Shown: positions 1-52,901, counted from the stretch's first letter. The stretch: DNA of 52,901 bases from Candidatus Kuenenia stuttgartensis (GCA_945872305.1 CAMCAC010000002.1:1-52901), one strand, 5' to 3'. Numbers and translations are program-made. Notes: generated from the sequence alone by a model not told the origin.

Positions 1-2913
1 AAGCGGGCCGTCGGCCAGTTCGGCGGCAGCAAGGGCAGCGAGCACTACGTCCGCCTGAGCCCGGACCTCGGCTACCTGCCCGCCGCCGCACCGATGGTGC
101 TCGATCTGGTCCCGGACGCGGATGGTCGAGTGCGGATCCCCCGCGACCGCCTGCCCGGATGCCGCAGCGTGGTCCTGATCGCCGCCGATGACCGGCGCAG
201 CCACACCCTGGAGATCCCCTTGCCGGCGACGGCCCTGGTCACCGCAGACCGGCGCATGCGCCCGGCCCTGCCGGTGGATGCCCCGGCGACCCTGGTGCGG
301 ACCATCCGCCCCGCCACCGCCGCGGACCCGGTGCGCCGGGAGCGGCGTATCCAGGGCGTGGCGGATCTGCTCGCCCTGGGCCAGGCCCAGGGCGTCGATC
401 TCGCCGTGTGGTCGTTCCTGGCCCGCTGGGCTGAGCTGCCCGAGGCCGAGAAGCGGCGGCTCTACGGCCTGCATGCGGGCCATGAGCTGCACCTGTTCCT
501 GTACCACCACGACCGGCCGTGGTTCGACCGGGTGGTGGCGCCGTTCCTGCGCTCCAAACTCCAGCCGGAACTCGTGGATGAGGTGCTGCTCGGCCGCCCG
601 GTGGCGCGCTGGCGGGAGCCGGCCCGCTGGGCCCGGCTCAACGCCGCGGAGCGGGTGCTGTTGGCCCGGGCCCTGGGCGGCAGCGCAGGCGTCGATGAGC
701 AACGGGCCCTGGCGGATGAAGGGGGCGCCAGCGATCCGGCGACGGTGGATGCGTGGATCGAACAGGCGCTGGGAGCGGTGGAAGGCGTGCCCCGGGAACC
801 GGAGCAGGCGTCCCAACATTTCGACAAGCCATCGGATCCGGCTGCGCCGATGGAGATGGCCCGGATGGCGACCCCCGCGCCGCGACCCGCCCCGCCTCCT
901 ATGGCGGACAAGGAAGAACTCGCGGGGGAAGCGAATGACATCCCTGCCCCTGCCGCGATTCCCGACCTCTACCGCACCCCCGCCCTGACTTCGGCCTGGA
1001 TCGAGCGGAACTGGTGGCAGGTCCGCGACGCAGATCGGTATCTGATCCCGCCCAGCCCCTTCTGGCACGACTTGGCTGCGACCGGGACCAGCGACCAGCT
1101 TGATGCGATCGGTGACAGCCCATCCGCCTGGCTCGCGGCCATCGCGCTGGTGGACCGCCGGGGCTGGCGGCTCGAAGAGCGCCTGGGTCCCACCGCCACT
1201 GCGGCATCCCCGCTGTTCACGGTCAGCAGCCGGCTCTACGCCGCGGCGGATCTGGTGAAGGATGCGGCAGGGGCCCTGCCAGTGATGGCGCCTCAGCCCG
1301 GCATCGCCTACCGGCTGCGGACCACGGTCGTGAACCGGGATGACCGCCCGCGCACCGCCGTCGTGGTCAGCGAACTGCCCCAGGGCACCATCCCCCTCTC
1401 GGCCCAGCCGTCGCTCCAGGCGGTGACCGTGGCCCTGGCCCCGGACCAGGCGTGGTCGATGGACCAGGATCTGGTGTGGCCGGAGCCCGGCACCTGGGCC
1501 CATGCCCCGGCCGGGGTCGCGGTGGACGGCGTGGTGGTCGCCCGGACCGCAGGCGCCCGCACGGTGGTGGTGGCGCAGCCGCCGACCCCGGACCGCTGGT
1601 GGGAAGGCGACGCAGAACGGGTCCTGACCCGGATCGCCACCGCCAAGCCCGGGGAGCTTGACCTCGACCTGCTCCATCCCCGCTGCGCCGATGCGGACTT
1701 CTGGCGCCGTCTGCGGGCGGTGCTGGAGCGCCGCCGCTGGCAGGACGATGGCATCGATGCCTGGGCCTTCGTCCACGGCGACCGGGCGGTCGCGGCGTCC
1801 CTGCTCGCCCGCACGACCTTCGCCGATGAGGCCATCGATGCCGGCTGGTTGCGCCGCGATCCCCTGGCGGATGCGTTCTGGCGCGTCACCGATTTCCGCC
1901 CCCTCACCATCCCCCGGGCCCATCCGTTCGGCGACCGGGAACGGCCGGTGATCGAGAACCAGGCCCTGGCGGCGCTCTACGCCCAGTGGTGCGAGCAGCT
2001 CGTCCGCCTGCCGACGGCGAGCGACGACCACCGCCTGGTCCAGGCGGCGTACCTGCTCCTCCAGGACCGCATCGATGATGCGGTGGCGGTGCGGGCGAAG
2101 ATCGCCCCGGCCAAGGTCACCGGCGCCCTTCAACTCGCCTACCTCGACGCCTGGCTGGCGACGGTGCGCGGCGATCTGAGCGAGGCCCGGCGCATCGCGA
2201 CCCCCCTCGCAACCCATCCAGTGCCGGACTGGGGCCGTCGCTTCGCCGAAGTGGTCGCCCTGTGCGACGCCGCCAGCGGCCGCCAGGCGGTGCGCGACAC
2301 CACCGATCCAGGCGTGCGCCAGGATCTTGCCGCCCAGGGCAGCCCGGTGCTGGAGGCCCGCTGGGTCGAGGGCGGCATCAGCCTCGCCCACGCCCGCCTG
2401 CGGGCGGTCGAGGTACGGGTCCACCCCATCGACCTGGAGATGCTGTTCTCGCGCCAGCCGTTCGTGGTCGCCGAGGGCGACGGGCTCCCGGCCGCCGGCT
2501 GGGTCGCCCCCGCCGCCACCGCGGCCCTGGTCCTGACCGGGACCACGAGCCCCCTGACCGTGCCGGTACCCGGCCCCGAGCGGCCGGCCCTGGTGGTCAT
2601 CGATGGCGACGGCGTGCAGGCGACCTTGACCCGGCTGGTGGCGGGATTCCGCATCCTGCCCGCCACCGGCCTGGGCCGTATCACCGTGGTGGACCGCGAC
2701 GGCAAGCCGCTGGCGGGTACCTATGTGAAAGTCATGGCCGATCGCGACGGCCATGACCTGTTCCACAAGGACGGCTACACCGATGTGCTCGGCCGCTTCG
2801 ACTACGCCGGACTCAACGGGGATACGCTCCAGGGCGTGAGACGCTTCGCTGTGCTGGTGGTCGACGACCGGCTTGGCGCGGCAGCGACGGTGCTGCCGGT
2901 GCCGACGCGCTGA
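1..2913 (+). CDS. Large hypothetical protein, 5'-partial, with a C-terminal carboxypeptidase-regulatory-like beta-sandwich
   Basis: Frame 1 is open from nt 1 (no stop before the ATG at 94) to the TGA at 2911-2913. The amino-acid composition is protein-like, unlike the R/P/G-rich overlapping frames. The last ~90 aa (ITVVDRDGKPLAGTYVKVMADRDGHDLFHKDGYTDVLGRFDY) resemble a CarboxypepD_reg-type fold. I recognise no other family. Confidence 0.6.
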   Translation, partial: KRAVGQFGGSKGSEHYVRLSPDLGYLPAAAPMVLDLVPDADGRVRIPRDRLPGCRSVVLIAADDRRSHTLEIPLPATALVTADRRMRPALPVDAPATLVRTIRPATAADPVRRERRIQGVADLLALGQAQGVDLAVWSFLARWAELPEAEKRRLYGLHAGHELHLFLYHHDRPWFDRVVAPFLRSKLQPELVDEVLLGRPVARWREPARWARLNAAERVLLARALGGSAGVDEQRALADEGGASDPATVDAWIEQALGAVEGVPREPEQASQHFDKPSDPAAPMEMARMATPAPRPAPPPMADKEELAGEANDIPAPAAIPDLYRTPALTSAWIERNWWQVRDADRYLIPPSPFWHDLAATGTSDQLDAIGDSPSAWLAAIALVDRRGWRLEERLGPTATAASPLFTVSSRLYAAADLVKDAAGALPVMAPQPGIAYRLRTTVVNRDDRPRTAVVVSELPQGTIPLSAQPSLQAVTVALAPDQAWSMDQDLVWPEPGTWAHAPAGVAVDGVVVARTAGARTVVVAQPPTPDRWWEGDAERVLTRIATAKPGELDLDLLHPRCADADFWRRLRAVLERRRWQDDGIDAWAFVHGDRAVAASLLARTTFADEAIDAGWLRRDPLADAFWRVTDFRPLTIPRAHPFGDRERPVIENQALAALYAQWCEQLVRLPTASDDHRLVQAAYLLLQDRIDDAVAVRAKIAPAKVTGALQLAYLDAWLATVRGDLSEARRIATPLATHPVPDWGRRFAEVVALCDAASGRQAVRDTTDPGVRQDLAAQGSPVLEARWVEGGISLAHARLRAVEVRVHPIDLEMLFSRQPFVVAEGDGLPAAGWVAPAATAALVLTGTTSPLTVPVPGPERPALVVIDGDGVQATLTRLVAGFRILPATGLGRITVVDRDGKPLAGTYVKVMADRDGHDLFHKDGYTDVLGRFDYAGLNGDTLQGVRRFAVLVVDDRLGAAATVLPVPTR

Positions 2914-2959
2914 TTGCGCAGTGCGGAGGAACCGAGAAGCGGGGGCCTACCCCGCCATC

Positions 2960-3064
2960 GGGACCGCCGAGCAGTGCTCGGCAGAGCGGGACACAGACTA
3001 CGACGGTGGGCTCCATGCCCATGCCACCGAAGACCCGCTCATGCCGAGCGCTGCTCGGCGGTGC
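2960..3064. repeat. REP-like palindromic element pair A (forward unit 2960-2990, inverted unit 3040-3064)
   Basis: GGGACCGCCGAGCAgtGCTCGGCA at 2960-2983, and its inverted version CATGCCGAGCgcTGCTCGGCGGTGC at 3040-3064. Each unit contains the internal palindrome CCGAGC-NN-GCTCGG. The same family recurs at 3951-4028. Confidence 0.7.
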
Positions 3065-3127
3065 TTGGAAGCCGACCCGGAACCACCCAGCATTGACGCA
3101 CCAGCCACCGGGCCAGCATCCCTGGCC

Positions 3128-3937
3128 ATGAACAACCGATTCGATCTCTCCTCCGATGTGGCTGTCGTCATCGGCGCCACCGGCGTCCTCGGCGGAGCCC
3201 TGGCCAGCGGGTTGGCGGAGCATGGTGCCAAGGTCGCCGTGCTCGGCCGCAACCGCGAGCGCGGCGAGGCCCGGGTGGCGATGATCACCGCCGCCGGCGG
3301 GATCGCCGCGTTCATCCCCTGCGATGTGTCCGACCGGGCCAGCCTGAAGGGCGCCCACGAGGCGGTCATCGCCCAACTCGGTGCCCCGACCGTGCTGGTC
3401 AACGCCGCCGGCGGCAACGATCCCAAGGTCACCGTGGTCGGTGCCAAGAAGATCGAGGACATCCAGGTCGCGGACTGGCTCGCCAACTACGACCTCAACC
3501 TGGTCGGCGGCTGCCTGCTGCCCTGCCAGGAGTTCGGGCCCGGCATGGCCGCCCGGGGCGGCGGCTCGATCATCAACATCGCATCGGTGAGCGCCCACAT
3601 CCCCCTCTCCCGGGTCGTGAGCTATGCCTCGGCCAAGGCCGCGGTGCTCAGCCTGAGCCAGTTCCTGGCCCGGGAGTGGGCCACCACCGGGGTCCGGGTG
3701 AACACCCTCACTCCCGGATTCTTCCCGGCCGAGCAGAACCGCCGCCTGCTGTTCAACGAGGATGGATCGCCCACGGACCGCGCCCGGCAGATCCTCGGCC
3801 ACACCCCGATGGCCCGCTTCGGCAAGGATGAAGAATTGATCGGCGCCTGCGTGTTCCTGGCCAGCCGCCAGGCGAGCGGCTTCGTCACCGGCTCCGACAT
3901 CCGGGTGGATGGCGGATTCCTGAGTCAGACCATCTAG
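3128..3937 (+). CDS. Short-chain dehydrogenase/reductase (SDR), possibly a hexuronate/mannonate-type oxidoreductase
   Basis: The ATG at 3128 is in frame with tracked ORF 2873-3937. It has the Rossmann motif GATGVLGGALA, an NAAG motif, the catalytic S...YASAK triad and C-terminal IRVDGG, at ~269 aa (typical SDR length). The sugar-acid role is only suggested by the convergent PfkB kinase. Confidence 0.85.
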   Translation: MNNRFDLSSDVAVVIGATGVLGGALASGLAEHGAKVAVLGRNRERGEARVAMITAAGGIAAFIPCDVSDRASLKGAHEAVIAQLGAPTVLVNAAGGNDPKVTVVGAKKIEDIQVADWLANYDLNLVGGCLLPCQEFGPGMAARGGGSIINIASVSAHIPLSRVVSYASAKAAVLSLSQFLAREWATTGVRVNTLTPGFFPAEQNRRLLFNEDGSPTDRARQILGHTPMARFGKDEELIGACVFLASRQASGFVTGSDIRVDGGFLSQTI

Positions 3938-3950
3938 TTCCACCTGCTGC

Positions 3951-4028
3951 CGGGACCGCCGAGCATCGCTCGGCATGGGCAGGGGCCGGAGACGAGGGCA
4001 GGCCGAGCGATGCTCGGTGGTCCCGACG
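3951..4028. repeat. REP-like palindromic element pair B (forward unit 3951-3980, inverted unit 4001-4028)
   Basis: CGGGACCGCCGAGCAtcGCTCGGCATGGGC (3951-3980) and GGCCGAGCgaTGCTCGGTGGTCCCGACG (4001-4028) are near reverse complements of each other and belong to the same family as 2960-3064. They lie between the convergent SDR and kinase genes and could act as a bidirectional terminator. Confidence 0.7.
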
Positions 4029-4145
4029 TGCCACCGGCCTGATCAATGACCACTGATGGATTCTCACGCCCGTTCCGCGGCCAGGACAGACCGCCGGCGC
4101 AACGCGCAGCGCCCCACAATCCGGGGCGCTGCGCGCCAAAAATCC

Positions 4146-5228
4146 TCAGCGCTGGACGCGGGCGGAGCCGCCCTTGGCGAACTGCTCGACCTGCTCCAGG
4201 GTGACCATGGTGGTGTCGCCGGGGGTGGTGGTCAGCATCGCGCCGTGGGCCCAGCCCAGCCGCAGGCTCTCCTCCGGGGAGCGGCCGTTGAGCATGCCGT
4301 AGATGCAGCCGGCGGCGAAGCCGTCGCCGCCGCCGATGCGGCACACCACATCGAGGTCGCAGGTCGGGCTGACATACGTCTTCCCTTCCTGCCAGAGCAC
4401 GGCGCCCCAGGTGTGGCGATTGGTGGAGTGGACCTCGCGCAGGGTGGTGGCGACCACTTTGATGCTCGGGAAATCCTTGGCCACCGCATCCATCATCGCG
4501 AAGAAGACGCTGGGGTCGAGTTTGTTCTTGGCCTCGACATCCGGCCCCTTGAGTCCGAGACCGAGCTGGAGGTCCTCCTCGTTGCCGACCAGCACATCCA
4601 CATGGCTGACGATCTCGCGCAGGACCGCCTGGGCCTTGGCGGTGCCGCCCAGACGCTTCCACAACTTGGCGCGGAAGTTGAGGTCGAACGAGGTGACCGC
4701 CCCAGCGGCCTTCGCCGCCTTCATGCCCTCGATGATCAGGGGCGCGGTGCCCTCGCCCAGGCTGGCGAAGATGCCACCGGAGTGGAACCAGCGGCAACCG
4801 CTGGCGAAGATGCCCTTCCAGTCGAAGTCACCCGGCTTGAGCAGGGCGGCGGCCTCGTTGCAGCGGTTGTAGAACACCACCGGGGCGCGCACACCCTGGC
4901 CGCGGTCGCTGTACACCGTCGCCATGTTCGGACCGGTGACGCCATCGTGTTCGAAGTGGGTGTACAAGCCGCGCACGCCCATGGCGCGCACGCCGCCGGC
5001 GATCAGGTCGCCGACCGGGTAGTTGACCATCGCGCTGGCCACGCCGGTGGCCTGGCCGAAGCCGTCGCTCAGGTTGGCGGCCACGTTGTACTCGCCGCCG
5101 CTGACCCACACATCCAGGGTGCGGGCCTTGCGGAACGGGATCGCTCCCGGGTCGAGGCGATGGACGAGGGCGCCGAGGGCGAGGAAATCCATGCCGCCAG
5201 CGGTGCGGGCGGGAACGGTGAAGGCCAT
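4146..5228 (-). CDS. PfkB-family sugar kinase, 2-dehydro-3-deoxygluconokinase-like
   Basis: Tracked ORF 4146-5258. The protein has typical ribokinase/PfkB features (VSGGEYNVAANL; C-terminal GGGDGFAAGCIYG anion hole). The start is likely at MAFTV (5228) rather than 5258. Confidence 0.8.
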   Translation of the reverse strand: MAFTVPARTAGGMDFLALGALVHRLDPGAIPFRKARTLDVWVSGGEYNVAANLSDGFGQATGVASAMVNYPVGDLIAGGVRAMGVRGLYTHFEHDGVTGPNMATVYSDRGQGVRAPVVFYNRCNEAAALLKPGDFDWKGIFASGCRWFHSGGIFASLGEGTAPLIIEGMKAAKAAGAVTSFDLNFRAKLWKRLGGTAKAQAVLREIVSHVDVLVGNEEDLQLGLGLKGPDVEAKNKLDPSVFFAMMDAVAKDFPSIKVVATTLREVHSTNRHTWGAVLWQEGKTYVSPTCDLDVVCRIGGGDGFAAGCIYGMLNGRSPEESLRLGWAHGAMLTTTPGDTTMVTLEQVEQFAKGGSARVQR

Positions 5229-5314
5229 GGGATGGGCTCCGTGCGGTTGAGCCGGCATGGTCGCCCGGCCGGGGGGCGGTCAAGCCGGCCGGCTCATCCC
5301 GGCCCGGCGGGTGC

Positions 5315-6661
5315 TCAACGGTCGAGGGCGGTTCGGACGCCGACCGGATAGACGCTCAGTCCGAATTCGGCGCAGCGCCGGTCATCGTACTGGTTGCGGC
5401 CATCGAAGATCGCCTTGCCGCGCAGCTGGTCCGCGAGCCGGCGCCAGTCCGGGCGGCGGAACGGCCGCCATTCGGTGACCAGGCACAGGCAGTCGGCTCC
5501 CTCGGTGGCGTTGTAGGGATCCTCGCAGTAGGCGACCTGCGACAGCGGGCCGAGGATCTTCTCCGTCTCGTGGGCGGCCTTGGGGTCGTGGGCCCGGACC
5601 CGGGCGCCGGCGGCGACCAGGAAGCGGATCAGATCCAGGGCCGGGGCCTCGCGCACATCGTCGGTGTTCGGCTTGAAGGCGAGGCCCCACACCGCCACCG
5701 TGAGCCCGGCCAGGTCGCGACCGGTGAGCTCGCACCATGCCCGCACCTTGGCTTCGAGCAGGCGCTTCTGGCGCTGGTTCACCGCATCGACCACTTCGAG
5801 CAGTTCGGCCCGGTAACCATGGACCTGGGCGGTGTGGGCGAGGGCACGGACATCCTTGGGGAAGCAGGAGCCGCCGTAGCCCACACCTGGATGGAAGAAC
5901 TGCATGCCGATGCGGCTGTCGGACCCGGCGCCCAGGCGGACCTGGCGCACATCGGCGCCGACCCGCTCGCAAATCCGGCTGATCTCGTTGATGAACGAGA
6001 TCTTGGTCGCAAGCATGGCGTTGGCGGCGTACTTGGTCATCTCGGCGGAGCGGATGTCCATGGTATAGAGGCGCAGGCCGTTGCGGACGAAGGTGCCATA
6101 GAGCTCCCGCAGCAGGCCGTCGGAGCGGGCGGACTCGACCCCGACCACGACCCGGTCCGGCTTCATGAAGTCGTCGACTGCGGAACCCTCTTTGAGGAAT
6201 TCCGGGTTCGAGGCGACCTCGAACGGGATCGCGGCGCCGCGGGCGGCGAGTTCCTCGGCGACCCAGGCCCGCACCTTGTCGGCGGTGCCGACCGGGACGG
6301 TGCTCTTGGTCACCACCAGGGTCCATTGGCGGATGGTGCGGCCGATCATCCGCGCCGCGGACTCGACATAACGCAGGTCGGCGCGGCCATCGTCGGCCAT
6401 CGGGGTTCCGACGCAGATGAAGACGATCTCCGCATCCGCCACCGCGGCGGCGCCATCGGTGGTGAAGGAGAGCCGGTGGCCATGGCGGTTCTCCGCCACC
6501 AGTTCCGCCAATCCGGGCTCATAGATCGGGATCTCGCCGCGGTTCAGCCGCTCGACCTTGCCCGCATCCACATCGACACAGGTGACGAAGTTGCCCATCT
6601 CGGCGAAGCAGGTGCCCGTGACCAGCCCGACGTACCCGGTCCCGAAGATAGCAAGGCGCAT
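5315..6661 (-). CDS. ugd: UDP-glucose 6-dehydrogenase
   Basis: MRLAIFGTGYVGLVTGTCFAEMG Rossmann N-terminus and the catalytic-Cys motif GYGGSCFPKD, at ~448 aa. The ATG at 6661 lies inside tracked ORF 5315-6733. Confidence 0.9.
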   Translation of the reverse strand: MRLAIFGTGYVGLVTGTCFAEMGNFVTCVDVDAGKVERLNRGEIPIYEPGLAELVAENRHGHRLSFTTDGAAAVADAEIVFICVGTPMADDGRADLRYVESAARMIGRTIRQWTLVVTKSTVPVGTADKVRAWVAEELAARGAAIPFEVASNPEFLKEGSAVDDFMKPDRVVVGVESARSDGLLRELYGTFVRNGLRLYTMDIRSAEMTKYAANAMLATKISFINEISRICERVGADVRQVRLGAGSDSRIGMQFFHPGVGYGGSCFPKDVRALAHTAQVHGYRAELLEVVDAVNQRQKRLLEAKVRAWCELTGRDLAGLTVAVWGLAFKPNTDDVREAPALDLIRFLVAAGARVRAHDPKAAHETEKILGPLSQVAYCEDPYNATEGADCLCLVTEWRPFRRPDWRRLADQLRGKAIFDGRNQYDDRRCAEFGLSVYPVGVRTALDR

Positions 6662-6817
6662 GGCGGCTCCTGGGGCAGGATGATGCTGCAGGGCATCGTT
6701 TGCCAATCCCAAGCGCCCGGGCTTTCCTCTCAAGGCTCACAGGAGGGCGAGAGCACGCGGAGGGCCGGGAGGGTTGCAGGCAGGTGACATGCGCCCGGGA
6801 TGGGCAGGGAAACGGAA

Positions 6818-6845
6818 AGGGCCACGGAAAAATCCTCTGTGGCCC
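6818..6845 (-). terminator. Candidate intrinsic terminator downstream of accC
   Basis: AGGGCCAC-N12-GTGGCCCT gives a perfect 8-bp stem ~40 nt after the accC stop (6884). On the minus strand it is followed by UUCCGUUUCCC, a weak U-rich tail. Confidence 0.45.
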
Positions 6846-6883
6846 TCCGCGTCCTCCCTACCTCCTGTTAACCTCGAAAAAAA

Positions 6884-8233
<1,350 letters not shown>

Positions 8234-8236
8234 TGT

Positions 8237-8342
8237 GGGGTTTCGGGTTTCTGGTTTCGGGTTTCTGGAAGAGGGCCTCGGGACACGGGCTTCGGGCCCG
8301 GAACCCGCGGTCCCGGAACCCGAAACCTGGAACCGGGAACCC
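8237..8342. repeat. Heptad-repeat imperfect palindrome filling the accB-accC spacer
   Basis: Four tandem heptads TTTC(G/T)GG at 8241-8268 face four complementary heptads CCNG(G/A)AA at 8312-8339; by manual alignment 22 of 28 positions are complementary. A further CCCGGAA copy sits at 8297-8303. The element occupies nearly all of the 111-bp intergenic space. Confidence 0.75.
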
Positions 8343-8344
8343 GC

Positions 8345-8806
8345 TTATCCGATCAAGAAGAGGACGGTGCCGTACTCGACCGGCTGGCCGTCGTTGACGC
8401 AGATCTTCTTGATCACGCCCTTCATACCGGCATCCGGCTTGATCTCGTTGAAGACCTTCATGGCCTCGACGAGGCAGATGGTCTTCGCTTCGTCGACGCT
8501 GGCGCCGACCGAGACGAAGGGGGCGGCATCGGGGCTGGCCTTGAGGTAGACGGTGCCGGGGATCGGGGCGATCACCTTGTGACAGCTGGCGAACTCATCC
8601 ACCGGGGCGGCGGGCGCCACCGGGGCGGCAGGCGCCGGGGCGGCGGGGGCCGAGGCGTGGTAGGCGGGAGCGGCGACCGCGTGGACCACCGCCGGGGCGG
8701 TCTCCTTGCGCATCTTGACCTTGAGGTCCTTGCTCTCGACTTCGATCTCGCAGAGATCGTTCTCGCGCATCAGCTTGGTGATTTCCTTGAGCGTCTTGAT
8801 GTCCAT
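8345..8806 (-). CDS. accB: Acetyl-CoA carboxylase, biotin carboxyl carrier protein
   Basis: Biotinyl-lysine motif CLVEAMKVFNEI, an Ala/Pro-rich linker (APAAPAPAAPVAPAAP), 153 aa, directly upstream of accC. Confidence 0.9.
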   Translation of the reverse strand: MDIKTLKEITKLMRENDLCEIEVESKDLKVKMRKETAPAVVHAVAAPAYHASAPAAPAPAAPVAPAAPVDEFASCHKVIAPIPGTVYLKASPDAAPFVSVGASVDEAKTICLVEAMKVFNEIKPDAGMKGVIKKICVNDGQPVEYGTVLFLIG

Positions 8807-8992
8807 GCGATCGGGTCCTTGCCAGGGCGGCTCGCCCAGGGGAAGTGGGGACCGTACCCGTTTTCAGACCAAGGGCAATCGAAGCACCGCAAGCCCATGA
8901 TATCAAATGACATATGGGCAGCCCTTGGGAAAAATGGGCCTGTATCGGGCTGATACGGTGGACCGTTGCCGCCAGATTGGCACAACCAGACG

Positions 8993-9868
8993 ATGTCAGG
9001 AATGACCGATACCGTCTGCTTCCTGTCGCCGCGGGATCTCGGCCACGCCATCGGAGTCAGTGAATCCACCGTCAAGCGGTGGATTGATGGAGGCCGTCTG
9101 CGCGTCATGCGCACACCCGGCGGGCATCGCCGCATCCCGATCGGGGAGACCATCCGCTTCATCCGGGAACAGCGCTGCGACATCGACCGTCCCGAACTCC
9201 TCGGGATCGAACCTGGCACGGTGGAATCCGGGCTCGCCGGAGAAGCCCTGGCGGCGCCGCTCACCACGGCACTCGAGGCAGGCGACGAGGCCCAAGCCCG
9301 TCGGTTGGTGACCGGGGCGTTCCTGGCCGGACAGGCGGTTGCGGACCTGGGCGATCTGGCCATCCGCCCAGCCCTGCAACGGATTGGGGAATTATGGCGT
9401 CATGGTGATGATGGCATCGCCATCGAACATCACGCCGTGCAGATCTTGGCAGGTGTCCTCGAACGCCTGCGCGCCATGCTGCCGCACCCCGGACCCGATG
9501 CGCCGACCGCCATTGGCGCCGGCCCATCCGGCGACCCCTATCATCTGCCCTCGGCCATGGCTGCCCTGGTCCTGGCTGAACGGGGATGGCGGACGATGAA
9601 CCTGGGACCGGATACGCCCCGGGCGGCCTTCCTGTCAGCCCTGGGCCGACACCGCCCGAAGCTCGCCTGGTGCAGCGTCTGTGCGCCGCCCTCCCCAGGC
9701 CTGGGCGACGATCTGGCCGTCTTGGCCCGACATGGAATGCGGATTGGAACCCGTTTGGTGGTCGGCGGACGCAGTGCCCCCATACCGGGGCCGGAAGCAG
9801 GATGGCATCGGGTCGAATCCATGCGCGCCCTGGGCGAGTACGGATACCGGCTCGCATCGCTCCACTGA
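8993..9868 (+). CDS. HTH (excisionase/MerR-type) regulator with a B12-binding-like C-terminal domain (CarH/LitR-like)
   Basis: N-terminal LSPRDLGHAIGVSESTVKRWIDGGRLRVMRTPGGHRRI is an HTH_17/MerR-like helix-turn-helix. A WRHGDDGIAIEHHAVQIL helical bundle follows, then a Rossmann-like AIGAGPSGDPYHLPSAMAALVLAERGW. The start is taken at the ATG at 8993; the tracked ORF begins at a TTG at 8966. Confidence 0.6.
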   Translation: MSGMTDTVCFLSPRDLGHAIGVSESTVKRWIDGGRLRVMRTPGGHRRIPIGETIRFIREQRCDIDRPELLGIEPGTVESGLAGEALAAPLTTALEAGDEAQARRLVTGAFLAGQAVADLGDLAIRPALQRIGELWRHGDDGIAIEHHAVQILAGVLERLRAMLPHPGPDAPTAIGAGPSGDPYHLPSAMAALVLAERGWRTMNLGPDTPRAAFLSALGRHRPKLAWCSVCAPPSPGLGDDLAVLARHGMRIGTRLVVGGRSAPIPGPEAGWHRVESMRALGEYGYRLASLH

Positions 9869-9931
9869 GGGCTTGAGCACTCTTCGCTGTGCCGACGAAC
9901 TGCCGCGGACCATCCGGCTGGGGCCGGGGAC

Positions 9932-10930
9932 TCAATCCGCCAAAAGACTCAGCAAGCGATCCCGCAGCCCAGGCCGAGGCACGGTAGGGGCATGGACGCC
10001 AGGGGCGATCTCTTCCGTAACGGGCACGCCGAGATCCACCACCTGCCATTCCTGGCTGCGCGCGGCGGCTCGCAGGAGCCGTCGGCGAGCCTCGTGGTCC
10101 GGATGCGGTTCGGCCGGCGGGCCAGGGAGCACCAGCACCAGACGCGGCCGGATGCCGAGCGCCTCGCAACGGGACCGCACCGCACCCAACAGACGGTCCT
10201 CCTCGCGCCACGCGCCGGATGCCAGGGACTCGGAACCGACCACCCACAGGATGGTGCGGGGGGCCGGATTGCGTCCGAGTTCGGCCAAGGCGACCAGGGC
10301 GCGGTGGTGCGGGTACGTGGGATGGTCACACGGAACCACCTGTCCCGGCAATCCCCCCACCTCCGCCGCGGGCCCAAGGACCAGGGGGGAGCCGGAGGGG
10401 CGCGGGGAGGAGCCGCCGAGCCAACGGAAAGCCCGGTCTCCGGCACGATCGATACGGCGATCAAGGAGCACCACGGCGGCACCCGAGGCGTCGACCGGAT
10501 GTCCCCGGTCCAGTCCGCTCATCGGCCAGTTTTCCGTGGCAGGGACCACCCGCAACGCCACTGCGTGACCAGCGATGATCCCACGATGGCTGCCTGGACC
10601 AGGTATCGGCAGCAGGCCGCCGATACCCTCCCTGCCGACCGGCAGGGACACCGTGGCGCCCGCCCCGGCCCAGCCGATGACCACATCATCACCGGCCCGG
10701 GGCACCGTCCCCGGGAAGACCGGCTGCAGCCGGTGCAGTCCAGGATCGTGATACCAGACCGTGAAGGCCGCGTGCCGCGCCTCACCGGCGTACGCGATGG
10801 CAGGCCAATGGGTCAGGGCCGGGTCAGGAAGGATGCGGAGCCCCGGTGCCGTCGAGGGCGACGCTTCCCCCGCAACGATGGAAGCGAGGACCGCAACGGC
10901 CAGGATGGCGCATCGACCAGGGTGGTCCAT
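9932..10930 (-). CDS. Secreted hypothetical protein
   Basis: It has an N-terminal signal-like segment (CAILAVAVLASIVAGEA) and normal composition, versus the R/G/P-rich overlapping frames. The C-terminal half has only a weak SGNH-hydrolase flavour (ILWVVGSESLASG). Confidence 0.5.
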   Translation of the reverse strand: MDHPGRCAILAVAVLASIVAGEASPSTAPGLRILPDPALTHWPAIAYAGEARHAAFTVWYHDPGLHRLQPVFPGTVPRAGDDVVIGWAGAGATVSLPVGREGIGGLLPIPGPGSHRGIIAGHAVALRVVPATENWPMSGLDRGHPVDASGAAVVLLDRRIDRAGDRAFRWLGGSSPRPSGSPLVLGPAAEVGGLPGQVVPCDHPTYPHHRALVALAELGRNPAPRTILWVVGSESLASGAWREEDRLLGAVRSRCEALGIRPRLVLVLPGPPAEPHPDHEARRRLLRAAARSQEWQVVDLGVPVTEEIAPGVHAPTVPRPGLRDRLLSLLAD

Positions 10931-10975
10931 GCACGCTGAGCGTTCACCGGAGCCGTCCGTGACAAGGCAAAGCGT

Positions 10976-13648
10976 TCACCCGACCAGGGAATGGGCCCAA
11001 CGGGCAAGTGCCGCGGCCAACTCCGCCTGCCGGACCGGTTTTGCGAGGTGGTCGTCCATCCCGCTGAGCAGGCAGCGGTCGCGGTCCTCATTGCTGGCGT
11101 TCGCGGTCATGGCGATGATCGGCGTGTGCTGACCGGAGCCCGCTTCCATGGCCCGGATCGCTTCGGTGGCCTGATACCCATCCATCTCGGGCATCTGGCA
11201 GTCCATGACCACGATGGCGAATCCGCCACCCGTATGGGCCTCGACCGCCGCACGCCCATCCCCGACCACGACGACGGTGCAACCGAGTTTGGCGAGCATG
11301 GCGGACGCCACTCGCTGGTTCACCGGATTGTCCTCGGCGAGCAGGATGCGTAGGCCAGGTGGCAAGGCGGCCGGCACCCCGCTGACCGGTGTGGAACGGG
11401 CGGCGGGCTCCGCGATCGGCAGAGGAACGCGGACCGTGAAGGTGGTGCCTTGGCCAGCCTGGCTGGCAAGATCGATCCTCCCGCCCATGGCCTCGACCAG
11501 GCGACGGCTGATCGCCAGCCCCAGACCGGTTCCTCCGTATTGGCGGGCGGTCGAGGCGTCCGCCTGGGTGAACGGGGAGAACAGCCGCTCCTGCTGGTCG
11601 GAAGTGATCCCGATCCCGGTATCCGCCACCGCCACAACCATGCCATCGGGGTCATAGGCGAGACGGATCGTGATCGTCCCCTTGCGGGTGAACTTCACCG
11701 CATTGCTGACCAGATTGGTCACCACTTGGCGCAGACGACCAGGATCGCCCCGCAACCATGCCGGCGTGGCGGGATCGATCCCCACGACCAGGGAGACGGC
11801 GCCATCCGCCAGACGACCCCGGAACAGGGTGGCGACATCGGAGACCAGTTGGCGCGCGTCGAAGGGGATCGCCTCCAGCTCCAACCGGCCGGCCTCGATC
11901 TTGGAGAAATCAAGGATATCGTTGAGGATGGCGAGCAGGGACTCGGCGGAACGGTAGACGGTGCGGGCCACTTCGTCCTGCTGGGGCGTGAGGCCCATCC
12001 CAAGCAGAAGCTCGGTCATGCCCAGGACCCCGTTCATCGGGGTGCGGATCTCGTGGCTCATGTTCGCCAGGAAAGAGCTCTTTGCCGCAGTGGCCAGTTC
12101 GGCACGGCTGGCCAGATCGGTGGCAATGGCGGTCTGCCGCTCAAGGTGGCGGTTCAGGGTTGCCAGTTCCACCTCAGCGAGCTTGCGCTGGGTGATGTCC
12201 GTGCTGATGGCGACATGGCGCAGGACCTGTCCGTCGGCCCCGGTGAAGGGTGCGACGATGGTGTCCGACCACCACGTGGTCCCATCCTTGGCCCGGTTGC
12301 ATAGTTCGCCGCGCCAGACCTCCCCGGCCTTGATCGTATCCCAAAATCCGGCCCAGAATGCGGGAGAATGTGTGCCGGAGTCGACCAGGCGGTGGGTGGA
12401 TCCGATGAGCTCACCCCGGGAGTAACCAGATACATGGCAAAAGGAGGCATTCGCATCAATGATGGTCCCGTGGGGATCAGTGACCGTCACCAGGGCATGA
12501 TCATGGATGGTCCTGGTCAGGAACTCCGCCTCACGCAGGGCGGCCTCGGCACGGGTGGTCTGGGCCTCCAGGTCCCGGGTCATCCGCCGGGCATGTTCCA
12601 AGGAACGGGCTTGGCCGGCGACGGCCTGCCAGACCGCCAGGGCGGCGAGGATGGTCAGCAGGGATCCGCCGACGGCTACGGCGATGGGCAGGGATGATTG
12701 GACCGTGGCCAGGAATCCTGGTTTGGCGCGGATCTGGACTGCCAGGGTCCGGTCCGCCAGGCTCACCGAAAGGATGCGCTGGTACGGGCCCGGAGGATGA
12801 CGCTCCGCATCCATGGCGCCGGTCGCCAGGTCGCTGGCGTGGTCCGCGTCGAAGATGACCGGATCAGTCACCGAGGGACCATCATGGAGCAGAAGATCCG
12901 CCTGCCCATCGAGGCTCAGCTCGATGTCTGCCAGCAGTTCGCCCACCACGATCGGCGCATAGACGAGGCACTCCAGGTCCCGCCGCCGCTCCTCCGCGGT
13001 CGCGGGGCGGGTGCTGTTCACATAGACCGGCAGCAGGACAAGGAATCCGGGGCCCTGGCGACCGTCCTGGACCAGCACCACGCTGCGGGTCAGGGCGGGA
13101 TCCCCGGTGGCCACCGCCGCTTCGGCGGCGGCCCGCCGGCGGGCTTCGGAGCCGATGTCGAATCCCACCGCGGCCAGGTTGCGCCCGACCGGCTCGATGA
13201 CGGTGATGACGAAGCAGTCGCCGGCATCCCCCGAGGTGCGCACCGCGAAGCCGGGTGCGCCATCGGCCTGCTCCCGGGCGATCAGGTCCGCGAGACCCGC
13301 CCGCTCCACGCGGCGGATGATCCCGAAGCCGCGCACCCCCGGGAACTCGCTGGCCAGATCCCGGGCCGCCACGAAGGCGGCGAACTCTGTGCGTGTCACC
13401 CGCTCGCTGGCGGCAAAGATGCCTTTGGCTCCACGCAGGCCGTAGATGGGGCGGTTGAGGCGAGCGCCCACATCCGCCACGGCCCGTTCCGCCAGGCGGT
13501 CGAAGCGGACCTGGGCCTCCGACTGATGCGTCCGCCAGACCCGCCAGCCGAGCAGTCCGCTCCCGGCCACGCCCATCATGGCCAGGATCAGGATCAGCCA
13601 GCCCAAGGGCATGGTCCGCCGGTAGGCCATCTGCGTCCGCGATCCCAT
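10976..13648 (-). CDS. Hybrid sensor histidine kinase (TM - CHASE - TM - PAS - HisKA - HATPase - REC)
   Basis: CHASE-like periplasmic region (RFDRLAERAVADVGARLNRPIYGLRGAKGIFAAS...VITVIEPVGRNLAAVGFDIGSE), PAS domain, H-box [17 protein letters not shown]-box GGTGLGLAISRRL, and a receiver with [11 protein letters not shown]...[12 protein letters not shown]...LAKP. The start is uncertain: an ATG at 13648 preceded by GGGAGG, or the tracked TTG at 13705. Confidence 0.85.
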   Translation of the reverse strand: MGSRTQMAYRRTMPLGWLILILAMMGVAGSGLLGWRVWRTHQSEAQVRFDRLAERAVADVGARLNRPIYGLRGAKGIFAASERVTRTEFAAFVAARDLASEFPGVRGFGIIRRVERAGLADLIAREQADGAPGFAVRTSGDAGDCFVITVIEPVGRNLAAVGFDIGSEARRRAAAEAAVATGDPALTRSVVLVQDGRQGPGFLVLLPVYVNSTRPATAEERRRDLECLVYAPIVVGELLADIELSLDGQADLLLHDGPSVTDPVIFDADHASDLATGAMDAERHPPGPYQRILSVSLADRTLAVQIRAKPGFLATVQSSLPIAVAVGGSLLTILAALAVWQAVAGQARSLEHARRMTRDLEAQTTRAEAALREAEFLTRTIHDHALVTVTDPHGTIIDANASFCHVSGYSRGELIGSTHRLVDSGTHSPAFWAGFWDTIKAGEVWRGELCNRAKDGTTWWSDTIVAPFTGADGQVLRHVAISTDITQRKLAEVELATLNRHLERQTAIATDLASRAELATAAKSSFLANMSHEIRTPMNGVLGMTELLLGMGLTPQQDEVARTVYRSAESLLAILNDILDFSKIEAGRLELEAIPFDARQLVSDVATLFRGRLADGAVSLVVGIDPATPAWLRGDPGRLRQVVTNLVSNAVKFTRKGTITIRLAYDPDGMVVAVADTGIGITSDQQERLFSPFTQADASTARQYGGTGLGLAISRRLVEAMGGRIDLASQAGQGTTFTVRVPLPIAEPAARSTPVSGVPAALPPGLRILLAEDNPVNQRVASAMLAKLGCTVVVVGDGRAAVEAHTGGGFAIVVMDCQMPEMDGYQATEAIRAMEAGSGQHTPIIAMTANASNEDRDRCLLSGMDDHLAKPVRQAELAAALARWAHSLVG

Positions 13649-13775
13649 GGGCCTCCCGAGCGCGCCTGCTGCACCAGCATACACTTGGACACAAAGGATC
13701 GTCAAGATCCGGAATCAGGCGGCGGTTGCGCAGACTGGCACCGGTGCGCGGGCGGATCGTGGGGTATGATAGGGC

Positions 13776-16331
13776 GTGAGCAGCGATCGACCTGTCATAC
13801 CCGGCTTCACGGTGCAGGGCCTGCTCGGCCAAGGCGGCATGGCCACGGTGTGGCGGGCCGAGCAGGAGGGCCTGGGCCGCCAGGTCGCCCTCAAGGTGGT
13901 CCTGCCGGAGTACTGCGCCCATCCGGAATTCCGCGCCCGCTTCCTGCGCGAGGCCCAGGCCTGCGCCAAGGTCAACCATCCACATGTGGTCGGCTGCTTC
14001 GCGGCCGGCGAACACCAGGGTCGGCTGTACATGGCGCTGGAGCTCCTGCCGGGCGGCGACCTGATGCGCCTCCTGGTTCGGCGCGGCGGCCAGCTCAACG
14101 AAGCCGCGACCCTGACCATCGCCCGCGACTGCCTGGCGGGACTCGAGGCGATCGAGGCGGCCGGGCTCATCCACCGCGATCTCAAGCCCGCCAACATCTT
14201 CCTGACGGCGGACAACCGGGCCAAGATCGCCGACCTCGGCCTGGCACGCCAGACCGCCGGCGATGCCGCCCTGACCATGGCCGGATTGATCGTCGGCACC
14301 CCGTCGTACATGCCCCCGGAACAGGCCCGGGGCGAGGCGGATCTGGACATCCGTTCAGATCTCTACGCCCTCGGCGCGACCCTGTTCCACCTGATCACCG
14401 GCCGGGCGCCGTACCAGGGCCCGGATCCGGTATCGATCCTGGTCAAGGTCGTCTCGGACCCGGTTCCGGACCCGCGCGACTGCGGTGCCGAGGCCAGTCC
14501 AGGCTTCACCCGCTTCCTCCAGATCCTGACCGCCAAGGAACGGGATCGGCGGTTCGCCTGCGTCGCGGATGCCCGCGCTGCGCTTGAAAAACTGCTCACC
14601 AGCATGCCGGCCCAGCCGGCCATGACGCCGGCTCCGACCCCGGCCACCCGACCGACGGAAGCGGTCGTCCGCCGGCCGATCACCCCTGTAGCCACTCCGG
14701 CGCTCGACCCGGTCCAGCTTGAGCGGCTGGTGCGGCGGGTCGTGGTCGACCAGGGCGGCTGCCGGGCCTGCCTGATCCTGGCTCCGGGCGCGAGCTTCCC
14801 GCGGGTGGTCCTGCGCGAGGTCCTGAAGGCGGCCGGCATCGCCTACGGCGTGATCCCTGCGGCGGAACTCGAGGCGACCCGCCCCAGCCAGCAGCCCCGG
14901 CGGCTGATCATCGCCCGTGGCGATCCACCGGCTCCGGGCATATCCGGCCGTTCGGTGTTCGGCCTGCCGCTCGATCCGGATGCCGCGGCCATCCAGATCC
15001 GGGTCGCCGAGGACGGGATGTCCGCAGCCGCGTTGGTCCGGCCGGGGGAACTCGTGCCCAGGCCCGAGCTGGAGCGTGAGATCCGACGCAGCGGTGTGCG
15101 TTTCGGAATCGAGGCCGACGCGCTGCGCCGCCTGGTCGAAGGACCTGCGGATCCGACCGGCAGGGTGGTGATCGCCAGAGGCCGAGCGGTCGATTCCGGA
15201 CAACCGGCCAGATGGACGCTCGTCGGGGGACCGGCGGCGAGCGGACTGCCCCGTCCGGTGGAGCCGGGGCAGATCGTAGCCACCTGGGATGAAGCCCGCA
15301 CCGGACGGGAAGGGATGGATGTGCAAGGCAATCCCATCGCGACCTCGGCGCCGCTTGCGGGGACCCCCGACACCCTGACCGGCGAGGGCGTGGAGCCCGG
15401 TCGTGACCGCGACGGACGCCTGTGCCTTCGCGCTTCCCGGCCCGGATCGGTGCAACGGCAGGCGGACGGGACGGTCCGGGTGGTCGAGGTGCGGACCATC
15501 CGCCATGATCTGACCGCTGCCGACGAGCCGATCACCGGCGACTCCGTGGTGGTGATCGAGGGCTCGGTGCTGGCCGGAGCCCGCATCTGCACGACCAACG
15601 ACATCATCATCACCGGTGACATCGCGGATGCGCACATCGAGACCGGGGGCATGCTCCAGGTCAGCGGGGCCATCATCCCCGGCGAGCGTCCGCTCGTCGC
15701 CGCGGCGGGCATCGAAGCCGGATCCCTGGAGGGCCGCCAGGTCATCGCCGGCTGCGTGCGCATCCGAGGCACCATGACCGGCGGTGAGATCATCGCCAAC
15801 GGGGCGATCGAGGTCGAACGCATCGTCGGCGGGCGGCTTGTCGCCTCCGGGACGGTGACCGTGGGAAGCGCCGGCGATCGCGATGGGACCACCACGGAAC
15901 TCTGGGCTGGACGCAGCCTTGCCCTCGCGGAGCAGGCGCGCTTGGCGAAACTGACCGATTCCCGACTGGAGTCGGACCGCCTGCGCGTGGTGGCCGAGCT
16001 CCAGAGCCTGGGACTGGAGGCGGATCATGAGGCCCGCCGCCAGCTCCGACTGGCCGCCGGCACGACCAAGCCCGAGGAGATGCAGCGGCTTGAAGAGCGT
16101 CTACGGCGGCTCAAGGACCAACAGGAGCGGGCCCGCCGCCTCGAAGAGAACGCGCGTCGGAAGCTGTCCGCCGTGCGCACCGACAGCGACCGGCTGGAAC
16201 GGGCCTCGGTGAAGATGGACACCGCCGTCATGGTGAGCGGAGCGGCCCACGCAGGGGTGGTCGCCAGACTCGGCGACGCCGAGGCGGTCGTTCTCGATAC
16301 GACCCGCCCGGGCTATCGGCTGGGCGCCTGA
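13776..16331 (+). CDS. Ser/Thr protein kinase fused to a FapA/DUF342 domain
   Basis: Hanks kinase motifs are present: GQGGMATVW, VALKVV, HRDLKPANIF, DLGLAR, GTPSYMPPEQ. After a Pro-rich linker come FapA_N-like modules (CRACLILAPG...AGIAYGVIP; IRVAEDGMSAAALV) and a beta-helix (IITGDIADAHIETGGMLQVSGAI...GGRLVASGTVTVGSAG). A coiled coil and the characteristic C-terminal tail finish the protein. GTG start. Confidence 0.8.
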   Translation: MSSDRPVIPGFTVQGLLGQGGMATVWRAEQEGLGRQVALKVVLPEYCAHPEFRARFLREAQACAKVNHPHVVGCFAAGEHQGRLYMALELLPGGDLMRLLVRRGGQLNEAATLTIARDCLAGLEAIEAAGLIHRDLKPANIFLTADNRAKIADLGLARQTAGDAALTMAGLIVGTPSYMPPEQARGEADLDIRSDLYALGATLFHLITGRAPYQGPDPVSILVKVVSDPVPDPRDCGAEASPGFTRFLQILTAKERDRRFACVADARAALEKLLTSMPAQPAMTPAPTPATRPTEAVVRRPITPVATPALDPVQLERLVRRVVVDQGGCRACLILAPGASFPRVVLREVLKAAGIAYGVIPAAELEATRPSQQPRRLIIARGDPPAPGISGRSVFGLPLDPDAAAIQIRVAEDGMSAAALVRPGELVPRPELEREIRRSGVRFGIEADALRRLVEGPADPTGRVVIARGRAVDSGQPARWTLVGGPAASGLPRPVEPGQIVATWDEARTGREGMDVQGNPIATSAPLAGTPDTLTGEGVEPGRDRDGRLCLRASRPGSVQRQADGTVRVVEVRTIRHDLTAADEPITGDSVVVIEGSVLAGARICTTNDIIITGDIADAHIETGGMLQVSGAIIPGERPLVAAAGIEAGSLEGRQVIAGCVRIRGTMTGGEIIANGAIEVERIVGGRLVASGTVTVGSAGDRDGTTTELWAGRSLALAEQARLAKLTDSRLESDRLRVVAELQSLGLEADHEARRQLRLAAGTTKPEEMQRLEERLRRLKDQQERARRLEENARRKLSAVRTDSDRLERASVKMDTAVMVSGAAHAGVVARLGDAEAVVLDTTRPGYRLGA

Positions 16332-16348
16332 TCCGCGCAGCGGATCAG
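16328..16348. terminator. Perfect hairpin spanning both convergent stop codons (kinase::FapA and cheW)
   Basis: CTGATCCGC-gca-GCGGATCAG is a 9-bp perfect stem with a 3-nt loop. It contains the + strand TGA (16329-16331) and the - strand stop (16345-16347). There is no U-tract. Confidence 0.45.
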
Positions 16349-16764
16349 GCCGCCGGGTCGACTGCGCGCTCGGGATCGAGCAGCAGGAGAAGATGGCCGG
16401 TCAGCTTCGAGACCCCTTTGAGGAAGGGGCGGACCTGGTCCGAGACGGTGTCCGGCGTCGCCTCGAAATCCGCATCCGGAAGATCGAGCACATCACCGAT
16501 CTCGTCCACGACGAGACTGACGACACCGGTGGCGGTACGCACGACCACATTCACGGACGACGCACCCTCCGCGCGCTCCGGCAACAGCAGTCGCCGGCGC
16601 AGGTCGATCGCGGTCACGATCTGACCACGCAGGTTGATCAGGCCCTCCACCGCAGCCTCGGCCAAAGGGACCGGAGTGGTCGGCTGGCGACGCAGGATCT
16701 CCTGGACGTGGGCAACGGCGATGCCGTACAGGCGCCCGTCGAGACGGAACGTGCAGGTCTGCAT
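16345..16764 (-). CDS. cheW: Chemotaxis coupling protein CheW
   Basis: 139 aa, and FRLDGRLYGIAVAHVQEILR...INLRGQIVTAIDLRRRL is a classic CheW fold sequence. Its start lies 1 nt after the cheA stop. Confidence 0.9.
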   Translation of the reverse strand: MQTCTFRLDGRLYGIAVAHVQEILRRQPTTPVPLAEAAVEGLINLRGQIVTAIDLRRRLLLPERAEGASSVNVVVRTATGVVSLVVDEIGDVLDLPDADFEATPDTVSDQVRPFLKGVSKLTGHLLLLLDPERAVDPAA

Positions 16765-16765
16765 G

Positions 16766-18982
16766 TCAGGCCTCCGCCAGCGCCGGAAGCGCGGCTTTCA
16801 CGACGTGATCGATGGTGAGCAGCTCGGTGACCTTGCCGCGCACGACCAGGCAGCCGGCGATGCCGGGCCGGGTGGCCGGGCGCAACGCGGTGATGTCCTC
16901 CTCGACCGTGTCGAGGATCTCACCGACGACCAGGCCGATCATCTGGTCCCCGTGCGCATGCACCACGACCGGCAGCGTCCCGGGTTTCACGCCCGCATCC
17001 GGATTGCGGGGGTTCTTCCGCCGCTCAGCCAGGACCCTGAACACCCGCACGAGCGGCATGATGCCACCGCGGTACTGGATGACCTCCTGGTTGCCCATGC
17101 GCTCGATCTGGTCCTCGCGCAACTCCTCCAGGCGGTTGACCGCCGCCAGGGTGACCGCCATGCGGCCGTCGTCCGGACTCCTGAAGACGAGCAACGGGGT
17201 GAGGACCGGACCGGAGCCGCCCGCGGAGCCGGAGCCCGCATCCTTGCGCGAAGCGACCTTGGCCCGCTTGGCCAGACCGACCGGGTCGATGATCAGGGCG
17301 ACCCTGCCATCCCCCATGATCGTCGCCCCCGAGAACACCTCGATGCCATCGAGCTGGCGACCCAGCGGCTTGACCACGATCTCCTGGGTATCCTGGACCC
17401 CATCGACGATGAGGCCGTATTGCCGGTGGTCGGCCTGCAGGATCACCACCCGGACCGGACCACCGCCGGGCGGCGGCGTCAGGCGCAGCTCCCCGGCAAG
17501 GTCGACCAACGGCAGGAGCTGGCCGCGCAGGCGCAGGACCCGGGCATCGTAGACGCTCTCGATCTGGGTCGCCACCTTGTCCGCCGGCACGCTGACCAGT
17601 TCGAGCAGGGATACCTGGGGGATCGCGAAGCGCTGACCGGCGCAGGTGACGATGAGGGCGGGGATGATGGCGAGGGTCAAGGGGATCTTGACCATGATGG
17701 TCGCGCCATGGCCCGGCCGGCTGGCCACGTCGACGGTCCCACCGATGCGCTCGATGTTGGTCCGGACCACATCCATGCCCACGCCACGGCCGCTGATGCT
17801 GGTCACCTGTTCCGCCGTGGAGAACCCTGGGGCGAAGATCAGGGTGACGGCCTCGCGGTCGCTCATCTTCGCTGCCTGCTCGGCGCTGATGACCCCCTTT
17901 TCGACCGCCTTGGCCTTGACCCGGCCCGGGTCGATGCCGCGGCCATCATCGTCGATCTCCACCACCACCTGGCCGCCATCATGGCGGGCGCGCAGGGTGA
18001 TCCGGCCTTCAGCGGGCTTCCCGGCGGCCACCCGCTGATCCGGCATCTCGACGCCATGGTCAACGGAATTCCGCACCATGTGGGTGAGAGGGTCCTTGAT
18101 CGCCTCGATGATCGTCTTGTCGAGCTCCGTCTCAGCCCCCTGCATCTCGACGCGGATCTGCTTGCCGAGCGATTTGCTGAGATCGCGCACGATGCGCGGG
18201 AGCTTCTGCCACACCGCACCGATCGGTTGGAGGCGGGTCTTCATCACCCCCTCCTGCAACTCGGTGGTCAGCTGGTCGAGGCGGGTCGCGGCATTGCTCA
18301 ATCCCGCGTGGCGGATGCCTCCCGATTCCTGGAGGATGCGGTTGCGGGCCAGAACCAGTTCGCCGACGAGGTTCATGACCCGGTCGAGAAGCCGCACGTC
18401 GACCCGAAGGGTGCTGTCGGCAATGGAACTGCCCTCACCCGACCGGGCCGGTTCGCCCTCAGGCGGATGCGGGGGGTGGGCCTCGACGGGCGAGGCGACC
18501 ACTCGGGGTGCTGGAGCGGGTGCGGAATCGGCAACGGGGACGGGCACCGTCACCGGCTCCGGGGTTGCGACGGGTGCCGCTGCCGGCGCGTGATGGGAAC
18601 CGGTGGCGAGGGCGTGCAATGCCTCGATCAGCGGTTGATCATCACCAACGTTCTCGGCACCGCCGTGCTCAATGTCGGAGAGCAGGGATCGGACGCGATC
18701 GCCCATCGCCAAGAGGGCGGTGGACATGTCTCCATCCAGGACCAAGGCTCCGTCACGCAATTTGGAAAGCAGGTTCTCCCCCGCATGGCACACGGCCTGG
18801 AGCCGTGAGAACCCGAAGAAGCCGCTGGTCCCCTTGATGGTGTGAATGGCGCGGAATACGCCGGCCAGGAGTTCCTTGTCCCCTGGTCGATCCTCCATCG
18901 CCATGAAATCGCGGTCCAGCCGGTCAAGGTTCTCGTGGCTCTCCACGAGAAAGTCTTTCACGAGGTCGTCGAGGTCACCCAT
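16766..18982 (-). CDS. cheA: Chemotaxis histidine kinase CheA with two C-terminal CheW-like domains and no receiver
   Basis: Hpt His box AIHTIKGTSG, N box HMVRNSVDHG, G1 DDGRGID, F box FAPGFST, G2 GRGVGMD. These are followed by P5 (VVILQADHRQYGLIVDGVQDTQEIVVKPL) and a second CheW-like region (LLVFRSPDDGRMAVTLAAVNRLEEL...MIGLVVGEILDTVE). Confidence 0.9.
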   Translation of the reverse strand: MGDLDDLVKDFLVESHENLDRLDRDFMAMEDRPGDKELLAGVFRAIHTIKGTSGFFGFSRLQAVCHAGENLLSKLRDGALVLDGDMSTALLAMGDRVRSLLSDIEHGGAENVGDDQPLIEALHALATGSHHAPAAAPVATPEPVTVPVPVADSAPAPAPRVVASPVEAHPPHPPEGEPARSGEGSSIADSTLRVDVRLLDRVMNLVGELVLARNRILQESGGIRHAGLSNAATRLDQLTTELQEGVMKTRLQPIGAVWQKLPRIVRDLSKSLGKQIRVEMQGAETELDKTIIEAIKDPLTHMVRNSVDHGVEMPDQRVAAGKPAEGRITLRARHDGGQVVVEIDDDGRGIDPGRVKAKAVEKGVISAEQAAKMSDREAVTLIFAPGFSTAEQVTSISGRGVGMDVVRTNIERIGGTVDVASRPGHGATIMVKIPLTLAIIPALIVTCAGQRFAIPQVSLLELVSVPADKVATQIESVYDARVLRLRGQLLPLVDLAGELRLTPPPGGGPVRVVILQADHRQYGLIVDGVQDTQEIVVKPLGRQLDGIEVFSGATIMGDGRVALIIDPVGLAKRAKVASRKDAGSGSAGGSGPVLTPLLVFRSPDDGRMAVTLAAVNRLEELREDQIERMGNQEVIQYRGGIMPLVRVFRVLAERRKNPRNPDAGVKPGTLPVVVHAHGDQMIGLVVGEILDTVEEDITALRPATRPGIAGCLVVRGKVTELLTIDHVVKAALPALAEA

Positions 18983-19047
18983 GGGGAAGTGAACACCCGA
19001 TCCAGCTCCTCGTCAACCGGGTCCAGGCCGGTGTGGGGGGATGGCGT

Positions 19048-22000
19048 TCAGGGGGCGTAGAGCGCGACCCGGCCCACCGCGTCCGCGGCGACCAGACGCC
19101 CATCCGCGGTGACCGCCGCCGGAAGGACTGCGCCGCGGCCGGTATGGGTGAACCCACGGGGCCCGACCACCACCATCCGATCACCCACCGGCACCGCCAC
19201 GTGGCCATTCCAAGCCATGGGAATGCCGGTCGGAGCACCGGGAAGGACACCCAGGTCGATCCATCCACCGGAGCGCAGCCAGACCCGGTTTCCAGGACTG
19301 ATCAGGACATCGGGACCGGCCGAGAGGGCTTCATCCACGGGCAGCGGTTCCGCTCGGACCACGCCATCCTTCCAGGACCACGACGCATTGGCGCTGATGC
19401 CCTGCCAGCCGGTCCCTACCGGCCAGGCGGCAAGCACGGGGCCGGGCACGAGGCCTGTCAGTGCAGGACGGCCATCCTCCACGGTGAGGACCTCGATCAC
19501 GCCGTCGGTGCGGACGGCCGAAACCCGACCGGCGGCGGCGTGCGGTGCGGCGATGAAGGCCGACCCGCCGGCACCGGACCAGACGGTACGGCCGTCGTCG
19601 CCGACACCGTGGATGCGTCCATCGATGCCGGCAACGATGAGCCAGCGGCGATCCGTGAGCAGATCACTGGTGCCGGCCGCGAGGGCGAAGCGGGTTCCGG
19701 ATGGCAGGACCAGACGGCGGGTACGATTGGGCAGGATGCCCCAAGCCACCGCATCCGGTGAAGCGAACCACAATCCATCCCCCAGATCGACGGCCGGGGC
19801 GAGCAACGGCGCCACGTCCAGGGAACCACCCTGTTCCAGAGCCATGGCCGGAGCCGGGTCCCCGCCATCCGCGGGCAACACGACCGCGGCGGTGCGCGAA
19901 GCGACCACGACCCGGTCTCCCAATGCCACCGGCCGGGCGGTGATCGGGCGGTCGAGTTCATACAGGCGCAAGGGGCTGCGAAGCAGCAGCGCGGCGACAC
20001 GCCAGCCATTCTCGGCATCGTGGCCGTTGACCGTGGTCGGCTCGTAGCCCGAAAGCGTGAATGTGAAGACGGCCTCGCTGCGTTCCAGGGAGCTCAGGTT
20101 GAGCACAAGGGGCGTGAGACCAAGAACCCGGCCGGCCACGCTGACGGTCGCACCGGACGGAATCGATTCGACCTTCACCGGGAGGTGGCGGAGTCCCATC
20201 TCCCGGGCCAGCACGCTGGCCACAGCCATGTCCCCGGCCTGGACGGCCGCATCCAGCCGGTCCGCCAGCAGGCGACGGCGCTCCTGGGCCTCGCGCACTT
20301 CGGCCAGGCGTTGGGCCGCCTCGGACAGGGCCGCCGTGCGACGGGCGAAGGCACTGTCGATGAGCTCGATGAGCTGGGCGGCCGCCTCTTCGAGGTCCCC
20401 CTCCCGGCGGTGGGTCAGGGCCGCATCCAGCTGGACCTGGGCCGCCCGCTCGCGCTCATTCAGGCGGGCCAGACGGTTCTCGATCAGGGCGGTGGGCGCC
20501 CCCGGCTGCGTGGCACGGGCGCGCAGGAGGGGAATCTCGTCGGCGATCGGGAGGGATGCCGCCGCGAGTTCCAGTTCGGTGGCCAGGGCGAGTTCGGACC
20601 GGATCGCTGGCATGCGTGGGTGGGCCGGCAGCCGCTCCTCGAGATCCTTGACCCGCATGGCGGCGGCGCTGGCCGGAACGGCAGGATCCCCGGCCACACA
20701 GGCGGCGACCATGCCCCCCACCGTCTCGACCTCCCGGTCGGCCTGGTCGGCGCGGTCGAGCACGGCGGCAAGGACCGGTTCCAGTTCGCTACCAGCCACC
20801 CGGTCCGCAATCCCGCTCCGCGACACGGTCTCGCGCATCTCCGCCAGCCGTCCGGCCGAGACCTGCTGATCCAAGGCCGCGATGGCGGTCTGGGTCTGGG
20901 AGATGGTCTGGGCGACCTCACGACGGGCCTGCTCGGCGGCAAGCTGCTGGGTGTCGTTCGGTCCCGAAGCCAGCACCGCATCGATGAGACGACGGCGACG
21001 GACGATGGACTCGTTGGCTGTACGGGCGCTCTCCAGGAGGACCGTGCGCCGGCGATCGAGGATGGCCTCGGCCGCATCGCGCTCGGGGCTCGGCTGGCGC
21101 TCGATCTCGGCCAGGGCGGCGGGGAGATCGTCGCGACTCAGATGGGCGGAGACCGCCGTCTGGATGGCATCGCTCAAGCGCTGGAACTCGGTGAGGGAAC
21201 GCTGAAGGCGCAGGGTGAGTTCGGTGCGCGTCGGATCGTCGGGCAGGACGGCGGCCGCCTCGGCGGCATCGCCGAAGGTCCTGGCGGCGATGAGTTCATC
21301 GATGCGCTTGCGCTCTTCGTCGAGGGCCTTGGCAAATGCCTGCTCGCCGGCCTGGACCCGGCGCAGGGCGCTCAGGTCCGAACCGGCCTGGGCGCGGGCT
21401 TCGCCCAGGCTGGCGGCGGCCGCGTTCCAGGACCGCGTGCGGATCGCCTCGTTGGCGGCATCGAGCCGGGAGGACAGCGCCTGGGAACGGCCGCTGTAGG
21501 TGACCGCCAGGTACGCGACCCCGGCCATGACCACGAGCAGCACGACCAGTCCGATCAGCACCGCCGGGGAGCGCCGACGGGGGGCGGTGACTGCGGAGAT
21601 CACCAGATCGGATTCCGCCGCAGGGGCCTGGGTCACGCGGAAGGAGCGCGTACCGGCGCCCGGCATCCGCCGCACGATCTGCTTCTGGAGGAGTCCGCGC
21701 AGCACCCGGGCCACCTGCGGACAGGATTCGCGCATGATCCCGGCAAGATCCTCGACCGAGCGGCGCCCGTCGACCAGGTTCAATACCTGCCGGTCGATGT
21801 CGGAAAGGGCTCCCGAGGCATTCGAGTTCTCGGTGAGGGCGAAGACGGAGTCCCATCCCCCCACATCCTGGGCCACCGCGGCATCCTCGCTCGAGCGGGC
21901 GCCGGCGGTGCGGACCAGGATCTGCGGGTCGATGCGCAGCCGGATCGCCGAACGGTCGTAGGCGAGCTGGTCGGGATGTTCGTCGATGAATTCGGGCTGC

Positions 22001-22389
22001 CCGGGGGAAGCCAGGAGCTGGACCAGGGCGTCCTCGACCAGGGCCTGGCGGACCGCCTCGATCTCGCCATCCGACACCGCCTGTTGGCGCTGGAGGAAGG
22101 CGATCGGATCACCAACCTGGGGATCCGCGACCAGCCGATGCAATTCCGGACCGATCTTGTGGTGATCGAGGAGTTTGTCGGCCAGCAGCCGGACCTGGGG
22201 CTGGGCCAGGTCCAGGGCCACCAGGTCGCCATTGACGAATCCGACGCCCCGGGCCAGAGGGAGTCCATCGAGCACGAGCATGCCGGTCCGCCGCGTACGG
22301 TGGGCGGCGATGAGCATCTCGACGAGGATGGCGTTCAGCATGCGCGGGTCCGATCCGGGGGCAGGGTACCCGGCGAGGGGTTCCGCCAC
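19048..22389 (-). CDS. Large single-pass membrane protein: DUF4388/PATAN-like + wHTH-like, TM, long coiled coil, PEGA, beta-propeller
   Basis: N-terminus LNAILVEMLIAAHRTRRTGMLVLDG...GFVNGDLVALD is a DUF4388-type motif. SDIDRQVLNLVDGRRSVEDLAGI follows, then the TM segment AVLIGLVVLLVVMAGVAYLAV and ~480 aa rich in A/E/R/L. The PEGA motif is ESIPSGATVSVAGRVLGLTPLVL. The C-terminal Gly/Trp-rich repeats look PQQ/BamB-like. The start is either the GTG at 22389 or the ATG at 22341. Confidence 0.7.
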   Translation of the reverse strand: MAEPLAGYPAPGSDPRMLNAILVEMLIAAHRTRRTGMLVLDGLPLARGVGFVNGDLVALDLAQPQVRLLADKLLDHHKIGPELHRLVADPQVGDPIAFLQRQQAVSDGEIEAVRQALVEDALVQLLASPGQPEFIDEHPDQLAYDRSAIRLRIDPQILVRTAGARSSEDAAVAQDVGGWDSVFALTENSNASGALSDIDRQVLNLVDGRRSVEDLAGIMRESCPQVARVLRGLLQKQIVRRMPGAGTRSFRVTQAPAAESDLVISAVTAPRRRSPAVLIGLVVLLVVMAGVAYLAVTYSGRSQALSSRLDAANEAIRTRSWNAAAASLGEARAQAGSDLSALRRVQAGEQAFAKALDEERKRIDELIAARTFGDAAEAAAVLPDDPTRTELTLRLQRSLTEFQRLSDAIQTAVSAHLSRDDLPAALAEIERQPSPERDAAEAILDRRRTVLLESARTANESIVRRRRLIDAVLASGPNDTQQLAAEQARREVAQTISQTQTAIAALDQQVSAGRLAEMRETVSRSGIADRVAGSELEPVLAAVLDRADQADREVETVGGMVAACVAGDPAVPASAAAMRVKDLEERLPAHPRMPAIRSELALATELELAAASLPIADEIPLLRARATQPGAPTALIENRLARLNERERAAQVQLDAALTHRREGDLEEAAAQLIELIDSAFARRTAALSEAAQRLAEVREAQERRRLLADRLDAAVQAGDMAVASVLAREMGLRHLPVKVESIPSGATVSVAGRVLGLTPLVLNLSSLERSEAVFTFTLSGYEPTTVNGHDAENGWRVAALLLRSPLRLYELDRPITARPVALGDRVVVASRTAAVVLPADGGDPAPAMALEQGGSLDVAPLLAPAVDLGDGLWFASPDAVAWGILPNRTRRLVLPSGTRFALAAGTSDLLTDRRWLIVAGIDGRIHGVGDDGRTVWSGAGGSAFIAAPHAAAGRVSAVRTDGVIEVLTVEDGRPALTGLVPGPVLAAWPVGTGWQGISANASWSWKDGVVRAEPLPVDEALSAGPDVLISPGNRVWLRSGGWIDLGVLPGAPTGIPMAWNGHVAVPVGDRMVVVGPRGFTHTGRGAVLPAAVTADGRLVAADAVGRVALYAP

Positions 22390-22409
22390 AAGCCCGTGTC
22401 GCCGGACGC

Positions 22410-22435
22410 CTCCGGAGCGGACCGACGCTCCGGAG
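22410..22435. repeat. Perfect 10-bp inverted repeat between the GT2 gene and the DUF4388 gene
   Basis: CTCCGGAGCG-gaccga-CGCTCCGGAG. Each arm also contains the TCCGGA palindrome. It lies in the 51-nt spacer between the stop at 22441 and the start at 22389. Confidence 0.6.
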
Positions 22436-22440
22436 CCCGG

Positions 22441-24678
22441 TCAGCGGGCGGCGGGGTCGACGCCATGCGTCGTCTTCTCCCAGCGGTGCGGTTTGACCAT
22501 CAGGTGCCAGAGGGCGCGCCATGCGGCCACCCCCTGGAGCACCCAGTAGAACGGCACCAGGAGGGCGGCCCCGATGAGTCCATGCTGACCCGGGCGCCGG
22601 CCCGCCGCCAGGGCGACGGCGATGAAAATGATATTGGCCGCGGTCAGCACCGCAGAGGTCACCGCGAAGGCGATCGACCAACCGGACAGCACCGGGTCCT
22701 CGTCCGGACCGGTCCAGGCCAAGGGCCAGGACCAGCGCTGGTCCCACAGAGCCTCGTCCCCGCGCCGGATGAGGAGCGACCAGGGATCCGCCCCCAGGAC
22801 CGCCCAGTCCCGGGCAAGGGAGCCCAGATAGGCCAGTTCCAACCCCCACAACGGCAGGGCCAGCGCCGCCAGCAGCGGCACCAGGGTCACCGCCGCCGCG
22901 AAGCCGGGCAGGCCCGCGGGCCCGAGCCGCCACGCCGTGGCGACCGGCGTGCGCCACCACACGAGATGGGTGGCGTAGTAGCCCTTGAGCCAACGGGTCC
23001 GCTGCTTGATCCAGGCACCGACGTGGCCGACCGCCTCTTCCCAGGTCACCGATGCCAGCAGTCCGGTGCGGTGGCCGCGCAGATGCAGGCGCACTCCGAG
23101 ATCGCAGTCCTCGGTGACGTTGAACGGATCCCAGCCGCCGACCTCGCGCAGCACCGCGGTGCGGAAGTGGTTGCTCGTCCCGCCCAGGGGCACCGGGCAG
23201 CCGAGCCGCTCCAGACCGCGCAGGTAGCGGCGGAACCAGACATTGTACTCGATGGTGAACCAGCGGGTGAGCAGGTTGGTGTCGTGGTTGCGGAACGCGA
23301 GCTGGGCCTGGAGGCAGGCGAGCCGGGGCGGGGCGGCGGCAAAAGCCAGGGCCGCCTGCTTCAACTGGTCCGGCTCCGGCCGGTCCTCGGCGTCGTAGAT
23401 CACCAGCAGATCGCCGGTAGCCAGGACAAGGCCGTGGTTGCAGGCCCGGGGCTTGGTCTTGGGCCGGCCCTCGGGCACCACCACCAGGCGCATCCACGGC
23501 GGCAGCGGTCGGGCCTGGAAGGATGCCAGGGTGACCGCGTCGTCCGGCTCCATCAGGACCAGCACCTGGAGCCGGTCCCGGGGATAGTCGAGGGCGGTCA
23601 GGGCGGCGACGAGCTGCCCGACGATCTCCGGCTCCCGGTACAACGGCACCAGCACGGTGTAGGACGGCCAACCGCCCGGGGGCGCGACCTCGGGATCCGC
23701 CGCCCGGTCGTCCCGGCGCTCCGCCCCGCCGCCGACGACCAGCGCGAGCAGGCGGTAGGCGATGGCGAAGGCGAACACCAGGCTGAGCAGACCGACTCCG
23801 ACGCCCAGGGCGACCAGCCAGTCGCGCCCGGCCAGGAACAGCGCCGCCACCGGCAGGGCCGCCAACCATGGCTCGAACCCGCGCCCACCGCCACGACGGA
23901 ACAGGAACTCCCCGGCCAGCGACAGGACCACGGCGCCGCCGGCGATGCCCGCCAGGGCGCCGGGGATCGAGCCCAGCCAGCGCATGGCCTCGGCCCGCAG
24001 GCCGGTGAGCCCGGTCGCATCGGCACCACCGGCCAGCCAGGATCCGCCCACCGCCGCGACGGCGAGCAGCGGCACGCACAGGGCCAGCCAGCCCCAGGCC
24101 ACGGTGCGCAGGGCGCTGGTCGGCTCATGGGCCGCGAGATAGGCATCGACCAAGGGATCCCGGCCATCGGAGCCGGGGATCACGGTCACCGGCGCCGCCG
24201 GCCACCAGGGCGAGCCGGCGGGATCCGCCACCACGGCCGTGCGCCCCCCGTCGACCCGGTGGTCCAGGTCGATGCGCCAGGTCCGGCCCTCGGGCAGGCA
24301 CGCCGCCACCTTTTCCGGCCACTCGACCACCGCCACCGCGCCGGCGGAGGCCTCGCCGAATCCGATGGCCTCCAGCTCCCCGGGACCCGACAGCCGCGAG
24401 GCGTCCACATGGACCACCGGCACCCCGGCATCGTATTGATTGAGCAATGTATACGTGGGCGACGCCACCAAGGCCGCATCCCCGCCCAGCGCCGCCACCA
24501 GGGCCCGGGTGAAGGTCGTCTTCCCCGCCCCCATGGGCCCGGTCAGGGCGATCGCATCCCCGGCCGCCAACCGAGGGGCCAGACTGCGGGCCAGGTCGGC
24601 GGTGGCCGCGGCGTCGGCGAGCGGAAATGGGACAGGATCGGGCACGGCGGCAGGATGCGGAGGTTCAGGGCACGGCAA
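22441..24678 (-). CDS. TsaE-like P-loop ATPase fused to a multi-pass processive family-2 glycosyltransferase
   Basis: aa ~20-150 carry TsaE hallmarks: GPMGAGKTTF, SPTYTLLNQY, HVDASRL, VVEWPE. aa ~190-315 hold about 4 hydrophobic helices. From aa ~340 come the GT2 motifs VLVPLYRE, VIYDAEDRP (DxD), TEDCDLG and QRTRWLKGY (QxxRW), then C-terminal TM helices. It is one uninterrupted frame. The start is the tracked TTG at 24678 or the GTG at 24645. Confidence 0.75.
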   Translation of the reverse strand: MPCPEPPHPAAVPDPVPFPLADAAATADLARSLAPRLAAGDAIALTGPMGAGKTTFTRALVAALGGDAALVASPTYTLLNQYDAGVPVVHVDASRLSGPGELEAIGFGEASAGAVAVVEWPEKVAACLPEGRTWRIDLDHRVDGGRTAVVADPAGSPWWPAAPVTVIPGSDGRDPLVDAYLAAHEPTSALRTVAWGWLALCVPLLAVAAVGGSWLAGGADATGLTGLRAEAMRWLGSIPGALAGIAGGAVVLSLAGEFLFRRGGGRGFEPWLAALPVAALFLAGRDWLVALGVGVGLLSLVFAFAIAYRLLALVVGGGAERRDDRAADPEVAPPGGWPSYTVLVPLYREPEIVGQLVAALTALDYPRDRLQVLVLMEPDDAVTLASFQARPLPPWMRLVVVPEGRPKTKPRACNHGLVLATGDLLVIYDAEDRPEPDQLKQAALAFAAAPPRLACLQAQLAFRNHDTNLLTRWFTIEYNVWFRRYLRGLERLGCPVPLGGTSNHFRTAVLREVGGWDPFNVTEDCDLGVRLHLRGHRTGLLASVTWEEAVGHVGAWIKQRTRWLKGYYATHLVWWRTPVATAWRLGPAGLPGFAAAVTLVPLLAALALPLWGLELAYLGSLARDWAVLGADPWSLLIRRGDEALWDQRWSWPLAWTGPDEDPVLSGWSIAFAVTSAVLTAANIIFIAVALAAGRRPGQHGLIGAALLVPFYWVLQGVAAWRALWHLMVKPHRWEKTTHGVDPAAR

Positions 24679-24764
24679 CCCGACAGGTCGCAGCAGCGAC
24701 GGAACGCGGGATCCGCCGGGGCGTGACCGGGTTGCGAGTCGGGACTCGGAGGCATCATGGCGCC

Positions 24765-25145
24765 ATGCGCGAACCCGCCGAACCGATCTGCCTGACCCCC
24801 TGGGATGGCTTGGCCTGGGCCCTGATGAGCCCGTCGCTGGTGATGGTGCTCCTGGCGCTGCCCGTGGGACCGGGGTTGCTCAGCCGCTTTGCTGCCATGT
24901 TCACCTCGCTCGACGCGGAACTGCCCCTGATCACCCAGGCGATGATCGCCATCGGCGACCCATGGGTGTACGTCATCGCCGTGGCATGGGTGACAGCGGG
25001 GACCGGAGCGCTGCTCCGGGTGCGAGACACCGGGCTCCGGGTCGGCCTGGGGATCGGCTTCGCCGTGGCGGCCCTGATCTGGTTGCAGATGGTCGCCGCC
25101 GCCATCTGCCTTCCGATCCTGGAACTCCAGAAGCAGCTTCACTGA
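24765..25145 (+). CDS. Small membrane protein resembling the TM-hairpin region of GspF/PilC (T2SS/T4P platform protein)
   Basis: 126 aa from the ATG at 24765, with 3-4 hydrophobic helices. LLSRFAAMFTSLDAELPLITQAMIAIG resembles the conserved vP.F..mF...gaeLP..T segment of GspF/PilC. The opposite-strand ORF is R/G/P/H-rich junk. Confidence 0.45.
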   Translation: MREPAEPICLTPWDGLAWALMSPSLVMVLLALPVGPGLLSRFAAMFTSLDAELPLITQAMIAIGDPWVYVIAVAWVTAGTGALLRVRDTGLRVGLGIGFAVAALIWLQMVAAAICLPILELQKQLH

Positions 25146-25211
25146 TCCAGGATCACACGCCGCATCCCTTGACCCCGGCCGCGCCGCCCATGCTGCGTCC
25201 ATCCGGATGAC

Positions 25212-25386
25212 GGATGCGGGAGAAGGCCTTTTTCCACCCTGGGGTTCCACCCCCGGATGGGAGCCGGGCTGCCGAAGGAGTCACGCTCTCAGGCCAAAGG
25301 ACCGCGTCTCGACGGAACCCTGGAAAGAGGGGCCTCCTGCCCCCGCCGACGGAGTCACGCTCTCAGGCCACCAGACAGGGATGGAA
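25212..25386 (+). promoter_or_regulatory. Tandem glycine riboswitch (two aptamers) in the gcvP leader
   Basis: Aptamer 1 reads GCGGGAGAAGG...GCCGAAGGAGTCACGCTCTCAGGCCAAAGGACC. Aptamer 2 reads CTGGAAAGAGG...GCCGACGGAGTCACGCTCTCAGGCCACCAGACAGGG. Both match the conserved GGAGA / CCGAAGGrGCAA / CUCUCAGGCaaAAGGAC cores. The 20-mer GGAGTCACGCTCTCAGGCCA occurs twice (25277-25296, 25351-25370). It sits immediately upstream of a glycine-cleavage gene. Confidence 0.8.
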
Positions 25387-25408
25387 CCACGAGCCCGAAA
25401 GGCCCGCC

Positions 25409-28227
<2,819 letters not shown>

Positions 28228-28237
<10 letters not shown>

Positions 28238-28503
28238 ACCGCCTCCGGGGCCCCGCCGGAGATCCGGATGATCTCCACCGGACACCCGGCGGCGGCCTCG
28301 CGCACCGACTCCCAGACATCCCCGGCGAGCGGGAGCAGCGGCGATCCCTCGCCCAGGTTGTCCGAGGTGATGCCGTCCTCGCGGGCCTCCCCGCGTACGA
28401 CCGCATGGTCGCTGTCGTCGGGGAGGGCGAAGACCTGCGGACAGACGAGGGCGCAGGCCTGGCAGTGGATGCATCCGGATTCGATGCGGACGGTGGCGGG
28501 CAT
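28228..28503 (-). CDS. Small single-cluster ferredoxin
   Basis: [25 protein letters not shown]...GCPVEII gives a CxxCxxC...CP cluster pattern in 91 aa. Its 3' end overlaps the gcvP 3' end by 10 nt (convergent). Confidence 0.7.
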
Positions 28504-28608
28504 GGCGGGTCTCCTGGCTGCCAGCCTGCCGCGCCGGGGTGCCGCCGTCACGCCAGGATCGATGCATGATCCCATGCACCGGACGGATGGCCCCGCCGGA
28601 CCGGGGAG

Positions 28609-31600
28609 TCAGGTCCCGTTGTTCGCCCAGCGCCGGACCATGGCCTCCAGCGCCGCCGCCTGGACGGGCTTGCTCAGGAAGTCGTCCATACCGACCCCGA
28701 GGCAGCGCTCCCGGTCCCCGGCCATGGCGTTGGCGGTGAGCGCGATGATGGGAAGCCTCGGCCTGCCTTGGCGCGCCTCCTCGGCGCGGATCAGGCCGGT
28801 CGCTTCGAAGCCGTCCATCTCCGGCATCTGGCAATCCATCAGGACGAGGTCGTGGCCGCCGGCCAAGGCCAGGTGCAGCGCCTCGCGGCCGTTCCCGGCC
28901 AGCTCCACGGTGACGCCGAACCGGCGCAGCATGGCGGACGCCACCCGCTGGTTCACTGGGTTGTCCTCGGCCAACAGGACTCGTGCCTGGATCGGACCGG
29001 TGCCAACCGAGGCGGACGGGCCGGCCGGCACCTCGGAAGTCCGGACCGCCGGAGCCCATGGCGCCGTCAGGGTGAACGTGCTGCCGACCCCCTCCTGGCT
29101 CGTGACCACCAGATCACCACCCATCAACCGGGCCAGGCGTCGGCTGATGGAGAGGCCGAGACCGGTCCCGCCGAAGCGACGGGCAGTGGAGGCATCCGCC
29201 TGGGTGAACGGGGTGAAGATGGCATCGATGCGATCCGCCGGGATGCCGACGCCGGTATCCGACACGGAGATGCGGTAGACGCCGTCCGCGTACCCCGCCT
29301 CGACCCGTACAGCGCCCTTGCGGGTGAACTTGACCGCGTTGCCGATCAGGTTGGTGAGGATCTGGCGAAGCCGACCGGGATCCCCCTTGGCCCAGCCCGG
29401 CAGCGCGGGATCCAGGACCAAGTCCAGGGATGTCTCGCTTCCGGAGAGGCGTGGCCGGAACAGTTCGCAGGCATCGGTCACGGTCTGACGGACATCGAAC
29501 GGGATCTGTTCAAGGCTCATCCGACCAGCCTCGATCTTGGAGAAATCAAGGATGTCGTTGATGATCGCGAGCAGGGCCTCGGCGGAACGGTAGGCGGTCC
29601 GGGCCAGCTCGTGCTGGTCCGGCTCCAGCCGGGTTCCCTGCAAGAGCTCGATCATGCCCATGATCCCGTTCATCGGGGTGCGGATCTCGTGGCTCATATT
29701 GGCCAGGAAGGCACTCTTGGCCTGGCTGGCGGCCTCGGCCCGGGCCGCCATGTCGGTCGCCACCGTCCGCTGGCGTTCAAGGTCCACGAGCACCTCGCGC
29801 AGGTGGGCCTCGGCGGCCCTGCGCACGTCCAGGCTGACCAGGAGCTGGGCGAACTGGCTGAGCAGTGCCTGCTCCTCACCAAGGAACGGGCGGCTGGTCT
29901 CGCCCGACTCGACCAGGACGAAGCCGGTACAATGTTCCCGTTGGAAGAGGGGAACCGCCACCGCTGCGACGGCACCGCGGGATTCCAGCCAGCTTCGCAA
30001 CGGACCCTGGTCGAGGTGAGAACAGTCGCGAACCGAGGCGGGCATGCCGACGCTGTGCAGGATGGTCCAATCCTCGACCTGCGCCGCAGTGGGCATGAGG
30101 TTCGCCGCAGAAACCGTCGCAGGAGCGCGCCACTCATGGCGGCAGCGGAAGAGGTTGTCCTCCACGATCTCCACCACGGTACCCCGGTCACCGCCCAGCA
30201 GTCGCGTCATGACCCCCAATGCCTCCGCGACAGCCCGATCCGTCCGATCGGCCGGCAGATCGATGAAAGCCGCCGCCACTGCCGCCAGACGTTCCTGGAT
30301 CTGTCCAAGACGCCGGGTGCGGTCCTCGGCCTGCCGCCGCTCGGTGATGTCGCGGGAGATCCCGGTGCTCCCGACGATGCGGCCGTCCTCGTCCCGGACC
30401 GGGGTCTTGAACACCTCGACCAGGCATTCCCCGGTGGCGGTGGCCACCGTCTCCTCGACCATCAACGGCTGCCCCGTGGTGACCACCATGGCATCATCGG
30501 CCTGATACTTGTTCGCGAGTTCCCTCGGCCAGATGTCGAGGTCGGTCAAGCCGACCAGGGCATCCGGATCGGCTCGGCCACAGGCTTCGGCAAAGCGGCG
30601 GTTCACGGTCAGGAACCGCCCCTCGGCGTCCTTGAGCCAGAGCAGACCGGGCTGGTTCTCGATGATCGCCCGGACTTCGGCGGTGCGGCGCAGGATCCGC
30701 CGCCGCAGGGTGTCCCGGGCCCGGGCATGGGCGAACACGGTGGCGGCCATGCACACGGTGAGCAGGCCACCGACGCCGGCGGCAATGATGCCCGCAACCA
30801 GGGGGTTGGTCTCCAGATACGTGGGTCCAGCGGTCACGACCACCCGCAGCGAATGGCCGAATGCGGGAAACGGTCGCTCGACCCGCGGTCGGCCATCCCC
30901 GGCATCGATCAACGGAGTCACCGTGCCGTCCACACCGGCGGATGACAACCCGATGCGTGCGACCGCCGGATCGGCGAAACCGGCGACAGCCGCAGACCAG
31001 TCAAGGGCGACAAGTACGACCGGGCGCCGACCGTCGTCCCCCCGCTGACCGCAACGCACCAGCATGGCCCAGGGTCGCCCCGCATGATCGAAGCGATCCA
31101 CAGCGGCAACCAGTCCGGTACGAGCTGATTCCTCGATCGCCGCCGCCACAGCGTGGTCCGCCGCCAAATCACCACCCGGGGCAAGCGTCCAGCCGGCCCA
31201 GACGGAAGCCCTGGTCACCAGGACGGGAGCGGTGGATCCGTCGCCCGCCGGTCCCGAAGCCCAGGCCCAGGCGGACACCGGCAGCCGGGCCAGCAGCCGA
31301 CGCTCCACCTCGGCAAAGCGGTCGGCACTGATGCCGTCACCGCCCAGGACCAGCAGGTTGGGCATGGCGAGTTCCCGGATGATGTCGATCCGGCTCACCA
31401 CCTCGCGGCTCATGGCCACGGCGGCACTGCGGAAGTCGTCCTCCCGTTTGCGACGATCCAAGCCATGGACGACGATCCCGGCGACCGCGGTCGCGATCCC
31501 GCCAACGATCAGAACCATGACCGTATCCGTCCACACCCGCCGACGCCGCACCGGCCACCCCCAGATCAGCACCAGGACGGCCGTCAGGCCACCACCAAGG

Positions 31601-32235
31601 AGCACAGGCCAGGCCGGGATCCAGGTGGCAAGACTCCATGCGGTTGCGTCGATATCCATGCCGATGACGACGCGCGGGCCCCCGTCCCGGCCCTGGGTGC
31701 GTACCGGGACCAGACCACTGACCCAGGTCCCCCAACGATCGGTGTAGGGCCCTTCGACCCCCTCCGTGCCCACGTCCAGGGCGGCGTGGACCAACGATGG
31801 CGCCTCCTGGTAGGGATCTCCCGGCGCGACCACGTCCGGCGAGTCCTCCGGCTCGCTGTCCAGGAGAAAGAAGACTCCCCGCTCCGGATCCTTCCGCAGC
31901 AGGTAGATGAATCGGCATCCGGGGGTCGACCGCTGGAACGCGGTCAGCCGCTCCTTGAACCGATGATAATCCGGCCGCTCCACATCGCTGGGCACCCCGG
32001 CAAGCCGGTCCAGCACTTCGGCCGGCATGCTTTCCGAGAGCAAACGCACCGCCTGAAGGAGATCCGCCCGGGCCTGACGGTCGGCCAAGGCGACCAGCCA
32101 AGCACTTATCACCACGGTGATCAGCAGCACCCCACCCAGGGCGAGCACCAGCAACCGGATCCCCGCCCGGGAGCCAGCCACCTGGGAGGACGCCGTGTCA
32201 TCCGTCCAATCCGCATGGCTGGCAGAACGATCCAT
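28609..32235 (-). CDS. Hybrid sensor histidine kinase (two extracytoplasmic sensor modules - PAS - GAF - HisKA - HATPase - REC)
   Basis: TM segments bracket a sensor with [16 protein letters not shown] (Cache/PDC-like flavour), followed by a second TM-bounded module. Then come PAS ([18 protein letters not shown]...[12 protein letters not shown]), a GAF-like region, H-box [29 protein letters not shown], and a receiver with [11 protein letters not shown]...[10 protein letters not shown]...LSKP. The C-terminal ~450 aa are clearly paralogous to the kinase at 10976-13648. Confidence 0.85.
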
Positions 32236-32276
32236 CGTGCCAAGATACCCCGAAGGGGATCCGCCGTCCAGCCGGC

Positions 32277-34049
32277 TCAGCCTGCGGTGCCCGCCGCATG
32301 CAGACGTGCGAACGGTCCGCCGGCGGCGAGCAGGTCCGCCGGCGCCCCGTCATCGACGATCCGGCCCTTCTCCAACACCACGACCCGATCGCAGTCCAGC
32401 ACCGTCGCCAGCCGGTGGGCGATGATCAGGCTGGTGCGGCCCCGGCACAGCCGGGCCAGGGCGGCGCGGATCCGCACCTCGGTGTGCAGATCCACCGCCG
32501 AGGTGGCCTCGTCGAGGACGAGCACCGCCGGATCGGCGATGAAGGCGCGGACCAGGCAGACGAGCTGGCGGGTGCCGTGGCTCAGGGCGGCGCCCCCGGG
32601 CCCGACCGGGGTGGACAGCCCGTGCGGCAGCGCTTCGAGCACCTCGTCGGCGCCCAGTTCCCGCACCGCGGCGCGCAGGTCCGCATCGCGGCGCGACGGA
32701 TCCGCCAGCCGGAGGTTGTCGAGCACCGTGCCGCTGAAGAGGGCGTTGTCCTGGAGCACCACCCCGATGCGCCGGCGCAGCACCCGCTGGTCGAGGCGGG
32801 CGAGGTCGGTGCCGTCGATGGTGATGGTCCCCGCCTGGGGCTCGTAGAAGCGGTTGAGGAGCTGGACCAGGGTGCTCTTGCCGGAGCCGGTGGCGCCGAC
32901 CACCGCGATCCGCTGCCCGGCGGGGATGGCGAGGGCGAAGCCGTCGAGCACCGGCCGGGCGGGATCATAGCCGAAGCGGACCCCGTCGAGCCGGATCGCG
33001 CCGTGCACCGGGCCGGGATCCACCGGATCCGCCGGATCCCTGGCCACTTCCGTATCGAGGAGCAGGAAGATGCGCTGGGCGCTGGCGATGCCAGTGGCGG
33101 CCTTCTCGAACAGGTCGCCGAGTTCCTGGATCGGACCGAGGAACAGGATCACATAAAACAGGCACTGGCTCAGGACGCCAGGGGTGATCCGCCCGGCGCC
33201 CAGGTCCTCGGCGCCGATCCAGAGGAGCACGCCGATCCCCGCCGCCCACAGCACCGAGGCGAACGGCGCGAACCAGCCCCAGCCCCAGGCCCCGGCCACC
33301 GCCGAGCGGTCGAGGTCGCCGAGCAGGGCCCGGTAGCGGCGTTCGTTGGCGCCCTCGGCGGTGGCGCCCTGGATCACCGCCACCCCGGACACGCTTTCGA
33401 CGAGATGGGCGGTCATCCGGGATTTGCACTCGGCGGTACGGCCCCACAGGCGCACCCCGGCCTTCTGGAACAGGCGCATGCCCAGGGCGAGCAACACCAC
33501 CGGCGGGAGCATGGCCAGGACGAAGCGGGGATCGATCCACCACAGCAGCACCGCGGCGCCGACCATGCGCAGGAGCATCGAGAGCAGTTCCGGCGGCCCG
33601 TGCACGATCACCGGTTCCAGGGCATCCACATCGCGATCCGCCCGGCTGATGATCCGTCCAGCCCGGGTGCGGTCGAAATACGCCACCGGCAGGCGCTGCA
33701 CATGGTCGAAGACCTGCCGGCGGAGGTCGTTGAGCACCCGGGCCGCGATCCGCCCACCCACCGCCTGGGCCACCCCGGCCAGCCCGAACCGGCACAGCCA
33801 CGCGGTGGTCAGGCCCAGGCACATGAGCGCCACGAGGCCCCAGGCCACCACCCCGTCCGTGAAGCCGTGGTCGATGACCTGGCCCACGAACCACGGGCGG
33901 ATGAAGATGGAGGCCACCAGCACCACCTGGATCGCAGCCAGCACCGCCAGGGGCCGCCATTCCGGCCGGGCGAGTCCCAACACCCGGCCCAGGGCCCGGC
34001 GGTCGAGCCGGCGCCGGGCGAGGTCCTCCTCGATCTCCAGGTCGCTCAT
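32277..34049 (-). CDS. ABC exporter half-transporter (TMD-NBD) with a consensus Walker B and a degenerate signature motif
   Basis: The start MSDLEIEE at 34049 overlaps the upstream stop by 4 nt (ATGA). Six-helix TMD, Walker [10 protein letters not shown], atypical signature LSHGTRQ, Walker [14 protein letters not shown]-loop IIAHRL. Confidence 0.85.
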
Positions 34050-35794
34050 CGGGCGCCCCCGGTGGGCGGTAGGTCGGCGACGCCGGCGCCGAGTCCCATC
34101 AACTCCCGGTAGTCGGCGGAGCCCGCCGTCAGGTCCGCATGGGTGCCCGATGCGACGATCCGGCCCCCGGCGAGCATCACCACCCGGTCCGCCGCGAGCA
34201 CCGTGCTCAGGCGGCTGGCGACGAGCAGGGTCGTGCACCCGCGCCGGCGCAGGTTGGCCAGCACCCGCCGCTCGGTGATCGCGTCGAGGGCGCTGGTCGC
34301 ATCGTCGGCGACCAGGATGCGCGGCTCCGCGACCAGGGCCCGGGCCAGGCAGAGCCGCTGGCGCTGACCGCCGCTCAGGCTCACCCCGCGCTCCCCGACC
34401 TTCGCCGCCAGGCCGTCCGGCAGGTCCGCCACCACCCCGTCGGCACAGGCATCCACCAGAGCACGGGCGATGTCCACATCGCCCGCCTCCATCCGCGCCA
34501 GGCGCAGGTTCGCCGCCAGGCTGTCGCTGAACAGGAAGGCCTCCTGGGGCACGAGCTGGACCGCCCGGCGCAGGGCGTCGAGATCCAGGTCCCGGGCGGG
34601 CACGCCGCCGATGCGCACGGTGCCGGCCTGGGGATCCACCAGCCGGGGCAGGAGCGCCGCCAGGGTGGACTTGCCGCAACCGGTGCGCCCGACCACTGCC
34701 ACCACCTCGCCCGGGGCCAGGGTGAGATCCAGCCCGTCGAGGATCGGCACCGGCCCGGCGGCGACCCGGATCCCCGCCAACTCCGCCCCCAGGGGGCCCG
34801 GGGGCAGCGCCGTCAGGCCGCCCCGGGCCACCGCCGGCACCGCATCAAGGACCTCCACCAGCCGGACCGCCGAAGCCCGGGCGGCGGCGAACACCTGGAG
34901 CACCCGGCCGATGTTCTCGACCCGGAAGGTCACCATGAGCACCACCATGCTCGCCGCGGTCAGGGCCCCGACCCCGATCTCGCCCCGGGCGGCGAGCCAG
35001 GCACCGCAGGCCAGGACCCAGACCTGGCTCAGGGCGACCAGCATCTGGGGCGGCGGCAGCCGCACCGCACCGGCGATGGCGGTGGCAAGCTGGCGCCGGG
35101 CCAGCACCCCCGCATGGCGGGCAAAGCGCAGCCCCCGGGCCGGCTCCAGGGCGAAGGCCTTGATCACCCGTACCCCACGCACGCCCTCTTCCAGGTCCTG
35201 GGTCATGCGGTCGTAGGCCAGATCCGTGCGCCGGTTGAGATCCTGGATCGCCGCCGCATGGCGGGCCAGCCAGACGCAGGCGGCCACGAGGAGGAGCGTC
35301 GGTACCAGGGCGAGCAGCCAGTGGTACCACCACAGCAACGCGATGGCGCCGGCGCTGACCAGGGCCACCTCGACCAGGGTGCGGGCTCCCCCGGCCAGGG
35401 CATCGCGGACGAGATCGCTGTCCCGGGTAGTGCGGGCGACCAGTTCCCCGACCCCGTGCCGGCGGTGGAAGCCCAGATCCAGCGCCTGGATGCGCACAAA
35501 CAGGTCGCCACGCATGGCGCTCAGGATGCGCTGGCCCAGGGCCATGGCCGCCACCGTCGCCGCCCAGGCCACCGCGCTGCGGGCCACCGACAGCGCCAGC
35601 AGCCCGACCACCCACGGGGCGACCGCGTCCACCGCCCGGGGACCCGCCGCGAGGGCCGCATCCAACCCCTGGCCCACCAGCCACTGGATGAGCGGCATGC
35701 TGCCATTGGCCACGGCAGTCAGCGCCGCCGTGCCCGCCAGCATCCAGGGATGCCGGCGGTACAGTCCGAACATGCGCCACAGGGGATCCGCCAT
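34046..35794 (-). CDS. ABC exporter half-transporter (TMD-NBD) with consensus signature, Walker B Asp-for-Glu, and no H-loop His
   Basis: Start at MADPLWRMFGLYRRHPW (35794). Walker A GRTGCGKST, signature LSGGQRQ, Walker B ILVADDATSALD (the catalytic Glu is replaced by Asp), and LLVASRLS where the H-loop His is expected. Confidence 0.85.
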   Translation of the reverse strand: MADPLWRMFGLYRRHPWMLAGTAALTAVANGSMPLIQWLVGQGLDAALAAGPRAVDAVAPWVVGLLALSVARSAVAWAATVAAMALGQRILSAMRGDLFVRIQALDLGFHRRHGVGELVARTTRDSDLVRDALAGGARTLVEVALVSAGAIALLWWYHWLLALVPTLLLVAACVWLARHAAAIQDLNRRTDLAYDRMTQDLEEGVRGVRVIKAFALEPARGLRFARHAGVLARRQLATAIAGAVRLPPPQMLVALSQVWVLACGAWLAARGEIGVGALTAASMVVLMVTFRVENIGRVLQVFAAARASAVRLVEVLDAVPAVARGGLTALPPGPLGAELAGIRVAAGPVPILDGLDLTLAPGEVVAVVGRTGCGKSTLAALLPRLVDPQAGTVRIGGVPARDLDLDALRRAVQLVPQEAFLFSDSLAANLRLARMEAGDVDIARALVDACADGVVADLPDGLAAKVGERGVSLSGGQRQRLCLARALVAEPRILVADDATSALDAITERRVLANLRRRGCTTLLVASRLSTVLAADRVVMLAGGRIVASGTHADLTAGSADYRELMGLGAGVADLPPTGGAR

Positions 35795-35895
35795 GGCGCG
35801 GCAGCCTGGGGGTCGGCGGCGGGGGAGAAGGGGCCCCCGGGGGACGCGGCCCCGCACACTGGCATCCCCGGTGGGGACCGCTTTCATGCGCGCCC

Positions 35896-36719
<824 letters not shown>

Positions 36720-36723
<4 letters not shown>

Positions 36724-38330
36724 TCCGCGCCGCCGTCCTCGCGCTGCTCGCCGGCGTGCTCGCGGCGGGTGAAGCGGATCCGGATGGTTGGCGGGCGGAC
36801 CTGCGCCCCCGGGACGACGCCTGGAAGGCGGTCCCGCAGCGCTTCGTCTTCAACAACGAGTCGGAACCCCAGTCCCTGGACCCGGCGCTGATGACCGGGG
36901 TGCTCGAATCGCGCCTCGCCATGGCGCTATTCGAAGGGCTGGCCATGCGCGACCCGCGCACCCTGGAACCGCGGCCGGCGGCGGCCCGACGCTGGGAGTC
37001 GGATGCCGCCGGCCTGGTGTGGACCTTCCACCTGCGCCCCGAGGGCCGGTGGAGCGATGGCCAGCCGGTGATCGCCCAGGATTTCGTCCTGAGCTGGCGG
37101 CGCGCCCTGGATCCCGCCACCGGCAGCGAATACGCCGGCATGCTGTATCCCATCCGCGGCGCCGAAGCGTACCACCGGGGGCAGGGCCCCGCCGACGCCG
37201 TGGCGGTGCGCGCTGTCGATCAACTCACCCTGCGGGTCGAGCTGCACGGACCCTGCCCGTGGTTCCTGGACCTCGTCACCTTCCACACCCTGTACCCGGT
37301 GCGCACCGATGTGGTGGCCGCCCACGGCGCGGCCTGGACCCGGACCGCCCTGGTCGGCAACGGGCCGTTCACCCTCGCGGCCTGGGAGCCCCGGTCGAGC
37401 ATCGTCCTGGAGCGCAGCGCCACCTACTGGGACCGGGAGCGGGTCCCGCTCGAACGGATCACCGCCCGGCCGGTGGACGACCTGGAGGCCGCCTGGTCCC
37501 TGTTCCAGGCCGGTGAGCTGCACTGGACCCCGGCGATCCCCGCCGCCCGCATCGATGACATCAAGCGCCACCCGGACTTCATCGCCACCCCCTACTTCGG
37601 CACCTACTACTTCCGCTTCAACTGCACCCGGCCGCCGTTCGACGACGCCCGGATCCGCCGGGCGTTCGTGCGCGGCACCGACCGGGAGCGGGTGACCCGC
37701 TTCATCACCCGCAGCGGCGAAGTCCCTGCCCCGTGGTTCGTGCCCCGGGGCCCCCAGGCCCGGGGACCGGGCCTGGCGTTCGACGTGGAGGCGGCCCGGG
37801 CGGAACTCGCCGCCGCCGGCTACGCGGCGCCCGGCAAGCCGGGCCGGCCCCTGCCGCCGGTGGTCCTCCTCTACAACACCAGCGAGAACCACAAAGCCAT
37901 CGCCGAGCACCTCGCCCAGCAATGGCAGGAGCACCTGGGCGCCGAGATCCGTCTCGAGAATGCCGAGTGGAAGGTCTACCTCGACCGGATGAAGAACCTC
38001 GACTACGGTCTGGCCCGCTCCGCCTGGATCGGCGACTACCTGGATTCCAATACCTTCCTTGAACTCGGCCGCACCGGCGACGGCAACAACCGCACCGGCT
38101 GGTCGGATCCCGAGTACGACCGCCTGCTCGCCGCCAGCCAGATCGAGACCGATCCGGAACGCCGGCGGACCATGCTCGACCGCCTGGAACGCATCCTGGT
38201 CGAGGAGCAGTGCCCGGTGCTGCCGGTCTACACCTACGTGAACAAGGCCCTGGTCCGGGAGGAGGTCCATGGCCTGCATCAGAACCTCCTCGACCACCAT
38301 CCCTGGCAGTTCATCTGGCTGGAGCCCTGA
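36720..38330 (+). CDS. ABC transporter substrate-binding protein, family 5 (Opp/Dpp-like)
   Basis: The GTG at 36720 overlaps the TerC stop (GTGA). A signal-like segment VIRAAVLALLAGVLAAG is followed by NNESEPQSLDPALMTGVLESRLAMALFEGL, typical of SBP_bac_5. It lies in frame inside run-on tracked ORF 35226-38330. Confidence 0.85.
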
Positions 38331-38337
38331 CCCGGCG

Positions 38338-39243
38338 ATGAAGCGGCTCCTCCAGGCACCCCTGGTCATCCTCGTGCTCCTGGCGACCACCTTCCTGCTC
38401 GTGCAGGCGGTGCCAGGGGACCCGTTCGGCGGCGAGCGGGCCATGGATCCCCAGGTGCGGGCGGCCCTGGTCAGCCACTACGGCCTGGACCGCTCGGTGC
38501 CGGAGCAGTTCCTGCGCTACCTCGCCGGGGTGGCGACCGGCGACCTCGGCCCGTCCATCGCCCACAAGGGCAGGCCGGTGACGGAGATCATCGCCGAGCA
38601 CCTCCCCAAATCCGCGCTGCTCGGCGGGCTGGCGCTGCTGTTCGCCCTGTCCGCCGGGATCATCCTCGGCACCATCGGCGCCCTGGCCCGGCGCACGCCC
38701 CTCGACGGCGCCACCCTGGTGGTGGCGGTGCTCTGCCTGTCGGTGCCACCGTTCGTGGTCGGCCCGATCCTGGCCCTGGTCCTGGGCATCCATTGGGGCT
38801 GGCTCCCGGTGGCGGGCTGGGACACGGCCCGCCCGGCGACGTTCATCCTCCCGGCGATCACCCTCGGTCTGCCCTTCGTCGGCCGCATCGCCCGCCTGAC
38901 CCGCAACGGCCTGCACGAGGTCATGGATGCGGATTTCATCCGCACCGCCCGGGCCAAGGGCGCCGGCGAATGGCGCATCGCCATCCGCCATGCCCTCCCC
39001 CTCGGCCTGGTGCCGGTGGTGGGCTACCTCGGCCCCGCCATCGCCTACCTGCTCACCGGGTCGCTGGTGGTCGAGCGCTTCTTCCAGGTCCCCGGCCTGG
39101 GCCGGGAGTTCGTCGAGTCCGCCACCAACCGCGACATCCCGCTCATTCTCGGCACCGTGCTCCTCTACGGGGTGGTGATCGTCGTCTGCAACCTGCTCTC
39201 GGACCTCGCGCATGGGCTGGTGGATCCCCGGGTGCGGCGATGA
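38338..39243 (+). CDS. ABC transporter permease (OppB/DppB-like)
   Basis: MKRLLQAPLVILVLLATTFLLVQAVPGDP N-terminus and the EAA-type loop DFIRTARAKGAGEWRIAIRHALP. Confidence 0.9.
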   Translation: MKRLLQAPLVILVLLATTFLLVQAVPGDPFGGERAMDPQVRAALVSHYGLDRSVPEQFLRYLAGVATGDLGPSIAHKGRPVTEIIAEHLPKSALLGGLALLFALSAGIILGTIGALARRTPLDGATLVVAVLCLSVPPFVVGPILALVLGIHWGWLPVAGWDTARPATFILPAITLGLPFVGRIARLTRNGLHEVMDADFIRTARAKGAGEWRIAIRHALPLGLVPVVGYLGPAIAYLLTGSLVVERFFQVPGLGREFVESATNRDIPLILGTVLLYGVVIVVCNLLSDLAHGLVDPRVRR

Positions 39244-40571
39244 CCGGCGGCAGCCCCGGCATCCTCGCCCTGCGCCGGCTGGTCGGCGACCGCCTGGCAC
39301 TGGCCGCGTTCGTGGTGGTCACGGCGATCACCGCCGCCTGCGTCGCGGCCCCCTGGATGTCGCCGTGCCCGCCGGACCAGGGCCGGGTCTGGCTCGGGGC
39401 GCTGCCGCCGGGGGCGTCGCATCCGGATGTGCGCGAGCGCAATGTCCTGGCGGTGGGCATGTCGCCGGTGCTGACCGTGGACCGGATCGAGGCGGGCCGG
39501 ATCGAGGTCGCGGTCCGCCGGGCCGCCCCGCCCGAGGACTACCTGCTCCAGCTCCGCCAGGGCCGCCTGCGCATCATGCGCGAAGCCGGGGCCGAGCAGA
39601 TCCCGGTGCTCGACCCGGCCGGGGCGGAGATCGTCAACCATCCCCTGCGCCGGGGCCCCCTGGGCGCGAGCGCCGCCCTGCGAGCCGGCGAGCCGCCGCC
39701 CCCCGGACTGTTCGCCCCGGGCGAGCGGGTGCTGCAAGTCCGCATCGCCCCGCCGGCGGTGCCGGGCACCGTGGCCGCCACCGTGGTCGGCGGCCTGGTC
39801 ACCGCCCTGACCGTGGACGGCCGCCCGGCGACCACCGCCGCCATGGCGGGGGAGAACGTGGACCGGGTCCTGGTCAATGGCCGCGAGCGGATCCTGGTCC
39901 ATCCCCTGGGCACCGACCTGCAGGGTCGCGACATGCTCGCCCGGGTCCTGCACGGCGGGCGGATCTCGCTGCTCGTCGGCATCGTGGCCACCCTGGTGAG
40001 CGTGGTCATCGGCACCCTCTACGGGGCCGCCGCCGCCTGGCTCGGTGGGCGGGCGGACCGCCTGATGATGGGGGCGGTGGATGTGCTCTACGCCCTGCCG
40101 TTCCTGCTCCTGGTCATCCTGCTTCTGGTCCTGTTCGGGCGCAGCCTGCTCCTGCTCTTCGCCGCCCTGGGTGCGGTGCAGTGGCTGACCCAGGCGCGGA
40201 TCGTGCGGGCGGCGGTGCTGTCCCTGACCGCCCGGGACTTCGTCACCGCCGCCCGGGCCGCCGGGATCCCCGGGTCACGCATCGTCGTCCGCCATCTGCT
40301 GCCGAACTGCACCGGGGTGATCATCGCCTATGGGGCGCTGACGGTGCCCATGGTGATCATGGAGGAATCCTTCCTCGCCTTCATCGGCCTCGGGGTCCAG
40401 GCGGGCGGGGTCGATTCCTGGGGCGGCCTGATCAGCGCCGGGGCCGGGACCATCGGCCAGGCGGACTGGATGCTCATCGCCCCGGCGGCGACCATGGTCT
40501 TGCTCCTCACCGCCCTCACGGTGCTGGGCGACCGCCTGCGCGACGTGCTCGACCCCCGCCAGTCGCGCTGA
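39240..40571 (+). CDS. ABC transporter permease (OppC/DppC-like) with a ~190-aa insertion after TM1
   Basis: The ATG at 39240 overlaps the upstream stop (ATGA). TM1 is followed by a long non-hydrophobic stretch, then LGTDLQGRDMLARVLHGGRISL and FVTAARAAGIPGSRIVVRHLLPN (permease core). Confidence 0.85.
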   Translation: MTGGSPGILALRRLVGDRLALAAFVVVTAITAACVAAPWMSPCPPDQGRVWLGALPPGASHPDVRERNVLAVGMSPVLTVDRIEAGRIEVAVRRAAPPEDYLLQLRQGRLRIMREAGAEQIPVLDPAGAEIVNHPLRRGPLGASAALRAGEPPPPGLFAPGERVLQVRIAPPAVPGTVAATVVGGLVTALTVDGRPATTAAMAGENVDRVLVNGRERILVHPLGTDLQGRDMLARVLHGGRISLLVGIVATLVSVVIGTLYGAAAAWLGGRADRLMMGAVDVLYALPFLLLVILLLVLFGRSLLLLFAALGAVQWLTQARIVRAAVLSLTARDFVTAARAAGIPGSRIVVRHLLPNCTGVIIAYGALTVPMVIMEESFLAFIGLGVQAGGVDSWGGLISAGAGTIGQADWMLIAPAATMVLLLTALTVLGDRLRDVLDPRQSR

Positions 40572-40621
40572 TCGGCATCTTTACAGGCGCCCCACGGGCC
40601 GACAGTGGGATTGGAGCCACC

Positions 40622-42682
40622 ATGCGCTGCATCCTCGCCCCGACCATCCTCACCTGTGCCCTCGTCGGCGCCGAAGGCCCGATGGCCGAGGCGGTGGCGC
40701 CGGATCCAGGCCGGACCATCACCCGCATCGAGCAGGGCGTCTGGGGCAAGACCTGGAATGATCCCGCCCTGGCGCCCTGGCGCGCCCAGGCGGCCTCCGC
40801 TGCGGCCCAGGCCCAGGCGTCAAGCGGCATCGACATCCTCGCTGCGCTGCGTGCCGCCAAGGATGGCCACCTGGTCCTGGACCGGCTCACCGTGCAGGAC
40901 GGCAAGCCCGATGTCTCGTTCCAGGGCCAGATCCGCCTGGGCGCCGCCGCCGGCGCCGTATGGACCGCCCTGGCCAAGGCCGTGAAGGCAGTCGCCACCG
41001 CCGAAGCGGTGCCCGGCGCCGACGCCACCATCACCGCCGAGAACAACGGCGACATGGCGGTGACCTTCGCCCGCTTCGGCGACGCCATCGCCTTCGGCCA
41101 TCCTGCCGCAGGCATCGCGGTCCGCCCGGTGCCGGCCAGCGAGGCGGACATCACCGTGCGCGTCGACCAGGCCCGCCTCCAGGCGGCCATGCAGCAGATC
41201 CAGGGCGCCGACAACGCGGCCCTGGCCAAGGCCGGGGCCGACTTCATGGCCCGCCACCCGGAGCTCTTCGCCGAGCTGGTGTGGACCATGACCGCGGTGC
41301 CCGAGGGCTTCCATGAGCGCATCGTCAGCGGCGCCAACCCGGCGGCCCTGCCGGTCGACCGTGCCGTGCTCAACCGGCTTCCGGCCAACACCCTGGCGGT
41401 GCTCGCCGGCGGCGTGGACGGAGCCAAGACCTGGGATCTGCTGGCACCGTACCTGCTGGATGTCATCGCCGGGACCATCAACCAGGGCGGCGACGAGCCG
41501 ACCACGTCCGAGGCTCTCCTGTCCCAGGCCGATGCCTTCCTGCAGACCCAGGGGCTTGAGGTCGGACTCAAGGACATCGTGACCGGGATGCGGGGGACGG
41601 TGGTCCTGGCCGTGACCCCGTCGATGCCGTTCCCGGCGGTCAGCCTGGCGGTGCCGCGCAGCGAAGGGGTCGATGCCCTGGTCCGCTGGGCCCTGGCCCA
41701 GGCCGGCCTGGAGGCACCCGCCGAGGGCACCCCCCTGCCGATCTCCCTGCCCAATGTGCCGGTGGCGCCGACCCTCATCGCCGACAAGGGCCACTGGCTG
41801 ATCAGCACCGACGGCCTGATCGCCAATGGCTGGGCGAGCGGCGAAGCCGGTGGTTTCGCCACGAGCAAGGCCGGCGCCGAGGCGCTGAAGCGGGCCCCTG
41901 CGGACGCCAGCCTCATCGGCGCCAGCGACACCCCGGCGGTGCTGCGCACCCTGGCCGGGTTCCTCGCCCTGGCCCCGATCCAGGACCGCAAGCAGAAGCA
42001 GCAGTTGATGACCGCCATGAACAAGCTGGCGGGCAACGCCTCGACCGGCTGGCTGTGGTCCCGCTCCGGCACCGACAAGAGCGAGGCGGAACTGCGCGGC
42101 ATCGCTGGGAGCATCGCCCTCCCGGCGGTGATCGCCGCGATCGCCATCCCGAATCTCATGGAGAGCCGGGTGACCGCCCAGAATGCCGCGGCCGCGGCCA
42201 CCCTGAAGTCCGGCCTCTTCCCAGGCCAGATCCAGTTCCAGTCGGGGAGCTACCGCGACCAGGACGGGGACAACCGGGGCGAATACGGCCTGATCGGCCA
42301 CCTGGCCGGGGACACCGACGAAGAGGCGGGTCCCAAGCGGGCGCTGTCCTTGATCGCCCCCGACTTCCAGGGCATCGATCCCATCCGGCAGGGCTACCAG
42401 TACCGCATCTACCTGCCGACCGCCGCCGACAACGGTTCCGCGGATCCGGCCGAGGTGAATGCCGCCACCGATCCCGCCGCCATCGACCTGCGCGAGCAAT
42501 GGTTCGTCGCCTACACTTGGCCGGTGGATGGCGAGGGCAAGGTCTATGCAACCACCGTGACCGGGCTCGTCTACCAGGCGGCCGTCGAGGACGTGGGCGA
42601 ACCCGAGTGGAACAGCCTCTTTGGCGACAACGGCTGGGGCACCGAGATCGACACCGCGGTCTGGAGCCTCTACCAGCGCTGA
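40622..42682 (+). CDS. Hypothetical secreted/membrane protein with a C-terminal pilin-like module
   Basis: The ATG at 40622 is in frame inside run-on tracked ORF 39212-42682. A signal-like segment MRCILAPTILTCALVGAEG precedes ~500 aa with no family I recognise. Then IALPAVIAAIAIPNLMESRVTAQNAAAAATLKSG...SYRDQDGDNRGEYG resembles the second half of a type IV pilin/pseudopilin alpha-1 helix plus head domain. Confidence 0.6.
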   Translation: MRCILAPTILTCALVGAEGPMAEAVAPDPGRTITRIEQGVWGKTWNDPALAPWRAQAASAAAQAQASSGIDILAALRAAKDGHLVLDRLTVQDGKPDVSFQGQIRLGAAAGAVWTALAKAVKAVATAEAVPGADATITAENNGDMAVTFARFGDAIAFGHPAAGIAVRPVPASEADITVRVDQARLQAAMQQIQGADNAALAKAGADFMARHPELFAELVWTMTAVPEGFHERIVSGANPAALPVDRAVLNRLPANTLAVLAGGVDGAKTWDLLAPYLLDVIAGTINQGGDEPTTSEALLSQADAFLQTQGLEVGLKDIVTGMRGTVVLAVTPSMPFPAVSLAVPRSEGVDALVRWALAQAGLEAPAEGTPLPISLPNVPVAPTLIADKGHWLISTDGLIANGWASGEAGGFATSKAGAEALKRAPADASLIGASDTPAVLRTLAGFLALAPIQDRKQKQQLMTAMNKLAGNASTGWLWSRSGTDKSEAELRGIAGSIALPAVIAAIAIPNLMESRVTAQNAAAAATLKSGLFPGQIQFQSGSYRDQDGDNRGEYGLIGHLAGDTDEEAGPKRALSLIAPDFQGIDPIRQGYQYRIYLPTAADNGSADPAEVNAATDPAAIDLREQWFVAYTWPVDGEGKVYATTVTGLVYQAAVEDVGEPEWNSLFGDNGWGTEIDTAVWSLYQR

Positions 42683-42689
42683 TCCAGCG

Positions 42690-43646
42690 TCAGCGGATGC
42701 CGGCGGCGGTGGCCGCCGCCGGCACCAGACGCCGGGCCTCGATCACCGCCGCTTCAGCCTTGGCCAGACGCTGGCGCGCGGCTTCGAGCCGGGGAGCGGC
42801 CTCCTTGGCGCCAGCGACCCGGTTGCGGGCGGCGATCAGGTCGCGCTTGGCCTTGCCCACCGCCGTTTCCGCCTCGGCGAGCTGGGCAGCGACCGCCTGA
42901 CGGCGTTCGGCCCGGGCGGTGCGCTGACGGGGATCGGTGGTGGCTTCGCGCAGGGCGTCATCGGCCTTTTCCAAGGCATTTGCGGCATTTTCCTTGGCCT
43001 TTTGGGCGGCTTCGACGGCCTTGCCTGCGCGCTCCTCGGCCCCCGGCTCGATCTTGGCCGCCGCCTCCAGTTCGGCGACCTGGGCCTTGGCCTGGTCCCG
43101 CTCACGCTCGGCGGCACCCAGCCGCCGGCGCCCCTCGGCCTCGGTTGCGGAGACGAAGCCGTCACCCCACCGGACCATTCCGGTCGCCGCCGCATGGGCG
43201 GCACCGGAGGTCCACCGCCCGTCGACCCGGACCCAGCCGATCTGCTCCATGACCCGGGCGCCCCACGCCGACGACGCGTCGAGGAGCAGCCCTTCCTGGG
43301 CCTCGGCGGCGGCCCGGTCGACGAGCATGCGTTCCGCGCACCACTGGGCGAGGCGGAAATGGGCCTCCGGCGATCCGTCCAGGGCCTGGCGGCGCTCCTG
43401 GTATTCCTCAAGAGCGGGACGCAGGTCGATGCGCTTGGCGATGCGGTTGGCGGGGATGTGGGCCGTCGTCCGGCGGACTTCACCTTTGGCCAGGGACATG
43501 ATGACGAGGGCGATCCCGCTGTCGTCCTCGCCCTTGAACTCCCCTCGCAGCCGCTGGCCATCGACCAGGACGAGTTCGACCTCCGCGGCCAGGGCCAGGG
43601 ACGGGACGAGGAGCAGGGCGGCGAGGAGGAAGGGGGCACGGACCAT
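42690..43646 (-). CDS. Secreted coiled-coil protein, hypothetical
   Basis: Start at MVRAPFLLAALLLVPSLALA (signal peptide) at 43646. There is a small beta-rich N-domain, and the C-terminal ~150 aa are A/E/R/K-rich heptad-like. Only the last 318 codons of tracked ORF 42690-44333 look genuine. Confidence 0.55.
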   Translation of the reverse strand: MVRAPFLLAALLLVPSLALAAEVELVLVDGQRLRGEFKGEDDSGIALVIMSLAKGEVRRTTAHIPANRIAKRIDLRPALEEYQERRQALDGSPEAHFRLAQWCAERMLVDRAAAEAQEGLLLDASSAWGARVMEQIGWVRVDGRWTSGAAHAAATGMVRWGDGFVSATEAEGRRRLGAAERERDQAKAQVAELEAAAKIEPGAEERAGKAVEAAQKAKENAANALEKADDALREATTDPRQRTARAERRQAVAAQLAEAETAVGKAKRDLIAARNRVAGAKEAAPRLEAARQRLAKAEAAVIEARRLVPAAATAAGIR

Positions 43647-43767
43647 GAGGGGATTGGAACAGACCCGACCCGGCATGCCATGCGGGAGTTTCCGCCAGCG
43701 CCATCCCCTCGGGGTGCCTTGCCCGGACCGCCGACCGGGTAGGCTCCCGGTCCACTCCGGAGCCGCC

Positions 43768-45048
43768 ATGATCGACCTCGCCGCTTTGCGCACCCAGCCC
43801 GACGCCTTCCGCGCCGCCTGGTCCGCGCGCGGCGCCGCGGTGGATGTGGACGGGCTGCTCGCCCTCGACCAGCAGGTCCGCGCCCTGAAGACCCGGGCCG
43901 AAGGCATCAAGGCCGAGGTCAACGCCGCGAGCAAGGCCATCGGCATGGCCGCCAAGGCCGGCGGCGCGGCGGTCGAGGAGGCCAAGGCCAAGGCCCGGGC
44001 CCTGGGCGACCAGCACAAGGCGGTGGACACCGAGCGCGAGGCCCTGGAGAAGGAGCTCCAGGCGGCCCTGATGGTGGTGCCCAACCCCTGTCTGCCGGAC
44101 GTCCCGGTCGGCAAGGACGCCAGCGAGAACCGGGTGGCCGCCACCTGGGGCACCGCGCCGGCCTTCGCCTTCGCGCCCAAGGCCCACTGGGACCTCGGGC
44201 CCGCCCTCGGGATCATGGATTTCGAGCGGGCGGCGAAGATCAGCGGCAGCGGCTTCGCCAGCCTGCGCGGCGCCGGCGCCCGCCTGAGCCGGGCCCTGGT
44301 CTCGTGGTTCCTCGACACCCACACCACCCGCAACGGCTACACCGAGCTCGCGGTACCCTACCTGGTCACCCCCAAGACCATGACCGGCACCGGCCAGCTC
44401 CCCAAGTTCGCGGACCAGCTCTACCGCTGCGCCGACGACGACCTGCTCCTGATCCCCACCGCCGAGGTCCCGGTCACCAACCTGCACGCCGGCGAGATCA
44501 TCGACGAGGCCGCCCTGCCGGTGAGGTACACCTGCCACACCCCGTGCTTCCGGCGCGAGGCCGGCGCCGCCGGGGTAGGCACCCGCGGTCTGACCCGGGT
44601 CCACCAGTTCGACAAGGTCGAGGTGGTCTGGCTGACCACCCCCGAGCGCAGCCGGGCCGACCTCGACACCCTGCGTGGCCACGCCGAGCACCTGCTCCAG
44701 GAGCTCGGCCTGCATTACCGGGTGCTCCAGCTGTGCACCGGCGACACCGGCTTCGGCTCGGCCATGACCTTCGACCTGGAGGTCTGGGCCCCGGGCGCCA
44801 ACGCCTGGCTCGAAGTGTCGAGCTGCTCGACCTTCACCGACTTCCAGAGCCGGCGGGCGGATCTGCGCTACCGCGGCGCAGACAGCAAGCTGCGTCTGCT
44901 GCACACCCTGAACGGCTCGGCCCTGGCCCTGCCCCGCTGCCTGATCGCCCTGATCGAGACCTGGCAGCAGGCGGACGGATCGATCACCGTGCCGCCGGTG
45001 CTGCGACCGTACCTCGGCGGCCTCGACCGCATCACCGCTACCGCCTGA
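43768..45048 (+). CDS. serS: Seryl-tRNA synthetase
   Basis: N-terminal coiled-coil arm (MIDLAALRTQPDAF...) and class II motifs (TGTGQLPKF; CFRREAGAAGVGTRGLTRVHQFDKVE; NGSALALPR), 426 aa. Confidence 0.95.
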   Translation: MIDLAALRTQPDAFRAAWSARGAAVDVDGLLALDQQVRALKTRAEGIKAEVNAASKAIGMAAKAGGAAVEEAKAKARALGDQHKAVDTEREALEKELQAALMVVPNPCLPDVPVGKDASENRVAATWGTAPAFAFAPKAHWDLGPALGIMDFERAAKISGSGFASLRGAGARLSRALVSWFLDTHTTRNGYTELAVPYLVTPKTMTGTGQLPKFADQLYRCADDDLLLIPTAEVPVTNLHAGEIIDEAALPVRYTCHTPCFRREAGAAGVGTRGLTRVHQFDKVEVVWLTTPERSRADLDTLRGHAEHLLQELGLHYRVLQLCTGDTGFGSAMTFDLEVWAPGANAWLEVSSCSTFTDFQSRRADLRYRGADSKLRLLHTLNGSALALPRCLIALIETWQQADGSITVPPVLRPYLGGLDRITATA

Positions 45049-45060
45049 CGGAGACCGGCC

Positions 45061-46989
45061 ATGAGCGACGCGATCAAGCACGAGTGCGGCATCGCCCTGG
45101 TCCGCCTGAAGCGGCCCCTGGCGTACTACCAGGAGGTCCACGGCACGCCGCTGTGGGGCCTCCAGCGGCTGTACCTGCTCATGGAGAAGCAGCGCAACCG
45201 CGGCCAGGACGGCGCCGGGCTGTGCGTGCTGCGCCAGGGGATCGCCCACGGGGCCCAGTACCTGCACCGCGAGCGCCAGCACGGTTCATCGTGCCTCGAC
45301 CGTCTCTGGAAGCATGTCCACGACGATGTCGCCCGGGCCCAGAAGATCGCCAAGAACGCCGATGAGCTCAAGCGCCTGTGTCCGTTCCTGGGCGAGGTGC
45401 ACATGGGCCACCTGCGCTACGGCACCCACGGCGCCAACGGCATCGACAACTGCCATCCGTACCTGCGCCCGAGCAATTGGCCGACCCGGCTGCTCACCGT
45501 GGCCGGCAACTTCAACCTGACCAACACCGACCAGCTCTTCGACATGCTGGTCCAGCTCGGCCAGCACCCGACCGGCGAGGCGGACACCGCCACGGTCATG
45601 GAGAAGATCGGCCACTTCCTGGAAGAGGCCAACGAAGCCATCCTGCGCCAGCTCGACGGCCGCGGCCTGCGCGGTGCCGCCCTGGTCGAGGCGATCGGCA
45701 ACGAGCTGGACGTGGCCAAGGTCCTGCGCCGCTCCGCCCGGGCCTGGGACGGCGGCTACCTGATGGCCGGCATCATCGGCCACGGGGCGAGCTTCGTCCT
45801 GCGCGATCCGAGCGCGATCCGCCCGGGATTCTGGTACGAGGACGACGAGGTGGTGGCGGTGGCGAGCGAGCGCGCCGCCCTGCTCACCTGCTTCAACCTG
45901 AACCCCGAGGCGGTCCGCGAGATCACCCCGGGCCACGCCCTGATCATCTCCCACAAGGGCGAGGCCAAGGAGCACGAGATCGTGCCCCGGCGCGAGCGCC
46001 GCTCGTGCACCTTCGAGCGCATCTACTTCTCGCGCGGCAACGACGCCGACATCTACCGCGAGCGCAAGCGGCTCGGCGCCGAGCTCGCCGGCCCCCTGGC
46101 CGAGGCGGTCGAGGGCGATCTCGCCGGCACGGTCATCAGCTACGTCCCCAACACCGCCGAATCCGCGTACTACGGCCTCCTCGAAGGGCTCGACGCCCAC
46201 CTCGCGGTATGGATGGAGCGCGAGATCATCCGCCTCCAGGCCGAAGGCCCCCTCACCCCCGAGCGGTTGCGCCCGGTGCTCTCGGCCCGGGTCTGGCAGG
46301 AAAAGGCGGCCCACAAGGACGCCAAGCTGCGCACCTTCATCACCGGCGAGGACGACCGCGGCGACCTGGTCGCCCACGCCTACGATGTGACCCGCGGCAT
46401 CCTGGAGCCCGGCAAGCACAACCTGGCGGTCATCGACGACTCCATCGTGCGCGGCACCACCCTGCGCCAGTCGATCATCCGCATGCTCTCCCGGCTCGGG
46501 CCGAAGCGGCTGGTCATCCTGTCGAGCGCGCCGCAGATCCGCTACCCGGACTGCTACGGCATCGACATGTCGGAACTCGGCAAGTTCGTCGCCTTCGAGG
46601 CCGCCGTCTCGCTCCTGCGGGAGCGCGGGCAGGCCCGGGTGCTCGACGACGTCTACGAGGCGTGCAAGGCCGAGGAGGCCCGGGCCCAGCAGGGCGGCAC
46701 ACCCCAGGACATCAACCACGTGAAGCGGGTCTATGCCCCGTTCAGCGATGCGGAGGTGAGCGCCAAGATCGCCGAACTGGTGCGGCCCAAGGACCTCACC
46801 TGGAACGGCACCCTGACGGTGGTCTTCCAGACCGTCGCCGGCCTGCGTCGGGCCATCCCCGGGCACACCGGCGACTGGTACTTCACCGGCGACTATCCGA
46901 CCCCGGGCGGCTACCGGGTGGTCAACCGGGCGTTCATCAACTTCATGGAGCGGCGCAGCGGCCGGGCCTACGAACGGGCGGCGGGCTGA
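45061..46989 (+). CDS. purF: Amidophosphoribosyltransferase, long (~640 aa) type
   Basis: MSDAIKHECGIALVRL carries the Ntn Cys. YLLMEKQRNRGQDGAG and the PRTase loop NLAVIDDSIVRGTT follow. The length and N-terminus match the long PurF form as I remember it from Bacteroidota/PVC. It starts 12 nt after serS. Confidence 0.8.
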   Translation: MSDAIKHECGIALVRLKRPLAYYQEVHGTPLWGLQRLYLLMEKQRNRGQDGAGLCVLRQGIAHGAQYLHRERQHGSSCLDRLWKHVHDDVARAQKIAKNADELKRLCPFLGEVHMGHLRYGTHGANGIDNCHPYLRPSNWPTRLLTVAGNFNLTNTDQLFDMLVQLGQHPTGEADTATVMEKIGHFLEEANEAILRQLDGRGLRGAALVEAIGNELDVAKVLRRSARAWDGGYLMAGIIGHGASFVLRDPSAIRPGFWYEDDEVVAVASERAALLTCFNLNPEAVREITPGHALIISHKGEAKEHEIVPRRERRSCTFERIYFSRGNDADIYRERKRLGAELAGPLAEAVEGDLAGTVISYVPNTAESAYYGLLEGLDAHLAVWMEREIIRLQAEGPLTPERLRPVLSARVWQEKAAHKDAKLRTFITGEDDRGDLVAHAYDVTRGILEPGKHNLAVIDDSIVRGTTLRQSIIRMLSRLGPKRLVILSSAPQIRYPDCYGIDMSELGKFVAFEAAVSLLRERGQARVLDDVYEACKAEEARAQQGGTPQDINHVKRVYAPFSDAEVSAKIAELVRPKDLTWNGTLTVVFQTVAGLRRAIPGHTGDWYFTGDYPTPGGYRVVNRAFINFMERRSGRAYERAAG

Positions 46990-47025
46990 TCGTCCGGCGC
47001 GGACGGTGGTGATGGACGGCAGGGA

Positions 47026-47196
47026 TCAGTCCCCGCCGCCGTCTCCACCATCGGAACCGCCGTCGCTGGGGCCATCCGGGCCACTGCCGCCGGCACCACC
47101 GTCGCCGACGGTTCCCTGGAACTGACCAGGCCTGCGCGCGACCACCGCCATCACGATGGCGAGGATCGCGACCGGAAGCAGCAGCAACCAGGACAT
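47026..47196 (-). CDS. Untracked 56-aa microprotein: one TM helix plus a Gly/Asp-rich tail
   Basis: Hand-translated: MSWLLLLPVAILAIVMAVVARRPGQFQGTVGDGGAGGSGPDGPSDGGSDGGDGGGD, then TGA. The ATG at 47196 is preceded by GGGAGG with a 5-nt spacer and begins 13 nt after the upstream gene's stop. It is below the 60-aa cut-off of the ORF track. Confidence 0.5.
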   Translation of the reverse strand: MSWLLLLPVAILAIVMAVVARRPGQFQGTVGDGGAGGSGPDGPSDGGSDGGDGGGD

Positions 47197-47209
47197 CAGG
47201 ACCTCCCGT

Positions 47210-48055
47210 TCAGCGGGCTTCCAGATATTTGATCGCCACCACCCGGTTGCCCTTGGCGTTGTAGACGACCTTGTCCATCAGGTTGCGGATGAGGTGCAGT
47301 CCATAACCGCCCAAGCGCTTGTTCTGGGCCTTACGGTTCTCGATGTGGCCGAGGGGATCCTGGCTCGGATCGGGCACGGCCCCGGGATCGAACCCCTCCC
47401 CCTCGTCCTCGATCGCGACGATGACCTTGCCGGGCAGGATGCGGCAGCCGAGGACCACCTGCTTGGACAGATCTCCACGGTTGCCCCATTCGATGGCATT
47501 CCGGCCCAGTTCCTCCAGGGCCAGCCGCACCTGGCTGGCCGCCGGCTCCGGCATGTGGAAGCGCTCCAGGAGCCCGAGGAATTTGCGATAGCGGTAGAGC
47601 ACCGACGGATCCGAACCGCCGCGCACCTCGAACCAGCCGTTGGGATCGTAGGTCACCTCGATCGGAACCTCGCCGACCGGCCGATGGGCGAGGGCGTTGC
47701 CCACCGCCGCATGGATGTCCTCGATCGATGCCGGCTTGACCAGGTAGTCGCAGGCGCCGGCACGCAGACAGCGCACCACCACGTCGTCCTGGCCAAGGGC
47801 GGTGAGCATGACGACCGCGGCGGGGTAGCGCCGCTGACGCAGTTCCGCCAGAAGCCCCTCGCCATCGAGGCGGGGCATGATGATGTCGCTGAGGACCAGG
47901 GCATACGGCTCGCTGGCGGCTGCGATCCGTTCCAGCGCCTCGACGCCATCCGCGGCGCAGTCCACCTGGAGGTCCCCAAGCTCCGCCACCGTTTCCACGA
48001 CATGCTCGCGCAGGGCGGGCATGTCCTCGACGACGAGAACACGCTGGCCGGTCAT
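47210..48055 (-). CDS. Response-regulator receiver fused to an RsbW/SpoIIAB-like HATPase (serine kinase/anti-sigma type)
   Basis: REC motifs VLVVEDMP...LVLSDIIMPRLDG...LVKP. The C-terminal region LALEELGRNAIEWGN...IAIEDEGEGFDP...GGYGLHLIRNLMD matches HATPase_c_2. Confidence 0.8.
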   Translation of the reverse strand: MTGQRVLVVEDMPALREHVVETVAELGDLQVDCAADGVEALERIAAASEPYALVLSDIIMPRLDGEGLLAELRQRRYPAAVVMLTALGQDDVVVRCLRAGACDYLVKPASIEDIHAAVGNALAHRPVGEVPIEVTYDPNGWFEVRGGSDPSVLYRYRKFLGLLERFHMPEPAASQVRLALEELGRNAIEWGNRGDLSKQVVLGCRILPGKVIVAIEDEGEGFDPGAVPDPSQDPLGHIENRKAQNKRLGGYGLHLIRNLMDKVVYNAKGNRVVAIKYLEAR

Positions 48056-48057
48056 GA

Positions 48058-48876
48058 TCAGGCCCTCGGCAGGATGACCTGGAAGCGGGCGCCTCCCAGG
48101 GGACCGCGATCGACCTGCACGGAACCTCCGTGCAGCCGGACCACGGCTTGGACGATGGACAGTCCCAGACCGGAGCCGCTGGCGCCGGCAATCCGCTCAT
48201 GGGCCCCCTTGGTGGGCAAGGGGGAGCGGGACCAATAGGGCCGGAACATGCGATCCGCCTGGTCCCTGGGGATTCCGGGTCCTGAATCCTGCACCGTGAG
48301 CAGGAGACGGACCGGATCGGATTCGATGGCCACAGCCAGCTGGCCACCACGCGGAGTGAAGGTCCGCGCGTTGTCGACCAGGTTGAGCATGACCTGCATC
48401 ATGCGTTTGGGATCCATGGGGAAGGTCTGCCCAGCGAGGACGGCGGGATCCGGCCACGTGGTGATGAGTCCGGCTGCATCGATGACGGGTTCGGTGCAGG
48501 CCCGGATGTCCCCTGCGAAGCGGACCAGGTCCACCTCTTCGGGTCGCAGGGTCGAGCGGCCGCCATCCACCATGCTCCAGTCCAGCAGATCATTGATCAG
48601 GCCGAGCATGAGATGGCCATTGCGATGGACGGCGTCGACGAATTCCCGGTGCTTCGTATTGAGGGTCCCGCCGATGCCGGTCAGCATCAGTTCCGAGAAC
48701 CCGATGATGCTGTTGAGCGGCGTACGGAGATCATGGCCCAGATGGGCAAGGGCCTCTTGACGGGAACGCAACTGGTCCTCAAGGAACAGGATGCGATCGT
48801 CTGCCAATTGGCCGGGGGCCGGGGTGGCATCACCGGGGAGCGAGCCAGGGGGATATGGGGTGCGTCCTGCGTCCAT
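48058..48876 (-). CDS. Soluble histidine kinase with no recognisable sensor domain
   Basis: The start at MDAGRT (48876) avoids overlapping the GH130 gene. H-box LAHLGHDLRTPLNSIIGFSEL, N-box MLNLVDNARTF, G-boxes DSGPGIP and GSGLGLSIV. No TM segment and only ~40 aa before the H-box. Its stop is adjacent to the receiver gene's start. Confidence 0.8.
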   Translation of the reverse strand: MDAGRTPYPPGSLPGDATPAPGQLADDRILFLEDQLRSRQEALAHLGHDLRTPLNSIIGFSELMLTGIGGTLNTKHREFVDAVHRNGHLMLGLINDLLDWSMVDGGRSTLRPEEVDLVRFAGDIRACTEPVIDAAGLITTWPDPAVLAGQTFPMDPKRMMQVMLNLVDNARTFTPRGGQLAVAIESDPVRLLLTVQDSGPGIPRDQADRMFRPYWSRSPLPTKGAHERIAGASGSGLGLSIVQAVVRLHGGSVQVDRGPLGGARFQVILPRA

Positions 48877-48959
48877 GTTGCCATATCCTACCACTGGATC
48901 GGCAGGGCCGCCACTGCCGATCCGCGCACCTCGCAGGGACGCGGATCGGCAGGGTCGGA

Positions 48960-49910
48960 TCACCAATGCTTGCAGGCGTGGACCAGGTCGGCCACGGTGC
49001 CGAGGGCGACGCACTGCACGGTGTCGGCGCCGCCGTAATACATCTTCACGCTGCCGTCCGGCTCGACGATCTTGGCGCATGGGAAGCAGACGTGCTCGAC
49101 CAGGCCCTGCATCTCGTACGGGGCCTCGGGCGACATGATCGGATGCTTGGTCACATGGAGGAGCTTGTGCGGCTCATCCAGGTCGAGGAGCATGGCGCCG
49201 ACCGAATACTCGCGGGTCGTGCAGTTGTTCATCACCGCATGGAAGATGCACAGCCAGCCGTCCTTGGTCCGGTACGGCACGGTGCTCGCGCCGAGACCGG
49301 AATAGGCGTAGTTCCACAGGGTCGAGTCGGCGACCAGGACCTCGTAGGAATCACCCCAGTACTTCAGGTCCGGGGAGTAGGACAGCCAGATGTTGCCCTT
49401 GCCGCTGCCCGGCATGTTCGGGCGCTCCAGGCGCATGTAGCGGCCATCCTTCGACTTCTCCGGGAAGATGACCATGTTCCGGTTGTCGGGGACATTGATG
49501 AACCACTTGAATTGCAAGGTCTTCAGGTCATCGGTGCTGGTGAACAGCGCGACCCGGCAGCCCTGGTCGCCCTCGCAGGCGATGAGCACCTTGTACTCGC
49601 CATCGAGGAAGGTGATCCGCGGATCGTAGTACACCGAGCGGGCGACCTTGTTCCACAGCGGGTCGGTCGGCATCTCGAACGGTTCCGGACGGAGCTTCCA
49701 GGTCAGGCCGTCATCCGAATCGGCGCCCCACAGCAATGTGCGGTGGTTGAGCTGGTTCGAGCGGCAGAGCATCACGTACTTGCCGTTGGCGAGCTTGATC
49801 GCCGAGGAGTTGTACACCGCCCGCATGCGGACCGGGAAGTCCTTGGCGGTCAGCACCGGGTTGCCGGCGTAGCGGTGGAGGACGGGGCGGTCGATGCGGG
49901 CGTAATCCAT
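48960..49910 (-). CDS. Glycoside hydrolase family 130-like protein (beta-mannoside phosphorylase/hydrolase fold)
   Basis: 316 aa. NPVLTAKDFP...VYNSSAI...GDSYEV...GWLCIFHAV...YSVGAMLLDLDEPHK...VCFPCA...MYYGGADT is the five-bladed propeller pattern I associate with GH130/DUF377. Confidence 0.8.
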   Translation of the reverse strand: MDYARIDRPVLHRYAGNPVLTAKDFPVRMRAVYNSSAIKLANGKYVMLCRSNQLNHRTLLWGADSDDGLTWKLRPEPFEMPTDPLWNKVARSVYYDPRITFLDGEYKVLIACEGDQGCRVALFTSTDDLKTLQFKWFINVPDNRNMVIFPEKSKDGRYMRLERPNMPGSGKGNIWLSYSPDLKYWGDSYEVLVADSTLWNYAYSGLGASTVPYRTKDGWLCIFHAVMNNCTTREYSVGAMLLDLDEPHKLLHVTKHPIMSPEAPYEMQGLVEHVCFPCAKIVEPDGSVKMYYGGADTVQCVALGTVADLVHACKHW

Positions 49911-50068
49911 GGCCGCTGCGTGTACAGCCCGGCCGGCGGCGGCAATGGACCGGTGGGGTTGCGGGCCCCGGTTTCCGGATCACGGGTGCGGCCGCCGGAT
50001 GGATCCGCATCCGGCGCCGGGGAGACCGCGCACGGGCTTGCCGGCCCTGCCCCTCCCGGAACCCGAGG

Positions 50069-50947
50069 CTACTCGACCACCGGCGCCTGGCCGCGCAGCA
50101 CCGAGTTGCCTTCGAACAGCACCCGCTGGTCGATCGGGGCACGGGTGGTCCAGTCCTCTTCCGCCATGCGACCGGACTGGCCGTAGGCAGCGAGGGCGTT
50201 GGCATAGCAGGTGGCGTGGATGTGCGCCGACGGGATCCCGCGCTCCGCCATCAGGCGGGCGGTCTTGGGCACCGCGAGGGGATCCGACACGCCCCAGTCG
50301 GCGCTCGAATCACAGATGATCCGTTCGGCGCCGAAGCGGCGCACGACCTCGACCATCCGCTCGCTGCCCATCTTGGTCTTGGGGTAGAGGGTGAACGCGG
50401 CCCAGAAACCGCGATCGAGCACCTCGCGCACGGTCTCCTCGGAGTTGTGGTCGACGATCACCCGGGACGGCGGCAGCCCGTGCTCCAGGGCGATGTCCAT
50501 GCTCCGGCTGGTGCCCCGGGTCTTGTCCCGGTGCGGGGTGTGGATCATCACCGGCAGGTCCGCCTGCTTGGCCAGTTCGAGCTGGGCCCGGTAGGCCCGT
50601 TCCTCGGCCGGGGTCTGGTCATCGAAACCGATCTCGCCCACCGCCACCACGCCGTCCTTGCCCAGCCAGAGCGGGAGGATCTCAAGGACCTCGGCGGCCA
50701 GCCGCTCGTCGTTGGCCTCCTTGGAATTCAGGCCGATGGTGCAGTAGTGGCGGATGCCGAACTGGCTGGCCCGGAAGCGCTCCCAGCCGACCAGGCTGGC
50801 GTAGTAATCGGTGAACGAGCCCACGCTGGTGCGCGGCTGGCCGAGCCAGAACGCCGGCTCGATGACCGCCACGACGCCGGCGGCGCGCATCGCCTCGTAG
50901 TCGTCGGTGGTGCGCGAGGACATGTGGATGTGCGGATCGATCAGCAT
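50069..50947 (-). CDS. eboB: TatD-family metal-dependent hydrolase, EboB-like
   Basis: MLIDPHIHMSSRTTDDYE...VIEPAFWLGQPRT...GWERFRASQFGI.HYCTIGLN...VAVGEIGFDD...HTPHRDK matches my memory of the ebo-cluster TatD hydrolase. The start is taken at the ATG at 50947 (7 nt after the eboA stop) rather than the tracked 50989. Confidence 0.7.
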   Translation of the reverse strand: MLIDPHIHMSSRTTDDYEAMRAAGVVAVIEPAFWLGQPRTSVGSFTDYYASLVGWERFRASQFGIRHYCTIGLNSKEANDERLAAEVLEILPLWLGKDGVVAVGEIGFDDQTPAEERAYRAQLELAKQADLPVMIHTPHRDKTRGTSRSMDIALEHGLPPSRVIVDHNSEETVREVLDRGFWAAFTLYPKTKMGSERMVEVVRRFGAERIICDSSADWGVSDPLAVPKTARLMAERGIPSAHIHATCYANALAAYGQSGRMAEEDWTTRAPIDQRVLFEGNSVLRGQAPVVE

Positions 50948-50954
50948 GGCGGAC

Positions 50955-51608
50955 TCACGGGCGGGGGGCGTGGCGGAAGAGGCGTTCATCGACGGGTCGG
51001 TGGGCGGCGGCGCGCTCCCGGGCGTAGTCGGCGAGCATGCGGCGCAGCCGCTCCGGCACCCGCCGGTCGAGCCCGGCGATGCGGTCGATGTCGGACGAGG
51101 TGAAGAACGCCTTGAGCACCAGCTGGCTCCACGCTTCGTCGTCGAACTGCTCGGCGGGATAGGGATTGTCCAGGGCCACCGCCTGGAACACCGGCAGCAT
51201 GTTGGAGCGCACCCCTTCCGCGGCCCGGGCCCGGAACCGGTCCGGCCCCGGCAGCAGGGGCAGGGCCAGGTACAGGGCGGTCAGTTCTTCGACCGTGCTC
51301 GCGCCGGCCAGCCGGTCGAGCTCCGCCAGCAATCGCTCGGTCGGAACCGCGAGCAGCAGCCGCACCCGGGCGCCCTGGTCCACGGTCCACCGGGACGGAT
51401 CCCAGCCGGGACGGACGGCCGCAGCGTCCGTCGCATCCGCCGTCAGCGGCCCCCGCCCGCAGCGCCGCCCAGCGGCGCCCCAGGCCAAGGCCATGGCCGT
51501 GGGATCCCCGGCCCGGGCGCAGGCGTCCGCCAGCCAGGGGGCACCGGGACTGGCAGCCAGCCAGCGGTCCAGGCAGTCAGCGGGGGTCATGGGGGCCAGC
51601 CTGGACAT
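50955..51608 (-). CDS. eboA: EboA-like protein
   Basis: 217 aa. The C-terminal half ALYLALPLLPGPDRFRARAAEGVRSNMLPVFQAVALDNPYPAEQFDDEAWSQLVLKAFF...GLDRRVPERLRRMLADYARERAAAHRPV matches the conserved EboA block as I recall it (LPLLP...RAAEG.RSNM..VF.A.AL.NPYP...AWNQ.VLKA). Its position directly upstream of the TatD gene fits eboA-eboB order. Confidence 0.6.
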   Translation of the reverse strand: MSRLAPMTPADCLDRWLAASPGAPWLADACARAGDPTAMALAWGAAGRRCGRGPLTADATDAAAVRPGWDPSRWTVDQGARVRLLLAVPTERLLAELDRLAGASTVEELTALYLALPLLPGPDRFRARAAEGVRSNMLPVFQAVALDNPYPAEQFDDEAWSQLVLKAFFTSSDIDRIAGLDRRVPERLRRMLADYARERAAAHRPVDERLFRHAPRP

Positions 51609-51670
51609 CCGCGACCCGCCCTCCAGCCCCCGGTGGCGCAGGATCCGCAGGCAGCGGATCCCGGGGCCGC

Positions 51671-52901
51671 CTAGCGGATGATCACCAGACCGGACCGGCC
51701 GAGGAAGGGCGCAAGCGCCGCGTCCTCGGCGATGGTGCCGGCGTCGGTGACCACAAGCCGGCGCAGGGGCGCGCCATTGACCCCGGCAAGGCCGGTCACC
51801 CCGTCGCTGCCGGCGAGATCGATCTCGGTCAGGGGCAGCCCCTTGAGGGCGGCGAGATCCCCGGTGAGCCGCCGGCAGCGGGCCAGGGCCAGACGTTCGA
51901 TGCGGCTCCCGGCCAGCGGCGACAGGTCGGTCACCCAGCCGTTGCCGGACAGGTCCAGCCGGCGGAGGGATGCACCTGGCAGGACCGCCAGGACGCCGCC
52001 CACGGCTCCCTCCTCCGGCTCGATCCGCGGGCAGTCCGACAGATCGAGTTCGGCCAGCGGCAGGTCGCGGATCGCGCCGATGCGCACCAGCCGGGACGAT
52101 CCGCCCAGGTCGAGCCGGGTCAGGGGCAGCCCCGACAGCCCGGTCAGCGAGGCGATGCCGGTCCCCCGGGCGAGCAGGATGCGCAGGGGCATGCCGTGCA
52201 GGGCGAGGAGATCCTTGCGCAATCCCGTGCAGCCGGAGATGTCGAGGGCGACCAGCCCGGCGCCTTCGATGCCGGTCAACCGCTCCAGGCTGGCACAGCC
52301 GCGCAGGCTCAGCTCGCGCAGGGGCTTGCCCCGGAGGATCTCCAACCCCCCATCGAGATCGTCGCAGCCGTCGAGGATCAGCCGTTCCAGCGGCGCCGAC
52401 TCCAGACCGCGCAGGTCATCGATGCCATCCAACCCGGTCAGGTCGAGGTCGCGCAGGGGCAACCCGGCAAGGGGCCGCAAGTCGTCGATCTTCCGGCAGC
52501 CCGCCAGGCTGAGGACCGCCACCGGCTGCCCGGCAAGGAGGCCGGGCTCCCGGAATCCCGGGGCGAGGCCGCGCACCGCCAAGGTGCCGTCGGGCCGGGC
52601 CGCCACGGTGGCCGCCGGGGATCCAGCCGCCTGGAGCCGGGCAGCCAGGGCCGCGGCGGCAGCGATGGCCTCCGGCGGGATGCGCACCACCGGCGGCGGC
52701 GAGGCCACCGGCCGTTGCGCCGGTTCGGCGGCGACCACTCCGGAGACGATGGCGGCGGTGGCGGCGCCTGTTGGGGTGACTGCGGTGGTGGCGGATCCCG
52801 TCACCGCCGAAACCGTACCGGGGGAACAAGGGACGAGCAGCGCCGTCGCTCCAGCACCCACCACCACCACCCCCGCAGCGAACCACGGCCAACGCCGGCG
52901 T
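51671..52901 (-). CDS. Leucine-rich-repeat protein, 5'-partial at the window edge
   Basis: About 11 repeats of ~23-24 aa (L.LsGc..l.dL..L.g.PL..LdL). The reading frame stays open upstream of the tracked GTG to the window end (..RRRWPWFAAGVVVVGAGATALLVPCSPG, signal/lipobox-like), so the true start is probably outside the window. Confidence 0.7.
   Translation of the reverse strand, partial: RRRWPWFAAGVVVVGAGATALLVPCSPGTVSAVTGSATTAVTPTGAATAAIVSGVVAAEPAQRPVASPPPVVRIPPEAIAAAAALAARLQAAGSPAATVAARPDGTLAVRGLAPGFREPGLLAGQPVAVLSLAGCRKIDDLRPLAGLPLRDLDLTGLDGIDDLRGLESAPLERLILDGCDDLDGGLEILRGKPLRELSLRGCASLERLTGIEGAGLVALDISGCTGLRKDLLALHGMPLRILLARGTGIASLTGLSGLPLTRLDLGGSSRLVRIGAIRDLPLAELDLSDCPRIEPEEGAVGGVLAVLPGASLRRLDLSGNGWVTDLSPLAGSRIERLALARCRRLTGDLAALKGLPLTEIDLAGSDGVTGLAGVNGAPLRRLVVTDAGTIAEDAALAPFLGRSGLVIIR

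Follow-up and report, generated by a model that had tools for sequence, protein, structure and literature searches.

A membrane-spanning PATAN-domain giant recurs upstream of F5-type cheA-cheW genes in Planctomycetota: a candidate scaffold or sensor hub

Four open reading frames are packed on the minus strand at 16345-24678 of the 52.9-kb window (the whole stretch of DNA that was analyzed, from an uncultured planctomycete), in the order TsaE-GT2, giant, cheA and cheW. All four have coding-type GC3 values (0.82-0.87). They are the genes listed in the first-pass annotation (16345-16764, 16766-18982, 19048-22389 with 1113 aa and 22441-24678 with 745 aa), and the sequence bears out both the 65 nt given there from the giant stop to the cheA start and the single nucleotide from the cheA stop to the cheW start. 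The features of the block are:

16326..16350, minus strand: 11-bp GC-rich hairpin, GCCUGAUCCGC-UGC-GCGGAUCAGGC, spanning the cheW stop codon
16345..16764, minus strand: cheW, 139 aa, single CheW domain with the motif GLINLRGQI (Pfam CheW, 114.9 bits)
16766..18982, minus strand: cheA, 738 aa, with P1/Hpt, P3, P4, P5 and a second, C-terminal CheW-like domain
19048..22341, minus strand: giant, 1097 aa from ATG 22341 (1113 aa if GTG 22389 is used)
22342..22440, minus strand: spacer of 99 nt between the GT2 stop and the giant start
22441..24678, minus strand: TsaE-GT2 fusion, 745 aa, with TsaE and GT2 in frame

In the homologue alignment every giant begins with MLNAILVE, which corresponds to ATG 22341. 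This codon is probably the start of the gene, so the spacer behind GT2 is 99 nt long and not 51 nt as first assigned. A scan of 16-25.4 kb found no sigma-70-type promoter and no intergenic T-tract terminator; a single terminator-like site lies inside the TsaE-GT2 ORF, and such sites are fewer than in shuffled sequences. The hairpin at 16326..16350, which reaches the stop of a convergently oriented kinase gene, has a fold of -33.5 kcal/mol (z = -3.64; 0/200 shuffles as stable) and is probably a bidirectional terminator closing the unit. The convergent gene itself, encoding a Ser/Thr kinase-FapA protein, was considered as a member of the module and rejected, as it is conserved in no relative. 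Immediately 3' of the GT2 stop, a 10-bp GC hairpin (CUCCGGAGCG/CGCUCCGGAG) could separate transcripts. The related locus L001 has an unlike hairpin at the equivalent spacer position, followed by a conserved stretch, and the spacer as a whole folds no more stably than shuffles (z = -1.4).

The first ORF had been described as a QxxRW-type processive GT2. This holds for its C-terminal part, which has a GT2 domain at aa 338-607 (Glyco_tranf_2_3, 100.4 bits), TED at 522, QRTRW at 559 and transmembrane (TM) segments on both sides, as in processive family-2 glycosyltransferases of the BcsA/NodC/PgaC kind; no GT2 equivalog reached its cutoff. The protein is in addition an in-frame fusion to TsaE (aa 21-147; TIGR00150, 81.8 bits against a cutoff of 60.1; Walker A motif GPMGAGKT at aa 47). 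About 3-4 TM segments lie between the two domains and three at the C terminus. The ORF of L001 is 88% identical over 745 aa with no indel.

The giant was modeled with AlphaFold2 using 35 homologues (mean pLDDT 87.2); a single-sequence prediction of the N-terminal 278 aa reached a pLDDT of 39. The parts of the protein are:

21652..22341, minus strand: putative PATAN/DUF4388 (PatA_N) domain, aa 1-230, predicted cytoplasmic, pLDDT about 90
aa 231-257: disordered linker preceding the TM helix (pLDDT below 50 for 231-276)
21502..21570, minus strand: single TM helix, aa ~258-280, following the linker and an RRR motif
20200..21489, minus strand: alpha-helical repeat region, aa ~285-714, predicted periplasmic (DSSP on the AlphaFold model, pLDDT 80-92)
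19942..20184, minus strand: PEGA-like beta-sandwich, aa ~720-800 (model strands 722-795)
19051..19929, minus strand: BamB-like (PQQ_2-type) beta-propeller, aa ~805-1097 (Foldseek and PQQ_2)

In the window protein the Pfam matches to DUF4388, PEGA and PQQ_2 are each below cutoff (18-20 bits; DUF4388, PF14332, 18.3 bits against a cutoff of 25; PEGA E-value: 0.002). These assignments are supported by matches in the orthologues and by the AlphaFold model (pLDDT 87). DUF4388 is matched by all nine orthologues at E<=0.01 (best E-value: 3e-6), PEGA by five of the nine and PQQ_2 by six of the nine. The composition of DUF4388, PEGA and propeller proposed in the first-pass annotation is probable, with a likely length of 1097 aa in place of 1113 aa. 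The PATAN region, modeled with a helical insert and a winged-helix-like C-terminal part, aligns with the PatA_N region of a paralogous giant, giant2 (hhalign 99.9%). The only hydrophobic segment in a Kyte-Doolittle plot is window 256-284, and the linker and RRR motif ahead of it place the predicted N terminus inside. Where a periplasmic coiled coil had been suggested, the model has a helical repeat of about 15 short helices (10-33 residues, DSSP). The propeller is predicted to have the eight-bladed fold of the BamB-like/PQQ_2 type. It matches BamB chains in the PDB (Foldseek E-values of 2.5e-11 and below, target TM-score 0.63-0.68) at 14-19% identity, a similarity of fold only that does not imply membership in the BAM complex. 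A Foldseek search with the full model was dominated by the propeller and returned no structural neighbour for the PATAN domain, and a PDB sequence search with the giant gave no significant match. The giant is thus predicted to be a bitopic envelope protein with a cytoplasmic PATAN domain, one TM helix and periplasmic repeats, PEGA domain and propeller. No CheW-like, MCP-like or REC domain was detected in it, and the C-terminal receiver domain of PatA-type (PATAN-REC) regulators is missing. The giant was also considered as a ParP-like tether and rejected (giant family against CheW family, hhalign probability 0.09).

An exhaustive HMMER search of 1.84e9 cluster representatives returned 42 matches at E<1e-30. 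The giants form a small, collinear Planctomycetota family, with about 35 full-length clusters among the 1.84 billion; a word-indexed protein search, with the giant alone or a 9-sequence profile, had returned only the window protein and one 70% relative. The giant gene lies directly upstream of cheA-cheW in 13 places besides the window (L003, L004/L009, L005-L008, L010, L015-L019 and the P0015 contig). In these 13 places giant and cheA are on one strand, 40-175 nt apart, and cheW is next wherever the contig reaches (those of L018 and L019 end before it). Compared with the window, CheA is 59-60% identical and the giant about 30%; within one group of loci, clade A, CheA is 71-92% identical. The 13 places and the window amount to two deep lineages of independent support, and part of the conservation in clade A may be simple descent. 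Downstream flanks differ from locus to locus, with clade A loci having part of their flanks in common.

GT2 is missing from the 13 giant-cheA-cheW clusters, and the paralogous PATAN giant takes its place: the giant is usually preceded by giant2, of 1,350 aa (giant against giant2, hhalign 99.9% over 1000 columns). No tblastn match to giant2 above 60 bits was found elsewhere in the window. In two very distant relatives, L012 and L022, the giant is followed by a separate tsaE and an orthologous GT2 (against L012, GT2 49% and TsaE 43% identical). The GC content of L012 is 45%, and the giant-GT2 link recurs between genomes of 45% and 70% GC. Several members of the family are not beside cheA-cheW (L012, L013, L014, L022, L023, L024 and L025); apart from the tsaE-GT2 loci, they stand alone (L013 and L024) or beside a methyltransferase gene (L025), lytB (L023) or an Rce1-like gene (L014). 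The synteny proposed for all four genes therefore divides into two links, giant-cheA-cheW and giant-tsaE-GT2, each supported by these neighbourhoods, and the four-gene unit is specific to the lineage of the window. Among the flanking genes, giant2 has a divergently oriented prepilin-type N_methyl/DUF1559 gene beside it in several loci, and an MshEN-domain protein is encoded near the giant in L018; neither pilB nor pilC was found in any giant locus.

These neighbourhoods could reflect no functional coupling at all, the giants, tsaE-GT2 and cheA-cheW being chance neighbours whose order is kept by descent in a handful of related lineages, within a phylum where genes are seldom organised in operons. 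In favour of this, giant contexts vary (L013, L014, L023, L024, L025), cheA-cheW occurs in L002 without a giant, the flanks are partly shared among clade A loci and tsaE is a housekeeping gene. Adjacency has nevertheless outlasted divergence to ~30% (giant) and 59% (CheA) identity, as well as the exchange of upstream genes (giant2 against TsaE-GT2) and downstream genes, always on one strand with spacers of 40-175 nt, and the GT2 link recurs across genomes of 45% and 70% GC. Chance neighbourhood is thus rather unlikely, although it is the strongest of the alternatives.

The two chemosensory proteins are conventional. CheW matches solved CheW structures (2qdl, 3ur1 and 2ho9) and aligns to T. maritima CheW (3ur1). 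It is 47-53% identical to the CheW encoded downstream of cheA in eight relatives, and GLINLRGQI, with the conserved NLRG arginine of CheW proteins (E. coli R62 equivalent), is invariant across nine orthologues. CheA has the Pfam domains Hpt (59.4 bits), H-kinase_dim (62.1 bits), HATPase_c (72.3 bits) and CheW (130.2 bits), with a Pro/Ala-rich linker that lacks P2. The Hpt histidine lies in HTIKG at aa 47, and the N, G1, F and G2 boxes are intact (HMVRNSVDHG, DDGRGI, GFST and GRGVGMD); judged by these motifs, the kinase is catalytically intact. There are more than 8000 CheA homologues at E<=1e-20, and the nearest full-length ones are 57-64% identical and of equal length. The closest CheA (L002, 64-65% identical) abuts flgH-flgI-flgN, in a locus with no giant beside cheA-cheW.

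Two stretches of CheA match CheW in Pfam, and the C-terminal ~150 aa are read as a CheW-like domain. A duplicated CheW domain is present in 99% of F5 CheAs and is rare in F1 and F10 (PMC10542144). On its architecture, CheA is assigned to the F5 type, a flagellar class for which a pair of CheW domains is the distinguishing mark (PMC10542144). F5 CheAs with the duplicated domain have been studied in Caulobacter crescentus, Azospirillum brasilense and Rhodospirillum centenum, and F5 systems are MCP-based (PMC10542144). The window shares with them the Hpt-dimerisation-HATPase-CheW-CheW order and a separate, translationally coupled cheW downstream. It differs in that no MCP, CheY, CheB or CheR is encoded within 53 kb, CheA has no C-terminal receiver domain, and the upstream slots are taken by two PATAN giants or by TsaE-GT2 and one giant.

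The absence of MCP, stand-alone CheY, CheB and CheR from the window, stated in the first-pass annotation, agrees with Pfam, motif and REC HMM scans. A Pfam scan of every sizeable ORF in the window found no MCP, CheB or CheR, and the MCP hairpin-tip motif is absent from all six frames. The REC HMM matches only three receiver domains in the window (10976-13714, 28609-32349 and 47210-48196), none of them a stand-alone CheY, and the 52.9-kb neighbourhood thus lacks the MCPsignal gene and stand-alone CheY of a complete chemosensory cluster. Likewise, none of the 24 Planctomycetota loci (7-25 kb each) showed an MCP or REC in its flanks.

The further claim of an MCP-less architecture is not supported. 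It would have the giant, with or without GT2, replace the MCP, so that the kinase reads envelope or polysaccharide status directly. The giant does have a receptor-like topology (propeller/PEGA in the periplasm, a single TM helix and an interaction domain in the cytoplasm), adjoins cheA-cheW in two deep lineages and has a recurrent link to GT2, and no MCP is encoded in the window or the planctomycete flanks. CheW and CheA-P5, on the other hand, are undiverged from homologues encoded beside CheB, CheY and CheX, in a class that uses MCPs (PMC10542144). In L011, a 51%-identical CheA-CheW pair (CheW 53% identical) is encoded with cheY, cheX and cheB, yet there is no MCP within 10 kb; the lack of neighbouring MCP genes is therefore normal and is no sign of an MCP-less system. 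An orphan cheR lies 2.5 kb from the giant homologue of L024, which implies methylatable receptors in a giant-bearing genome. Nor does the giant contain any domain for which binding to the CheW groove is known, and many giants have no cheA-cheW alongside. The missing genes are best explained if, in this group of Planctomycetota, che genes are dispersed singly or in pairs. Replacement of the MCP is accordingly improbable. A broader version, equally improbable, has the PATAN giant, with or without its paralogue, as a non-MCP transmembrane input to the F5-type CheA-CheW pair, either without or alongside an MCP. Propeller and PEGA domain would then sense an envelope or polysaccharide cue and PATAN would couple directly either to CheW or to the additional CheW domain within CheA, and the state of surface-polymer synthesis would be tied to a flagellar chemotaxis kinase.

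A literature search on PATAN/DUF4388 with CheA in Planctomycetes found only cyanobacterial work. In the chemosensory regulators of cyanobacteria, PATAN is the domain that serves for interaction and output (bioRxiv 10.1101/2021.06.11.447907). As here, the cyanobacterial Tax/Pix operons have a gene for a PATAN/DUF4388 protein next to cheA and cheW. PATAN is there a membrane-proximal protein-interaction domain of PatA-type (PATAN-REC) regulators, whereas here it is the cytoplasmic head of a bitopic protein of 1,100 aa with no receiver; the CheA here resembles the F5 class, not the Tfp class, and the cluster has no MCP or CheY. By this precedent the giants could be downstream targets, their PATAN domains acting on a pilus, secretion or polysaccharide machine under the control of CheA through an unlinked response regulator. 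The machine could be GT2, which adjoins the giant, or, as in cyanobacteria, a type IV pilus-like system. In Synechocystis PATAN is an output domain that binds PilB1 and PilC (bioRxiv 10.1101/2021.06.11.447907), and the MshEN-domain protein of L018 and the N_methyl/DUF1559 genes divergent from giant2 would fit. Against this, the giant has no receiver domain and thus no route for phosphotransfer, and the loci contain no pilB or pilC. Adjacency to DUF1559 is weak evidence because DUF1559 genes are very numerous in planctomycetes. A role as downstream target therefore has a low probability, barely above that of MCP replacement.

Other systems resemble the locus in part. Two ACF-class systems, Myxococcus Dif and Pseudomonas Wsp, each have an MCP (DifA and WspA) and dedicated outputs in the cluster. 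They share the association of Che-type kinase genes with polysaccharide production; here, in contrast, CheA is F5-like, MCP and output genes are missing, and GT2 is connected by way of the giant, with no conserved association with cheA-cheW. Caulobacter PodJ, a single-pass polar organiser, is required at one pole for the functions of pili, holdfast and chemotaxis. Like the giant it combines a cytoplasmic interaction domain with a periplasmic repeat/binding domain; the likeness is one of layout, and a polar location of the giant is pure conjecture. The Vibrio proteins ParC and ParP, encoded inside the che operon, tether the array (PMC5706961). They too are non-Che proteins beside cheA/cheW and position the array at the pole, an analogy of function only: there is no homology, and the giant spans the membrane, has a large portion in the periplasm and contains neither a CheW-like array-integration domain nor a ParA-type ATPase.

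Taking these observations jointly, we infer, with a probability of about 0.5, that the giant serves as a scaffold or sensor hub spanning the envelope, beside a conventional CheA-CheW core. In this model, cheA-cheW would be the core of an F5-type, flagellum-associated pathway whose MCPs, CheY and adaptation enzymes are encoded elsewhere. Selection would keep the lineage-specific bitopic giant directly upstream, where it would be co-expressed with CheA-CheW and, separately, with the polysaccharide synthase. The giant, usually with its 1,350-aa paralogue, would form the scaffold or sensor; its propeller and PEGA part would make contact with an envelope structure or ligand, and its cytoplasmic PATAN domain would recruit, position or modulate the CheA-CheW/MCP array. 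As the giant is linked elsewhere to tsaE and a processive GT2, the hub may co-organise surface-polysaccharide synthase and chemosensory array, possibly at one pole of the swimming or attaching cell.

Planctomycetota, for which there are almost no functional data on chemotaxis, have a swim-or-attach life cycle. In the current view, only receptors of the MCP type drive CheA-CheW cores. Array positioning is largely obscure outside a few model proteobacteria, and PATAN has to our knowledge been connected with chemosensory signalling in cyanobacteria alone, where it occurs in soluble PATAN-REC regulators. What is new here is the recurrent link, from comparative sequence analysis, of F5 CheA-CheW genes with a membrane-spanning PATAN protein, which in other lineages is linked to a processive polysaccharide synthase. 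The giant is a testable candidate for a factor that anchors or modulates the chemosensory array in Planctomycetota or, less probably, for a new type of receptor; if the link is only positional, the locus would come down to an orphan cheA-cheW pair of the ordinary kind, in a genome whose che genes are dispersed.

Four minus-strand ORFs with coding-type GC3 values (0.82-0.87) occupy positions 16345-24678 of the window, which has a G+C content of approximately 70% and whose nearest relatives are uncultured Planctomycetota MAGs. From upstream to downstream, these are:

22441-24678, minus strand: in-frame fusion of 745 aa (TsaE, TM helices, processive GT2 and further TM helices)
start at 22341, minus strand: the giant, a bitopic PATAN/DUF4388, PEGA and propeller protein
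16766-18982, minus strand: cheA, 738 aa (Hpt, dimerisation, HATPase_c and P5)
16345-16764, minus strand: cheW, 139 aa; a standard CheW (Pfam, 114.9 bits) that matches solved CheW structures

The giant stop lies 65 nt from the cheA start and the cheA stop 1 nt from the cheW start, the distances given by the first-pass annotation. The same annotation had started the giant at 22389, 51 nt behind the GT2 stop; because every giant homologue begins with MLNAILVE, the start is probably the ATG at 22341, which makes the spacer 99 nt. A 10-bp GC hairpin opens this spacer, and L001 (a locus of a relative) has a different hairpin at that position. The fold of the spacer hairpin is not significantly stable. 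An 11-bp GC hairpin (z = -3.6) spans the cheW stop codon, ends one base before the stop of a convergent Ser/Thr kinase gene and is probably the end of the unit. The convergent gene (13776-16331, plus strand) encodes a Ser/Thr protein kinase fused to FapA_N and a FapA beta-solenoid (DUF342, 'flagellar assembly protein A'). The GC-rich cheW terminator hairpin sits directly past its stop, and it is kept beside cheW in none of the relatives.

In the window CheA, no catalytic signature is missing (HTIKG, N, G1, F and G2 boxes); a linker rich in Pro and Ala stands where P2 would be, and the C-terminus carries a further CheW-like domain. The GLINLRGQI motif of the window CheW is invariant among orthologues. 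In a survey of 13,673 CheAs, two CheW domains were almost confined to the F5 class and were present in 99% of its members; the class has studied examples from Caulobacter, Azospirillum and Rhodospirillum (PMC10542144). The window CheA likewise has two CheW domains and, by its architecture, would belong to this class. This CheA is not unusual: its homologues number thousands, and the nearest full-length ones are 57-64% identical with equal length and architecture. The closest (64-65% identity) is encoded at locus L002, divergent from flgH-flgI-flgN. Locus L011 encodes a 954-aa CheA (51% identity) with a cheW immediately downstream (53% identity); the gene order is cheY-cheX-cheA-cheW, adjoining cheB, with no MCP within 10 kb. 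A CheA of similar length (952 aa) comes from a Nitrospinae MAG.

The first-pass annotation had reported that the window lacks MCP, CheY, CheB and CheR genes, and this holds. None of the sizeable ORFs gave a Pfam match to MCPsignal, CheB or CheR, and a six-frame search found no MCP hairpin-tip motif. With a REC HMM applied to segments from all six frames, only three receiver domains came up, none of them a stand-alone CheY. Two belong to hybrid histidine kinases, one (10976-13714, minus strand; CHASE-PAS-HisKA-HATPase-REC) divergent from the kinase-FapA gene and the other at 28609-32349 (minus strand; PAS-GAF-HisKA-HATPase-REC). The third (47210-48196, minus strand) is fused to an RsbW-like HATPase_c_2 anti-sigma-type kinase. 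No MCP or REC was found in the flanks of the planctomycete loci fetched. Locus L024, which bears a giant homologue, has an orphan cheR (16066-16881; CheR_N and CheR) 2.5 kb downstream of it, with two genes in between, one for a YchF GTPase and one unknown, and with no other che gene within 10 kb. Such an orphan implies that receptors are methylatable and that che genes are dispersed. MCP, CheW, CheA, CheR, CheB and flagellar genes have been reported in a genomic study of soil planctomycetes (PMC6461901). Given the MCP-free flanks of L011 and the planctomycete loci, the flagellar neighbour in L002, the L024 cheR and that study, the lack of an MCP in 53 kb is normal for this CheA lineage and is no evidence of an MCP-less system. 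The earlier proposal of such a system, in which the giant replaces the MCP, drew on this lack; with an ordinary CheA and an equally MCP-free neighbourhood beside cheB at L011, it is the least probable of the readings considered. The giant itself is not an MCP.

In the window copy of the giant, the DUF4388, PEGA and PQQ_2 matches are each sub-threshold. At the family level, they are found in 9/9, 5/9 and 6/9 orthologues, respectively, and together with an AlphaFold2 model (mean pLDDT 87) that used 35 homologues they bear out the domains first proposed. A predicted coiled coil is replaced in the model by a helical-repeat region of short helices. The regions are as follows:

aa 1-230: PATAN, an alpha/beta domain with a helical insert (AlphaFold2 model)
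aa 231-257: disordered linker (AlphaFold2 model)
approximately aa 258-280: one TM helix
aa ~285-714: helical-repeat region with many short helices (AlphaFold2 model)
aa ~720-800: PEGA, a beta-sandwich (AlphaFold2 model)
aa ~805-1097: propeller, matching BamB structures (E-value: 2.5e-11; target TM-score up to 0.68)

In cyanobacteria, PATAN is an interaction and output domain of chemosensory regulators; its binding partners at the membrane are PilB1 and PilC (bioRxiv 10.1101/2021.06.11.447907). The giant has no receiver domain. Set between this output role and the missing receiver, the idea that the giants are downstream effectors is improbable, if marginally less so than MCP replacement. Vibrio ParC and ParP are non-Che array-positioning proteins encoded within a che operon (PMC5706961). 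They are a precedent for array positioning only: the giant was rejected as a ParP homologue, as it has no CheW-like domain.

The giant family is tiny. Among 1.84 billion cluster representatives, an exhaustive HMMER search matched 106 at E<1e-3, 42 of them at E<1e-30; approximately 35 are full-length collinear giants of 1,100-1,200 aa. Gene neighbourhoods were readable at 22 places. One clade (clade A: L003, L004/L009, L005-L008, L010, L015-L019 and the P0015 contig) has the order giant2-giant-cheA-cheW on one strand, where giant2 is a second, 1,350-aa PATAN protein. The giant lies 40-175 nt from cheA, and cheW either abuts cheA or overlaps it (L018 and L019 stop inside cheA). The CheAs are 71-92% identical inside the clade and 59-60% identical to that of the window. 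Giant2 (PatA_N, double zinc ribbon, TPR-like helices, PEGA and PQQ_2) is a paralogue of the giant by hhalign (99.9%, E-value: 5e-31, 1000 columns). Downstream flanks vary (GFO/IDH/MocA oxidoreductase, DCC1-like, FAD-oxidase/Fe-S, ECF sigma-like and aspartate-semialdehyde dehydrogenase genes).

The window lineage (the window and L001, which ends after the giant) has TsaE::GT2-giant-cheA-cheW. In two far-diverged members of the family, separate neighbouring genes run giant-tsaE-GT2: L012 (GC 45%; giant 23-25% identical), with giant2 directly upstream of the giant, and L022 (giant 27% identical), where the contig ends within the ORF upstream. Giant2 and giant are followed by unrelated genes in L014, L023 and L025, and the giant stands alone in L013 and L024. 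Two deep lineages thus have the giant next to cheA-cheW and three have it with tsaE and GT2; only the window lineage has both. The constant element is the giant, usually with giant2. The four-gene unit first proposed is not conserved as a whole, although giant-cheA-cheW and, separately, giant-GT2 are. That the giant and cheA-cheW are linked by position alone, as the loci without cheA might suggest, is rather doubtful beside the two deep lineages that keep them together.

In most loci of clade A, a prepilin-type N_methyl/DUF1559 gene is transcribed away from giant2, and L012 has a weak N_methyl gene near the giant:

L003, 1447-2286: N_methyl/DUF1559 gene
L005, 1805-2749: N_methyl/DUF1559 gene
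L008, 6101-7114: N_methyl/DUF1559 gene
L015, L017 and the P0015 contig: N_methyl/DUF1559 genes

Such genes are very numerous in planctomycetes; their position may be relevant given the link between PATAN and type IV pili. In L018 (2085-3668; L019 5777-7360), a 527-aa MshEN protein (GspE_N-type, c-di-GMP-binding) is encoded 2.6 kb upstream of the giant and adjoins a STAS protein gene. A STAS gene is also convergent with the giant in L013.

The gene first annotated simply as a GT2 does carry processive GT2 motifs (TED at 522 and QRTRW at 559), but a TsaE ATPase is fused in frame at its N-terminus (aa 21-147; equivalog level, TIGR00150 81.8 vs cutoff 60.1). The fusion is genuine, as L001 holds the same 745-aa ORF with 88% identity and no indel. 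TsaE is a housekeeping t6A ATPase. Separate, abutting tsaE and orthologous GT2 genes are found in L012 (13588-15846; GT2 49% and TsaE 43% identical to the window) and L022 (4771-7362). Fused genes in one lineage and abutting genes in others look like a stepwise gene fusion, and hint that a TsaE-type ATPase and the synthase are functionally connected.

Elsewhere in the window, a tandem glycine riboswitch (25207-25380, plus strand; two aptamers, 45.9 and 38.3 bits) precedes gcvP. As the listed gcvP ORF (start 25214) overlaps it, the true start is further downstream, close to where the GDC-P domain begins (~25440). ARAGORN places an 84-nt tRNA-Arg(CCG) (9192-9275, minus strand) within an opposite-strand MerR/B12-binding (CarH-like) ORF (8954-9868); the two calls are probably not both correct. 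No sizeable ORF in 40600-42900 or 1-2913 matched a Pfam or NCBIfam family; the ORF of 970 aa at the left edge is incomplete because the contig ends there.

The most economical reading, to which we give a probability of about one half, is as follows. CheA and CheW would form a conventional F5-type core, with MCPs, CheY and adaptation enzymes encoded elsewhere. The PATAN giants would be an envelope-spanning scaffold or sensor, kept co-located with the core by selection and probably co-expressed with it; co-transcription, a polar localisation and a ligand for the propeller are also inferred. This PATAN-giant hub would be independently linked to a processive polysaccharide synthase. A literature search found no paper on the giant family or on its association with cheA-cheW. 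The F5 CheA, CheW, PATAN, PEGA, BamB-like propeller, GT2 and TsaE are all of known kinds; what is new is the combination of these parts and their conserved neighbourhood.
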